Assembly (NCBI GenBank): GCA_022729255.1
Contig: JALDAG010000015.1
Location: 1-20,111, forward strand
Reading direction: 5' to 3'
Source: Candidatus Nanohalarchaeota archaeon
Lineage (GTDB): Archaea; Nanohalarchaeota; Nanosalinia; Nanosalinales; Nanoanaerosalinaceae
Length of the DNA stretch: 20,111 bases
This document shows positions 1 to 20,111 of the stretch, one piece after another. Positions within the stretch are counted from its first letter, which is position 1. Each line of letters starts with the position of its first letter. The notes beneath the pieces are model-generated. The model was not told the DNA's origin. It did no database searches and saw nothing but the letters and a program-made list of their open reading frames with translations. Position numbers and translations under genes: made by a program.

Positions 1-3000
1 GGAATTAAAGGCAAATCACTGATCCTAACAACTTTTCTGATACTAATTTTCGGTCTTGTCATCGGTGTTCTTCCCGGAGACGAAGTCGATGTTGCAGGTG
101 ATACTGTTTCTGTACAGTTGGAAGAAGGATCAAATTTGATCCCTGCCCTTGATGCAGATCTAAACGATATTTTGGATGCGGGCTGCGACATAGGGCGTTT
201 CAGTGACAGCACAGTAGAGGAGCCTTTCATGTACTTCGACAACACTGTTTATGATTATGTGGAGACCGATTCCTTGAGACATGAGGGAAAGGGTCTCTGG
301 GTTCCTGTTAGAAGCGGCTGCAGTTTTGAGGCAGAAACTTATGTCGCCGAACAGATGAACTTGGGGACAGGGAAAAATGTTTTGACCTTCTCTGCCGACA
401 TCGACATCGACTTATTTGAGATGAATGACTGTCAGTTGAGTTTTTTCAGGGGAGATATATCTTCAAGAGAAGAACCATTCGCAGTTTTCCAAGATGGCGA
501 ATTCATCGCAACTGATTCCGTAAGTGAATATACTCCTGTTTATATACCTATTGAAGATGGATGTACATTTGATTTGGACGCTGCTTTCTGGGATTTAGAG
601 GTATCCTCTGATGAAGGAGGTATTATAAGGGGAGAAGAAGCAGGCCGATTTGCAGAGGGAGAAAAAATTGTTTTGAAAGCGGTTCCTGAAGAAGGATATG
701 TTTTTGGTGGATGGGAACTTGAGGGAAGCTCTGAAAAATGTGATGCTGAGGAGAAAATTTGTGAATTCGAGATAGAGGAAGATACGTTTGTCAGATCAAG
801 TTTTGTTGAAGAAGATGAACCAATAGAACCTCCTTGGGATAGCGAAGTTGAGCTGAATGTTGATTCAGGAGATCTTGTCGAGGTAGTGGAACCAGGTGAG
901 GGAGAGTTTAGTTTTGAAGAGGGACAGGCTGTCGACCTTGTTGCAGAGTTTTCACCCGATTTAGAGCATGAACCAGAATTTTCTTGGATCGGTGATCTGG
1001 AGGCTGTGGAAGACCCTGATTCTCACGAAACAATGATCGTTATGTGGGATGATTATCATGTAAAAGCTGTATACGAGGGCGAAAAAATCGAAAGAGAAAC
1101 TTTCGAAGTATATATCTATTCAGGAGATTTTGTTGAGGTTGTTGAGCCCGGTGAAGGTTACCATGAATTTAAGGAAGGCGAAGTAGTTGAACTGGTAGCT
1201 GAAGTTTCTCCAGATCTCGAAACCGACAAAGGATTTTCATGGATAGGAGATATTAGAACATTAGAAGATTCTGAATCCTTGGAAACACAAGTAGAAGTAC
1301 AAAGAGAGATGGAAATCGGCGCTGATATAGATATGTTGGGAGATACTTCGTACAGGGACTGTATTGATGAAAATGGAGAGATAGCAGAGGCTGACGGCGA
1401 ATACATATGTAGGATTGAAGGTGACAGCTGCCCATCCGGATGGGAACAGTATGAGGAATGGTCAACAACAGAGTCTGATACCTGTACAAGTAGCAACTTC
1501 TTCTGTGGAAGTTCGTGTAGCACTGATAGCCATGAATGGGATAATGAACCCGTTGAAACTTGTACTTATCAGAGAACTAGGAGAGGGATTCTACCCACAT
1601 GTCGCACTGATACATGTGAAGCAGAACTTGTTGAAGTCGGCTGTATAAGAGGAGATGCTCCAGAAGAATATGAAGAGGAAACCTATGATCTTATGATTAA
1701 TGTGTATGGAAGAGGTACTACACAGCCTTCAGGTAGACGAAGACATAGTTTTGAAGAGGGTGAAGAAGTCGTAGTAACTGCTGAACCTGCCGAAGGATTT
1801 TTATTCGCTGGTTTTAGAGGAGACTGTCAAGGCACCGAGAATTGTACATTGGAGATGAATTATGACAAGAGAGTAACGGCAACATTTGAGAGAGACAGGG
1901 AGTGCGAGACTGATAGTGACTGTCAACACCTTTTATGCCCTCAGGCTGTAGGTATGGACACACCTATTTGCGATCCTGAGACCAATACATGTAAATGTGG
2001 AGATGGTGAAGAAGAAGAGGTAGTTGAGGAATACGGGCTCAATATTGATATAGAAGGAGAAGGTTCAACAGAACCCCCTGAAGGTTTCAATACATTTGAA
2101 GAAGGTGAATCTGTTGAATTAGTAGCTGAATCAGAAGATGGCTGGAAATTTGATAGATGGTCTGGAAGATGTTCTGGTAGTGACAAAGAATGCGAATTAA
2201 CTATGAACTCTGATAAAAACGTAACAGCACACTTCAAAGAAACAGAACTTATTGGAGAAGGTTCCTTTGATGATTGTGTGTCTGCTGAAGGTGAGGTAGT
2301 CGAGGTTGATGATGGATATATATGTAGGTTTGATAATAGTAGATGTCCGCACCCACGCATCAGCGATCATCAATGGGAACAGTACAAGGACTGGAGCTCA
2401 ACATCTTCTGACTACTGCAGCAGCAGTAACATACTTTGCGGGACTTCATGTAATACTGAAAGTCATGACTGGGCTAACGAACCAGTTGAAACTTGTACCT
2501 ATGAAAGAACAAGAAGCGGTATTAGCATAGGATGTACTGAAACTGTTTGTAGAGCTGATGTCGATCAGATAGGATGTATTATCACAGAGACTGATGAGGA
2601 GGATTATGACAACGACAATGACAACGACAACGACAATGACTACGAGAATGACAATGACAACGACAATGACTACGAGAATGACAATGACAACGACAATGAC
2701 TACGAGAATGACAATGACAACGACAATGATGATGAGGAAGAAAAAATATGTGAACCAGGAGAGACCAGAAGATGTAGTACAACTTGTACATACAGAGAGT
2801 GTGGAGGAGTCAACGACAATTCTTGCAGAAGACAGAGAGAAACAGTCAGAGGAGAGATGGAGTGTCGGGATGACGGTACTTGGGGATCATGTAGTGATAT
2901 AGGACGCTGCCCTGAGGACCAGTGCAGATTCAATTCTGATTGTAGATTTGATGATGATGAAGATGACGAATTCGAAGAATGCGTTGAAAACTGTGCTGAT

Positions 3001-3057
3001 GATCACTCATCACCTTGTTGGGGAGACACAGCATGCTGTGAGGACAGGTGTTCGTAA
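1..3057 (+). CDS. 5'-truncated large secreted or membrane-anchored surface protein: very acidic, cysteine-rich, modular. It contains InlB B-repeat-like domains, two copies of a ~100-aa Cys-rich module, a small Cys knot, an Asp/Asn repeat linker and a C-terminal Cys-rich domain.
   Basis: Frame 1 is open from nt 1 with no stop, so the track start at TTG 118 is not the real start and the gene begins upstream of the window. Nt 19-78 encode the hydrophobic LILTTFLILIFGLVIGVL signal/anchor followed by PGDEVD. Repeated motifs of the G..V.L.A.P..G..F.GW.G.C.G...C...M..D..V.A.F type (e.g. FEEGEEVVVTAEPAEGFLFAGFRGDCQG..CTLEMNYDKRVTATFE and FEEGESVELVAESEDGWKFDRWSGRCSGSDKECELTMNSDKNVTAHFKE) resemble the Listeria/archaeal InlB B-repeat fold. 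More than 55 Cys residues occur in spaced patterns. Glu+Asp content is extreme. The stop is TAA at 3055-3057. Confidence 0.8.
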   Translation, partial: GIKGKSLILTTFLILIFGLVIGVLPGDEVDVAGDTVSVQLEEGSNLIPALDADLNDILDAGCDIGRFSDSTVEEPFMYFDNTVYDYVETDSLRHEGKGLWVPVRSGCSFEAETYVAEQMNLGTGKNVLTFSADIDIDLFEMNDCQLSFFRGDISSREEPFAVFQDGEFIATDSVSEYTPVYIPIEDGCTFDLDAAFWDLEVSSDEGGIIRGEEAGRFAEGEKIVLKAVPEEGYVFGGWELEGSSEKCDAEEKICEFEIEEDTFVRSSFVEEDEPIEPPWDSEVELNVDSGDLVEVVEPGEGEFSFEEGQAVDLVAEFSPDLEHEPEFSWIGDLEAVEDPDSHETMIVMWDDYHVKAVYEGEKIERETFEVYIYSGDFVEVVEPGEGYHEFKEGEVVELVAEVSPDLETDKGFSWIGDIRTLEDSESLETQVEVQREMEIGADIDMLGDTSYRDCIDENGEIAEADGEYICRIEGDSCPSGWEQYEEWSTTESDTCTSSNFFCGSSCSTDSHEWDNEPVETCTYQRTRRGILPTCRTDTCEAELVEVGCIRGDAPEEYEEETYDLMINVYGRGTTQPSGRRRHSFEEGEEVVVTAEPAEGFLFAGFRGDCQGTENCTLEMNYDKRVTATFERDRECETDSDCQHLLCPQAVGMDTPICDPETNTCKCGDGEEEEVVEEYGLNIDIEGEGSTEPPEGFNTFEEGESVELVAESEDGWKFDRWSGRCSGSDKECELTMNSDKNVTAHFKETELIGEGSFDDCVSAEGEVVEVDDGYICRFDNSRCPHPRISDHQWEQYKDWSSTSSDYCSSSNILCGTSCNTESHDWANEPVETCTYERTRSGISIGCTETVCRADVDQIGCIITETDEEDYDNDNDNDNDNDYENDNDNDNDYENDNDNDNDYENDNDNDNDDEEEKICEPGETRRCSTTCTYRECGGVNDNSCRRQRETVRGEMECRDDGTWGSCSDIGRCPEDQCRFNSDCRFDDDEDDEFEECVENCADDHSSPCWGDTACCEDRCS
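871..1350 (+). repeat. Intragenic tandem duplication of a ~85-aa (255-nt) domain (VEVVEPGEG..F.EG..V.LVAE.SPDLE....FSWIGD...)
   Basis: Two adjacent copies (about 871-1125 and 1126-1350) are clearly alignable at protein level (LVEVVEPGEGEFSFEEGQAVDLVAEFSPDLEHEPEFSWIGDLEAVED vs FVEVVEPGEGYHEFKEGEVVELVAEVSPDLETDKGFSWIGDIRTLED). The DNA has diverged, so this is an old duplication. Confidence 0.7.
1357..1647 (+). repeat. Cys-rich module, copy 1 (DCIDENGE...W.QY..WS....D.C.SSN..CG.SC.T.SH.W.NEPVETCTY.RTR.GI...C....C.A.....GCI)
   Basis: About 97 aa with 10 Cys. Paralogous to 2269-2580. A conserved 45-nt stretch gaacc(c/a)gttgaaacttgtac(t/c)tat... is near-identical between the copies (1546-1590 vs 2479-2523). 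Confidence 0.7.
2269..2580 (+). repeat. Cys-rich module, copy 2
   Basis: DDCVSAEGEVVEVDDGYICRFDNSRCP...WEQYKDWSSTSSDYCSSSNILCGTSCNTESHDWANEPVETCTYERTRSGISIGCTETVCRADVDQIGCI aligns residue-for-residue with copy 1, including all Cys positions. Confidence 0.7.
2608..2727 (+). repeat. In-frame tandem repeat: three perfect 30-bp copies (gactacgagaatgacaatgacaacgacaat at 2638-2667, 2668-2697, 2698-2727) preceded by one degenerate copy (2608-2637). It encodes (DYENDNDNDN)n.
   Basis: Counted directly in the sequence. Unit length is a multiple of 3 and the copies are 100% identical. It sits as a low-complexity linker between Cys module 2 and the C-terminal Cys domain. Confidence 0.9.
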
Positions 3058-3069
3058 GAAAGAGCGAAA

Positions 3070-3117
3070 GTAGAAAGATAACAGGATTTTTCTACTTCTC
3101 AATATTTATTTTTTCGC
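3070..3117. terminator. Bidirectional terminator between convergent genes: hairpin GTAGAAA(3070-3076)/TTTCTAC(3089-3095) with a 12-nt loop, then T-tract 3107-3116
   Basis: The inverted repeat and oligo-T run are seen directly. They lie in the 48-bp gap between the stop of the + gene (3057) and the stop of the - gene (3106). Confidence 0.5.
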
Positions 3118-4614
3118 CATCCTGAAAAGCTTCTTAGCTTTTTCTATAATCCCTGAATCCCCGTGTTTTATATCAAGCATAGATTCTATACTGTTGTACA
3201 GTTTTTCAGTATAAGGAAACCAGTTCAGTTCATCATCTTTATTCCTATTTACCATTACCGATTTCGGCTCAACGAAAGACATCAAACCTTCAGGACCATG
3301 GTAACGTCCTATACCGCTTTTTTTAACTCCTCCAAATGGTGTGTAAGGATTACCGATGTTTTTAACGACGTCGTTTATGTAGCAGTTACCAGTCTTTAAC
3401 ATAGAAGCAATTTTTTTACCTTTTTCTACATCTTCTGTCCAAACACTGGAGTTCAAACCATAAACACTGTCATTAGCAAGTTCAACTGCTTCTTGAACAC
3501 CTTCAAACCCCATTACAGGTATTACCGGTCCAAAGGTTTCTTTTCTCATAACATCCATCTCGTTTGTCACCTGGTCAAGAACGATAGGTTTAAGGAAGTT
3601 GCCCTGATGTTCGAACTCGGTCAACATCTCAGCACCCTTAAAAACAGCGTCATCTACCTGATTTTTGATTAGCTCTATTTGCTCCTCCCTTATCATAGGG
3701 CCCATCTCTGAAGTTTTACTATCACCTATGTCGACCTTTTTAACTTCCTCAAGAAGTTTTTCAATAAATCTTTTCTTGATCGATCTCTCAACATAAACTC
3801 TTTCTGAAGAAACACAGATCTGACCACTATTTGCAAGAGAGCCGTAAACAACCCCTTTGACAGCTCTATCCAGATCAGCGTCCTCGAAAACTATGAAAGG
3901 ATCTTTACCACCTAGCTCTAATTCCACATCAATTAGGTTTTCAGAAGCCTTTTTCATGACTTCTTTACCCGTTTCAACTCCTCCAGTGAAAAATATCTTG
4001 TCAGGCTTGTTCTCTATAATTTTTTCCCCTACTTCTCCGCCTCCATGAACCACTTGGAAAACGTTTTGCGGAAAACCGGCTTTATCTATAAGTTCTTCAA
4101 TCTTCTTACCTGTCAAAGGAGTAATTTCAGAGGTTTTCAGTATCACAGTGTTTCCAGCAACAAGCGCTGTGATCGAAGGTATCAGAGATATCTGGAAAGG
4201 GTAATTCCAAGGAGATATCACGGATACCACACCGTAGGGCTGGTATTCAACGTATGAATAATTTTTACTAAACTCTATAGGAGTTCTCCTTTTCTCTTTT
4301 TTCAGTATCTTTTCTGAATTATTCTCGTAATACTTTATGAAATCTAAAGTGGTCATTATTTCCGCCATCAGTATTTCTACGTCTGGTTTACCTGTATCGG
4401 ATTTCAAAGTGTGTAAGATGTCGTCCAGATTGTTTAAAACAGTTTTTCTGAATTCCTTGAGAAAAAAACATCTATCAGCTATGTCAAGGTTTTTCCACTC
4501 TTTAAGAGATGTCCTAGCAAGAAAAAACTTTTTTTCTATTTCTTGGTCGGTCGAAACTTTAACAGAACCTTTTTTTTCATTGTCCACGGGGTCGAATGCA
4601 TGGAGATCTTTCAT
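3106..4614 (-). CDS. NAD(P)-dependent aldehyde dehydrogenase (ALDH superfamily)
   Basis: 502 aa. ELGGKDP glutamate-active-site motif, catalytic Cys context GQICVSSERVYV, and Rossmann FTGGVETGKEVM. Typical ALDH length. Confidence 0.85.
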   Translation of the reverse strand: MKDLHAFDPVDNEKKGSVKVSTDQEIEKKFFLARTSLKEWKNLDIADRCFFLKEFRKTVLNNLDDILHTLKSDTGKPDVEILMAEIMTTLDFIKYYENNSEKILKKEKRRTPIEFSKNYSYVEYQPYGVVSVISPWNYPFQISLIPSITALVAGNTVILKTSEITPLTGKKIEELIDKAGFPQNVFQVVHGGGEVGEKIIENKPDKIFFTGGVETGKEVMKKASENLIDVELELGGKDPFIVFEDADLDRAVKGVVYGSLANSGQICVSSERVYVERSIKKRFIEKLLEEVKKVDIGDSKTSEMGPMIREEQIELIKNQVDDAVFKGAEMLTEFEHQGNFLKPIVLDQVTNEMDVMRKETFGPVIPVMGFEGVQEAVELANDSVYGLNSSVWTEDVEKGKKIASMLKTGNCYINDVVKNIGNPYTPFGGVKKSGIGRYHGPEGLMSFVEPKSVMVNRNKDDELNWFPYTEKLYNSIESMLDIKHGDSGIIEKAKKLFRMAKK

Positions 4615-4694
4615 ACATATTTTTTTGTTGTTTGTCGTTTATCAGAATAACCTATAATAAAAAATTATTTATTATTTAAAAAAGGATTATTTTT
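4615..4694. promoter_or_regulatory. 80-bp AT-rich divergent promoter region shared by ALDH (-) and ydbS-like (+). It carries the TATA-like tatttaaaaaa about 15-25 bp upstream of ATG 4695, and an AAGGA 12 nt upstream.
   Basis: AT-rich boxes are seen directly and no ORFs are present. Function is inferred. Confidence 0.4.
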
Positions 4695-5156
4695 ATGGAG
4701 AAACTCAACTCAAGGATAAAAAAACTTTGGATATCTCTTGGTTTGTTTTCAGGACTGTTAATAGGTGTTTTACCAGCAATCTACACATATTTTTACTTGG
4801 AAAATTTACTTTTATCGTTAATCAGCATCTCTTTATTTCCCATAATCTTTATCTGGTATGCCGTGAAGAGATTTGCGAACTGGAGATTCGATGTAAGAGA
4901 GGATCATATAGAGATAAAAAAAGGAGTATTCATCATCGTTTCGATATATGCACCCTACGTAAGAATCCAGCACATAGATACAGTGAGAAATCCTGTTTCA
5001 AGAATACTTGGTTTAAGCTCTCTTAGGATTTATACCGCTGGTTCGAAAGGAGCTGATTTAACTATACCCGGCCTTGATAAGGAAAAAGCTGAATACATAC
5101 AGGAACAGCTTAAACAAAAAGCTATCCAGTCCGAGAAAGGTTTTGATGCTGTATGA
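4695..5156 (+). CDS. ydbS: YdbS-like membrane protein with bacterial PH (bPH_2/DUF304) domain
   Basis: 153 aa. Two N-terminal TM helices are followed by the ...RIQHIDTVRNPVSRILGLSSLRIYTAG... signature typical of bPH_2. Its stop overlaps the next gene's start (ATGA at 5153-5156), as in Bacillus ydbST. Confidence 0.7.
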   Translation: MEKLNSRIKKLWISLGLFSGLLIGVLPAIYTYFYLENLLLSLISISLFPIIFIWYAVKRFANWRFDVREDHIEIKKGVFIIVSIYAPYVRIQHIDTVRNPVSRILGLSSLRIYTAGSKGADLTIPGLDKEKAEYIQEQLKQKAIQSEKGFDAV

Positions 5157-6559
5157 AATTATCCAAGAAAACAATAGTTTACAGAGGTATATCTAATACA
5201 GGAGGCGTACTGGTTTTTCTATTATTTGGCGGTATTTTCAATCCTTTGATACTTTTCCTTGGTTTTATACCATTATCATTAGTTGCGTTCGGCTACATGT
5301 ACGTTTACTGGAAGAACTATGACATATTTTTTGAGGATCACGATATAAAGATTGTTTCAGGTGTTTTCTCAAAGAAAGATCTTGATATACCGGTTAGAAG
5401 AATTCAGAACATCAATATCAAGGAAAATATTTTGCTCAGGATCCTTGAAATCTCCGAGGTACATATCGAGACAGCTGGCGGTAGCGAAACCGAAGCAACC
5501 ATAAAGTTCTTGGAGAAAGAAGACGCAGAAAAATTGAGAGAGAAAATAAGGAATCTCAAGAGCAGAAGGAAAAAAGAAACTGAAGAAGAAGCTCAGAAAG
5601 ACGAAGAAGAGTACGCACTAACTTTTAAAAAACTCTTGGTATACAGCTTGATAGATTCGATCTCGATAAAGTTGTTGTTGCCTCTCTTAATTTTTATCGG
5701 AGGTTTCATATTTGCAAATTATTATTTAGAAGTCTTTTTACATATAATAGGAGCATTTTTTGGACTGCTTGTCATTGCATTGTTGATACTAGGATTAGAG
5801 ATGATATCAACCGGTGTAAAAGTTTTTGAGAATTATTATGGTTTCAAGGTAGTTAGAAAAAATGATTCTCTTGAATACGAGAAAGGTCTTTTTAATCGGC
5901 AGGGAGGAACAGTACCTATTGAAAAGTTACAGAAACTTGTTATAGAGGAAAACATAGTTGAAAGGATACTGGGTTATGCTACTTTAAAAGTTGAGACAGC
6001 AGGAGCAAGCATAGCTGAGAAAGTATCTACCACAAAAGTTATCGTGCCATTGGATAAAAAAGAAGAGGTAATAAAAACAGCGGAAAAAATAGGAGAGTTC
6101 GAATATCCGGTTAAAATGGAAGAAGTGGCCGAAAGAGCGGAGGAAAGATACTTCAGAAGATATCTATTGATCGGACTGACTGTTTTCTTAATCTTAGTAC
6201 CGTTTGCATTGACTATACTGAACCCGATGGTGTTTTTGATACCTTTAACTATAGCTATGATCAGTAAAAAAGCCTCCAACCTGAAATGGATTAACCAGAG
6301 GTACTTTCTTGGCGAGGAAAACATCTTTGTAAGGAAAGGGTTCTGGAGACGTAGAACCTATGCAGTACCTTATTTCAGGTTCCAGAACTTTATAGAATCT
6401 CAGACAGTTCTCCAAAAAAGATGGGATCTCTCAAAAATTACTGTTGATACGGCTGGTGATCTCTGGATTAACCCGGAAATAATTGATTTGGACAAGGAGT
6501 CTAGCGGAGAACTCATCCAAGAACTTTTTGACAGATTCAACAGAAGCATCTGCAACTAG
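5153..6559 (+). CDS. ydbT: YdbT-like membrane protein with three bPH_2 domains
   Basis: 468 aa. Repeated TM pairs each precede a PH-like segment ending in ...TAG motifs (EVHIETAGGSE, LKVETAGASIAE, KITVDTAGDLW). The 4-nt overlap with the upstream gene indicates translational coupling. Confidence 0.7.
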   Translation: MKLSKKTIVYRGISNTGGVLVFLLFGGIFNPLILFLGFIPLSLVAFGYMYVYWKNYDIFFEDHDIKIVSGVFSKKDLDIPVRRIQNINIKENILLRILEISEVHIETAGGSETEATIKFLEKEDAEKLREKIRNLKSRRKKETEEEAQKDEEEYALTFKKLLVYSLIDSISIKLLLPLLIFIGGFIFANYYLEVFLHIIGAFFGLLVIALLILGLEMISTGVKVFENYYGFKVVRKNDSLEYEKGLFNRQGGTVPIEKLQKLVIEENIVERILGYATLKVETAGASIAEKVSTTKVIVPLDKKEEVIKTAEKIGEFEYPVKMEEVAERAEERYFRRYLLIGLTVFLILVPFALTILNPMVFLIPLTIAMISKKASNLKWINQRYFLGEENIFVRKGFWRRRTYAVPYFRFQNFIESQTVLQKRWDLSKITVDTAGDLWINPEIIDLDKESSGELIQELFDRFNRSICN

Positions 6560-6613
6560 TTTTTATTCCACCACCACTCTTTTAAATTCATACTTCGATT
6601 CTTTAACAATAAT

Positions 6614-7555
6614 ATGAACAATCTAGAAAAAGGTCTCAACTACCAGGAAGCTCTCAGGTTTTCCGAACTGGTTCACCGAGATTTTTTCGATGAAAAAGGA
6701 TTCCCATTTGTTGGACACCCGGTCACCGTGGCTAGAAATATTTGTTCGGACGGTTATAATAAAAAAGAAGTTATCTCAGGATTTCTTCATGACGCAGTTA
6801 AGCATGATTACTATCTTATAGATGAGATAAAGGAAAAATTTGGTGAGGATATCGCTGAAACGGTTTACAGGAATAACAGCCCTATACCCTTTAATAAAGG
6901 GGATAGTGCAATAATTATAGATCGTTACGAGGAAGAAGACCTCAAAAAATTTGATATATCCGGTGAAATGCTTAGAAAAGGTTCTAAAAACGTTCAAAAA
7001 GCTTTAAAGGATTCTATAAATTTCCATAAAGGCCAGTTCAGAAAGTTGAAGAAAATTCCTTATGTCACTCATCCTATAGGTGTGGCTAGAAACCTTTCAC
7101 ATTATGGGTGCGGAGAGGACCTGGTAACAGCAGGGCTATTCCACGATGTTTTGGAGATGACGGATAAACAGTATGAAGATATAAAGGATGGTTACGGTAA
7201 AAAAGTTGCTGATATAGTTGGAGAGTTAACTGATGACCCGCAGGATTCTTGGGAGGATCGGAAGATTAAAAATATAGAAAATTTTTACCGATGCTCAAGA
7301 AGCGTCAGACTAGTTGGTATGGCTGATAAGCTTGACAACCTTGAATCGATGCAGAGAGATTACAAAAGGCTTGGTGAGGATACATGGGAAAAATTCAATA
7401 GACCTAAAGAGTTTCACGCATGGTACTTCGGAAGTCTAAAAGAAGCTTTCTCTAATTTTAAGAATTTAGAACCTGAAAAACACATGTTTGAAAGGTTTGA
7501 CACCATTTTTGAAGAAGTATTTGAGGATTATGAGAAACTCAAAGAGATAATCTGA
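6614..7555 (+). CDS. Tandem HD-domain protein, RelA/SpoT-type (p)ppGpp-hydrolase-like (HD_4)
   Basis: Two repeats of H-P..VA......G.....-AG-LHD..E-T (VGHPVTVARNICSDGY..SGFLHDAVKHD and VTHPIGVARNLSHYGCGEDLVTAGLFHDVLEMTD). The downstream ADKLDNLESM resembles the SpoT ADRLHNM helix. TATA-like ctcttttaaattc lies about 25-35 bp upstream. Confidence 0.6.
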   Translation: MNNLEKGLNYQEALRFSELVHRDFFDEKGFPFVGHPVTVARNICSDGYNKKEVISGFLHDAVKHDYYLIDEIKEKFGEDIAETVYRNNSPIPFNKGDSAIIIDRYEEEDLKKFDISGEMLRKGSKNVQKALKDSINFHKGQFRKLKKIPYVTHPIGVARNLSHYGCGEDLVTAGLFHDVLEMTDKQYEDIKDGYGKKVADIVGELTDDPQDSWEDRKIKNIENFYRCSRSVRLVGMADKLDNLESMQRDYKRLGEDTWEKFNRPKEFHAWYFGSLKEAFSNFKNLEPEKHMFERFDTIFEEVFEDYEKLKEII

Positions 7556-7660
7556 AAACTTAATAATGACCTTATTTGTCGTGTTTTAGATAAACATTAG
7601 AAAAATAAAAAATCTGGGAAACATTCTTTCAGCCTCCCACTTTTTAAACATCCTGTTGGA

Positions 7661-7852
7661 TTACAGAACCTTTACGTTAACAGCTCTTGGTCCTTTGTCT
7701 CCCTGTTCTGTCTCGAACTCGACTTCATCTCCTTCGTTCAGAGTTTCGCCGTCTACGTCACTAATGTGGACGAAAACGTCGTCTTCCTGATCTTCAGGAT
7801 TGATGAATCCATAGTTCTTAACATCGTGGAAGAACTTTACTTCACCTTTCAT
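7661..7852 (-). CDS. cspA: Cold-shock protein (CspA family, S1-like OB fold)
   Basis: 63 aa. MKGEVKFFHDVKNYGFINPE...VFVHISDV matches the RNP1/RNP2 motifs (KGFGFI / VFVHF) of CspA-family proteins. Confidence 0.85.
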   Translation of the reverse strand: MKGEVKFFHDVKNYGFINPEDQEDDVFVHISDVDGETLNEGDEVEFETEQGDKGPRAVNVKVL

Positions 7853-7861
7853 AAAAACTAC

Positions 7862-7868
7862 ACCTCCG
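7862..7868 (-). promoter_or_regulatory. Strong Shine-Dalgarno GGAGGTG, 8 nt upstream of the csp ATG
   Basis: Reverse complement of cacctcc at 7861-7867/7862-7868; spacer is tagttttt. The TATA-like ctttataa at 7895-7903 lies about 45 bp upstream of the ATG. Confidence 0.6.
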
Positions 7869-7989
7869 TATGTCTAACAGTTTTTGAACCCAACCTTTAT
7901 AAGCCAACTGATTATTTCCAGTTTTTTTCAATCAGATTAAAAAATTATTAAATAAGGGACAGGAATAAATAATATAGGATTACGTAAAA

Positions 7990-8529
7990 ATGGAAGAAGA
8001 AAATTTTAAGAGTATCTGGGGAAAGAAAAAAGTCTTGCTTACCGCATTACTGGTAATTGTTTTACTGGTTGGTGGAGGATTTTTTGTATTAAACACAGAA
8101 TTTGACGATTTTTTTGGTGAAGAAGAAATTGAACGTTTTGGGGAAGAAATAACATCTGATGAACTAAGTCTCTTTGAAGCCGCTCAAGAAGGAGATGTGG
8201 AGACTTTGAAGGAACTTATCGAAGAAGTTGATAATATAGATGTAGAGAGTAATTATGGTAGAACTCCTATGATGCTGGCAGCCAACAACGGTCATACCGA
8301 AGCAACCAGGCTTTTGTTGGAAGAAGGAGCGGATATAGGTAAAAAGAACATTTACCATGAGACTGCTCTTATGATGGCAGCTCATGAAGGACACGTGGAA
8401 ACTGTTGAATTGTTGATAGAATACGGTGCTGACGTGAACGTTGAGAGAGATGACGGCACACATATTCTTGATTTCACTGAACACGAAGAAATAGAAAATA
8501 TCTTGAGGCAACACGGCGCATCGAGATGA
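7990..8529 (+). CDS. Membrane-anchored ankyrin-repeat protein (N-terminal signal anchor, acidic linker, about 3 ANK repeats)
   Basis: KSIWGKKK plus the hydrophobic VLLTALLVIVLLVGGGFFVL stretch. ANK consensus G.TPLM.AA..GH...LLL..GAD in NYGRTPMMLAANNGHTEATRLLLEEGADIG, YHETALMMAAHEGHVETVELLIEYGADVN and DDGTHILDF. The TATA-like aataaataatata lies about 25 bp upstream of the ATG. Confidence 0.8.
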   Translation: MEEENFKSIWGKKKVLLTALLVIVLLVGGGFFVLNTEFDDFFGEEEIERFGEEITSDELSLFEAAQEGDVETLKELIEEVDNIDVESNYGRTPMMLAANNGHTEATRLLLEEGADIGKKNIYHETALMMAAHEGHVETVELLIEYGADVNVERDDGTHILDFTEHEEIENILRQHGASR

Positions 8530-8594
8530 ACATGGAACAGATCATTTAGGTTATAGAGAAAAATTATTTTAGGAAGTGACTATCAAATTTCTCT

Positions 8595-9914
8595 ATGGAT
8601 AAACCTAGATTTTTAGCCAAACTTTTCTCCATCCTCCTTTGGTTGATCATATTTTTGACAGTTTTCCAGTTCTTGATAGGAGCAAGAAACATAGCTAATT
8701 ATGAAAAACAAGTACTTGAACAAAATATAATACATGAAATCGATAACAGGATTGAAAGAGGTATAGATGTATTTACTGAGATAAAGGAGAAAGAAGAGCA
8801 CTACTATGTTTCCATGATAAAAGACGAGATCGGAAAGGTGGAGTACGAGATACCCAAAGAAAATGACAGGGAGTTCTCGGTATTTCTATTCGGTGGTTCA
8901 TCAGTCGTTTTTCCTGTTGGAGAACATATGAACTTCCCTGAACATCTCGAAGAAAAGGTAAAAAATAGGACGGAAGCTAATTTTTCGATCTACAACTTTG
9001 GTATGCCGGGTGTATCCACAAGTACAATACTTAACTCTCTGGAAAGGATTCTTGAAGTGAAAGAACCCGACATGGTGGTGATATATACAGGTCACAACGA
9101 CTATTTTTTAACACATCACATGTTTACGGAAAACACCCCTGATATTTTTTATGATGAAAACGTTTTGTGGCCTCTTTACAACAGTCTGGGTCCCTTGATT
9201 GATAGAGAAAGCGCTTACATGTATGATTCCAAGAGGATAACGGAGTACAGGATGATGACCTTAGCACATTCCATAGGATTGGTTGATGGAAAAAGAATAT
9301 TTGATTTAAAGAAAAAGACCGATAAAATTATAGAGGAGGAATACTTTGAGGAAAATATTAAAGATATCCAGAGTTTAACAGAAGAGAGAAGTATTGATTT
9401 GGTGTTCCTAACAACCATATCCAGGATCAGAGGAGTTAGAACAGAAGAGATGTTTCTTTCAAAGGATGAGATGGCAGAATTTCATGATTTTGTGGATAGA
9501 GCTGAAAGTTATTTGGAACAAGAGGAATTCGATAGATCTCTCGAAATATTTGGAAAAGCACTCGATATAAATGATAATAGCTCTAAAATCTATGAGAGAA
9601 TAGGTGAGATATATGAGGGTAGAGAGGAATACATGAAAGCCCAGGAGAACTTTATAAAATCTAAGGACAGAAATGTTTTCGGTCAGGATCCCAGAGCTCC
9701 TTCTTATTTCAATGAAATACTTAGAAATGTTGAGAAAGAGAAAGTATACACAGTTGATGTTCGGAAAAAGTTACTGGAGGATGAGGATTATCCTTTGATG
9801 GACAATGATTTCTTTGACAGTGAAATACATATAGGAGGAGATAACACTGGTCAGGTTGCTGAAAAAATCTTTTTAGGACTTGAAAAAAGAGGATTGATTG
9901 ATGATTTCGAATAA
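8595..9914 (+). CDS. Membrane-anchored SGNH/GDSL-family hydrolase with inserted TPR-like repeats (paralog A)
   Basis: N-terminal TM (FLAKLFSILLWLIIFLTVFQFLIG). SGNH blocks: I VFLFGGSSV, II NFGMPGVS, III IYTGHNDY, V FFDSEIH. TPR-like helices (SYLEQEEFDRSLEIFGKALDIND..IYERIGEIYEGREEYMKAQENF). Clear paralog of 11917-13215. Confidence 0.65.
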   Translation: MDKPRFLAKLFSILLWLIIFLTVFQFLIGARNIANYEKQVLEQNIIHEIDNRIERGIDVFTEIKEKEEHYYVSMIKDEIGKVEYEIPKENDREFSVFLFGGSSVVFPVGEHMNFPEHLEEKVKNRTEANFSIYNFGMPGVSTSTILNSLERILEVKEPDMVVIYTGHNDYFLTHHMFTENTPDIFYDENVLWPLYNSLGPLIDRESAYMYDSKRITEYRMMTLAHSIGLVDGKRIFDLKKKTDKIIEEEYFEENIKDIQSLTEERSIDLVFLTTISRIRGVRTEEMFLSKDEMAEFHDFVDRAESYLEQEEFDRSLEIFGKALDINDNSSKIYERIGEIYEGREEYMKAQENFIKSKDRNVFGQDPRAPSYFNEILRNVEKEKVYTVDVRKKLLEDEDYPLMDNDFFDSEIHIGGDNTGQVAEKIFLGLEKRGLIDDFE

Positions 9915-9949
9915 TCGATTCGACCTCAAAAAAATATCTAGGTGATTCT

Positions 9950-10933
9950 ATGGAATTAGGAAAATATTCTGATATGGATCTGTTGGAAAAGGTCGTTGTT
10001 CATACACCAACTACTACTTCTATAGATTCGGTAAAAGAAAACCCTGAAAAACATCTTTTCAATGAAATACCTGACAAGAAAAGGTTTCTTGAGGAAAAAA
10101 CCATGTTCACAGATATTTTGAAGGATAACGGTGTTGATGTGTTACACCTGACTGAACTACTGATGAGGGCAGAGAAAGACCTAGATGATAAATTAATCGA
10201 TGAGATTGTTAATCTGATGTATGTTAGGGATATAGGTACTGTTATCCTGGATTATCTGGTGAGATGCAGTATGTCGGAGAGATTGAGACAGAAGGAGGAA
10301 GAAATATTTGATTTTTTAATAAAGCATCAAGGCTTAAATCGTGATTACGAGGTTTTAAGACCGGTAAAACCGATTGAAGGAGGGGATATATTTATTCCTA
10401 GGTATAACACGATGATTGTTGGAAACTCCTTGAGAACATCGGAGCAAGGAATTATTGAACTAGGGGAAGGATTGGTAGATAGCTCTATAGATAAAATAAT
10501 TATGTTAAATGTTCCTAGAGAGGATAGTGCGATACATCTGGATATGGTGTTTTCCCAGCTTGAGAAAAACCTTTTCATGGTTGATAAAAGATTTTCAAAA
10601 AATATGGAGTGTTTTTTGATAGAAGTATGTTCTGATGGACCGAAAATGAGGAAAAATAAAAAAAGTATCGATGAAATTTTGAAAGAAGAATTAGGTAGAG
10701 ATGTGGAAGTTTTAAAAGTAGATGAGAGAAAAGAACAGAAGATGTGCGGATTTAACGTCTTACCGATTGAAAGTTCGAAAGTCATAGCTTTTCAAGAAAA
10801 CAGGAATATAAACAGGTTGATACGAAACATGGGAATTGAAGTCATCGAGGTAATGGGACGAGAACTGATGAAGGGTAATGGCGGACCAAGATGCATGACG
10901 TTGCCATTAAAAAGGAATAGAGGTTCAAGATAA
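9950..10933 (+). CDS. Arginine deiminase family (guanidino-modifying/amidinotransferase superfamily) enzyme, short form
   Basis: 327 aa. ADI-like N-terminus (L.KVVVHTP...LF...........F...L...GVDVLHLTELL). Catalytic His motif SAIHLDMVFSQL (ADI: MHLDTVF). C-terminal catalytic Cys motif GNGGPRCMTLPLKR (ADI: GGG.CM..P). SD AGGTGA at 9940-9945. It lacks the ~80-aa helical insertion of classical 410-aa ADIs. Confidence 0.65.
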   Translation: MELGKYSDMDLLEKVVVHTPTTTSIDSVKENPEKHLFNEIPDKKRFLEEKTMFTDILKDNGVDVLHLTELLMRAEKDLDDKLIDEIVNLMYVRDIGTVILDYLVRCSMSERLRQKEEEIFDFLIKHQGLNRDYEVLRPVKPIEGGDIFIPRYNTMIVGNSLRTSEQGIIELGEGLVDSSIDKIIMLNVPREDSAIHLDMVFSQLEKNLFMVDKRFSKNMECFLIEVCSDGPKMRKNKKSIDEILKEELGRDVEVLKVDERKEQKMCGFNVLPIESSKVIAFQENRNINRLIRNMGIEVIEVMGRELMKGNGGPRCMTLPLKRNRGSR

Positions 10934-10935
10934 TT

Positions 10936-11910
10936 ATGGTCAAGAGAAGTCTGGTAAAGTTAAGTAATAATAAAAAAGAGAGGTTAGAAAAGATACTTTC
11001 TATATCAGAATATGTCAAAAGACAGGATTATTCTGATAAAAAACTCGAAGGAAAAAATATAGCTCTTTTGTTTGAAAAACCCTCGACAAGAACAAGATCT
11101 GCGTTTGAAATAGCTGTAAAAGATTTAGGAGGTAACACAGTATTTTTGGATAAAGAAGAAATTCATTTAGGTTATAGAGAAAGTCTAGAGGACACTGCAA
11201 AGGTTCTTGAAAGTTATTTTGACGGTGTAGGTTTTCGAGGTATGAGACATGAAAAAGTTGAGAGACTGGATCAACACACATCAATCCCTGTTTGGAATCT
11301 TTTAACTGATAAATTCCACCCTACGCAGGTTTTATCCGATTTTTTCACGATTGAAGAAGTCTTTGAGAAGGATTTGTCAGATATAAAGCTTGCATATATT
11401 GGTAACGGTATCAACAATGTTTTAAATTCTTTGATAGTCGGGGCAGCGAAGACAGGTATGAATATGAGGATTGTAACCCCTGAAGAACTCAGACCTGATA
11501 GAAAATTAATGGTAAAATCCAGAAACATAGCCAGGAAACAAAATTCTACTTTAAAGTGTTTTTCAAACGTTGAAAAAGGTTTGGAGGAAGTTGATGTAGT
11601 TTATACAGATGTATGGGTTTCCATGAATGATCCGAAATCAGAATGGGATGAAATGATAGATAAACTTAGTCCATACAGTGTTGACAATGAAAAAATGGAT
11701 TTGACCTCCGAAAACTCTGTTTTTATGCACTGTCTTCCAGCCTTACATGATAAAGAAACAATTCTAGCTGACAAAATATGTGAAAGACATGGAATCGAAT
11801 GTTTGGAAGTCAGTGACAATGTCTTCAGATCCGATAGTTCGATTGTTTTTCAGCAGTCAGAGAACAAGTTGCATACCCTGAAATCCTTGTTGATAGATTC
11901 GTTTGATTAG
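10936..11910 (+). CDS. argF: Ornithine carbamoyltransferase
   Basis: 324 aa. Carbamoyl-phosphate motif STRTR (FEKPSTRTRSAFEIA), HPTQ, the ornithine-binding region DVWVSMND (canonical DVWVSMG) and the OTC-specific FMHCLPALHD (ATCase has HPLP). It starts 2 bp after the upstream gene. Whether it is catabolic (arcB-like) or anabolic cannot be decided. Confidence 0.85.
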   Translation: MVKRSLVKLSNNKKERLEKILSISEYVKRQDYSDKKLEGKNIALLFEKPSTRTRSAFEIAVKDLGGNTVFLDKEEIHLGYRESLEDTAKVLESYFDGVGFRGMRHEKVERLDQHTSIPVWNLLTDKFHPTQVLSDFFTIEEVFEKDLSDIKLAYIGNGINNVLNSLIVGAAKTGMNMRIVTPEELRPDRKLMVKSRNIARKQNSTLKCFSNVEKGLEEVDVVYTDVWVSMNDPKSEWDEMIDKLSPYSVDNEKMDLTSENSVFMHCLPALHDKETILADKICERHGIECLEVSDNVFRSDSSIVFQQSENKLHTLKSLLIDSFD

Positions 11911-11916
11911 GAATAC

Positions 11917-13215
11917 CTAGTTAACCATAGAACTTTCTTCAAGACCCTTGAATATTTTCTTGGCTATTATTTCGTTGTATTCAGAGTTGAAGTGAACCCA
12001 GTCATCAAAGAGATCGGGTTTAAACAGAAGTTTATTGTTGTCTTCCTTCAACAACTTTTTGAGATCTACAACTGTTACGTGAGAACCGTTCAAACTTCTG
12101 ATAAAATTGTTTATGGAGGATTTGGCTCTGACGTCATAGCTGAAATCATCCTTGTCTCTGGCAATCCTTAAACTTCTCAGAGATTTATCCGTTTCTCCCA
12201 ACTCTTCATATATCAGGCCTTTCTTGTAATGAATCATAGCATTCTTACTGTTTAACTTTTCCGCATCTTTGAAGTTTTCTATAGCCTGTTCATAATTTTG
12301 TTTATTCAAATCTTCGAAACCTCTATCCCTATAATTGATGAAATCATCTCTCGATGTTTCATTTACGAAATCATAATCTATCTCAAAAGGCCTTATCTTT
12401 AGATTTGAACTTACTGTGATGAAAACTGTTTCAACGCCTTTTCTCTCGGTGATTTCCACAATTTTTTCCATATTTGTCTTATAAGAGTCTAAAGCATTTT
12501 CATTGACTAAATTCATTATGTCATATACCTTTTCCGAGTCAATTATACCAACTGACATACCTAGATTGATAAGATAAGGTGTAATGGTATTTCTTTTCAA
12601 ATCCTCTATTTCGTGATTAGGCCTTCCTGAAAGAAAGGTCTTTCTGTAGAGATACCATATCAGATTATTTTCAAGTAAATCAAGTTCATCCCTGATTATA
12701 TTATGGGATTCAAAGTGGTCGTTGTGCCCGGAGTATATCAGAACCATTTCAGGTTTTTCCATATTGATGCTTTTGTTTAAGCTTTTGACAATTGATGTGG
12801 AACGAGCACCACTTTTTGCTAGGTTATAGACTTTTTTACTCTGATTATTTTCCTGTTCAAAAATGTTTTCGAGATAAAGAGGTATATATTTCTTTTCGCA
12901 GAAAGGTGTGACCATAGAGGAACCACTAAAAACATATATATGATCTGAAGCATTACTATCAATCTTGAATGTTTCCCTAAAACATTTTCTTTCTATCTCA
13001 ATAAACTTTTCATTATTTGAATTCAAATTATCAAAGTAATGACCATTCTCATTATATCTAAGACCTCTGAAACTCGTGTTTAGTTCCTCTAGATCAATAT
13101 TATTGATATTATTAGAACTTGAAACAAACTGAATTATAGGGATGATGGTCAAGGACCATAAAATTAAGATGAGGACTATAAAAGTTTTTTCCCATGGTTT
13201 TGAGGTTTCATCCAT
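11917..13215 (-). CDS. Membrane-anchored SGNH/GDSL-family hydrolase with inserted TPR-like repeats (paralog B)
   Basis: N-terminal TM (TFIVLILILWSLTIIPIIQFV). Blocks: I YVFSGSSMV, II NLAKSGARS, III IYSGHNDH, V LFDDWVH (DxxH). TPR-like LNKQNYEQAIENFKDAEKLNSKNAMIHYKKGLIYEELGETDKSLRSL. Collinear alignment with 8595-9914 over about 350 aa. Its stop is 6 bp from the convergent OTC stop. Confidence 0.65.
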   Translation of the reverse strand: MDETSKPWEKTFIVLILILWSLTIIPIIQFVSSSNNINNIDLEELNTSFRGLRYNENGHYFDNLNSNNEKFIEIERKCFRETFKIDSNASDHIYVFSGSSMVTPFCEKKYIPLYLENIFEQENNQSKKVYNLAKSGARSTSIVKSLNKSINMEKPEMVLIYSGHNDHFESHNIIRDELDLLENNLIWYLYRKTFLSGRPNHEIEDLKRNTITPYLINLGMSVGIIDSEKVYDIMNLVNENALDSYKTNMEKIVEITERKGVETVFITVSSNLKIRPFEIDYDFVNETSRDDFINYRDRGFEDLNKQNYEQAIENFKDAEKLNSKNAMIHYKKGLIYEELGETDKSLRSLRIARDKDDFSYDVRAKSSINNFIRSLNGSHVTVVDLKKLLKEDNNKLLFKPDLFDDWVHFNSEYNEIIAKKIFKGLEESSMVN

Positions 13216-13260
13216 ACTTTTAATTATAATTAACTCGGATTTAATAATAGGTGTAAAAAA
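13216..13260. promoter_or_regulatory. 45-bp divergent promoter region with the perfect 14-bp AT palindrome ttaattataattaa (13220-13233) and a second TATA-like ttaataata (13241-13249)
   Basis: The palindrome was verified by reverse complement. It lies 28-41 bp upstream of the SPFH ATG (13261). The second box lies about 26-36 bp upstream of the minus-strand ATG (13215). An AGGTG 8 nt before 13261 looks SD-like. Confidence 0.45.
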
Positions 13261-14106
13261 ATGGTAAATCCTCTGATATATTTCTTAGTTATTTTGGCGA
13301 TAATTTTAGTGGTTAAAACAATTGTTATAAACCAGGAATATGAGAGAGCTATTGTTTTTAGGCTTGGATCATTTGAAAGAGTTCTTGGACCGGGTTTACA
13401 GTTCGTTATACCTTTCATAGAGTGGATCAAAAAGGTGGATTACAGGGTAAAGACCGTGAATGTACAGCCTCAGAAGGTTTTGACAAGGGACAACGTTACG
13501 GTAACGGTGGATGCAATAATATTTTACAAGGTGATGAGAGATCACGAGAAATTGAAGGATACGATTTTAGAGGTAGAGGACTTTAATGAAGTGACCGTTA
13601 ACTACGGAAAGACCATGTTGAGAGCTGAGATAGGAAAGGTAGAGCTTGATGATCTTTTATCGAAGAGAGATGAGATCGCTGAGGAACTTAGATCGGATCT
13701 TGATGAATCCACGGACGAATTTGGTGTAACTATTAGGGATGTCGAGATTAGGGATGTTTCGATACCTGACTCAATGGAAAGGGCTATGGCTGCAGAAGCC
13801 GAGGCAGAGAGAGAAAGAAGAGCAAGGATAACTAAAGCACGGGGAGAACTTCAGGCAGCTGCCAGGACCAGGATGGCATCTGAGATTCTTGGAACAGAAG
13901 GTTACAAACTTAGGACTTTACAAACGATTGATAATGTGGCTATAGAGAATTCAACCATAGTTACGATTCCAGCAGAGCTTATGCCAAAATCAGAAGGAAG
14001 CGATGAACATCATGGACATGTGAAAGAAATTCTTGATAAGTTGAAGGATTCTCTTGACATCGAAAAGATGCTTGGTGATTCGTTATCTGATTCTGAAGGG
14101 CTTTAA
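13261..14106 (+). CDS. SPFH/Band-7 (stomatin/prohibitin-like) membrane protein
   Basis: N-terminal TM. Stomatin core IVINQEYERAIVFRLGSFERVLGPGLQFVIPFIEWIKKVDYRVKTV..LTRDNVTVTVDAIIFYKV, then coiled-coil EAEAERERRARITKA and an acidic His-rich tail. Confidence 0.85.
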   Translation: MVNPLIYFLVILAIILVVKTIVINQEYERAIVFRLGSFERVLGPGLQFVIPFIEWIKKVDYRVKTVNVQPQKVLTRDNVTVTVDAIIFYKVMRDHEKLKDTILEVEDFNEVTVNYGKTMLRAEIGKVELDDLLSKRDEIAEELRSDLDESTDEFGVTIRDVEIRDVSIPDSMERAMAAEAEAERERRARITKARGELQAAARTRMASEILGTEGYKLRTLQTIDNVAIENSTIVTIPAELMPKSEGSDEHHGHVKEILDKLKDSLDIEKMLGDSLSDSEGL

Positions 14107-14118
14107 AGCTCTTCTTAA

Positions 14119-14631
14119 CTATTTTTTTATTCCATAAAGCTTATTTATAGGTTCATCCACGAACTTTTTGTATATTTCATCCATTTTTTCGTTGTATTTG
14201 ATGTTCCTAACGTTTTGATATGCAGAATAGGAGTGTATAACTGTGCTTGTTGCTAAACCTATCATACCTCCCTTGCGTATCCCTTCAGCAACATCTCCTG
14301 AAACGAATCCTGCTATGCTACCCATTATGATTCCTAATGAAAAAGTGTTTAACGCATATGCCGAGAATTTTTCCGATTTATCGCTATCTTTTAAAATATG
14401 GTCTTTTATGTCTTGATAGGCCTCTTTGAAGTTATCTATTTTTTCTTTTGAGATATATTCTATATCCCAATCGGTTTCAATTTCCTTTATCTCTTTTAAT
14501 GTTTTCGATTCTAATATGTTGGATATATATGTTTCTGCCTCATATTTGTCCTCGAAAGATGGATACTTTTTAATATTGATTTCCTCTTGATTTTTTCTGC
14601 CTATACCTTCTTCTTTGAACATGTGGTCCAA
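14119..14631 (-). CDS. Hypothetical protein with C-terminal glycine-zipper membrane segment
   Basis: 170 aa from a TTG; an ATG at 14620-14622 gives a more likely 167-aa product. N-terminal charged/helical region, then LGIIMGSIAGFVSGDVAEGIRKGGMIGLATSTVI (GxxxGxxxGxxxG). No recognisable family. Confidence 0.5.
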   Translation of the reverse strand: MDHMFKEEGIGRKNQEEINIKKYPSFEDKYEAETYISNILESKTLKEIKEIETDWDIEYISKEKIDNFKEAYQDIKDHILKDSDKSEKFSAYALNTFSLGIIMGSIAGFVSGDVAEGIRKGGMIGLATSTVIHSYSAYQNVRNIKYNEKMDEIYKKFVDEPINKLYGIKK

Positions 14632-14713
14632 TCCCTTTTGATAACTAAGAAGTGATTAACATTGTTAAAGCTTAGTATTTATGTTTACAGCCCAAGAAAA
14701 AGAAATAATCTCT

Positions 14714-14737
14714 GGCGTAAAAACGCCTTTTTTATCC
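14714..14737. terminator. Small GC hairpin GGCG-taaaaa-CGCC (14714-14727) followed by TTTTTTAT; candidate terminator 10 bp after the stop of the minus-strand wHTH gene. It is symmetric, with an A-run on the other side.
   Basis: Seen directly. Only a 4-bp stem, so modest confidence. Confidence 0.35.
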
Positions 14738-14935
14738 TTATTTCAAGGTAAGTTTTGTTCCTCTTCCTTTCTCCAAAAACTCAAGCTTTCCTTCCTTGGC
14801 AAGCCAACCTATGGCCATGTAAACCTTTGTATTGCTTCCTTCAACTTCTTTTGTTACCTTTGTTATTGAGGGTGTACCCCCTTTTTCGAGATATCGATAA
14901 ACCTTGCCAGCAAGGTGTCCTATTGTTTCCTGCAT
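14738..14935 (-). CDS. Small winged helix-turn-helix protein (DUF2582-like)
   Basis: 65 aa. ...AGKVYRYLEKGGTPSITKVTKEVEGSNTKVYMAIGWLAKEGKLEF..KGRGTKLTLK fits the ~70-aa standalone wHTH family. The frame was verified codon by codon from ATG 14933-35 to TAA 14738-40. Confidence 0.6.
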   Translation of the reverse strand: MQETIGHLAGKVYRYLEKGGTPSITKVTKEVEGSNTKVYMAIGWLAKEGKLEFLEKGRGTKLTLK

Positions 14936-14982
14936 GGTTCCATTTATTGTTGTACTTGTTAAAAAGTGTTTCTATACCTAAA

Positions 14983-15001
14983 GATATAACAGTGTTATAT
15001 C
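14983..15001. promoter_or_regulatory. Perfect 19-bp palindrome GATATAACA-g-TGTTATATC (9-1-9), 48-66 bp upstream of the wHTH ATG and overlapping the stop codon of the DUF45 gene
   Basis: Verified by reverse complement. Upstream of probable TATA-like boxes (ttaaaaag 14959-66, tctatacc 14971-78) for the 14738-14935 gene. Confidence 0.5.
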
Positions 15002-15719
15002 ACCTTCTGTTCAGATAATCCTCCTTAGAAAAAACAAGCTCATGACTTTTTTCTTTCAACCATTGACGCCCTTTTCTGTAATCAGGAAATTTTTCTTCAA
15101 GACTTTTCCAGAAATTCTTGTCATGTTTCATATTTTCAAGATGAGTTAATTCATGAGCAACAACATAGTTTAAGACTTTTTCAGGTCCCAGGCATAACTT
15201 CCAGTTGAAAGAAAGGTTATTCTTTGAGGAACAGCTTCCCCACTTGGTCTTCTGATCCCTGATAAATATCTTGTTGTAGTCCTTTTGGATCTTCTTGGAG
15301 AAAATTCTTACTCTCTTCTTTATCTCCATTTTTGCTTCCCTTTTCAATATATCTCTGACTTTATCCTTGATCGATTTTTCTCCGATGTATCTTTTCGCTA
15401 TTAGAATATAATTATCTCTTAACTTATGGCTGTTACCATCTATTATCTTAATCTTTCTATACTTCCCAAGAAAAGGTATGGTTTCTCCCTCTTCGAAAAC
15501 CCTTTCAGGCAATTTTTCGATGTAACTATCGTATTCTCTTTTTTTACTAAGAACCCAATCCAAGTTTTCATCCAAAAATCTTTCAGGATCCAAAAAACTT
15601 TTTTTAGGTATCACAACCCTTAAAACTCCAATACCAACATCTATACGGGCATTTTTAGCTTTTTCACTTTTCCTTATATCGTAATCAAGACAAAGACCCG
15701 GTCTCACAAATTTAGGCAT
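15000..15719 (-). CDS. DUF45/YgjP-family zinc metallopeptidase-like (WLM/SprT-like HExxH) protein
   Basis: 239 aa. C-terminal HELTHLENMKHDKNFWKSLEEKFPDYRKGRQWLKE matches the HEL.H..E.NHS..FW.LV....PDY......WL motif of the YgjP family. Confidence 0.7.
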   Translation of the reverse strand: MPKFVRPGLCLDYDIRKSEKAKNARIDVGIGVLRVVIPKKSFLDPERFLDENLDWVLSKKREYDSYIEKLPERVFEEGETIPFLGKYRKIKIIDGNSHKLRDNYILIAKRYIGEKSIKDKVRDILKREAKMEIKKRVRIFSKKIQKDYNKIFIRDQKTKWGSCSSKNNLSFNWKLCLGPEKVLNYVVAHELTHLENMKHDKNFWKSLEEKFPDYRKGRQWLKEKSHELVFSKEDYLNRR

Positions 15720-15794
15720 ACAAAATAAATGTTTTTATTCCACTGTTTAATATCCTGATGGTTTCTTTTAGAAGAGGAGGATTATTTGTAAGCG

Positions 15795-16232
15795 TCAATC
15801 TAAAATATTTTTTGCGATATACTCTGCAGGAGGTATGGTTTCGATGGATTCCAATTCTTTCCTAGTGAACCATCCTACATCAGAAATCTTATGGTCGCTC
15901 AAGTCTTTTTCTCCTCCTTCAAGATGGCATAGATAAACTGTGATCAGGACATGCACCCTCTTTTCTTCGTATTCAAGCATGTAGCTGAAGACATCTTTGA
16001 AAAGTTCAGGGTTCGAAACCTCGTAACCGGTCTCTTCATCAACCTCTCTAACAGCAGTTTCTTCGGGATCTTCCCCAAACTCTATTCTTCCACCGGGTAA
16101 CTCCCATTTACCGTGAAGTTTTTCGTCACCTCTACTTTCTCTCCTAACAAGAAGCAATTCTTTTCCTTCTCCTTTCATCACCGCTCCACAAGAAACCATG
16201 AAACGTATTTCTTTTTTACATGCATCCTTCAT
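15795..16232 (-). CDS. NUDIX hydrolase
   Basis: Perfect Nudix box GGRIEFGEDPEETAVREVDEETGY (G.5E.7REU.EE.GU). 145 aa; an alternative start lies at Met11. GAGGT 8 nt upstream of ATG 16232. Confidence 0.85.
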   Translation of the reverse strand: MKDACKKEIRFMVSCGAVMKGEGKELLLVRRESRGDEKLHGKWELPGGRIEFGEDPEETAVREVDEETGYEVSNPELFKDVFSYMLEYEEKRVHVLITVYLCHLEGGEKDLSDHKISDVGWFTRKELESIETIPPAEYIAKNILD

Positions 16233-16242
16233 TTTTTATACC

Positions 16243-16347
16243 TCAACCGTGTTTTTTCCCTGTATGGATGTGAAGTCCTTGCTCCGAATCAAACATTTCT
16301 CCACACTTTTCACATTCAAACTTTTCTCTCTCATGGACTTTCCCCAC
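16243..16347 (-). CDS. Unannotated micro-ORF, 34 aa, classical C2H2 zinc finger (VGKVHEREKFECEKCGEMFDSEQGLHIHTGKKHG), GTG start
   Basis: My own translation of the minus strand of the 182-bp gap. F-x-C-x2-C-x3-F-x5-L-x2-H-x4-H matches the C2H2 consensus exactly, including the structural Phe/Leu. TGA stop at 16243-45 lies 11 bp upstream of the NUDIX ATG. GTG at 16345-47 is the only in-frame start after an upstream TGA. TATA-like tttatag (16383-16389, minus strand) lies about 38 nt upstream. Confidence 0.4.
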   Translation of the reverse strand: MGKVHEREKFECEKCGEMFDSEQGLHIHTGKKHG

Positions 16348-16414
16348 GGTTTTCTTTCAGCGATATTATCGATCTGTTGACCTATAAAGAAACAATATAT
16401 TTAAAATGTTGTTA

Positions 16415-17116
16415 TCAGTCAGCATTTTTGCTGTAGAACATTACTTCGGTATCACCTGATCTGATAGCTTCTTTAATACTTTTAACATTTTTTTCGCAGA
16501 GTAAAACCGTTTTCCAAGAAGAAACATCTTTCTTTGAATGCATATCAGAATTAGCTACATAGTTCAGTCCTTCCATACCTACATGAGAGAAATAATCGTC
16601 ACGGTTACCGATTTCCCAAGCATCGAATAAATCCCTGAACTTTTCAAGACGATCCCAGAGGTAAGTATTTCCTTCATGTCTACTTGAAGTGGTTCCATTC
16701 ACAGGGTGAGGGGCTATGGCAACACCTCCCTGTTTTTTAATGGCCTTGATTATGGGTTCCGCTTCCTGATTAGGATCTATGAACTCTGTAACGTCGAGAC
16801 CCAGGATATGAAAACCCCTTGTATTGGCGGTAAACTCTATCCCAGGGATTACGAGCAGCCCATACTTCTCCATAGCTAATTCCTTGCATCTCTCTATCTC
16901 GTTGTAGTACTCATCAAGTTGTTCACGGATAAGACTTCTCCTGTACTTCTTATCAACATTTTTGTTTTTCAGACTGTCAGCGTCCAGAAAATGATCTGTT
17001 ATCGCTATAACATCGAAACCTTCTTTTCCATATATATTTACTACTTCTTCTATACTGAGATCTCCATCACTGTTTTTTGTATGTATGTGGAGATCGCACA
17101 ACAGTTTTTTTGACAT
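16415..17116 (-). CDS. PHP-domain (polymerase/histidinol-phosphatase-like) metal-dependent phosphoesterase
   Basis: 233 aa. N-terminal LCDLHIHTKNSDGDLSIEEV...VIAITDH. His/Asp metal ligands are spaced as in PHP domains. Confidence 0.75.
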   Translation of the reverse strand: MSKKLLCDLHIHTKNSDGDLSIEEVVNIYGKEGFDVIAITDHFLDADSLKNKNVDKKYRRSLIREQLDEYYNEIERCKELAMEKYGLLVIPGIEFTANTRGFHILGLDVTEFIDPNQEAEPIIKAIKKQGGVAIAPHPVNGTTSSRHEGNTYLWDRLEKFRDLFDAWEIGNRDDYFSHVGMEGLNYVANSDMHSKKDVSSWKTVLLCEKNVKSIKEAIRSGDTEVMFYSKNAD

Positions 17117-17156
17117 ACATATTTCTTTGAAAACACACCACTAAAACTGTTTTGGT

Positions 17157-17909
17157 TTAATCGGTCTGTTCTCTCAAATCATCTAACTTTTTCTCAAGTT
17201 TTTCTCTTATTACTTCGTTTAGGTCTCTGCTCAGACGGAAGTAATGGTTTACAGATAATACCCTGGTCTTGAAATCAGATATCTTTTTATTTTCTTTCAC
17301 CCTTTGATTAAGCTCCATAGTTGCATCACGGTATAGATGTTTGAAAGTTGCTATCTTAGGCGATACATAGTTCTGATTAAATTCCAAAACAGCCTTTCTG
17401 GTCTTGTAAGCTATGTCCAAAGAATTAACTATGTCGACAAGGAAAACTCCGTAAACCATCCCAAGGAAGAAAACACCTACTGAAGAGATATTAAGATCGT
17501 TTAAGAGGTACTGGAAGTAAGGAAACAGGGAATACTTGAAAACTCCTGCAAGTATCAACCAGTAAACAAGGAATCTTAGACAGACATGTCCATGGATATT
17601 GAACTTTCTATCGGAGTAGTCCCATAGCCTTATACGAAAAAATCTCTGGAATAGGAAACCTGTTATGTATTCCATTACACCTATTGAAACTAAGAACAAA
17701 GCTGCACTTCCTAAAACTGTTAATTCATTGGAGTAAACTGTGAGTAAATAGGTGATAAATCCTCCGAAACCATATATCGGTAGATATGGTCCTTTGAGAA
17801 ATCCTGGGTTTAAAAAGTGTCCGGTTTCCTGAGATCTGTATGTTAATTCGATTATCCATCCGAGAGCTGCAAAAATCAGGTAAGTGAGTAAAAGGTTTCC
17901 TATATCCAT
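17157..17909 (-). CDS. Polytopic membrane protein, DUF1113 ('putative ABC-transporter type IV', PF06541-like) with C-terminal charged coiled-coil tail
   Basis: 250 aa. N-terminal LGWIIELTYRSQETGHFLNPGFLKGPYLPIYGFGG is reminiscent of that family. About 5 TM segments, then a 70-aa K/E-rich tail. Confidence 0.5.
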   Translation of the reverse strand: MDIGNLLLTYLIFAALGWIIELTYRSQETGHFLNPGFLKGPYLPIYGFGGFITYLLTVYSNELTVLGSAALFLVSIGVMEYITGFLFQRFFRIRLWDYSDRKFNIHGHVCLRFLVYWLILAGVFKYSLFPYFQYLLNDLNISSVGVFFLGMVYGVFLVDIVNSLDIAYKTRKAVLEFNQNYVSPKIATFKHLYRDATMELNQRVKENKKISDFKTRVLSVNHYFRLSRDLNEVIREKLEKKLDDLREQTD

Positions 17910-17981
17910 ATCTAAGACACTTCACCTAATAAGAAGATTTAACCCGATGGTTAAAAAACTGATCGAATCCTTAGACATATC

Positions 17982-18302
17982 CTATAGCCTTTCTTCAACC
18001 CATTCAACTATATCATCCGATTCCATAACACCTGAAAAACCATCTTTCTTCTCTCCATCTATAAATAAGACGACATGAGGAATACTTCTAACTCCAAGAT
18101 CTTCTGAGACTTCAGGCAACTCATCTATGTTGACCTTCACAAAATTAACGGAACTCATCTCTTTACCACACTTCTCAAATTTAGGTCCGAGTTTTTTGCA
18201 TGGGAGACACCATTCAGCCCAAAAATCCACTACCACGGGGTTTTCTTCGGATTTTTTCAGGACCTTTTTTTCAAACTCTTCCTCATTCTTTATCTCTTCC
18301 AT
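17982..18302 (-). CDS. trxA: Thioredoxin
   Basis: 106 aa. Active site WAEWCLPCK (Trx WCGPC variant) and cis-Pro context SIPHVVLF. Its start is 11 bp downstream of the stop of the Trx-CcdA gene. Confidence 0.85.
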   Translation of the reverse strand: MEEIKNEEEFEKKVLKKSEENPVVVDFWAEWCLPCKKLGPKFEKCGKEMSSVNFVKVNIDELPEVSEDLGVRSIPHVVLFIDGEKKDGFSGVMESDDIVEWVEERL

Positions 18303-18313
18303 AAATATTCACC

Positions 18314-19504
18314 TCACAAAAACGGCAAAAAATACTGCAGGTAGTAGTAAGCCAAGAAAAACATGATTAGAGAGGCTGCAAGTGTAGTCCATGTAACCAC
18401 ATTTTCTTGGTCGAACCACATTTTTTTCGTTAAAACCGCTCCAAGGAAAATAACAAGTTCTATGAACATGTAAAAGAACAGGTACATCAAAATATAAGCC
18501 CCTGAAGCCATCGTAGTAACACCGGCGTCTGCCAGCACCCCTGTGAATACAAGTGGAAGACCTATCGAACACGGCAGTTCAACTATTACCATCACCAGTG
18601 CAAAAAGAATAATTATACCTGCTGTTGCAAACAAACCTGATTTAGGGTTTTTAAGGACTTGGGTGACTTTTCTTCTCACCTTTGAAACGTACTTGTTCCC
18701 TGTGGTCTCACACGTGGGTCCGTACTTGTAAAACTGCAAAAATTCCTTGAAAAAATAAATACCTGCTGTAAGTGCTACAAGACCTATAAATAATTCTAGA
18801 AGCCCTAGATAACCTATTATAGCGTTTATTAGGCCGTACCATGCGAATACTATGATTCCATAAACTGAGACTGTGGTCAGAATAAAGAGTCCTCCATAAA
18901 AAAGTATTTTCTTCCTTGAATCAAGTTTCAAAACGATGCCAAGTATCAATAACAAAGCTCCTATACTACAGACATTGAAACCATCTGCTGTACCTAGTAC
19001 AGTGGCCAGCAAGGGTAAGGAAAATTTGGATATATCTGTTTCACCTATAAACGGAAGATTAACCATTCTTTCATCTCTATCACCTTCATCGACTTTACCC
19101 TTCACAACGTTTTCTATACCTCTCTGTATGGTTGAATCGAACCCTTGGAAGAACTCTCCACCCACAAAAGTCATGGGAACAGCTATCCTTTCGATAGTTA
19201 CATTGTATTCTTCGGCAAGATCGTCAAGTTTTTGCATAGATTCTTCATCATAAATGTTGTGCTTGTAAACATCCAGTTCAGGATGGTCTTCAAAAAGGGT
19301 TTGGTGGAACTTTTCTTGATCAGTACATACAGGACAACCATCCATGTAAAAGTAGTGGTACTCTATTTTACTTTCTTCATCTGAAACATTGTTATTATCA
19401 TCTCCGATTGTTTCTGTTCCACTTACAGCTCCAATAAGAAATACCGAGATCGCTAATATTACTAGAAGTGTTTTGATAATTCTTTTCATGTGTTCCACCA
19501 ACAA
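18314..19504 (-). CDS. Fusion of an extracytoplasmic thioredoxin/glutaredoxin-like domain (CPVC) to a CcdA/DsbD-type transmembrane thiol-disulfide electron transporter
   Basis: N-terminal signal/anchor (IIKTLLVILAISVFLIGAVSG). Trx-like YFYMDGCPVCTDQEKF....MTFVGGEFFQGF. Then 6-8 TM helices with the two conserved CcdA Cys, in FNVCSIGALLLILG and VELPCSIGLPLVFTG. Confidence 0.8.
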   Translation of the reverse strand: MLVEHMKRIIKTLLVILAISVFLIGAVSGTETIGDDNNNVSDEESKIEYHYFYMDGCPVCTDQEKFHQTLFEDHPELDVYKHNIYDEESMQKLDDLAEEYNVTIERIAVPMTFVGGEFFQGFDSTIQRGIENVVKGKVDEGDRDERMVNLPFIGETDISKFSLPLLATVLGTADGFNVCSIGALLLILGIVLKLDSRKKILFYGGLFILTTVSVYGIIVFAWYGLINAIIGYLGLLELFIGLVALTAGIYFFKEFLQFYKYGPTCETTGNKYVSKVRRKVTQVLKNPKSGLFATAGIIILFALVMVIVELPCSIGLPLVFTGVLADAGVTTMASGAYILMYLFFYMFIELVIFLGAVLTKKMWFDQENVVTWTTLAASLIMFFLAYYYLQYFLPFL

Positions 19505-19534
19505 CTTATTATTTGAAACAGGTTAAAAAGATAG

Positions 19535-19551
19535 GTTTCATATCCTGAAAC
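19535..19551. promoter_or_regulatory. Inverted repeat GTTTCA-tatcc-TGAAAC, about 31-47 bp upstream of the Trx-CcdA start, plus direct repeats TGAAACAG at 19514-19521 and 19546-19553
   Basis: Seen directly in the 67-bp gap between the regulator stop (19571) and the Trx-CcdA start (19504). It overlaps the expected BRE/TATA position (ggttaaaaagatagg). Confidence 0.4.
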
Positions 19552-19570
19552 AGCAGGTTTAACACCGTTT

Positions 19571-20017
19571 CTAACAGTATTTTTTGTCCAATTTCACTAA
19601 ATTAGTGTTACCGTTGGGAAGTTTTTCTATAATTCCTTTTTGTTCCATTTTTTTAAGAATCCTGCTGACCTTAACCTTTGAAAGCCCGGTCTTTTTGACA
19701 ATCTTCGACTGCATGATTTCTTTTTCCCTGAAAAGTACCTCCATAACTTTTCTATCATTTTCTTCCATCAATTTAAGAATAGTACCTGTTTCTACATGGT
19801 CTTTCTCCTCATCTTTGAAAAGCACGAAAATAAGCATACCTGTGAAAAGTCCTAAAGAGCCCATGAAAGGTATGAAGAGGTATGGTGGTACAGCACATCC
19901 ACAGTATACATCTTCCCCTATATTTAACTGGGTGTAAAGTGATGATAAAGAAACCGCTAGTACGAATAAAGATATCAGGACCATCCCAGCCACATACTTT
20001 TTCCTGCTTTTCATCAC
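19571..20017 (-). CDS. Membrane-anchored winged-HTH transcriptional regulator with 2 TM helices and a short external loop carrying a CGC motif
   Basis: 148 aa. Positively charged N-terminus MMKSRKK, TM1, the loop TQLNIGEDVYCGCAVPPY, TM2, then the cytoplasmic wHTH ILKLMEENDRKVMEVLFREKEIMQSKIVKKTGLSKVKVSRILKKMEQKGIIEK (MarR/TrmB-like). Confidence 0.7.
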   Translation of the reverse strand: MMKSRKKYVAGMVLISLFVLAVSLSSLYTQLNIGEDVYCGCAVPPYLFIPFMGSLGLFTGMLIFVLFKDEEKDHVETGTILKLMEENDRKVMEVLFREKEIMQSKIVKKTGLSKVKVSRILKKMEQKGIIEKLPNGNTNLVKLDKKYC

Positions 20018-20111
20018 AAAAAGAATTGTTTTACAGGTTTTAAAATAATGTTTTTTTAAAAAGTATTTTTCAATTGATTTATTATAGACTCATCGATTTT
20101 TTCAGGGTCGA

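Follow-up and report, generated by a model that had tools for sequence, protein, structure and literature searches.

[quoted passage not shown] In nanohaloarchaea, elaborate surface proteins thought to mediate host contact account for more than 10% of the genome (PMC10266531). The closest described systems for the protein reported here are the InlB-type B-repeat proteins (PF18998; prototype Listeria internalin B), the nanohaloarchaeal and DPANN LamG-domain and 'SPEARE' giants (PMC10266531, PMC9765267), and the tips of type IV pilins and phage tail fibres, the C-terminal tip being where receptor-binding domains sit.

The window, the whole 20,111-nt stretch of DNA that was analysed, comes from an archaeal, halophilic DPANN genome, that of a Nanohaloarchaeota relative of Ca. 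Nanoanaerosalina. The gene at its 5' end encodes what is, with a probability of roughly 55%, a 1,023-aa anchored adhesin-like surface protein serving contact with a haloarchaeal host or a substrate. As in the InlB-type proteins, a putative N-terminal export signal precedes a spacer scaffold, here of five units of ~70–85 aa. However, the protein has no LRR or GW module, belongs to an archaeal halophile, and its repeats alternate with Cys-rich modules that are absent from Listeria-type proteins, with three of the five repeats carrying a Cys pair of their own. With the SPEARE and LamG proteins it shares the organism group, a modular, putatively extracellular and N-terminally anchored build, clustering with surface-protein genes and a presumed role in host contact. 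It differs from them in length (1,023 aa versus several thousand), in having no detected LamG, protease or VirB4-like ATPase domain, and in being defined by disulfide-rich modules, which go unmentioned in PMC9765267 and PMC10266531. Assignment as a SPEARE-type giant (several thousand residues, VirB4/TraG-like ATPase or protease) was rejected on its length and on PF18998 being its sole Pfam family.

Frame 1 runs without a stop from nt 1 to a stop codon at 3055–3057 (1018 codons in the window), as the sequence-only reading had stated. That reading had also described a giant protein whose N-terminus lay off-window; recovery of the 5' end from the source contig (L013) corrects this, since only five residues (MRCNY) are missing from the 1,023-aa product. 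The true start codon precedes the window by 15 nt, the frame is closed three codons upstream of the ATG, and MRCNY followed by GIKGKS forms the start in both the source contig and an allele (P0001). The sole hydrophobic segment of the protein by hydropathy spans aa ~6–26 (nt ~16–78) and contains a helix at aa 7–20 in the AF2 model, in agreement with the signal or anchor segment proposed at nt 19–78. By eye, the N-terminus comprises an n-region (R, K, K) and a 19-aa h-region, followed by PGDE, and shows no [KR]G-hydrophobic prepilin motif. No hydrophobic segment or membrane anchor was found at the C-terminus by hydropathy. The N-terminal segment is a putative signal peptide or signal-anchor, compatible with both a cleaved, released form and a tethered one.

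The modules run from two orphan N-terminal modules through five B-repeats, two 10-Cys copies, a 6-Cys mini-module and a D/N repeat to a 16-Cys C-terminus, arranged as follows (protein positions in window numbering).

1–75, + strand: signal peptide or signal-anchor (window aa 1–25, GIKGKSLILTTFLILIFGLVIGVLP)
76–609, + strand: two orphan N-terminal modules (aa 26–113 and 114–203), 2 Cys each, weakly similar to each other
610–816, + strand: B-repeat 1 (Flg_new_2 / divergent InlB B-repeat; PF18998), 2 Cys, AF2 pLDDT 80–94
838–1323, + strand: tandem pair of Cys-free B-repeats (aa 280–360 and 365–441; BLASTP), AF2 pLDDT ~85–95
1324–1680, + strand: 10-Cys domain copy A (aa 442–560), family HMM E = 9e-34, AF2 pLDDT ~85–97
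1681–1896, + strand: B-repeat 2 (Flg_new_2; PF18998, self-similarity and AF2), 2 Cys
1897–2004, + strand: 6-Cys mini-module (aa 633–668), spacing C-x5-C-x4-C-x10-C-x6-C-x-C, DRECETDSDCQHLLCPQAVGMDTPICDPETNTCKCG
2005–2244, + strand: B-repeat 3 (Flg_new_2), 2 Cys, with the best Pfam stretch (aa 685–747)
2245–2601, + strand: 10-Cys domain copy B (aa ~747–867), family HMM E = 4e-30
2606–2729, + strand: 30-nt tandem repeat (TRF), 4.1 copies, encoding D/N-rich DNDNDNDYEN units
2734–3057, + strand: orphan 16-Cys C-terminal region (aa 912–1018) and stop codon

The PF18998 HMM matches three stretches of the protein (E = 2e-33; a score of 114.6 bits, far over the curated cut-off of 23.6), which together with the two tandem Cys-free units give five B-repeats, where at least four had been proposed. 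AF2 models these units as confident all-beta domains (pLDDT 80–95). B-repeat 1 is self-similar to aa 578–629 and 699–747, and the Cys-free units match the PF18998 repeats of another protein, P0002 (BLASTP, E = 3e-12). The tandem 85-aa duplication and the duplicated 10-Cys module of the sequence-only reading were both recovered, the former as aa 284–356 and 369–441 (64% identical) and the latter as copies A and B (~105–120 aa each, 50% identical). Copy A carries the canonical CPSGWxQYxxWSxT…H…ETCxY…GC motif; copy B has a six-residue insertion inside CPSGW (CPHPRISDHQW), and its stand-alone AF2 model has a pLDDT of 93.3 and a pTM of 0.82. The linker at aa 633–668, which had been taken for an 8-Cys knottin/EGF-like element, contains six cysteines; with a best Pfam match no better than E = 2.3 and an AF2 pLDDT below 50, that assignment was abandoned. 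It is possibly a small 6-Cys disulfide module; the Nanoanaerosalina ortholog retains it, and P0009 has a similar pattern. The N-terminal modules match each other internally (aa 70–110 with aa 154–191; BLASTP, E = 3e-5). Neither they (aa 26–203) nor the 16-Cys region matches Pfam; the near-identical allele P0001 is the sole database relative of both, and AF2 pLDDT is below 50 in each. These orphan N- and C-terminal thirds, with their unconfident models, count against the adhesin-like reading.

The protein contains 53 cysteines, 52 of them in the window, rather than the more than 55 first counted. At 5.1% of residues, Cys is far above the 0.76% of the 18 neighbouring ORFs (binomial p = 5e-26). 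The description as extremely acidic is borne out (pI 4.05; D+E 26.6%, K+R 6.5%). The median pI of the 18 neighbouring ORFs (cytoplasmic neighbours) is ~5.4, and the proteome-average pI of Nanoanaerosalinaceae is 5.69–6.16 (PMC9765267); the additional acidity fits exposure to brine. From the N- to the C-terminus the modules contain 2, 2, 2, 0, 0, 10, 2, 6, 2, 10, 0 and 16 Cys, all even numbers. Together with the pairwise loss of Cys in the 10-Cys family, this fits an exported, disulfide-bonded surface protein, and we infer both export and disulfide bonding in vivo.

Pfam and NCBIfam searches gave no match to the 10-Cys module, yet 248 representative clusters contain it at E ≤ 1e-3 (21 at E ≤ 1e-10). 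Judged from these sequences it is a real family unnamed in both collections, much as the sequence-only reading had suspected. The family alignment has nine conserved Cys columns and one that varies in position, within the pattern CPSGW…QY..WS.T…H.W…E.C.Y…GC, and near-invariant His, Glu, Thr and Tyr. Exactly ten Cys are present in 97 of 143 domains and an even number in 84%; across the family C4 is lost with C8 and C5 with C6, and such pairwise loss fits disulfides. An N-terminal hydrophobic segment is found in 112 of 139 complete members, and the accessory domains in the family are all of extracellular types (TSP1, dockerin, cadherin, Big, PKD, fn3, collagen and pilin N_methyl). The domain lies exactly at the C-terminus in 135 of 144 matched stretches, most of which end in [IV]GCY. 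This recalls pilin and tail-fibre tips, as the CPR versions occupy the extreme C-terminus of proteins with type IV prepilin N-termini (L009 and L010) or, in some members, with tail-fibre-like stalk repeats. It differs from those systems in that the 10-Cys domain has no PHROG, Pfam or PDB family match and is essentially absent at pattern level from IMG/VR viral contigs; likewise, no PDB or viral structure resembles the AF2 model (pLDDT 93). Unlike the family norm, both copies in the window protein are internal, end in GCI and are followed by further modules, which counts against the adhesin-like reading. A C-type lectin-like assignment was rejected: the alignment to a snake-venom CTLD is confined to the CPSGW motif (E = 6.5), and the 10-Cys domain has neither a Pfam Lectin_C match nor a structural match. 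No known lectin or adhesin domain was found elsewhere in the window protein, and this, like the lack of a C-terminal anchor, counts against the adhesin-like reading.

Genomes with a 10-Cys match belong to Ca. Nanoanaerosalina, Woesearchaeota, Paceibacterota/Parcubacteria, Moraniibacteriota, Gracilibacteria and Minisyncoccales, with one weak, partial match in Proteobacteria outside CPR and DPANN. Almost all of these genomes fall in CPR or DPANN, and most are ultra-small episymbionts. Ca. Nanoanaerosalina halalkaliphila has a syntenic, collinear ortholog of the window protein (43% identity, E = 8e-52). The genome, which the sequence-only reading had called possibly archaeal, is archaeal. The aldehyde dehydrogenase gene that converges with the surface-protein gene in the window has a counterpart adjoining the ortholog (65% identical proteins), and the nanohaloarchaeal lineage keeps the 10-Cys protein at a fixed genomic position.

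In the anchored adhesin-like reading, the N-terminal hydrophobic helix would direct export through the Sec pathway and, if uncleaved, tether the protein to the membrane, while the remainder, a string of small beta-rich modules, would extend outwards into the brine. The five InlB-type B-repeats would act as spacers between Cys-rich modules held by ~26 disulfides, five of them in each 10-Cys domain. In the 10-Cys family at large, membrane-anchored, type-IV-pilin-like or tail-fibre-like proteins normally carry the domain as their distal C-terminal tip, and it would serve as a ligand-binding or host-surface-binding module. Of the original proposal of a surface or adhesion protein, the surface location is supported by the putative signal or anchor, the exclusively extracellular-type modules and the even Cys counts; adhesion itself we infer. 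One point against this reading is that related organisms favour anoxic sediments, in which disulfides form less readily.

A structural protein of the envelope or matrix (cell wall, S-layer-associated coat or extracellular matrix), with Cys modules that stabilise it in brine but do not specifically recognise a host, seems rather unlikely. Envelope proteins typically have such a modular, repetitive and highly acidic build with B-repeat spacers, the 30-nt repeat is polymorphic in length (the L001 allele is shorter by 60 nt, or two units), and the neighbouring genes beyond the window also encode surface proteins, those adjoining being a beta-helix/NosD surface protein (longer than 1,029 aa) and a secreted BsuPI/Ig-like protein. 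Against this, the protein has only two N-glycosylation sequons, no PGF-CTERM or other C-terminal anchor and no match to an S-layer family, and elsewhere 10-Cys domains occur singly, capping short anchored proteins and pilins, a placement more in keeping with a terminal interaction module than with a lattice component.

That same terminal position, behind very diverse N-terminal regions, is what might be expected of polymorphic toxins. The 10-Cys domain would then be a small catalytic or toxin unit stabilised by disulfides, such as a nuclease or hydrolase, on varied carriers. The conserved His, Glu and Tyr could, from the alignment, equally form a catalytic site, and the family profile weakly echoes the sequence of pancreatic RNase A, six Cys lining up. 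It is nevertheless improbable that the protein is a secreted effector or enzyme: the RNase A match is not significant (E = 0.31) and membership of that superfamily was rejected, the disulfide topology of RNase A does not match the C4–C8 and C5–C6 pairing proposed here, the surface-protein gene is followed by the convergent aldehyde dehydrogenase gene rather than an immunity-like gene, and the domain is internal and duplicated in the window protein. The very high Cys content and conserved His, in a protein from an organism whose relatives inhabit anoxic hypersaline sediments, could also suggest an extracellular metal-binding protein. Its Cys clusters, rather than forming disulfides, would coordinate Zn, Cu or Fe and so capture metals or carry out redox chemistry in anoxic soda-lake sediment. 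We consider this very improbable, as Cys numbers are even in each module and fall by twos rather than in sets of three or four ligands, the compact beta-rich 10-Cys model is confident without any metal, and no metal-binding family was matched.

A broader proposal, which we put forward tentatively and as a whole, is that the 10-Cys domain is an undescribed disulfide-rich fold, a host-attachment tip domain common to, and probably exchanged between, CPR and DPANN episymbionts; that it is displayed on pilins, tail-fibre-like stalks and nanohaloarchaeal B-repeat surface proteins; and that its folding might be serviced by an unnamed family of exported-glutaredoxin/6-TM proteins with a thioredoxin in the same radiations. 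The domain family is compact and testable, comprises ~250 clusters and is found in both radiations at the outer end of anchored proteins and pilins. Should the domain bind host envelopes, it would offer a handle for host-range prediction and for blocking attachment, as well as a case of symbiosis hardware shared across domains of life; if its role is only to stabilise, the window protein would be an ordinary, though unusually cysteine-rich, halophile surface protein.

A redox operon lies at 17982–19489, and its link to the surface protein is circumstantial, drawn from the 15-kb spacing and the shared CPR/DPANN occurrence. The ORF at 18314–19489 (minus strand) encodes an N-terminal glutaredoxin-like domain fused to a 6-TM domain. 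Its family profile matches only glutaredoxins and thioredoxins in the PDB (N-domain, E = 9e-5), and Pfam yields nothing at E ≤ 10 beyond weak Grx/Trx-like N-domain matches, the precomputed Pfam annotation being likewise empty. The earlier label of a Trx-CcdA fusion holds for the DsbD-like architecture and fails for the domain identities, the N-domain being glutaredoxin-like and the 6-TM domain matching no DsbD/CcdA or VKOR model or structure; by HMM and structure matches, CcdA/DsbD membership was rejected. Alignment of one 6-TM half to the other as a 3+3 repeat gave a probability of 1.4% (hhalign), and two invariant cysteines, C174 (FNVCSIG) and C307 (ELPCSIG), occupy corresponding positions in the two halves. 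The nearest described systems are the DsbD/CcdA-thioredoxin conduits and the MdbA/VKOR proteins of CPR bacteria (bioRxiv 10.1101/335083), from whose models and structures the 6-TM protein differs in having no detectable sequence relationship. The likeness consists of a CPxC thioredoxin-fold domain that is exported, a 6-TM domain whose TM1 and TM4 each carry an invariant Cys, and, directly downstream, a gene for a cytoplasmic thioredoxin or glutaredoxin, in the archaeal window and in a CPR locus (L015) alike. The glutaredoxin/6-TM fusion family occurs in both CPR and DPANN.

The surface protein is encoded in plus-strand frame 1 of the window, in a frame that is open to nt 1, as the sequence-only reading had held, and runs to a stop codon at nt 3055–3057 (1018 codons); no longer ORF competing with this frame was found in the window. 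The encoded protein contains 52 cysteines (5.1%; more than 55 had been estimated), with 26.6% D+E, 6.5% K+R and a pI of 4.05. Cys accounts for 0.76% of residues in the window's 18 other ORFs (binomial p = 5e-26 against the surface protein), whose median pI is ~5.4; both the cysteine richness and the acidity therefore lie above the local background. These neighbours are moderately acidic, in agreement with the published proteome pI of 5.69–6.16 for the Nanoanaerosalinaceae (PMC9765267).

The N-terminus had been placed outside the window. A whole-protein homologue search, which was informative for the N-terminus alone, matched only a near-identical allele and B-repeat proteins. The allele protein (P0001), 98% identical to the surface protein, begins MRCNY and continues with the window's GIKGKS…. 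In reverse complement, the window matches one end of a 157-kb ENA contig (ERZ27266004 k141_484660); the 14.6 kb compared contain a single mismatch. On this source contig the gene is called as 1,023 aa, and its reading frame is closed three codons 5' of the ATG start, upstream of which lies an AT-rich stretch resembling a TATA element. From the allele's start and this gene call, it follows that just five residues are off-window and that the hydrophobic segment, carried by the sequence MRCNYGIKGKSLILTTFLILIFGLVIGVLPGDEVDV…, is the true N-terminus; recovery of the 5' end thus does not refute the proposed signal/anchor. This segment (aa ~6–26) is the sole hydrophobic stretch of the protein, and aa 7–20 form a helix in the full-length AlphaFold model.

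The order of modules was derived from self-comparison, Pfam and pairwise tests.

Modules of the surface protein (nt 1–3057, plus strand; residues numbered as encoded in the window)
aa 1–25: signal/anchor, 0 Cys
aa 26–203: two orphan modules, weakly similar to each other, 2 Cys each
aa 204–272: B-repeat 1, 2 Cys
aa 280–441: two tandem B-repeat units, 64% identical, Cys-free
aa 442–560: 10-Cys domain A, 10 Cys
aa 561–632: B-repeat 2, 2 Cys
aa 633–668: mini-module, 6 Cys
aa 669–748: B-repeat 3, 2 Cys
aa 749–867: 10-Cys domain B, 10 Cys
aa 868–911: D/N repeat, 0 Cys
aa 912–1018: orphan C-terminal region, 16 Cys

The cysteine count is even in all modules. Both reported duplications are present, as the Cys-free tandem units and as the two copies of the 10-Cys domain, and there are five B-repeats where at least four had been counted; the linker described as having eight cysteines has six. 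With the cysteine total, the linker and the extent of the missing N-terminus corrected, the earlier observation is essentially right, and its interpretation is partly supported. Queried singly against Pfam, NCBIfam and PDB sequences, the modules gave no match except PF18998 (Flg_new_2), the family of the InlB-type B-repeats; the whole protein found nothing relevant in NCBIfam or PDB sequences, and a chimeric-query search with the N- and C-terminal orphan regions matched the allele only. The full-length AlphaFold model is unconfident over both of these terminal regions and over the 6-Cys module. A 30-nt tandem repeat (nt 2606–2729, 4.1 copies) encodes DNDNDNDYEN; the allele from another sample (L001) is 60 nt shorter, equivalent to two repeat units, and otherwise differs over the 3-kb gene by two non-synonymous substitutions only.

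The closest non-orthologous relative of the surface protein is a metagenomic protein of 426 aa (P0009), composed of a signal/anchor, a 6-Cys mini-module spaced as in window aa 635–666, and two tandem 10-Cys domains. Besides the allele, it alone matches the 6-Cys spacing. Since it has both modules, the combination of 6-Cys and 10-Cys modules recurs outside the nanohaloarchaea.

The suspicion that the 10-Cys modules belong to no named family holds: neither copy matches Pfam at E <= 10. A word-index search with the domain profile returned 4 proteins only, so that exhaustive HMMER was required; with a two-copy profile it recovered a family of 248 representative proteins at E <= 1e-3 (21 at E <= 1e-10). 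No Pfam or NCBIfam model covers the domain in any of 146 members. Members are short, with a median length of 263 aa, and a hydrophobic segment is present at the N-terminus of 112 of the 139 that are complete. Of 144 matched domain stretches, 135 lie at the exact C-terminus, most of them ending in [IV]GCY. Where accessory domains were found, these were TSP1, dockerin, cadherin, Big, PKD, fn3, collagen and prepilin N_methyl, without exception extracellular types. The domain's best-conserved motif also served for a pattern scan of species-representative genomes. Matches came from Woesearchaeota, Parcubacteria/Paceibacterota, Moraniibacteriota, Gracilibacteria, Minisyncoccales and a nanohaloarchaeon, and are thus from CPR bacteria and DPANN archaea, apart from one weak proteobacterial match.

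Genes for 10-Cys-domain proteins occur as tandem paralogues at several CPR loci (L004 4231–6096, L006 2001–3663 and L005 2548–4269). L004 and L006 share a conserved gene pair: the first gene encodes an anchored protein of ~360 aa that ends CGW[IT]ETNP, the second a 10-Cys protein with an N-terminal RAWVEP motif. At two further loci (L009 1498–3297 and L010 1825–3294), from Minisyncoccales and Paceibacterota, the 10-Cys domain forms the C-terminus, ending GCY, of 490–600-aa proteins whose N-terminus is that of a canonical type IV prepilin (…FTLIEMLIV…).

AlphaFold prediction of copy B from a 42-sequence alignment gave a confident, mostly beta model (pLDDT 93.3, pTM 0.82), for which no structural relative was found among solved or viral structures, the sets to which the comparison was limited. 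The family profile matched pancreatic RNase A weakly (E = 0.31), with six cysteines in register. This kinship was rejected, as the match is non-significant, leaves the catalytic histidines uncovered and lacks fold similarity; the disulfide topology of RNase A is also at odds with the Cys pairs inferred for the domain. A C-type lectin kinship was likewise rejected, the CPSGW motif matching only at E = 6.5 and without fold support. A phage origin was discounted too: PHROGs, among them tail-fibre families matching the stalk repeats of other members, cover the stalk repeats or pilin N-termini of some relatives, never the Cys domain. A scan of viral contigs with the domain pattern gave one 13-residue partial match and otherwise essentially nothing, and a BFVD structural search gave no match.

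We favour an exported, disulfide-bonded surface protein serving as an adhesin, with a probability of roughly 0.55. That it is exported, disulfide-bonded and at the surface is highly probable; for adhesion itself the odds are about even. The protein has an N-terminal export/anchor helix, modules that are all of extracellular type and cysteines conserved in pairs, and it is more acidic than its cytoplasmic neighbours; in other episymbionts, anchored or pilus proteins carry the 10-Cys domain at their distal end. The protein would be exported by Sec and stay tethered unless its signal were cleaved, the disulfide-stabilised chain of modules would project outward, and the 10-Cys domains would bind a host or substrate ligand, in which case the protein would count as an adhesin. 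This agrees with the literature, in which surface proteins for host contact are seen as a heavy investment of nanohaloarchaea (PMC10266531).

A purely structural role in the envelope is unlikely, and a secreted enzyme or toxin domain rather more so. Besides the cysteines, the domain has near-invariant Thr, His, Glu and Tyr, as well as the Pro, Gly and Trp within CPSGW; these residues could form either a binding or a catalytic site. Metal binding is very improbable. Exactly ten cysteines are present in 97 of 143 aligned domains and an even number in 84%, with C4 and C8 missing jointly 12 times and C5 and C6 four times; such pairwise loss is the pattern expected of disulfide partners, unlike sites with three or four metal ligands. 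The putative adhesin is a modular DPANN surface protein of a known kind with an unnamed 10-Cys domain, and its main interest lies in that family, common to CPR and DPANN and lacking a detectable relative among solved and viral structures.

The nanohaloarchaeon matched in the motif scan is Ca. Nanoanaerosalina halalkaliphila NHA20, whose contig encodes a 5'-truncated acidic protein (43% identical, E = 8e-52), with modules in the same order as in the surface protein: B-repeat, 10-Cys domain, B-repeat and 6-Cys mini-module. A convergent aldehyde dehydrogenase gene follows, its product 65% identical to its counterpart at window 3106–4614. This assigns the window to a relative within the Nanohaloarchaeota (DPANN). 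The core of the surface protein is conserved at a fixed locus; to this core the window's lineage has added a second 10-Cys copy, the D/N repeat and the 16-Cys tail. A scan of JGI metagenomes found no close halophilic orthologues. Upstream of the window, the source contig (L013 14716–20057) encodes a 347-aa secreted BsuPI/Ig-like protein with a B-repeat-like unit and an N-terminally anchored protein of >1,029 aa of the right-handed beta-helix/NosD type; as these genes adjoin that of the surface protein, the region is a surface-protein cluster.

Redox genes lie 15 kb from the surface-protein gene, with unrelated genes between; a link between them is plausible.

17982–20017, minus strand: apparent three-gene operon (DUF7343 HTH regulator, Grx-6TM fusion, thioredoxin)
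18314–19489, minus strand: Grx-6TM fusion, with signal peptide, CPVC domain, six TM helices and one invariant loop Cys

The fusion had been called Trx-CcdA. A redox domain is indeed joined to a TM domain, but the exported CPVC domain resembles glutaredoxin (E = 9e-5 for the family profile against PDB 3lgc) and, although the protein resembles a DsbD-style electron conduit, DsbD/CcdA homology is undetectable. TM1 and TM4 each contain invariant Cys, and an internal 3+3 repeat was not demonstrable. Neither Pfam nor NCBIfam matches the protein; more than 60 full-length homologues (38–69% identical), several from Patescibacteria, also lack Pfam annotation. The gene is directly followed by the thioredoxin gene and preceded by the DUF7343 HTH gene; the same HTH gene precedes the homologue at another archaeal locus, and a small glutaredoxin gene comes next after it at a CPR locus. 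The fusion may represent an unnamed DsbD-like thiol-redox family common to CPR and DPANN. CPR bacteria are enriched in MdbA-like oxidoreductases and VKOR for the disulfides of secreted proteins (bioRxiv 10.1101/335083).

Elsewhere in the window, arginine deiminase (9950–10933) and ornithine carbamoyltransferase (10936–11910) genes are flanked by two paralogous TPR+GDSL-like genes (8595–9914, plus strand; 11917–13215, minus strand), so that 8595–13215 resembles an ADI-pathway island, unusual in being flanked symmetrically. The 179-aa ankyrin-repeat protein at 7990–8529, in an archaeal genome, exceeds its neighbours in acidity (pI 4.3) and is a possible effector or interaction protein. Adjacent genes at 4695–6559 encode two membrane-associated proteins of the bacterial-PH (bPH_2) type, of 153 and 468 aa, the longer with three bPH_2 units; both are basic (pI 8.2–9.5), against acidic surroundings.

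Follow-up and report, generated by a model that had tools for sequence, protein, structure and literature searches.

The sxtI-J-K-L block is a known unit of cyanobacterial saxitoxin gene clusters and comprises an O-carbamoyltransferase (SxtI), two small membrane proteins (SxtJ and SxtK) and SxtL, a GDSL-lipase-like protein of ~426 aa that has been proposed to cleave carbamoyl groups; in L. wollei, sxtL has been lost along with an active sxtI (PMC2679770, PMC2885083, PMC3037375). The saxitoxin-cluster literature that we consulted for comparison contains no experimental characterisation of the function of SxtJ, SxtK or SxtL. The other system to which the locus described here can be compared is the arginine deiminase (ADI) pathway, in which the ADI reaction is irreversible and for which the arc genes are usually clustered. 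This pathway has been acquired by, and is beneficial to, episymbiotic Saccharibacteria (PMC8764695), and an ADI derived by LGT has been reported in DPANN Micrarchaeota (PMC8407392).

The window, that is, the whole stretch of 20,111 nucleotides that was analysed, is from a Candidatus Nanohalarchaeota archaeon, a tiny salt-lake organism. It is syntenic with a contig of 'Ca. Nanoanaerosalina' NHA23 (Nanohaloarchaeota), the proteins being 85-96% identical, and its source is a 'Ca. Nanoanaerosalina'-like nanohaloarchaeon. An ADI gene and an ornithine carbamoyltransferase (OTC) gene are flanked by two genes of one SGNH/TPR family, paralogs A and B, as follows.

7990..8529, + strand: membrane-anchored ankyrin-repeat protein (context gene; Ank, Ank_2 and Ank_4 domains)
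8595..9914, + strand: paralog A (A-type), an SGNH hydrolase with an N-terminal membrane anchor and a TPR insert, 439 aa, from the ORF and homology to B
9915..9949, + strand: gap between the A and ADI genes, containing a Shine-Dalgarno-like GGTGA and a stretch rich in A/T, AAAAAAATAT, from reading of the sequence
9950..10933, + strand: short-form arginine deiminase, of the guanidino-group-modifying fold but lacking the 5-helix domain, 327 aa, PF02274
10936..11910, + strand: ornithine carbamoyltransferase, 324 aa, TIGR00658, OTCace_N and OTCace
11917..13215, - strand: paralog B (B-type), an SGNH hydrolase with a membrane anchor and a TPR insert, its gene convergent with OTC, 432 aa, Lipase_GDSL and TPR_11

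The gaps are 35 bp between A and ADI, 2 bp between ADI and OTC and 6 bp between OTC and B, the last separating two stop codons. These four open reading frames and their spacing had been given in an initial annotation of the window, and ORF calls and sequence reading agree with it. As B is convergent with OTC it cannot share the OTC transcript. ADI may have a separate promoter; compared with the A/T-rich stretch in the 35-bp gap, a relative (locus L004) has a clearer TATA-like sequence (TTTTTATAA) upstream of the ADI gene. The window neighbours around the four genes are assorted unrelated membrane proteins.

A and B are anciently diverged paralogs. Their alignment is full-length (26% identity, 51% positives, E 9e-47), and all four blocks that the initial annotation quoted in support of paralogy are found in this alignment. 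By fold and catalytic residues both are true SGNH hydrolases. Ser99, Gly163, Asn165 and His408 (B numbering) are invariant in 12/12 family members aligned, A and B included. In this family block I is GSS/GGSS, not GDS, with an invariant nucleophile Ser, and block III is an invariant GHND (G163, N165). Block V is DxxH in B and SxxH in A and its ortholog P0125; the match previously drawn between the two copies here holds for the His and not for the Asp, which is replaced by Ser in A (FDSEIH). In Pfam searches B exceeds the cut-offs for Lipase_GDSL (37.9 bits, cut-off 23.6) and TPR_11 (32.1 bits, cut-off 26.8), whereas A, homologous to B as noted, is below the cut-off for Lipase_GDSL (18.7 bits, cut-off 23.6) and has a TPR match below threshold. 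The AlphaFold model of B (pLDDT 88.4) has the SGNH three-layer alpha/beta fold, an N-terminal helix (residues 6-38) and TPR hairpins (helices 286-355) that come after block III and before block V. In a Foldseek comparison of this model with the PDB, the top matches are GDSL esterases, TesA and acetyl xylan esterase (TMt 0.6-0.75, E down to 2e-5). The SGNH assignment made earlier is therefore upheld by the invariant residues and by the profile score and fold of B, with A sub-threshold by profile, and the model and alignments likewise uphold the anatomy that had been described, an N-terminal TM anchor and a TPR insert within the SGNH fold. From the positive-inside rule, A and B are probably outward-facing. 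They share the flavodoxin-like fold and the Ser/Gly/Asn/His blocks with SGNH/GDSL hydrolases such as TesA, GDSL esterases, acetyl xylan esterases and PatB-type O-acetyltransferases, but differ from them in the membrane anchor, in the GSS of block I, in ~140 residues of inserted helices, including the TPR hairpins, from blocks III to V and, in A, in the Ser in place of the block V Asp. An AlgX/AlgJ/PatB-like identity, which had been put forward for checking, found no specific match in the structure search with B, PatB being only at rank 24 among generic SGNH matches.

The first of the two middle genes encodes a rare short arginine deiminase, which has lost the helical domain and kept all catalytic and arginine-binding residues. 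It scores 158.8 bits with PF02274 and 161 bits with the arcA equivalog TIGR01078, below the cut-off of 489.1. In a 20-sequence alignment it is missing ~68 columns that make up the helical domain of 395-427-aa ADIs, in keeping with the short form without a helical insertion noted earlier, and it is ~80 aa shorter than 118 of the 120 best homologues. In the same alignment R93, D94, R113, E116, EGGD143-146, R162, H196/D198 and C315 are invariant with respect to the 395-427-aa ADIs; we take R113 and R162 to be the two arginines that bind the substrate carboxylate in the P. aeruginosa and M. arginini structures. The best PDB matches of its AlphaFold model (pLDDT 88.7) are ADIs (E 1e-26, TMq 0.87-0.89, TMt 0.70-0.72) and the next enzyme class follows at E 1e-14. 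Like DDAH and other minimal guanidino-group-modifying enzymes, it consists of the five-module propeller alone and has about the size of DDAH, but it is clearly of ADI type in sequence and structure (E 1e-26 versus 1e-13), with the ADI-specific invariant residues.

The second middle gene encodes a canonical ornithine carbamoyltransferase. The original OTC call is confirmed by the equivalog score (TIGR00658, 346.1 bits, above the cut-off of 280.85) and by the motifs STRTR, HPTQ and HCLP, while the SMG loop reads SMN. The protein has OTCace_N and OTCace domains, scores 260-280 bits against PDB OTCs and reaches 228 on the putrescine carbamoyltransferase profile, for which the cut-off is 500. As in arcABC(D) loci, ADI is followed by OTC, co-directional and tightly spaced, and the catalytic motifs are kept in both enzymes. 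Unlike those loci, the window has an ADI without the 5-helix domain, and no AA_kinase (arcC) and no arcD-type arginine/ornithine antiporter or amino-acid permease was found among the genes called at contig positions 122118-157050 (35 kb), which extends to 35 kb the earlier observation that the window has no carbamate kinase or antiporter. A carbamate kinase may be encoded elsewhere in the ~0.85-Mb genome.

The possibility that SGNH/TPR proteins are recurrently paired with ADI and OTC had also been raised. ADI/OTC genes were found beside this family in the same lineage only (0/91 other loci), B is convergent, A is absent from its position in L004 and the A ortholog P0125 (31% identity) is located elsewhere, so a recurrent pairing is not established and the expected conservation of gene neighbourhood mostly fails. 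L004, which keeps B only, is broadly syntenic with the window and is therefore not independent evidence for the adjacency; there the gene for the B ortholog P0002 (45% identity) likewise lies next to OTC and converges with it. The ankyrin-repeat gene directly upstream of A in the window is directly upstream of ADI in L004, A being an indel relative to L004, as are bPH, YgjP and NUDIX genes. The neighbours of P0125 are radical-SAM and epimerase genes, and no carbamoyl gene is visible nearby. A is 93-96% identical to a truncated gene at the end of an NHA23 contig (L013).

A different association does recur. A Carbam_trans gene (NodU/SxtI-type) was found within 6 kb of an SGNH/TPR family gene in 14/92 non-window loci, and in 7/40 when the count is confined to loci that extend 5 kb or more to each side. 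The loci with this gene are from six bacterial phyla and archaea (seven lineages), usually with SxtJ and DUF5989 alongside. A collinear CarbT-SxtJ-DUF5989-SGNH/TPR arrangement is seen in Calditrichota and Pirellulales (L039, L050, L059, L070), and variants of the cassette are found in Bacteroidota, Fidelibacterota, Gemmatimonadota, Alphaproteobacteria and archaea. In L010, the archaeal proteins most closely related to A and B are encoded by a co-directional pair that brackets DUF5989 and a carbamoyltransferase, and in a NJ tree this pair is sister to the A/B clade. In the remaining 78/92 loci no carbamoyltransferase is visible, and most bacterial members are among generic envelope genes (PorV, PpiC-type PPIase, OM beta-barrel-like proteins) and also T9SS genes; the carbamoyltransferase cassette is the sole enzyme-encoding neighbour of the family that recurs across phyla. 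In several phyla, homologues of A and B hold the fourth place, after Carbam_trans, PF19588 SxtJ and PF19451 DUF5989, that SxtL holds in the sxtI-J-K-L block. Archaeal family members are 425-443 aa, compared with the ~426 aa reported for SxtL; the likeness is one of position, GDSL class and length alone, and no protein named SxtL was among the homologue matches of the family. This SxtL-slot adjacency is found in family loci and not in the window itself, where there are no SxtI/J/K-like genes and no toxin pathway; Carbam_trans, SxtJ and DUF5989 were found neither in the window nor in the 35 kb covered on the source contig. The looser suggestion of the initial annotation, a carbamoyl-related envelope function, therefore gains independent support from the place of the family in these cassettes and from the L010 pair.

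Since the 'SxtL' slot taken by the family belongs to cassettes with a transferase that uses carbamoyl phosphate, the product of the OTC in the window, we read the locus as a carbamoyl-group module, in which a carbamoyl-phosphate generator may be linked to SxtL-like envelope enzymes. This is our best reading, held tentatively and at somewhat less than even chances. ADI would convert L-arginine to citrulline and ammonia, and OTC, encoded 2 bp after it, would convert citrulline by phosphorolysis to ornithine and carbamoyl phosphate. We infer this catabolic direction because the ADI reaction is irreversible and because published Nanoanaerosalinaceae genomes are reported to have no amino-acid or pyrimidine biosynthesis. 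Given that pyrimidine synthesis is reported to be lacking (PMC9765267) and that no carbamate kinase was found in 35 kb, the carbamoyl phosphate would need another consumer. On the envelope side, A and B might then take substrates that are carbamoylated, or esterified in some other way, and either remove the group or relay it. We infer the coupling of ADI-OTC to A and B from gene neighbourhoods only; in its favour we count that A and B, long diverged, both adjoin the sole carbamoyl-phosphate-making genes in view. Against it we count the missing CarbT, SxtJ and DUF5989 in 35 kb, the lineage-bound ADI/OTC adjacency, L004 without A, the convergence of B with OTC, the possible promoter of ADI's own, the context of P0125 without a carbamoyl gene, the 78/92 loci without a carbamoyltransferase, the carbamate kinase possibly elsewhere in the genome and the restricted nature of the likeness to SxtL.

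Of near-equal standing, and only just less favoured by us, is that the locus is a plain fragment of the ADI pathway, its carbamoyl phosphate passing to a carbamate kinase encoded elsewhere to give ATP and ammonia for a fermentative symbiont, and A and B being unrelated envelope esterases that are chance neighbours in a compact, gene-dense genome. A very well known pathway of three enzymes includes both ADI and OTC, with the precedents in Saccharibacteria and Micrarchaeota cited above, and the unconserved adjacency outside the lineage, the convergence of B, the indel status that A shares with bPH, YgjP and NUDIX genes and the unrelated membrane proteins around it are all as such an explanation would have them. 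However, arcC and arcD are not found within 35 kb despite the usual clustering of arc genes, and it must be called a coincidence that a carbamoyltransferase-tied family (14/92 loci) flanks both sides of the sole carbamoyl-phosphate-generating genes seen. It is improbable, in our estimate, that A and B remove or transfer O-acetyl (or other acyl) groups of glycans or lipids that belong to the S-layer or come from the host, by analogy with PatB/Ape/AlgX, with no carbamoyl connection and with ADI-OTC irrelevant to them. The generic SGNH esterases, acetyl xylan esterases, TesA and PatB among the fold matches and the envelope and T9SS genes around bacterial members are consistent with such a role, but AlgX, AlgJ and PatB are not specifically close, only the carbamoyltransferase cassette recurs as an enzyme-encoding neighbour across phyla and, in contrast to extracytoplasmic O-acyltransferase systems (AlgX/AlgJ, PatA/PatB, OatA), a domain search of the window proteins found no MBOAT or AT3 (Acyl_transf_3) acyl-translocase partner. 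That free arginine and citrulline are not the substrates of the two middle enzymes, which would instead use, for example, agmatine with putrescine, methylarginines or peptidyl-arginine, is very improbable, since the missing domain, the low arcA score (161 versus 489) and the SMN loop of OTC are outweighed by the retention of every ADI-invariant residue, R113 and R162 included, by ADI structures ranking ahead of DDAH, AGAT and ArgZ by 12 orders of magnitude and by an OTC above its own equivalog cut-off and at only 228 versus 500 for putrescine carbamoyltransferase.

The carbamoyl-module reading can be taken further. The SxtL-like SGNH/TPR proteins might be the outward arm of a widespread, uncharacterised SxtI/J/K/L-like carbamoyl-transfer system, fed in Nanoanaerosalina by arginine via the minimal ADI-OTC, this DPANN symbiont spending host-derived arginine on the O-carbamoylation of molecules of the envelope or the host surface, or on the recycling of their carbamoyl groups, instead of or besides making ATP; we speculate on this as an unlikely extension. 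ADI is a therapeutic enzyme, and independently of any coupling the form without a helical domain is a natural minimal arginine deiminase that could show the role of that domain. The neighbourhoods shared by SGNH/TPR proteins and carbamoyltransferases hint at, short of proving, an undescribed carbamoyl-handling system, and SxtJ/SxtK/SxtL-type genes appear here as a cassette that occurs in at least six bacterial phyla as well as in archaea. If the coupling is false, what remains is an ordinary arc cluster, incomplete and flanked by two envelope esterases. If it is true, it would reveal an unusual fate of arginine-derived carbamoyl phosphate in a genome-reduced archaeal symbiont and would offer a way into the function of SxtJ, SxtK and SxtL, annotated as unknown or as a 'proposed decarbamoylase' since the saxitoxin cluster was described.

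The locus consists of paralogs A and B, two membrane proteins of the SGNH-hydrolase/TPR type, on either side of an arginine deiminase (ADI)-like gene and an ornithine carbamoyltransferase (OTC) gene. The four open reading frames lie exactly where the initial annotation had placed them:

8595-9914, + strand, ORF, paralog A
9950-10933, + strand, ORF, ADI-like gene
10936-11910, + strand, ORF, OTC
11917-13215, - strand, ORF, paralog B

Paralog A and the ADI-like gene are separated by 35 bp, the ADI-like gene and the OTC by 2 bp, and the stop codons of the OTC and paralog B by 6 bp. The window belongs to an ENA metagenome contig of 157 kb. Its left part is collinear with contig JALDAH010000028 of the 'Candidatus Nanoanaerosalina archaeon NHA23' MAG, at a protein identity of 85-96%, which places the source among the nanohaloarchaea, in the family Nanoanaerosalinaceae. 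The NHA23 contig terminates within paralog A. This DPANN lineage of soda-saline lake sediments is represented by MAGs of ~0.76-0.88 Mb with an estimated completeness of 76-81%, and has been reported to lack de novo synthesis of amino acids, purines and pyrimidines (PMC9765267). The text and tables of that paper, which describes the family, make no mention of ADI, OTC or carbamate kinase, and its supplementary tables contain none of the arcA, arcC or OTC KOs and names.

The OTC scores 346 bits on the OTC equivalog model, above the cut-off of 280.85, falls short on the models for putrescine, acetylornithine and aspartate carbamoyltransferases, and can be aligned from end to end with OTC structures of bacteria (260-280 bits). 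The STRTR, HPTQ and HCLP motifs are present and the SMG loop reads SMN. Judging from the 2-bp gap, the ADI and OTC genes form one unit. The ADI reaction runs one way only, and according to the published account the lineage makes neither arginine nor pyrimidines, so that a catabolic direction is sensible; ADI followed by OTC would convert arginine to citrulline, and citrulline to ornithine and carbamoyl phosphate. The possibility that arcC and arcD lie just outside the window did not hold up, as no carbamate kinase, arginine/ornithine antiporter, carbamoyltransferase, SxtJ or DUF5989 gene was found in 35 kb around the locus (contig 122118-157050). A tblastn search for small SxtJ- or DUF5989-like ORFs in the window gave matches at chance level only.

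The ADI-like protein matches the Pfam ADI model with 158.8 bits and scores 161 bits on the arcA equivalog, below its cut-off of 489. This low score arises because the protein lacks some 68 alignment columns, the equivalent of the helical domain in ADIs of 395-427 aa, together with a short loop. In the same alignment of 20 sequences all ADI-invariant positions are retained (R93/D94, M108, R113, E116, E143-G-G-D146, R162, H196-L-D198 and C315), including R113 and R162, the putative ligands of the substrate carboxylate going by the ADI structures of P. aeruginosa and M. arginini. In a structural comparison its AlphaFold model (pLDDT 88.7) fits crystal structures of ADIs with an E value of 1e-26, a TMq of 0.87-0.89 and a TMt of about 0.70, and the structural classes that follow (nitroimidazole hydrolase, AGAT, DDAH and ArgZ) reach 1e-14 or worse. 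The protein is a genuine ADI minus one domain; a DDAH or agmatine deiminase identity is rejected, since the ADI-invariant residues are kept and ADI structures score best. Among the 120 best of 600 ADI homologues, only the window protein and P0005 (320 aa) are short forms, and a third was found in L004, a broadly syntenic relative of the window. ADIs without the helical domain make up a small separate clade in three lineages (window 9950-10933, L005 3484-4446 and L004 5481-6464). In L005 the short ADI lies between an Amidohydro_1 gene and DHFR without an OTC, which indicates that the short form is not bound to OTC or SGNH/TPR genes.

The proposal that A and B are paralogs is borne out by an end-to-end alignment in which 26% of positions are identical and 51% positive (E 9e-47, far beyond chance), within which all four blocks quoted in the initial annotation fall. 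With Pfam Lipase_GDSL and TPR_11, B scores above the thresholds and A below. In an alignment of 12 archaeal and bacterial members Ser99, Gly163, Asn165 and His408 are invariant (B numbering), as are Arg363 and Asn369; the Asp of block V is replaced by Ser in A and its ortholog P0125. The AlphaFold model of B (pLDDT 88.4) has a single long N-terminal helix (6-38) and an SGNH core; between the strand region of block III and block V it carries an insertion of helical hairpins (286-355). In both proteins Lys/Arg residues precede the hydrophobic helix, from which we infer an outward-facing catalytic domain. Foldseek with the B model returned generic SGNH enzymes only (GDSL esterases, TesA and acetyl xylan esterases). 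PatB ranked 24 and AlgX/AlgJ were not prominent, so that the suggested AlgX/AlgJ/PatB-like reading was dropped, specific similarity and a partner gene both being absent. Pairwise scores and a neighbour-joining tree yield three groups: one joins A and P0125, another B and its ortholog P0002, and the third is the sister pair P0126/P0127. As A and B are only 26% identical and each has a closer ortholog elsewhere, a recent inverted duplication is rejected; their split is old.

In L004 the order is Ank-ADI-OTC-><-B-Band7, with identities to the window of 45% for the B ortholog, 54% for the OTC and 37% for the ADI, and A is absent. As the region is wholly syntenic apart from several indels, L004 argues only weakly for conservation of the bracket. 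The gene immediately upstream of the ADI cassette, which codes for a membrane-anchored ankyrin-repeat protein (window 7990-8529, +), is in the same place in L004; with A absent there, it directly adjoins the ADI. A bPH_2 gene pair, a YgjP-like metallopeptidase and a NUDIX gene (window 4695-6559 and 15000-16232) are likewise absent from L004; these indels, of the same kind as paralog A, show that the region turns over by insertions and deletions of single genes or gene pairs. P0125 adjoins radical-SAM, epimerase and RFC genes. With tblastn the window ADI and OTC had no match beyond the window's own lineage in 80 GTDB loci, nine JGI loci and the other homologue loci. None of the nine distant loci from a JGI metagenome scan has an ADI, OTC or carbamoyltransferase gene, and a bacterial family member had no tblastn match in PLSDB plasmids. 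The pairing of SGNH/TPR proteins with ADI and OTC, put forward earlier as recurrent, is thus not recurrent in these loci, being confined to the window's own lineage.

Several other genes in the window are worth recording. The protein encoded at 118-3057 (+; 979 aa, or 1023 aa in the gene call for the contig) is extremely acidic (pI 4.05, D+E 27%) and Cys-rich, with three InlB B-repeat (Flg_new_2) domains, duplicated modules of ~250 aa and a tandem repeat (30 bp x 4.1, 2606-2729) encoding DNDNDNDYEN; it is probably a symbiont surface or adhesion protein. At 17982-19504 (-) a 396-aa polytopic membrane protein with an N-terminal CPVC motif and without a Pfam or NCBIfam match adjoins a thioredoxin gene; it may be a DsbD/CcdA-like thiol-disulfide relay. 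A bacterial-type cold-shock domain gene (~7661-7852, -) and a gene whose product contains two stretches of HD_4 (RelA/SpoT-like hydrolase; 6614-7555, +) may have been acquired from bacteria.

A word-indexed homologue search with B found one true relative only. An exhaustive profile search, the top of whose list was dominated by TPR-only proteins, recovered a large family of the same architecture from many bacteria and some archaea. Clustering all neighbours in the loci above without bias gave two kinds of recurring gene. The first comprises generic envelope genes (PorV, PpiC-type PPIase, CarboxypepD_reg outer membrane proteins and a PMT_2/TPR glycosyltransferase), and the second a carbamoyltransferase of the NodU/CmcH type accompanied by two small membrane proteins (in Pfam, Carbam_trans_N/C, PF19588 SxtJ and PF19451 DUF5989). 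The carbamoyltransferase lies within 6 kb in 14 of the 92 family loci (7 of the 40 with full flanks), and the members linked to it are spread across the family tree. Three Calditrichota genomes and one from the Pirellulales share the collinear order CarbT-SxtJ-DUF5989-SGNH/TPR (L039 7311-11719, L050, L059 and L070 3874-9547), with variants in Bacteroidota, Fidelibacterota, Gemmatimonadota, Alphaproteobacteria and archaea. The family is thus linked across phyla to cassettes whose transferase uses carbamoyl phosphate. Outside the lineage of the window, the nearest archaeal relatives are those of L010. There the order is SGNH/TPR, DUF5989, small ORF, carbamoyltransferase and SGNH/TPR, all co-directional, so that once more two paralogs enclose a carbamoyl enzyme. 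The archaeal contigs with this cassette on one strand (L010 259-4921 and L009 2-1756) have a GC content of 40-44%; their carbamoyltransferase is of the NodU type, their small ORF, of 65 aa, has no Pfam match, and a convergent metallophosphoesterase gene follows. An in-situ swap of such a cassette for ADI-OTC is unsupported, since the L010 pair and the A/B pair are not related as one-to-one orthologs and the flanks differ. GDSL proteins also flank the carbamoyltransferase on both sides in L065, a Chitinophagaceae MAG (9629-18490), with SGNH/TPR on one side and a second, divergent GDSL protein of 405 aa on the other, followed by a TPR/Omp28 protein and an MFS_3 transporter.

The cassette layout corresponds to sxtI-sxtJ-sxtK-sxtL of the saxitoxin clusters, an equivalence by position, enzyme class and length only. 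In that block SxtI uses carbamoyl phosphate, SxtJ and SxtK have uncharacterised functions, and SxtL is a GDSL-like protein of ~426 aa for which cleavage of carbamoyl groups has been proposed; in L. wollei sxtI is truncated and SxtL missing. None of 42 matches in a TPR-free profile search was a protein named SxtL, and the literature searched contains no description of DUF5989 or of the cassette outside saxitoxin. The operon of the Calditrichota and Pirellulales is reminiscent of a general sxtIJKL-like cassette located outside toxin clusters.

The locus thus holds a catalytically complete short ADI, a tightly coupled canonical OTC and two diverged SGNH/TPR paralogs. Functional coupling of ADI-OTC with A and B is what we infer from two observations, namely that both paralogs adjoin the only genes for making carbamoyl phosphate in the 35 kb around the locus and that the sole recurrent enzymatic partner of the family uses carbamoyl phosphate. 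We tentatively read the locus as a carbamoyl-group module, a reading that falls somewhat short of even and stands nearly level with a plain ADI pathway, its kinase encoded elsewhere, lying between unrelated envelope esterases. The latter is a scarcely less plausible account, as B and OTC are convergent, paralog A is an indel relative to L004, 78 of the 92 family loci have no carbamoyltransferase and no carbamoyl-using enzyme was found in the 35 kb around the locus. The ADI may also have its own promoter, with a TATA-like TTTTTATAA in L004 and AAAAAAATAT and GGTGA in the window gap. The plain-pathway reading leaves it to coincidence that a family with such a partner flanks the ADI-OTC pair on both sides. 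ADI, OTC and SGNH hydrolases are of known kinds. The domain-less ADI is new, as are the recognition of the flanking proteins as putative members of a widespread SxtL-position family and the pairing of such proteins with a carbamoyl-phosphate generator in place of a carbamoyltransferase. If the locus is a carbamoyl-group module, ADI-OTC would make carbamoyl phosphate out of arginine, and the SxtL-like A and B would act at the envelope on substrates that are carbamoylated or esterified.

Follow-up and report, generated by a model that had tools for sequence, protein, structure and literature searches.

A 34-codon C2H2 zinc-finger reading frame in a nanohaloarchaeal genome as the probable remnant of a truncated bPH_2 membrane-protein gene

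The short reading frame that lies on the minus strand between a PHP gene and a NUDIX gene of the window (the whole 20,111-nt stretch of DNA analyzed here) encodes a C2H2 zinc finger of the classical type, and our comparisons suggest, with a probability that we would place at about 0.62, that it is a young and probably unselected 3' remnant of a gene, truncated by a deletion, whose membrane-anchored product had a bPH_2 domain and two fingers. The ancestral protein would have carried an N-terminal transmembrane (TM) segment, a bPH_2 domain, and two cytoplasmic C2H2 fingers in tandem. In the lineage of the metagenome-assembled genome (MAG) NHA-2, a single out-of-frame deletion of 481 nt removed everything from about codon 3 through the end of finger 1, leaving the old promoter, ten N-terminal codons in another frame, the final four residues of finger 1 with the linker behind them, finger 2 in intact form, and the original stop codon 10 nt 5' of NUDIX. 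A free 34-residue finger may to some extent be translated from a GTG at the junction, which would correspond to an ancestral Val/Ile codon of finger 1; such a product probably has no selected function. The deletion is likely to be young in evolutionary terms, and it would be because of this young age that the stump appears undecayed. The features of the locus are collected in Table 1.

Table 1. Features at and around the truncated gene, in coordinates of the window
Feature	Coordinates	Strand	Description
NUDIX hydrolase gene	15795..16232	(-)	Downstream synteny anchor; Pfam NUDIX 8e-24; 79% aa identity to L003 4229-4666
NUDIX Shine-Dalgarno GAGGT	16240..16244	(-)	Overlaps the stop codon of the stump
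34-codon ORF	16243..16347	(-)	Probable 3' stump of an ancestral bPH_2-(C2H2)2 gene
Finger 2 core, F10-H33	16249..16320	(-)	F-x-C-x2-C-x3-F-x5-L-x2-H-x4-H
Tail of the lost finger 1 (G-K-V-H) and inter-finger linker (E-R-E-K)	16321..16344	(-)	Aligns with L003 IGRIH-EREK
Deletion junction	16347..16348	(-)	481 nt (3n+1) of L003 (about 3633-4113) missing
5' stump, Q-I/V-D-N-I-A-E-R-K-P (...DNIAERKP)	16348..16376	(-)	25/30 nt identical to L003 3604-3633
Two TATA-like AT-rich boxes	16383..16406	(-)	TTTATA 16388-16383; TTTTAAATATATT 16406-16394; presumed promoter of the ancestral gene
PHP-domain phosphoesterase gene	16415..17116	(-)	Upstream synteny anchor; Pfam PHP; 86% aa identity to L003 2860-3567

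The window is 99.96% identical to contig JAKOOZ010000052.1 (L001) of MAG NHA-2, a genome of 876 kb and 38.5% GC assigned to 'Ca. Nanoanaerosalinaceae', a family of nanohaloarchaea (DPANN) that comes from the sediments of hypersaline soda lakes (PMC9765267). Its GC content of 34-43% and its glutamate-rich proteins are consistent with NHA-2. The first-pass annotation of this DNA had placed the ORF in a haloarchaeal setting, which needs to be amended, as the host is a nanohaloarchaeon (DPANN) and no haloarchaeon in the strict sense.

Re-translation confirmed the ORF where it had first been placed, from a GTG at 16347 through a TGA (16245-16243) and with a 34-residue product, MGKVHEREKFECEKCGEMFDSEQGLHIHTGKKHG, of which CGEMFDSEQGLHIHTGK and VHEREKFECEK are stretches; the in-frame TGA reported three codons 5' of the GTG is found at 16359-16357. 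The description of the peptide as an exact classical finger also stands. By motif, the zinc ligands are C12, C15, H28, and H33 (C-x2-C-x12-H-x4-H), and the hydrophobic core consists of F10 before the first Cys, F19 after the second, and L25 before the first His. When the window was shuffled 2000 times with an order-1 Markov model and all six frames were read, this strict motif never occurred, and the looser pattern C-x2-4-C-x12-H-x3-5-H, which arises 0.04 times per shuffled window (six frames), occurs once in the six frames of the real one, namely in this ORF. Judged on these counts, the C2H2 motif is genuine and not a product of chance. Pfam zf-C2H2 (PF00096) matched the peptide with E=7e-4 and 20.4 bits, which is below the gathering score of 25.2 bits, and the best Pfam match by E-value, DUF7128, was also under its own threshold; a literature search on DUF7128 yielded nothing, and no NCBIfam family matched either the peptide or its NHA23 orthologue (P0124), described below. 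In terms of sequence, the peptide matches solved C2H2 fingers of Aart, ZNF568, and SALL4. A single-sequence AlphaFold2 model reached a pLDDT of 77.8 and contained no helix by DSSP, and a Foldseek comparison of this model to the PDB returned no match with E<=0.001. Residues 2-9 of the ORF, GKVHEREK, are not a free N-terminus but the end of a preceding finger, including its last zinc-binding His, followed by a linker. A self-contained finger gene would have no need for either, and a reading frame that opens in this way supports a remnant.

Close homologues of the adjoining PHP protein are few (86%, 64%, and 53% identity). The one with 86% identity is on contig JALDAH010000037.1 of MAG NHA23, 'Ca. 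Nanoanaerosalina' (L003, L004, and L007; coordinates given here are those of L003), and the gene order CmpB-like, PHP, X, NUDIX, YgjP-like, DUF2582, and Band_7 is common to NHA23 and the window. In NHA23, X is a called gene of 168 aa (L003 3712-4218), or about 200 aa if the conserved N-terminus is counted, and its product, P0124, ends in ...DEKYKCEKCDKLFETDKDLYIHIGRIHEREKFECEKCGEKFDTEKGLHIHTGKKHG, also given as ...YKCEKCDKLFETDKDLYIHIGRIHEREKFECEKCGEKFDTEKGLHIHTGKKHG. Pfam identifies in this product a bPH_2 domain (3.7e-10) and zf-C2H2 at 29.4 bits, which passes the threshold; hydropathy analysis shows one strong TM-like segment (32-50) preceding the PH domain, and the C-terminus holds two C2H2 patterns in tandem. 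AlphaFold2, supplied with a 3-sequence alignment, modeled P0124 with a pLDDT of 43. The window ORF and the last 34 codons of the NHA23 gene share 82% of amino acids and about 85% of nucleotides, and the four ligands and the hydrophobic core of finger 2 are identical between them; the tail of finger 1 in L003, IGRIH-EREK, comes after ...YKCEKCDKLFETDKDLYIH. The loci L005 and L006, whose PHP proteins are those with 64% and 53% identity, respectively, are without the locus.

Searches with the finger itself found no other relative of this kind. The exact peptide had no record in a collection of 15 billion proteins, in agreement with the initial suggestion that gene callers had overlooked the ORF, and no stand-alone orthologue was present in 5.8 billion clustered proteins, JGI metagenomes, GTDB genomes, IMG/VR, phages, or plasmids. 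A HMMER search of 1.84 billion representatives returned, as its best 150 matches, mostly long multi-finger proteins, and it also recovered P0124, which is the orthologue, and three proteins of the halophile type (P0176, P0195, and P0139); none of the best 150 matches listed was a stand-alone orthologue. A word-indexed search with the X-padded peptide gave no candidate. In GTDB genomes, where the species of the window is not represented, a scan with the PHP protein gave NHA23 and, apart from it, just a bacterial homologue. A scan of JGI metagenomes with the finger alignment yielded, besides unrelated finger proteins and eukaryotic contigs, nothing but the population of the window itself (L009). 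Neither the IMG/VR scans nor tblastn against phages and plasmids produced an orthologue; the IMG/VR scan did reveal one unrelated C-terminal C2H2 finger (L020). NHA23 is hence the only relative found with an orthologous finger, and there it is the second of two at the C-terminus of a membrane protein.

A global alignment with cheap gap extension places a single gap of 481 nt in the window against L003, and BLASTN pairs the flanks, L003 1989-3632 with window 17995-16348, and L003 4126-7567 with window 16335-12890. The part that is missing begins near codon 3, reaches the end of finger 1, and includes the TM and bPH_2 parts. The GTG is the first codon past the junction, and from there the window sequence GTG GGG AAA GTC CAT aligns with ATA GGA AGA ATT CAT of L003, which encodes I-G-R-I-H and closes finger 1. 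On the 5' side of the junction the window retains CAGATCGATAATATCGCTGAAAGAAAACC, matching CAGGTCGATAACATCCCTGAGAGAAAACC of L003; in L003 this stretch continues in frame into PEGGLEEGEKIKIYFQPSPFRYLGYYILGV..., and the counterpart of the 5' stump reads on into PEGGLEEGEK..., whose homologue in two more distant family members, P0125 and P0126, is the N-terminal MEPEGGL. Because 481 equals 3x160+1, the 5' stump is out of frame with the finger. Its frame is that of a 32-aa ORF, MREKSLNV..., which runs to a TAA at 16238-16236, 3 nt before the NUDIX ATG, with a predicted frameshifted product, ...ERKPWGKSMREK. Were the NHA23 gene to start at a near-cognate codon upstream of ERKP, the equivalent site in the window would give rise to a frameshifted product of 45 aa and not to the finger. 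The same junction is found in L001 (JAKOOZ010000052, NHA-2), L002 (Logan SRR9330139), and L009 (JGI Ga0207421), which differ from the window at 2-3 SNPs each, elsewhere than at the junction, and the deletion appears to be fixed in the NHA-2 population. Microhomology at the deletion ends amounts to only about 1 nt, so that no mechanism can be inferred. Overall, the shared order PHP - X - NUDIX - YgjP - DUF2582, together with the two aligned flanks, provides continuity with a full-length member, and the ORF combines, as expected of a gene remnant, a match to part of an intact syntenic gene with a frame-disrupting lesion. These results speak against the proposal, made in the first-pass annotation, of a dedicated one-domain micro-protein gene, as the NHA23 finger is the second of two in a 168-aa gene, 481 nt have been deleted, and no stand-alone orthologue was found. 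Conservation of the frame in relatives, which had been put forward as a test of that proposal, did not refute it: the frame is conserved in NHA23, but only within the larger gene.

The parent gene family of the ORF would be that of bPH_2 proteins (PF03703, the 'membrane-flanked' bacterial PH domain) with a C-terminal zinc module. A word-indexed search with the NHA23 protein recovered the two further members mentioned above. Of these, P0125 originates from a Logan contig, and P0126 is the PH domain-containing protein of Ca. Nanohalobium constans. The two begin MEPEGGLH.GESVKKHFTPSPWKY.GWY.LG, aligning with KPEGGLEEGEKIKIYFQPSPFRYLGYYILG of NHA23, and both share the TM and bPH_2 parts with the NHA23 protein at 50-53% identity; where NHA23 has its two C-terminal fingers, they have a C4 zinc ribbon and an acidic tail. 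The gene of the Nanohalobium homologue has no synteny with PHP or NUDIX. Since these proteins share both the PEGGL N-terminus and the bPH_2 domain, the sequence comparison argues that the long architecture is the ancestral one. Compared with this family, nothing of the TM and bPH_2 parts is left in the window, whereas L003 keeps both. The zinc module differs as well, being a C4 ribbon in Nanohalobium and two C2H2 fingers in Nanoanaerosalina. A single bPH_2 family thus has a C-terminal slot that is occupied by a zinc ribbon in some members and by a C2H2 pair in another.

With regard to expression, the ORF lies directly upstream of NUDIX, which has its own Shine-Dalgarno (SD) sequence (GAGGT, 16244-16240), and a TATA-like box (TTTATA, 16388-16383) is present about 38 nt 5' of the GTG, both as previously described. 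The distance from stop to NUDIX, given earlier as 11 bp, is correct when counted to the A of the ATG (16232), while the spacer itself is 10 nt and is the same in L003. Both TATA-like boxes are kept within the 68 nt that separate the PHP stop from the GTG; the window has therewith retained what is presumed, from sequence, to be the ancestral promoter, and the NUDIX mRNA probably includes the stump as its 5' part (leader), with a transcription start predicted at about 16360-16375. An AT-rich box 30-45 nt upstream and the lack of an SD are also seen at the window's other genes that come first in an operon; genes inside operons, NUDIX included, have GGTGA/GAGGT sites. In the alignment, the place of the ancestral N-terminus (AGA AAA CCG, 16355-16347) and the GTG (16347-16345) have one base in common, the first of the GTG, so that this GTG would be the first canonical start on a short-leader transcript. 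Because its promoter geometry and the absence of an SD resemble those of the other first-in-operon genes, translation of the stump from the GTG is a plausible prediction. A known riboswitch or sRNA in the gap was considered and rejected, as no Rfam family matches 15700-17200.

It is possible, although in our opinion doubtful, that the truncation gave birth to a micro-protein, with the junctional GTG as a working start and the free C2H2 finger translated and selected. Such a finger might be a soluble version, or a competitor, of the formerly membrane-tethered module, with the same nucleic-acid or protein partner, and we would only tentatively propose that it is made from a short-leader mRNA and co-expressed with NUDIX. 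This possibility draws on the condition of the stump, where no decay is visible: start, frame, stop, the four ligands, and the core are intact, and there is no indel. Over the 34 codons, the window and NHA23 differ by 8 synonymous and 7 non-synonymous changes, with conservative replacements (V/I, K/R, V/I, M/K, S/T, Q/K), and the dN/dS of 0.14 (dS 0.65, dN 0.089), next to 0.08-0.20 at dS 0.6-0.9 for the neighboring genes, would favor a selected product, but this ratio sums both branches, and mostly reflects time spent inside an intact gene. In a Poisson model where a fraction f of the window branch is taken as neutral, seven replacements or fewer become unlikely (P<0.05 to 0.12) beyond f = 0.25-0.3, and with a uniform f, that is a uniform deletion time, constraint is 3.5- to 9.5-fold likelier than neutrality. 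If the stump is neutral, the age of the deletion may reach about 25-30% of the branch; in a substitution-only simulation, start, frame, stop, and ligands were all retained with a frequency of 36% at 0.05 and of 13% at 0.10 neutral substitutions per site. Also in line with a micro-protein are the TATA-like box and the SD-less context that the ORF shares with other leading genes, the two positions at which GTG differs from the ATA of L003, given that the start could have been acquired after the deletion (the direction of change needs an outgroup), and, as a weak signal at a diversity of about 0.1%, the occurrence of 0 SNPs in the ORF among the four assemblies compared to 2 in the 68 nt upstream. 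The 5' stump, however, is untranslatable as part of such a product and just as conserved. Its ten codons show 3 synonymous-type and 2 replacement-type differences from L003, a coding-like pattern as in the finger, and one of the replacement-type positions (16373) is polymorphic within the NHA-2 population. As this stretch cannot encode the old protein and yet has changed in a coding-like manner, it fits a young deletion. Furthermore, relics in a 0.88-Mb genome are visible only while young, which biases any such picture toward an undecayed one, and the databases searched contained no stand-alone orthologue, nor did AlphaFold provide a confident beta-beta-alpha model. A single classical finger devoid of flanking basic regions binds DNA weakly.

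Alternatively, the ORF might act as a leader or upstream ORF for NUDIX, where translation ending near the NUDIX start would serve coupling or the unmasking of the SD and the finger sequence would be irrelevant. The overlap of SD and stop codon, the stop 10 nt before the ATG, and the same geometry in L003 would all suit this role, as would the frame of the 5' stump, which also ends close to the ATG, at a distance of 3 nt. We nonetheless consider it unlikely, as coupling would not conserve amino acids, while the replacements seen are few and conservative, and NUDIX has a good SD of its own. Least probable of all, to the point of being hardly credible, is that the short form is ancestral, NHA23 having gained bPH_2 and finger 1, or that the gap in the window is a mis-assembly. 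The long two-finger form is known, in fact, from one genome only (NHA23; L003/L004), but an insertion would have to split the conserved P/EGGL N-terminus shared with Nanohalobium and at the same time supply the exact missing front of finger 1. A mis-assembly is excluded by the four near-identical yet distinct assemblies, which come from different data sets, carry the same junction, and differ by SNPs.

If the ORF is a remnant, as we favor, it carries a caution for micro-protein hunting, in that a short ORF between genes, even one with a perfect motif, can be what a recent deletion left of a gene, and nothing but a syntenic relative exposes such a stump; it would also document ongoing gene loss in a 0.88-Mb symbiont-type genome. 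If, on the other hand, the stump is translated and selected, it would show how a micro-protein can originate by truncation, in a case that can be dated: an archaeal protein of this kind, newly born from a shortened gene in a reduced DPANN genome, that reuses the old promoter and is kept by purifying selection. To our knowledge, no stand-alone classical C2H2 micro-protein is known in archaea, and this would be the first.

The first-pass annotation had also likened the ORF to the micro-protein regulators of haloarchaea, a kinship that is not borne out, since the haloarchaeal proteins belong to another motif class. They are of the C(P)XCG type, C4 or C3H, with two motifs (PMC6562870, PMC11241148), and those studied, such as Brz of Halobacterium salinarum and HVO_2753 and HVO_0758 of Haloferax volcanii, are stand-alone genes for which expression and phenotypes have been demonstrated (PMC2253796, PMC6562870, PMC10716476, PMC11241148). 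The window peptide resembles them in being shorter than 70 aa, with one predicted zinc site, in the halophilic archaeal host, and in adjoining a possibly co-regulated gene. It has, however, one CxxCG (CEKCG) followed by HxxxxH and no second C(P)XCG, and, in contrast to those conserved stand-alone genes, it is a lineage-specific gene stump known here from its sequence. With the Ros/MucR proteins it shares a Cys2His2 zinc site in a prokaryote, but in these the Cys-His spacing is shorter and the globular domain larger (PMC6562870), whereas the window finger has the eukaryote-type x12 spacing; a Ros/MucR identity was rejected, as there was no such Pfam match at E<=1.

The classical C2H2 finger (PF00096) is the closer comparison, with the same C-x2-C-x12-H-x4-H spacing and F/F/L core, although the window peptide alone scores below the Pfam gathering score, is a fragment of a two-finger array, and lacks the TGEKP linker, the linker here having been EREK. 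That a C2H2 consensus of eukaryotic appearance should occur in a prokaryote had been singled out as notable. It is less surprising in light of the closest non-orthologous fingers among the matches listed, which belong to acidic proteins of the halophile type (P0176, P0195, P0139, L010, and L016) and share with the window finger the signature C-x2-C-G-E-x-F-D-[ST]-E-x-G-L-x-[IV]-H; with such fingers at hand, the consensus is unexceptional in halophilic archaea. In P0176, two fingers at the N-terminus are combined with a TM helix and a thioredoxin-like domain; in P0195, two TM helices and a zinc ribbon occur together with two C-terminal fingers, which end in KHG; P0139 has six fingers and a C-terminal region read as a putative winged helix; the metagenomic L010/L011 combine a finger with a coiled coil; and L016 is a surface-type protein of 895 aa with a TM helix and a C-terminal finger. 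Eukaryote-type C2H2 fingers placed beside a transmembrane helix or at a protein terminus are a little-noted pattern in proteins of halophilic (nano)archaea.

In the sister MAG NHA23 the full-length gene encodes a bPH_2 domain followed by two C2H2 fingers. Its conserved N-terminus (RKPEGGLEEGEK...) is open in frame in NHA23, and this N-terminal stretch contains no in-frame ATG, GTG or TTG upstream of the TTG at 3712. At the position where the Nanohalobium homologue has ATG GAG, both NHA23 and the window read AGA AAA. Either a near-cognate start is in use, or the start had already been lost before the NHA23 and window lineages split.

The C-terminal zinc module varies inside this one family of bPH_2 membrane proteins, as seen when the NHA23 protein is compared to P0125, a homologue from a Logan contig, and P0126 of Nanohalobium, in that the Nanohalobium protein ends in a C4 zinc ribbon and an acidic tail, whereas that of Nanoanaerosalina carries two C2H2 fingers. 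Classical C2H2 fingers with the common signature C-x2-C-G-E-x-F-D-[ST]-E-x-G-L-x-[IV]-H occur in acidic, halophile-type proteins as well, one example of which comes from an IMG/VR contig. Because these fingers either directly adjoin a TM helix or occupy a protein terminus, our results suggest that they are a recurring module of the cytoplasmic tails of membrane proteins.

Four near-identical assemblies, the window included, differ by eight SNPs over the ~11 kb compared; two of the eight (window 16373 and 16393) fall in the 68 nt that separate the PHP stop codon from the finger ORF's GTG and none in the 105-nt ORF itself, counts that are too small to interpret. Between its thioredoxin and CmpB-like genes, NHA23 carries ~1.6 kb that encode a Na/Pi cotransporter and a SHOCT-domain protein, and nothing is found at the corresponding site of the window; this is a second large indel separating the two lineages, at most 2 kb from the finger ORF. 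In the more distant relative L005, the PHP gene (64% identical) is directly followed by a DUF2582 gene, and the entire block of bPH-finger, NUDIX and YgjP-like genes is missing.

Locations of the features discussed
Feature	Location	Strand
NHA23 bPH_2-2xC2H2 gene, N-terminal stretch	L003 3583-3714 (window counterpart 16348-16376)	
bPH_2 protein of NHA23 (P0124)	L003 3712-4218	
bPH_2 protein P0126	L018 5001-5708	
Acidic proteins with signature finger	P0176, P0195, P0139; L016 1400-4087; L010 4007-4513; L011; L020 3500-4102	
Na/Pi cotransporter and SHOCT-domain genes	L003 381-1988 (window site ~17990-17995)	
PHP and DUF2582 genes of L005	L005 663-1639	
NUDIX	window 15795-16232	-
979-aa ORF	window 118-3057 (region of note ~2590-2760)	+
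~435-aa ORF	window 8595-9914	+
~435-aa ORF	window 11917-13215	-

The NUDIX protein is called at 127 aa (start M19) in the NCBI/ENA records and at 145 aa by JGI. The longer form looks correct, since a GAGGT SD precedes the upstream ATG at 16232 and the NHA23 NUDIX, whose ATG stands at the same distance from the preceding stop, is likewise annotated with 145 aa.

Elsewhere in the window, an extremely acidic, Cys-rich ORF of 979 aa with duplicated internal modules and a DNDNDNDN-Y-E-N repeat tract looks like a secreted or surface protein. Two ORFs of ~435 aa, one on each strand, lie on either side of the arginine deiminase-like and ornithine carbamoyltransferase genes. By eye these ORFs look like paralogues, each having an N-terminal TM segment; their L005 counterpart has faint GDSL-lipase matches on record.

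Follow-up and report, generated by a model that had tools for sequence, protein, structure and literature searches.

A putative membrane-tethered regulator with an external Cys-x-Cys loop and a conserved predicted operator at a thioredoxin-like/CcdA-like operon of DPANN archaea

Introduction

ToxR and TcpP are transmembrane transcription regulators (PMC7496328, PMC11323476). In ToxR and TcpP of Vibrio cholerae, and in CadC of E. coli, the disulfide state of extracytoplasmic cysteines, which is set by the thiol-disulfide machinery of the envelope, modulates activity. These proteins are bacterial, govern virulence or pH genes, and combine an OmpR-type winged helix-turn-helix (wHTH) at the N-terminus with a single transmembrane (TM) helix and, in the periplasm, a folded sensor domain. 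Archaeal one-component regulators anchored in the membrane by two TM helices have been described in Sulfolobus acidocaldarius, namely ArnR and ArnR1 (PMC12107092, PMC13286277); ArnR begins with a wHTH, continues with a HAMP domain and ends in two TM helices (PMC12107092). It activates archaellum genes, and no cysteine sensor has been described for it. OxsR of Haloferax volcanii is a thiol-based regulator of the TrmB family (PMC9426492). Together with MsvR and the MarR-type OhrR/MarR proteins it belongs to a set of small regulators with a single wHTH, in which the oxidation of cysteines changes DNA binding; these proteins are soluble, and their cysteines are cytoplasmic and sense cytoplasmic oxidants. 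The relays that combine a CcdA- or DsbD-type membrane protein with thioredoxin, finally, are represented here by Thermus thermophilus CcdA (PDB 5VKV), B. subtilis CcdA-ResA, E. coli DsbD and ScsB-ScsC.

To our knowledge, almost nothing is known about sensing or gene regulation in the tiny, host-dependent, uncultured or barely cultured DPANN archaea, and no description of a CxC regulator system was found in the literature searched. Here we present the analysis of such a system in a stretch of 20,111 nt from a Candidatus Nanohalarchaeota archaeon (assembly GCA_022729255.1, contig JALDAG010000015.1, positions 1 to 20,111, forward strand), which as a whole we call the window. We consider the balance of evidence to favor, by a modest margin, a membrane-tethered one-component protein that regulates a reducing relay and senses the state of cell-surface thiols; its DNA binding, its redox sensitivity and the electron transfer along the relay are inferred, without experiments. 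The features of the three genes and their promoter given below lie on the minus strand, except for the palindrome, which is given without a strand.

Results

An earlier note, made from the sequence alone, had claimed three consecutive minus-strand genes, for a regulator, a Trx-CcdA fusion and a thioredoxin, and this holds: the open reading frames are found at 19571..20017, 18314..19504 and 17982..18302, respectively. The regulator is listed from a GTG at 20017 and is 147 amino acids long when read from the ATG at 20014. Its N-terminus is positively charged (KSRKK) and is followed by two hydrophobic segments, at about residues 7-27 and 45-66, and the predicted loop between TM1 and TM2, TQLNIGEDVYCGCAVPPY, carries the Cys-Gly-Cys motif (C38-G39-C40, codons at 19895..19903). 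The AF2 model consists of a helix (residues 2-31), a loop (38-43, CGCAVP), a second helix (44-67) and a wHTH (76-142, encoded at 19589..19789), which is supported in addition by Pfam matches over residues 84-143 and by alignments A1 and A7, and which includes the conserved recognition helix GLSKVKVSRIL. The C-terminal wHTH matches Pfam DUF7343 (PF24034) at 50.5 bits (cut-off 27.6), HTH_24 at 31.8 (cut-off 21.9) and MarR PF01047 at 30.5 bits (cut-off 24.6); matches to TrmB, MarR and MsvR models at the level of the HTH are weak, and the structural neighbours of the model are of the MarR/ArsR type. The protein departs from the canonical MarR architecture, in which the subunits of a soluble dimer have dimerisation helices both before and after the wHTH. 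Since a two-TM hairpin precedes the wHTH and the chain ends about 5 residues past the wing, we describe the protein as having a MarR-like wHTH without being a canonical MarR protein. Both flanks of the TM hairpin must be cytoplasmic, the N-terminus because of its positive charge and the C-terminus because it binds DNA, and therefore the CxC loop is placed outside the cell. The two TM helices, the short CGC loop and the cytoplasmic wHTH that had been claimed are thus upheld by Pfam, AF2 and charge; that the CxC lies between the two helices on the outside, and not within the membrane or the cytoplasm, is inferred from charge and from the need for a cytoplasmic wHTH.

Non-conservation of the CGC loop would have counted against the earlier note; the loop proved to be invariant across the subfamily. 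Both C38 and C40 are unchanged in the 38 members of alignment A7, where Q102 and R118 are the only other invariant residues, and in most members the pair are the sole two cysteines of the protein. The motif is usually followed by x-[IV]-P. In profile searches it occupies the same loop position in 55/55 of the top matches (118 bits or more) and is missing from the next tier (91 bits or less), while in an exhaustive search of 1.84 billion representatives it was present in 74 of the top 148 matches, which sets the size of the CxC subfamily at no fewer than 74 clusters at 50% identity. Sister subfamilies of regulators with two TM helices and a DUF7343 domain lack the CxC, and the same scaffold carries other types of loop: C-x5-C (SSCTHGPSCP), CPCPVGSCP, CxxxC, or no cysteine at all.

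When homologs were checked for co-localisation, the CxC regulators were linked to thiol-disulfide genes, with the fusion or its split form present at 12/12 of the loci examined; across these loci the CxC regulator, the operator described below and the Trx-like/CcdA-like genes co-occur strictly. A fusion or SfLAP-like gene was found beside none of the 5 non-CxC relatives examined, three of which adjoin metal P-type ATPases; the non-CxC regulator P0007, which has a CxxxC loop, is followed by an exported CPDC Trx-like protein. The same three genes recur with different flanks in Ca. Nanoanaerosalina halalkaliphila, the CxC regulator lies directly upstream of the fusion in Undinarchaeota-, Nanohaloarchaea- and Pacearchaeota-like and other contigs, and in an Aenigmarchaeota MAG it is divergent from a split pair of exported CPHC and SfLAP genes. 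At about 70 Patescibacteria loci the fusion occurs with neither regulator nor operator, and so the regulator is an add-on to the fusion that occurs almost only in loci labelled DPANN archaea, the exception being L049, which has a Patescibacteria label. None of these co-occurrence counts is corrected for the kinship of the loci.

The fusion gene codes for a signal or anchor segment, followed by an exported Trx/Grx-like domain and then by a CcdA/SfLAP-like membrane domain of six helices. Its start is probably the ATG at 19489 (18314..19489, 391 amino acids) and not the TTG at 19504, because a Shine-Dalgarno-like GGTGG (19495..19499, 5 nt upstream of this ATG) precedes it and the homolog P0040, also of 391 amino acids, matches; GGTGGAA ahead of the gene is invariant in three aligned orthologous regions. 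The exported domain matches Trx/Grx profiles and folds, and both cysteines of its CPVC active-site motif (19325..19336; C57 and C60 in 396-residue numbering) are invariant in 41 homologs. In all, five cysteines of the fusion are invariant in alignment A2, the other three being C179 in helix 1 of the membrane domain (DGFNVCS, codon at 18968..18970), C312 in helix 4 (ELPCS, 18569..18571) and C265 in a loop between helices 3 and 4 (YGPTC, 18710..18712), which is predicted to be cytoplasmic from the K/R residues that flank it. C179 and C312 correspond to the NPC and LPC motifs, respectively, of SfLAP/DsbD-type homologs; C312 stands in an LPC context and C179 in NVC rather than the usual NPC, while distant homologs have both NPC and LPC. 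C265 is specific to the window-type subfamily, being absent from the more distant fusions L094, L095, L096 and L091.

The six-helix core of the membrane domain has the CcdA fold. No Pfam or NCBIfam model of DsbD/CcdA, including DsbD_TM (PF02683) and DsbD_2 (PF13386), matches the fusion of the window, there are no DsbD matches among the 41 aligned homologs, and none of 120 listed relatives of the window-type fusion has any Pfam match. Among distant fusions, L096 reaches DsbD_TM (27.7, cut-off 27.1) and L091 and L093 reach SfLAP (PF11139; 49 and 43, cut-off 35), and these distant homologs match the family HMM at E 1e-17 to 1e-46. Assignment to CcdA therefore rests on fold and transitive homology, at the level of fold and superfamily and not of Pfam family membership. 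The family itself has more than 250 relatives in a collection of one genome per species, mostly in Patescibacteria and DPANN. Downstream, 11 nt past the stop codon of the fusion, begins a thioredoxin of 106 amino acids (17982..18302), preceded by GAGGTGA, with a WCLPC active site (18198..18209) and no signal sequence or hydrophobic N-terminus; it scores 99.8 bits against TIGR01068 (cut-off 96.8) and 92.3 bits against Pfam Thioredoxin PF00085, and so meets the criteria for the family. The order of fusion and trx is repeated in L003/L011 and in L015. In Nanoanaerosalina-type loci, trx is translationally coupled to the fusion. These are the only loci in which a thioredoxin adjoins the fusion, 2/80 of the genome loci of the fusion family, and a role as electron donor is inferred from that adjacency alone, without data on electron transfer.

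The claims made earlier for this operon fared unevenly. An exported CPVC domain fused to a CcdA/DsbD conduit is partly borne out, in the fold and not in the models; the two conserved TM cysteines are indeed present and invariant, the first in its NVC context, and the third invariant cysteine of YGPTC had been missed. The cytoplasmic thioredoxin 11 bp downstream held, its role as donor being a matter of adjacency only. A secreted protein with more than 55 cysteines failed on the count, since the Cys-rich secreted reading frame runs off the start of the window and has 52 cysteines in the 979 residues that can be read from position 118; that this protein is a client of the relay is pure speculation.

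The inverted repeat that had been seen over the promoter of the fusion is present and is also conserved across lineages, with no binding data as yet. This palindrome, GTTTCA-N5-TGAAAC (19535..19551), which we predict to be the operator, is the sole exact copy in the window and directly precedes the TATA box from which fusion and trx would be transcribed as an operon. The TATA-box-like element TTTTTAA (19523..19529), interpreted as an archaeal TATA box from its fit to the consensus, is followed after 3 nt by a third half-site, GTTTCA (19514..19519), within CTGTTTCA, so that palindrome and third half-site together bracket it. The window has 5 copies of CTGTTTCA versus 1.18 expected, two of them in the intergenic region between regulator and fusion. 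The palindrome is invariant in three orthologous intergenic regions; the TATA-like element recurs as TWKWWAA at the same position and spacing in 7 loci of different lineages, and the third half-site reads GTTTCA in the window, L011, L015, L012 and L034 and GTTTCT in L013 and L091. With one mismatch or fewer (GTTTCA-N5/6-TGAAAC), the palindrome is found at the Trx-like/CcdA-like promoter in 12/12 CxC loci, and at the fusion promoter it is conserved in relatives of Nanoanaerosalina, in Nanohaloarchaea, in one MAG each of Undinarchaeota and Aenigmarchaeota, and in Pacearchaeota-like contigs. Even where the regulator is 1.6 kb away (L015) or another gene lies between (L091), the palindrome keeps its place directly ahead of the fusion. 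Exact copies in 710,653 nt of fetched loci number 13, versus 0.16 expected by chance, and occur there only at fusion or regulator promoters.

A blind scan of metagenomes with a 37-nt promoter pattern returned 50 matches, 48 of them flanked by the regulator and/or Trx-like/CcdA-SfLAP-like genes: the regulator family was present at 39 loci (33 of them CxC) and Trx-like/CcdA-SfLAP-like genes at 41. Because the gene pair was already present in the seven loci used to build the pattern, the recall is partly circular; some matches, moreover, represent one organism more than once, and the 40 regulator ORFs comprise 33 distinct sequences. A few operator matches precede other genes, such as a reading frame resembling pyridine-nucleotide-disulfide oxidoreductases (L113) and a CFKC membrane protein (L114).

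Discussion

The gene content, the fold, the invariance of the CxC and the architecture of the promoter are established by these data, and on them we base the following model. At the outer face of the membrane, the N-terminal two-helix hairpin would expose a loop of 12-18 residues that contains a vicinal Cys-x-Cys, and the MarR/TrmB-like C-terminal winged helix would stay in the cytoplasm, where the regulator, presumably as a dimer (dimerisation being inferred), would bind the palindrome and the third GTTTCA half-site. Because the bound sites bracket the TATA box of the operon, the regulator is most likely a repressor that blocks TBP/TFB/RNA polymerase; this placement makes a repressor likelier than an activator, and repression remains inferred and not established. 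The thioredoxin, through its WCLPC site, would pass electrons to the six-helix domain (C179/C312, plus C265), which would reduce its own fused exported domain, which in turn would reduce or isomerise disulfides of surface and secreted proteins; both the identity of the donor and the direction of electron flow are inferences. Redox switching is likewise inferred: oxidation of the external CxC, by oxidants or by the relay's own oxidised Trx domain, to a strained intramolecular disulfide or to a disulfide between subunits, would shift TM2 and the linked winged helices, release the operator and so lead to more relay being made. The sensing chemistry is inference only, and the input could be redox or a thiophilic metal. 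The earlier reading of a complete reducing relay from cytoplasm through membrane to exterior, with a sensor-regulator attached, is in this way supported as an interpretation, its electron flow and sensing being inferred.

Three rival explanations deserve attention. The external CxC might be a sensor of thiophilic metals (Cu(I), Cd, Hg or Zn), with two loops of a dimer forming a thiolate site and metal binding derepressing the Trx/CcdA-like system as a Scs-type repair of copper stress. In favor of this, the genes that come after sister regulators with C-x5-C (SSCTHGPSCP) or CPCPVGSCP loops encode HMA P-type ATPases and membrane proteins that are Cys-rich or have an HMA domain, the A2 profile weakly matches Scs and copper-resistance Trx-like proteins in the PDB, and the P0003 locus includes, within 4 kb, a PadR gene and an HMA ATPase. 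CopY and CCS use CxC motifs to bind Cu(I). However, the gene under the operator is not a metal transporter at any of the 12 CxC-regulator loci, where the operator always precedes Trx-like/CcdA-like genes; the nanohaloarchaeal locus has OsmC and a TehA/SLAC1-like transporter as neighbours, a sign of oxidant or thiol stress; and C-x5-C regulators of the 'SCGAAQIC' type also adjoin Trx-like and SfLAP operons, so that cysteine spacing alone does not separate metal from redox. We regard metal sensing as unlikely, and it stays possible because sister subfamilies with other cysteine spacings adjoin metal-efflux genes.

Less likely still is that the regulator acts through the operator with a CxC that is structural and not the signal input, either as a constitutive disulfide between subunits or as a docking site for the fusion, the signal being read instead through contacts between the TM helices and the CcdA-like domain, or through a proteolytic cleavage of the tether that is itself regulated. 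The very short loop without a folded sensor domain would fit this, Cys-free family members adjoin other membrane systems, such as MacB-type ABC transporters, which indicates that the scaffold can work without thiols, and ArnR, a membrane-bound regulator of archaea, is reported to be cleaved (PMC12107092). Against it, the CxC is invariant and usually the only cysteine pair of the protein, and its presence tracks thiol-disulfide target genes, as expected of a sensor that determines specificity rather than of a generic structural element. We give equally little credence to a relay that runs in reverse or is no reductase at all, in which the exported CPxC domain, acting like DsbA, would introduce disulfides into secreted Cys-rich proteins and be re-oxidised via the membrane domain, and the adjacent thioredoxin would be unrelated or in another role. 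The CPxC sites (CPHC in several homologs) do resemble DsbA/Grx and not ResA/TlpA-type reductases, and because oxidising sites of the DsbA/Grx type typically carry this dipeptide, the exported domain may work by oxidation or isomerisation instead of reduction; adjacency of thioredoxin is rare in the fusion family, and the secreted 52-Cys protein of the window would need disulfide formation. The membrane domain, however, has the CcdA fold and homology to DsbD_TM/SfLAP, and the translational coupling of trx to the fusion in Nanoanaerosalina-type loci also speaks against an oxidase. Known members of the CcdA/DsbD-SfLAP superfamily carry reducing equivalents outward.

The reading that we prefer, a membrane-tethered sensor-regulator of the relay, has a bolder form, which we put forward tentatively and would not ourselves back over its alternatives. 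Here the CxC loop would be the direct partner of the exported CPxC domain in thiol-disulfide exchange and would read the redox poise of its own target, making a closed-loop 'homeostat' for cell-surface thiols from about 15 external sensor residues. The scaffold would be re-tuned by the cysteines of its loop, with CxC, Cx3C and some Cx5C serving thiol-disulfide systems, other Cx5C or CPCPxxxCP serving metal efflux, and loops without cysteine serving ABC exporters. If this is true, DPANN archaea would have a general family of one-component sensors of the extracytoplasmic side that has gone unrecognised until now. Even in the more cautious form, the regulator would, if confirmed, be the first candidate sensor of the extracytoplasmic thiol-disulfide state in archaea and, with only two helices, a Cys-x-Cys and a winged helix, would rank among the smallest transmembrane signalling devices that can be conceived. 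The locus offers a concrete and testable DPANN regulon, composed of a regulator subfamily of at least 74 clusters, a 17-nt operator at a fixed position relative to the TATA box and an exported Trx-like/CcdA-like target. It also supplies a functional hypothesis for a large uncharacterised family of membrane proteins, which it ties to the CcdA/DsbD-SfLAP superfamily, and the operator pattern alone pulls these loci out of metagenomes, which is an aid to annotation.

Like ToxR, TcpP and CadC, the regulator is a single polypeptide that spans the membrane and is predicted to bind DNA directly. Unlike them, it has the reverse domain order, with an N-terminal two-TM hairpin and a C-terminal MarR/TrmB-like wHTH, and in place of a sensor domain it has only its 12-18-residue loop; its proposed target is a thiol-disulfide relay. 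Membership in the ToxR family was rejected on account of the reversed order, the two TM helices and the absence of a periplasmic domain, although the regulator may work likewise. Compared with ArnR, the domain order is again opposite, there is no HAMP domain and the loop carries a CxC; an ArnR-type assignment was rejected because no HAMP match was found and the TM helices are N-terminal. The soluble OxsR, MsvR and OhrR/MarR proteins keep their sensing cysteines in the cytoplasm, whereas here the cysteine pair is predicted to lie outside the membrane and the TM hairpin replaces the canonical MarR dimerisation helices. With the CcdA/DsbD relays the operon shares its cytoplasmic thioredoxin, an exported Trx-fold acceptor and, in the membrane, a domain of six helices with one cysteine each in helix 1 and helix 4. 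It departs from them in that the acceptor forms the N-terminal part of a fusion and carries a CPxC site like those of Grx/DsbA, TM1 has NVC instead of NPC, and a third invariant cysteine (YGPTC) occupies a predicted cytoplasmic loop; the fusion falls below the Pfam DsbD thresholds, is nearer to SfLAP PF11139, and belongs to a family centred on Patescibacteria and DPANN.

Gene order and regulator architecture

An ORF listing confirmed, with exact coordinates, the earlier note's claim of three consecutive minus-strand reading frames: a regulator gene (19571..20017, 147 aa counting from the ATG at 20014), a fusion gene (18314..19489, from an ATG with GGTGG before it, the ORF list starting at a TTG at 19504), and a thioredoxin gene (17982..18302) that encodes WCLPC, scores above the TIGR01068 cut-off and starts 11 nt past the fusion stop. 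The fusion protein comprises a signal/anchor segment, a Trx/Grx-like domain with CPVC, and a membrane domain. The window is AT-rich (G+C 35-43%), its encoded proteins are acidic, and the contigs most closely related to it come from Candidatus Nanoanaerosalina halalkaliphila NHA20 and a second Nanoanaerosalina MAG. Nanoanaerosalina belongs to the Nanohaloarchaeota within DPANN, and was described from the sediments of soda-saline lakes and from anaerobic enrichments (PMC9765267).

The regulator begins with a KSRKK N-terminus followed by two hydrophobic segments, with the loop sequence TQLNIGEDVYCGCAVPPY, and ends in a winged helix that scores above the Pfam cut-offs for DUF7343, MarR and HTH_24. 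An AlphaFold model, made with 38 subfamily members in the alignment, reached a pLDDT of 79.7 and consists of a helix (2-31), a short turn, a loop at 38-43 (CGCAVP), a second helix (44-67), a linker and the winged helix-turn-helix (wHTH) domain (76-142); its structural neighbours are MarR/ArsR-type regulators. Since DNA contact requires a cytoplasmic wHTH domain and the N-terminus carries a strong positive charge, the Cys-x-Cys (CxC) loop is predicted to lie outside the cell, provided that both helices cross the membrane. This topology is inferred from sequence alone, with no measurement behind it.

The CxC pair and its gene linkage

The CxC pair defines a subfamily of the regulators. An initial homolog search appeared negative for conservation of the proposed sensor motif, with CGC in just the two nearest relatives and no loop cysteine in the majority (Altiarchaeota-type, 136 aa). 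However, all six regulators that adjoin fusion genes in other genomes carry CxC at the same position (CGC in four, CDC and CSC in one each), and a profile built from seven fusion-linked regulator sequences recovered 55 proteins scoring at least 118 bits, all of which have C-x-C there and mostly have no other cysteine. The next tier of the same search (91 bits or less) held no C-x-C at the loop position, and it is this uniformity in the top tier and absence from the next that marks the subfamily. Within the subfamily the motif held: the only invariant residues in a 38-sequence alignment are C38, C40, Q102 and R118. HMMER, run exhaustively against 1.84 billion representatives, returned 5,253 regulator-family members at E ≤ 1e-3 and 1,226 at ≤ 1e-10, with CxC in 74 of the best 148.

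The fusion, or its split form of an exported CPHC protein and a 233-aa SfLAP-type membrane protein, was found in 12 of 12 inspectable CxC-regulator loci (the window, L003/L011, L015, L012, L013, L034, L049, L091, L093, L094, L095 and L096). The fusion family itself numbers 252 relatives in a one-genome-per-species collection, mainly in Patescibacteria and DPANN archaea, and among its archaeal members the link to the regulator is far broader than that to thioredoxin. Thioredoxin as a general neighbour was rejected: it adjoins the fusion in only 2 of 80 genome loci, both from Nanoanaerosalina, and that link is thus lineage-specific. Of the three-gene module claimed in the earlier note, the regulator-fusion pair held widely in archaeal members, and the thioredoxin only in this lineage.

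Five non-CxC relatives were inspected, and their neighbours differ from those at CxC loci; these linkage counts, CxC and non-CxC alike, ignore shared ancestry. An Altiarchaeota-type regulator with no loop cysteine (L009 5001..9391) is followed by genes whose products are a small protein resembling EF-hand proteins, a 555-aa CARDB-like protein and an ABC transporter of the MacB/FtsX type, so the scaffold of two transmembrane helices and DUF7343 probably serves non-thiol signals too. A C-x3-C type regulator lies upstream of an exported CPDC Trx-like protein. Three regulators with C-x5-C (SSCTHGPSCP) or CPCPVGSCP loops sit directly upstream of Cys-rich/HMA membrane proteins and HMA P-type ATPases (L008 5001..8772; L097 3001..6516; L098 3001..6489), and these sister subfamilies might use the scaffold to sense metals outside the cell.

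Two further observations concern the surroundings of the module. Downstream of the thioredoxin gene the window encodes a CmpB-like membrane protein (PF06541) and a PHP-domain protein (16415..17909, minus strand), and the same pair lies between regulator and fusion in the Nanoanaerosalina MAG (L015 2410..3903); the pair thus travels with the module, while its position varies. Ca. N. halalkaliphila has radical-SAM and Na/Pi-cotransporter genes in its place. Elsewhere, a 147-kb contig labelled Patescibacteria group bacterium KA32 (L049, JAHYJW010000002.1) encodes a CSC-loop regulator overlapping the fusion gene. This regulator groups by sequence (in a CGCP/CSCP group) with a Pacearchaeota-labelled protein, and either a wrong bin label or a crossing of the regulator between domains could be involved.

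Proposed operator and promoter layout

The inverted repeat GTTTCA-N5-TGAAAC that had been noticed over the fusion promoter (19535..19551) held up as exact and conserved across loci. The window has no other exact copy, and the palindrome together with the downstream TTTAACCTGTTTCA is invariant across three orthologous intergenic regions, from loci with regulators that share 90% and 58% identity with that of the window. At distant loci the promoter that carries it belongs either to the fusion gene or to a regulator-fusion operon. In all fetched loci plus the window (710,653 nt), exact GTTTCA-N5/6-TGAAAC was observed 13 times against 0.16 expected from composition, with every copy at a fusion or regulator-fusion promoter and one-mismatch versions at the remaining CxC loci; none was found in about 70 regulator-less Patescibacteria loci or in the five non-CxC loci. 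In L015, where the CmpB and PHP genes are inserted and the regulator is 1.6 kb off, the palindrome is still directly upstream of the fusion, and in L091 it still precedes the fusion when a SLAC1/TehA-like gene intervenes. The palindrome stays with the fusion, which is therefore the conserved target.

In seven loci the layout is fixed: the palindrome, 5 nt, a TATA-like TWKWWAA, 3 nt and a third GTTTC half-site, with the annotated start codon of the fusion 12-29 nt further on. Archaeal repressor sites usually flank the TATA box, and because the operator brackets the TATA box in this way, repression is favoured; that the regulator represses the operon is a likely inference from promoter layout, held with moderate confidence. 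Where the regulator and fusion genes overlap, as they do in some lineages, it is the regulator that has the operator upstream of it. For the window lineage, autoregulation by way of this operator was rejected: the 94 nt that the window offers ahead of the regulator contain no GTTTCA palindrome, and neither do 160 nt ahead of the regulator in L011. Near-matches with two mismatches at 11560, 11868, 17674 and 19371 all fall within coding regions, and the number of near-matches in the window (5 found against 2.06 expected) is near chance.

A metagenome collection was scanned with the 37-nt pattern GTTWCA-N5-TGAAAC-N5-TWKWWAA-N3-GTTTC, for which about 0.2-2 chance matches per 1e12 nt are expected, and 50 stretches were returned. 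Oriented on the motif, 48 of the 50 have a regulator-family ORF, a Trx-like/CcdA-SfLAP-like ORF, or both at the motif. A regulator is present in 39 (33 with CxC, one truncated copy included, three with C-x3-C and three with C-x5-C of the SCGAAQIC type), and most of the stretches lacking one have less than 500 nt of upstream sequence. A thiol-disulfide ORF lies downstream of the motif in 41, and in most of these the gap between motif and ORF start is no more than about 25 nt. Since the loci that gave the pattern already had the pair, and some matches are duplicates or known contigs, the scan is not a fully independent test; even so, it recovered 33 distinct regulator sequences. The motif also precedes a pyridine-nucleotide-disulfide-oxidoreductase-like gene (L113 1018..2429), a gene for a membrane protein with a CFKC DsbA-like domain (L114 8971..9999) and an unidentified gene (L138 862..1888), from which it is conceivable that the regulon extends beyond the fusion in some lineages. 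The match at L107 is probably due to chance.

The membrane domain of the fusion

The CcdA/DsbD assignment made in the earlier note fails direct family scans but is supported through distant homologs, and so held in part. Pfam and NCBIfam scans of the fusion gave nothing except a weak Glrx-like match, DsbD models matched neither it nor any of 41 aligned homologs, and a profile search of PDB sequences with the fusion family returned Trx/Grx matches to the N-terminal domain only, with no CcdA. However, the fusion-family HMM reaches more distant fusions adjoining related regulators (E 1e-17 to 1e-46), and these pass the Pfam curated cut-offs for DsbD_TM (27.7 against 27.1) and SfLAP (49 against 35). 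It is through this link that we consider the membrane domain a divergent member of the CcdA/DsbD-SfLAP superfamily, outside the strict Pfam DsbD family. Five cysteines are invariant in the fusion alignment: the CPVC pair, C179 (DGFNVCS), C312 (ELPCS) and C265 (YGPTC; codon 18710..18712, minus strand). The last, the third in the membrane domain, lies in a K/R-rich loop predicted to be cytoplasmic and is particular to the window-type subfamily (Patescibacteria and DPANN), being missing from the distant SfLAP-like fusions; it may be a docking thiol for the cytoplasmic donor.

Other genes of the window

The plus strand at 1..3057 encodes a highly acidic protein (267 D+E) in which 52 of 979 residues are Cys. 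It combines duplicated Cys-rich modules with three InlB B-repeat (Flg_new_2) domains of divergent sequence, and it also has a long low-complexity run, DNDNDNDYEN. Its reading frame, which encodes a hydrophobic signal/anchor-like segment there, is open to the window start, and the gene is therefore cut by the window edge. The earlier note suggested this protein as a client of the relay, but nothing ties the gene to the operator. Two paralogous proteins of about 435 aa (8595..9914, plus strand; 11917..13215, minus strand), each with an N-terminal anchor and GDSL/SGNH-lipase-like and TPR regions, flank in opposite orientation the genes for arginine deiminase (9950..10933) and ornithine carbamoyltransferase (10936..11910).

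Discussion

In the most likely mechanism, which fits the observed facts, a membrane-tethered one-component regulator would use its external CxC to set whether its cytoplasmic winged helices occupy the operator, and the operator so occupied would be the one bracketing the TATA box of a relay that runs from thioredoxin through the CcdA-like domain to the exported Trx-like domain. That the CxC is a redox switch is inferred from CxC chemistry, from the thiol-disulfide target genes and from the OsmC and TehA-like proteins found among the neighbours of regulator loci. The disulfide formed by a vicinal CxC is strained and fairly oxidising, and peptides containing CGC act as mimics of protein disulfide isomerase.

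The main rival is that the external CxC senses a thiophilic metal, a possibility kept viable by the metal-efflux neighbourhoods of the sister subfamilies. The cysteine pair could act within a subunit or between subunits, and release of the regulator by proteolysis can be entertained as well. The exported CPxC domain, for its part, might reduce, isomerise or oxidise its substrates.

Full-text searches of the literature found no description of DUF7343, the CxC regulator, the operator or the regulator-relay module. Its principles are familiar, and the regulator family, its regulon and the minimal sensor design are likely to be new. ToxR, TcpP and CadC are likewise membrane-spanning regulators with redox-sensitive external cysteines, but the resemblance is functional, and the window regulator meets none of the architectural criteria of that family. 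Among archaeal regulators, the membrane-bound ArnR differs from the window regulator in that its wHTH is N-terminal and its transmembrane helices are C-terminal, with a HAMP domain as well (PMC12107092), while OxsR is a thiol-based wHTH regulator that is soluble rather than tethered to the membrane (PMC9426492). The relay is in turn like the CcdA-thioredoxin systems, but fused and divergent.
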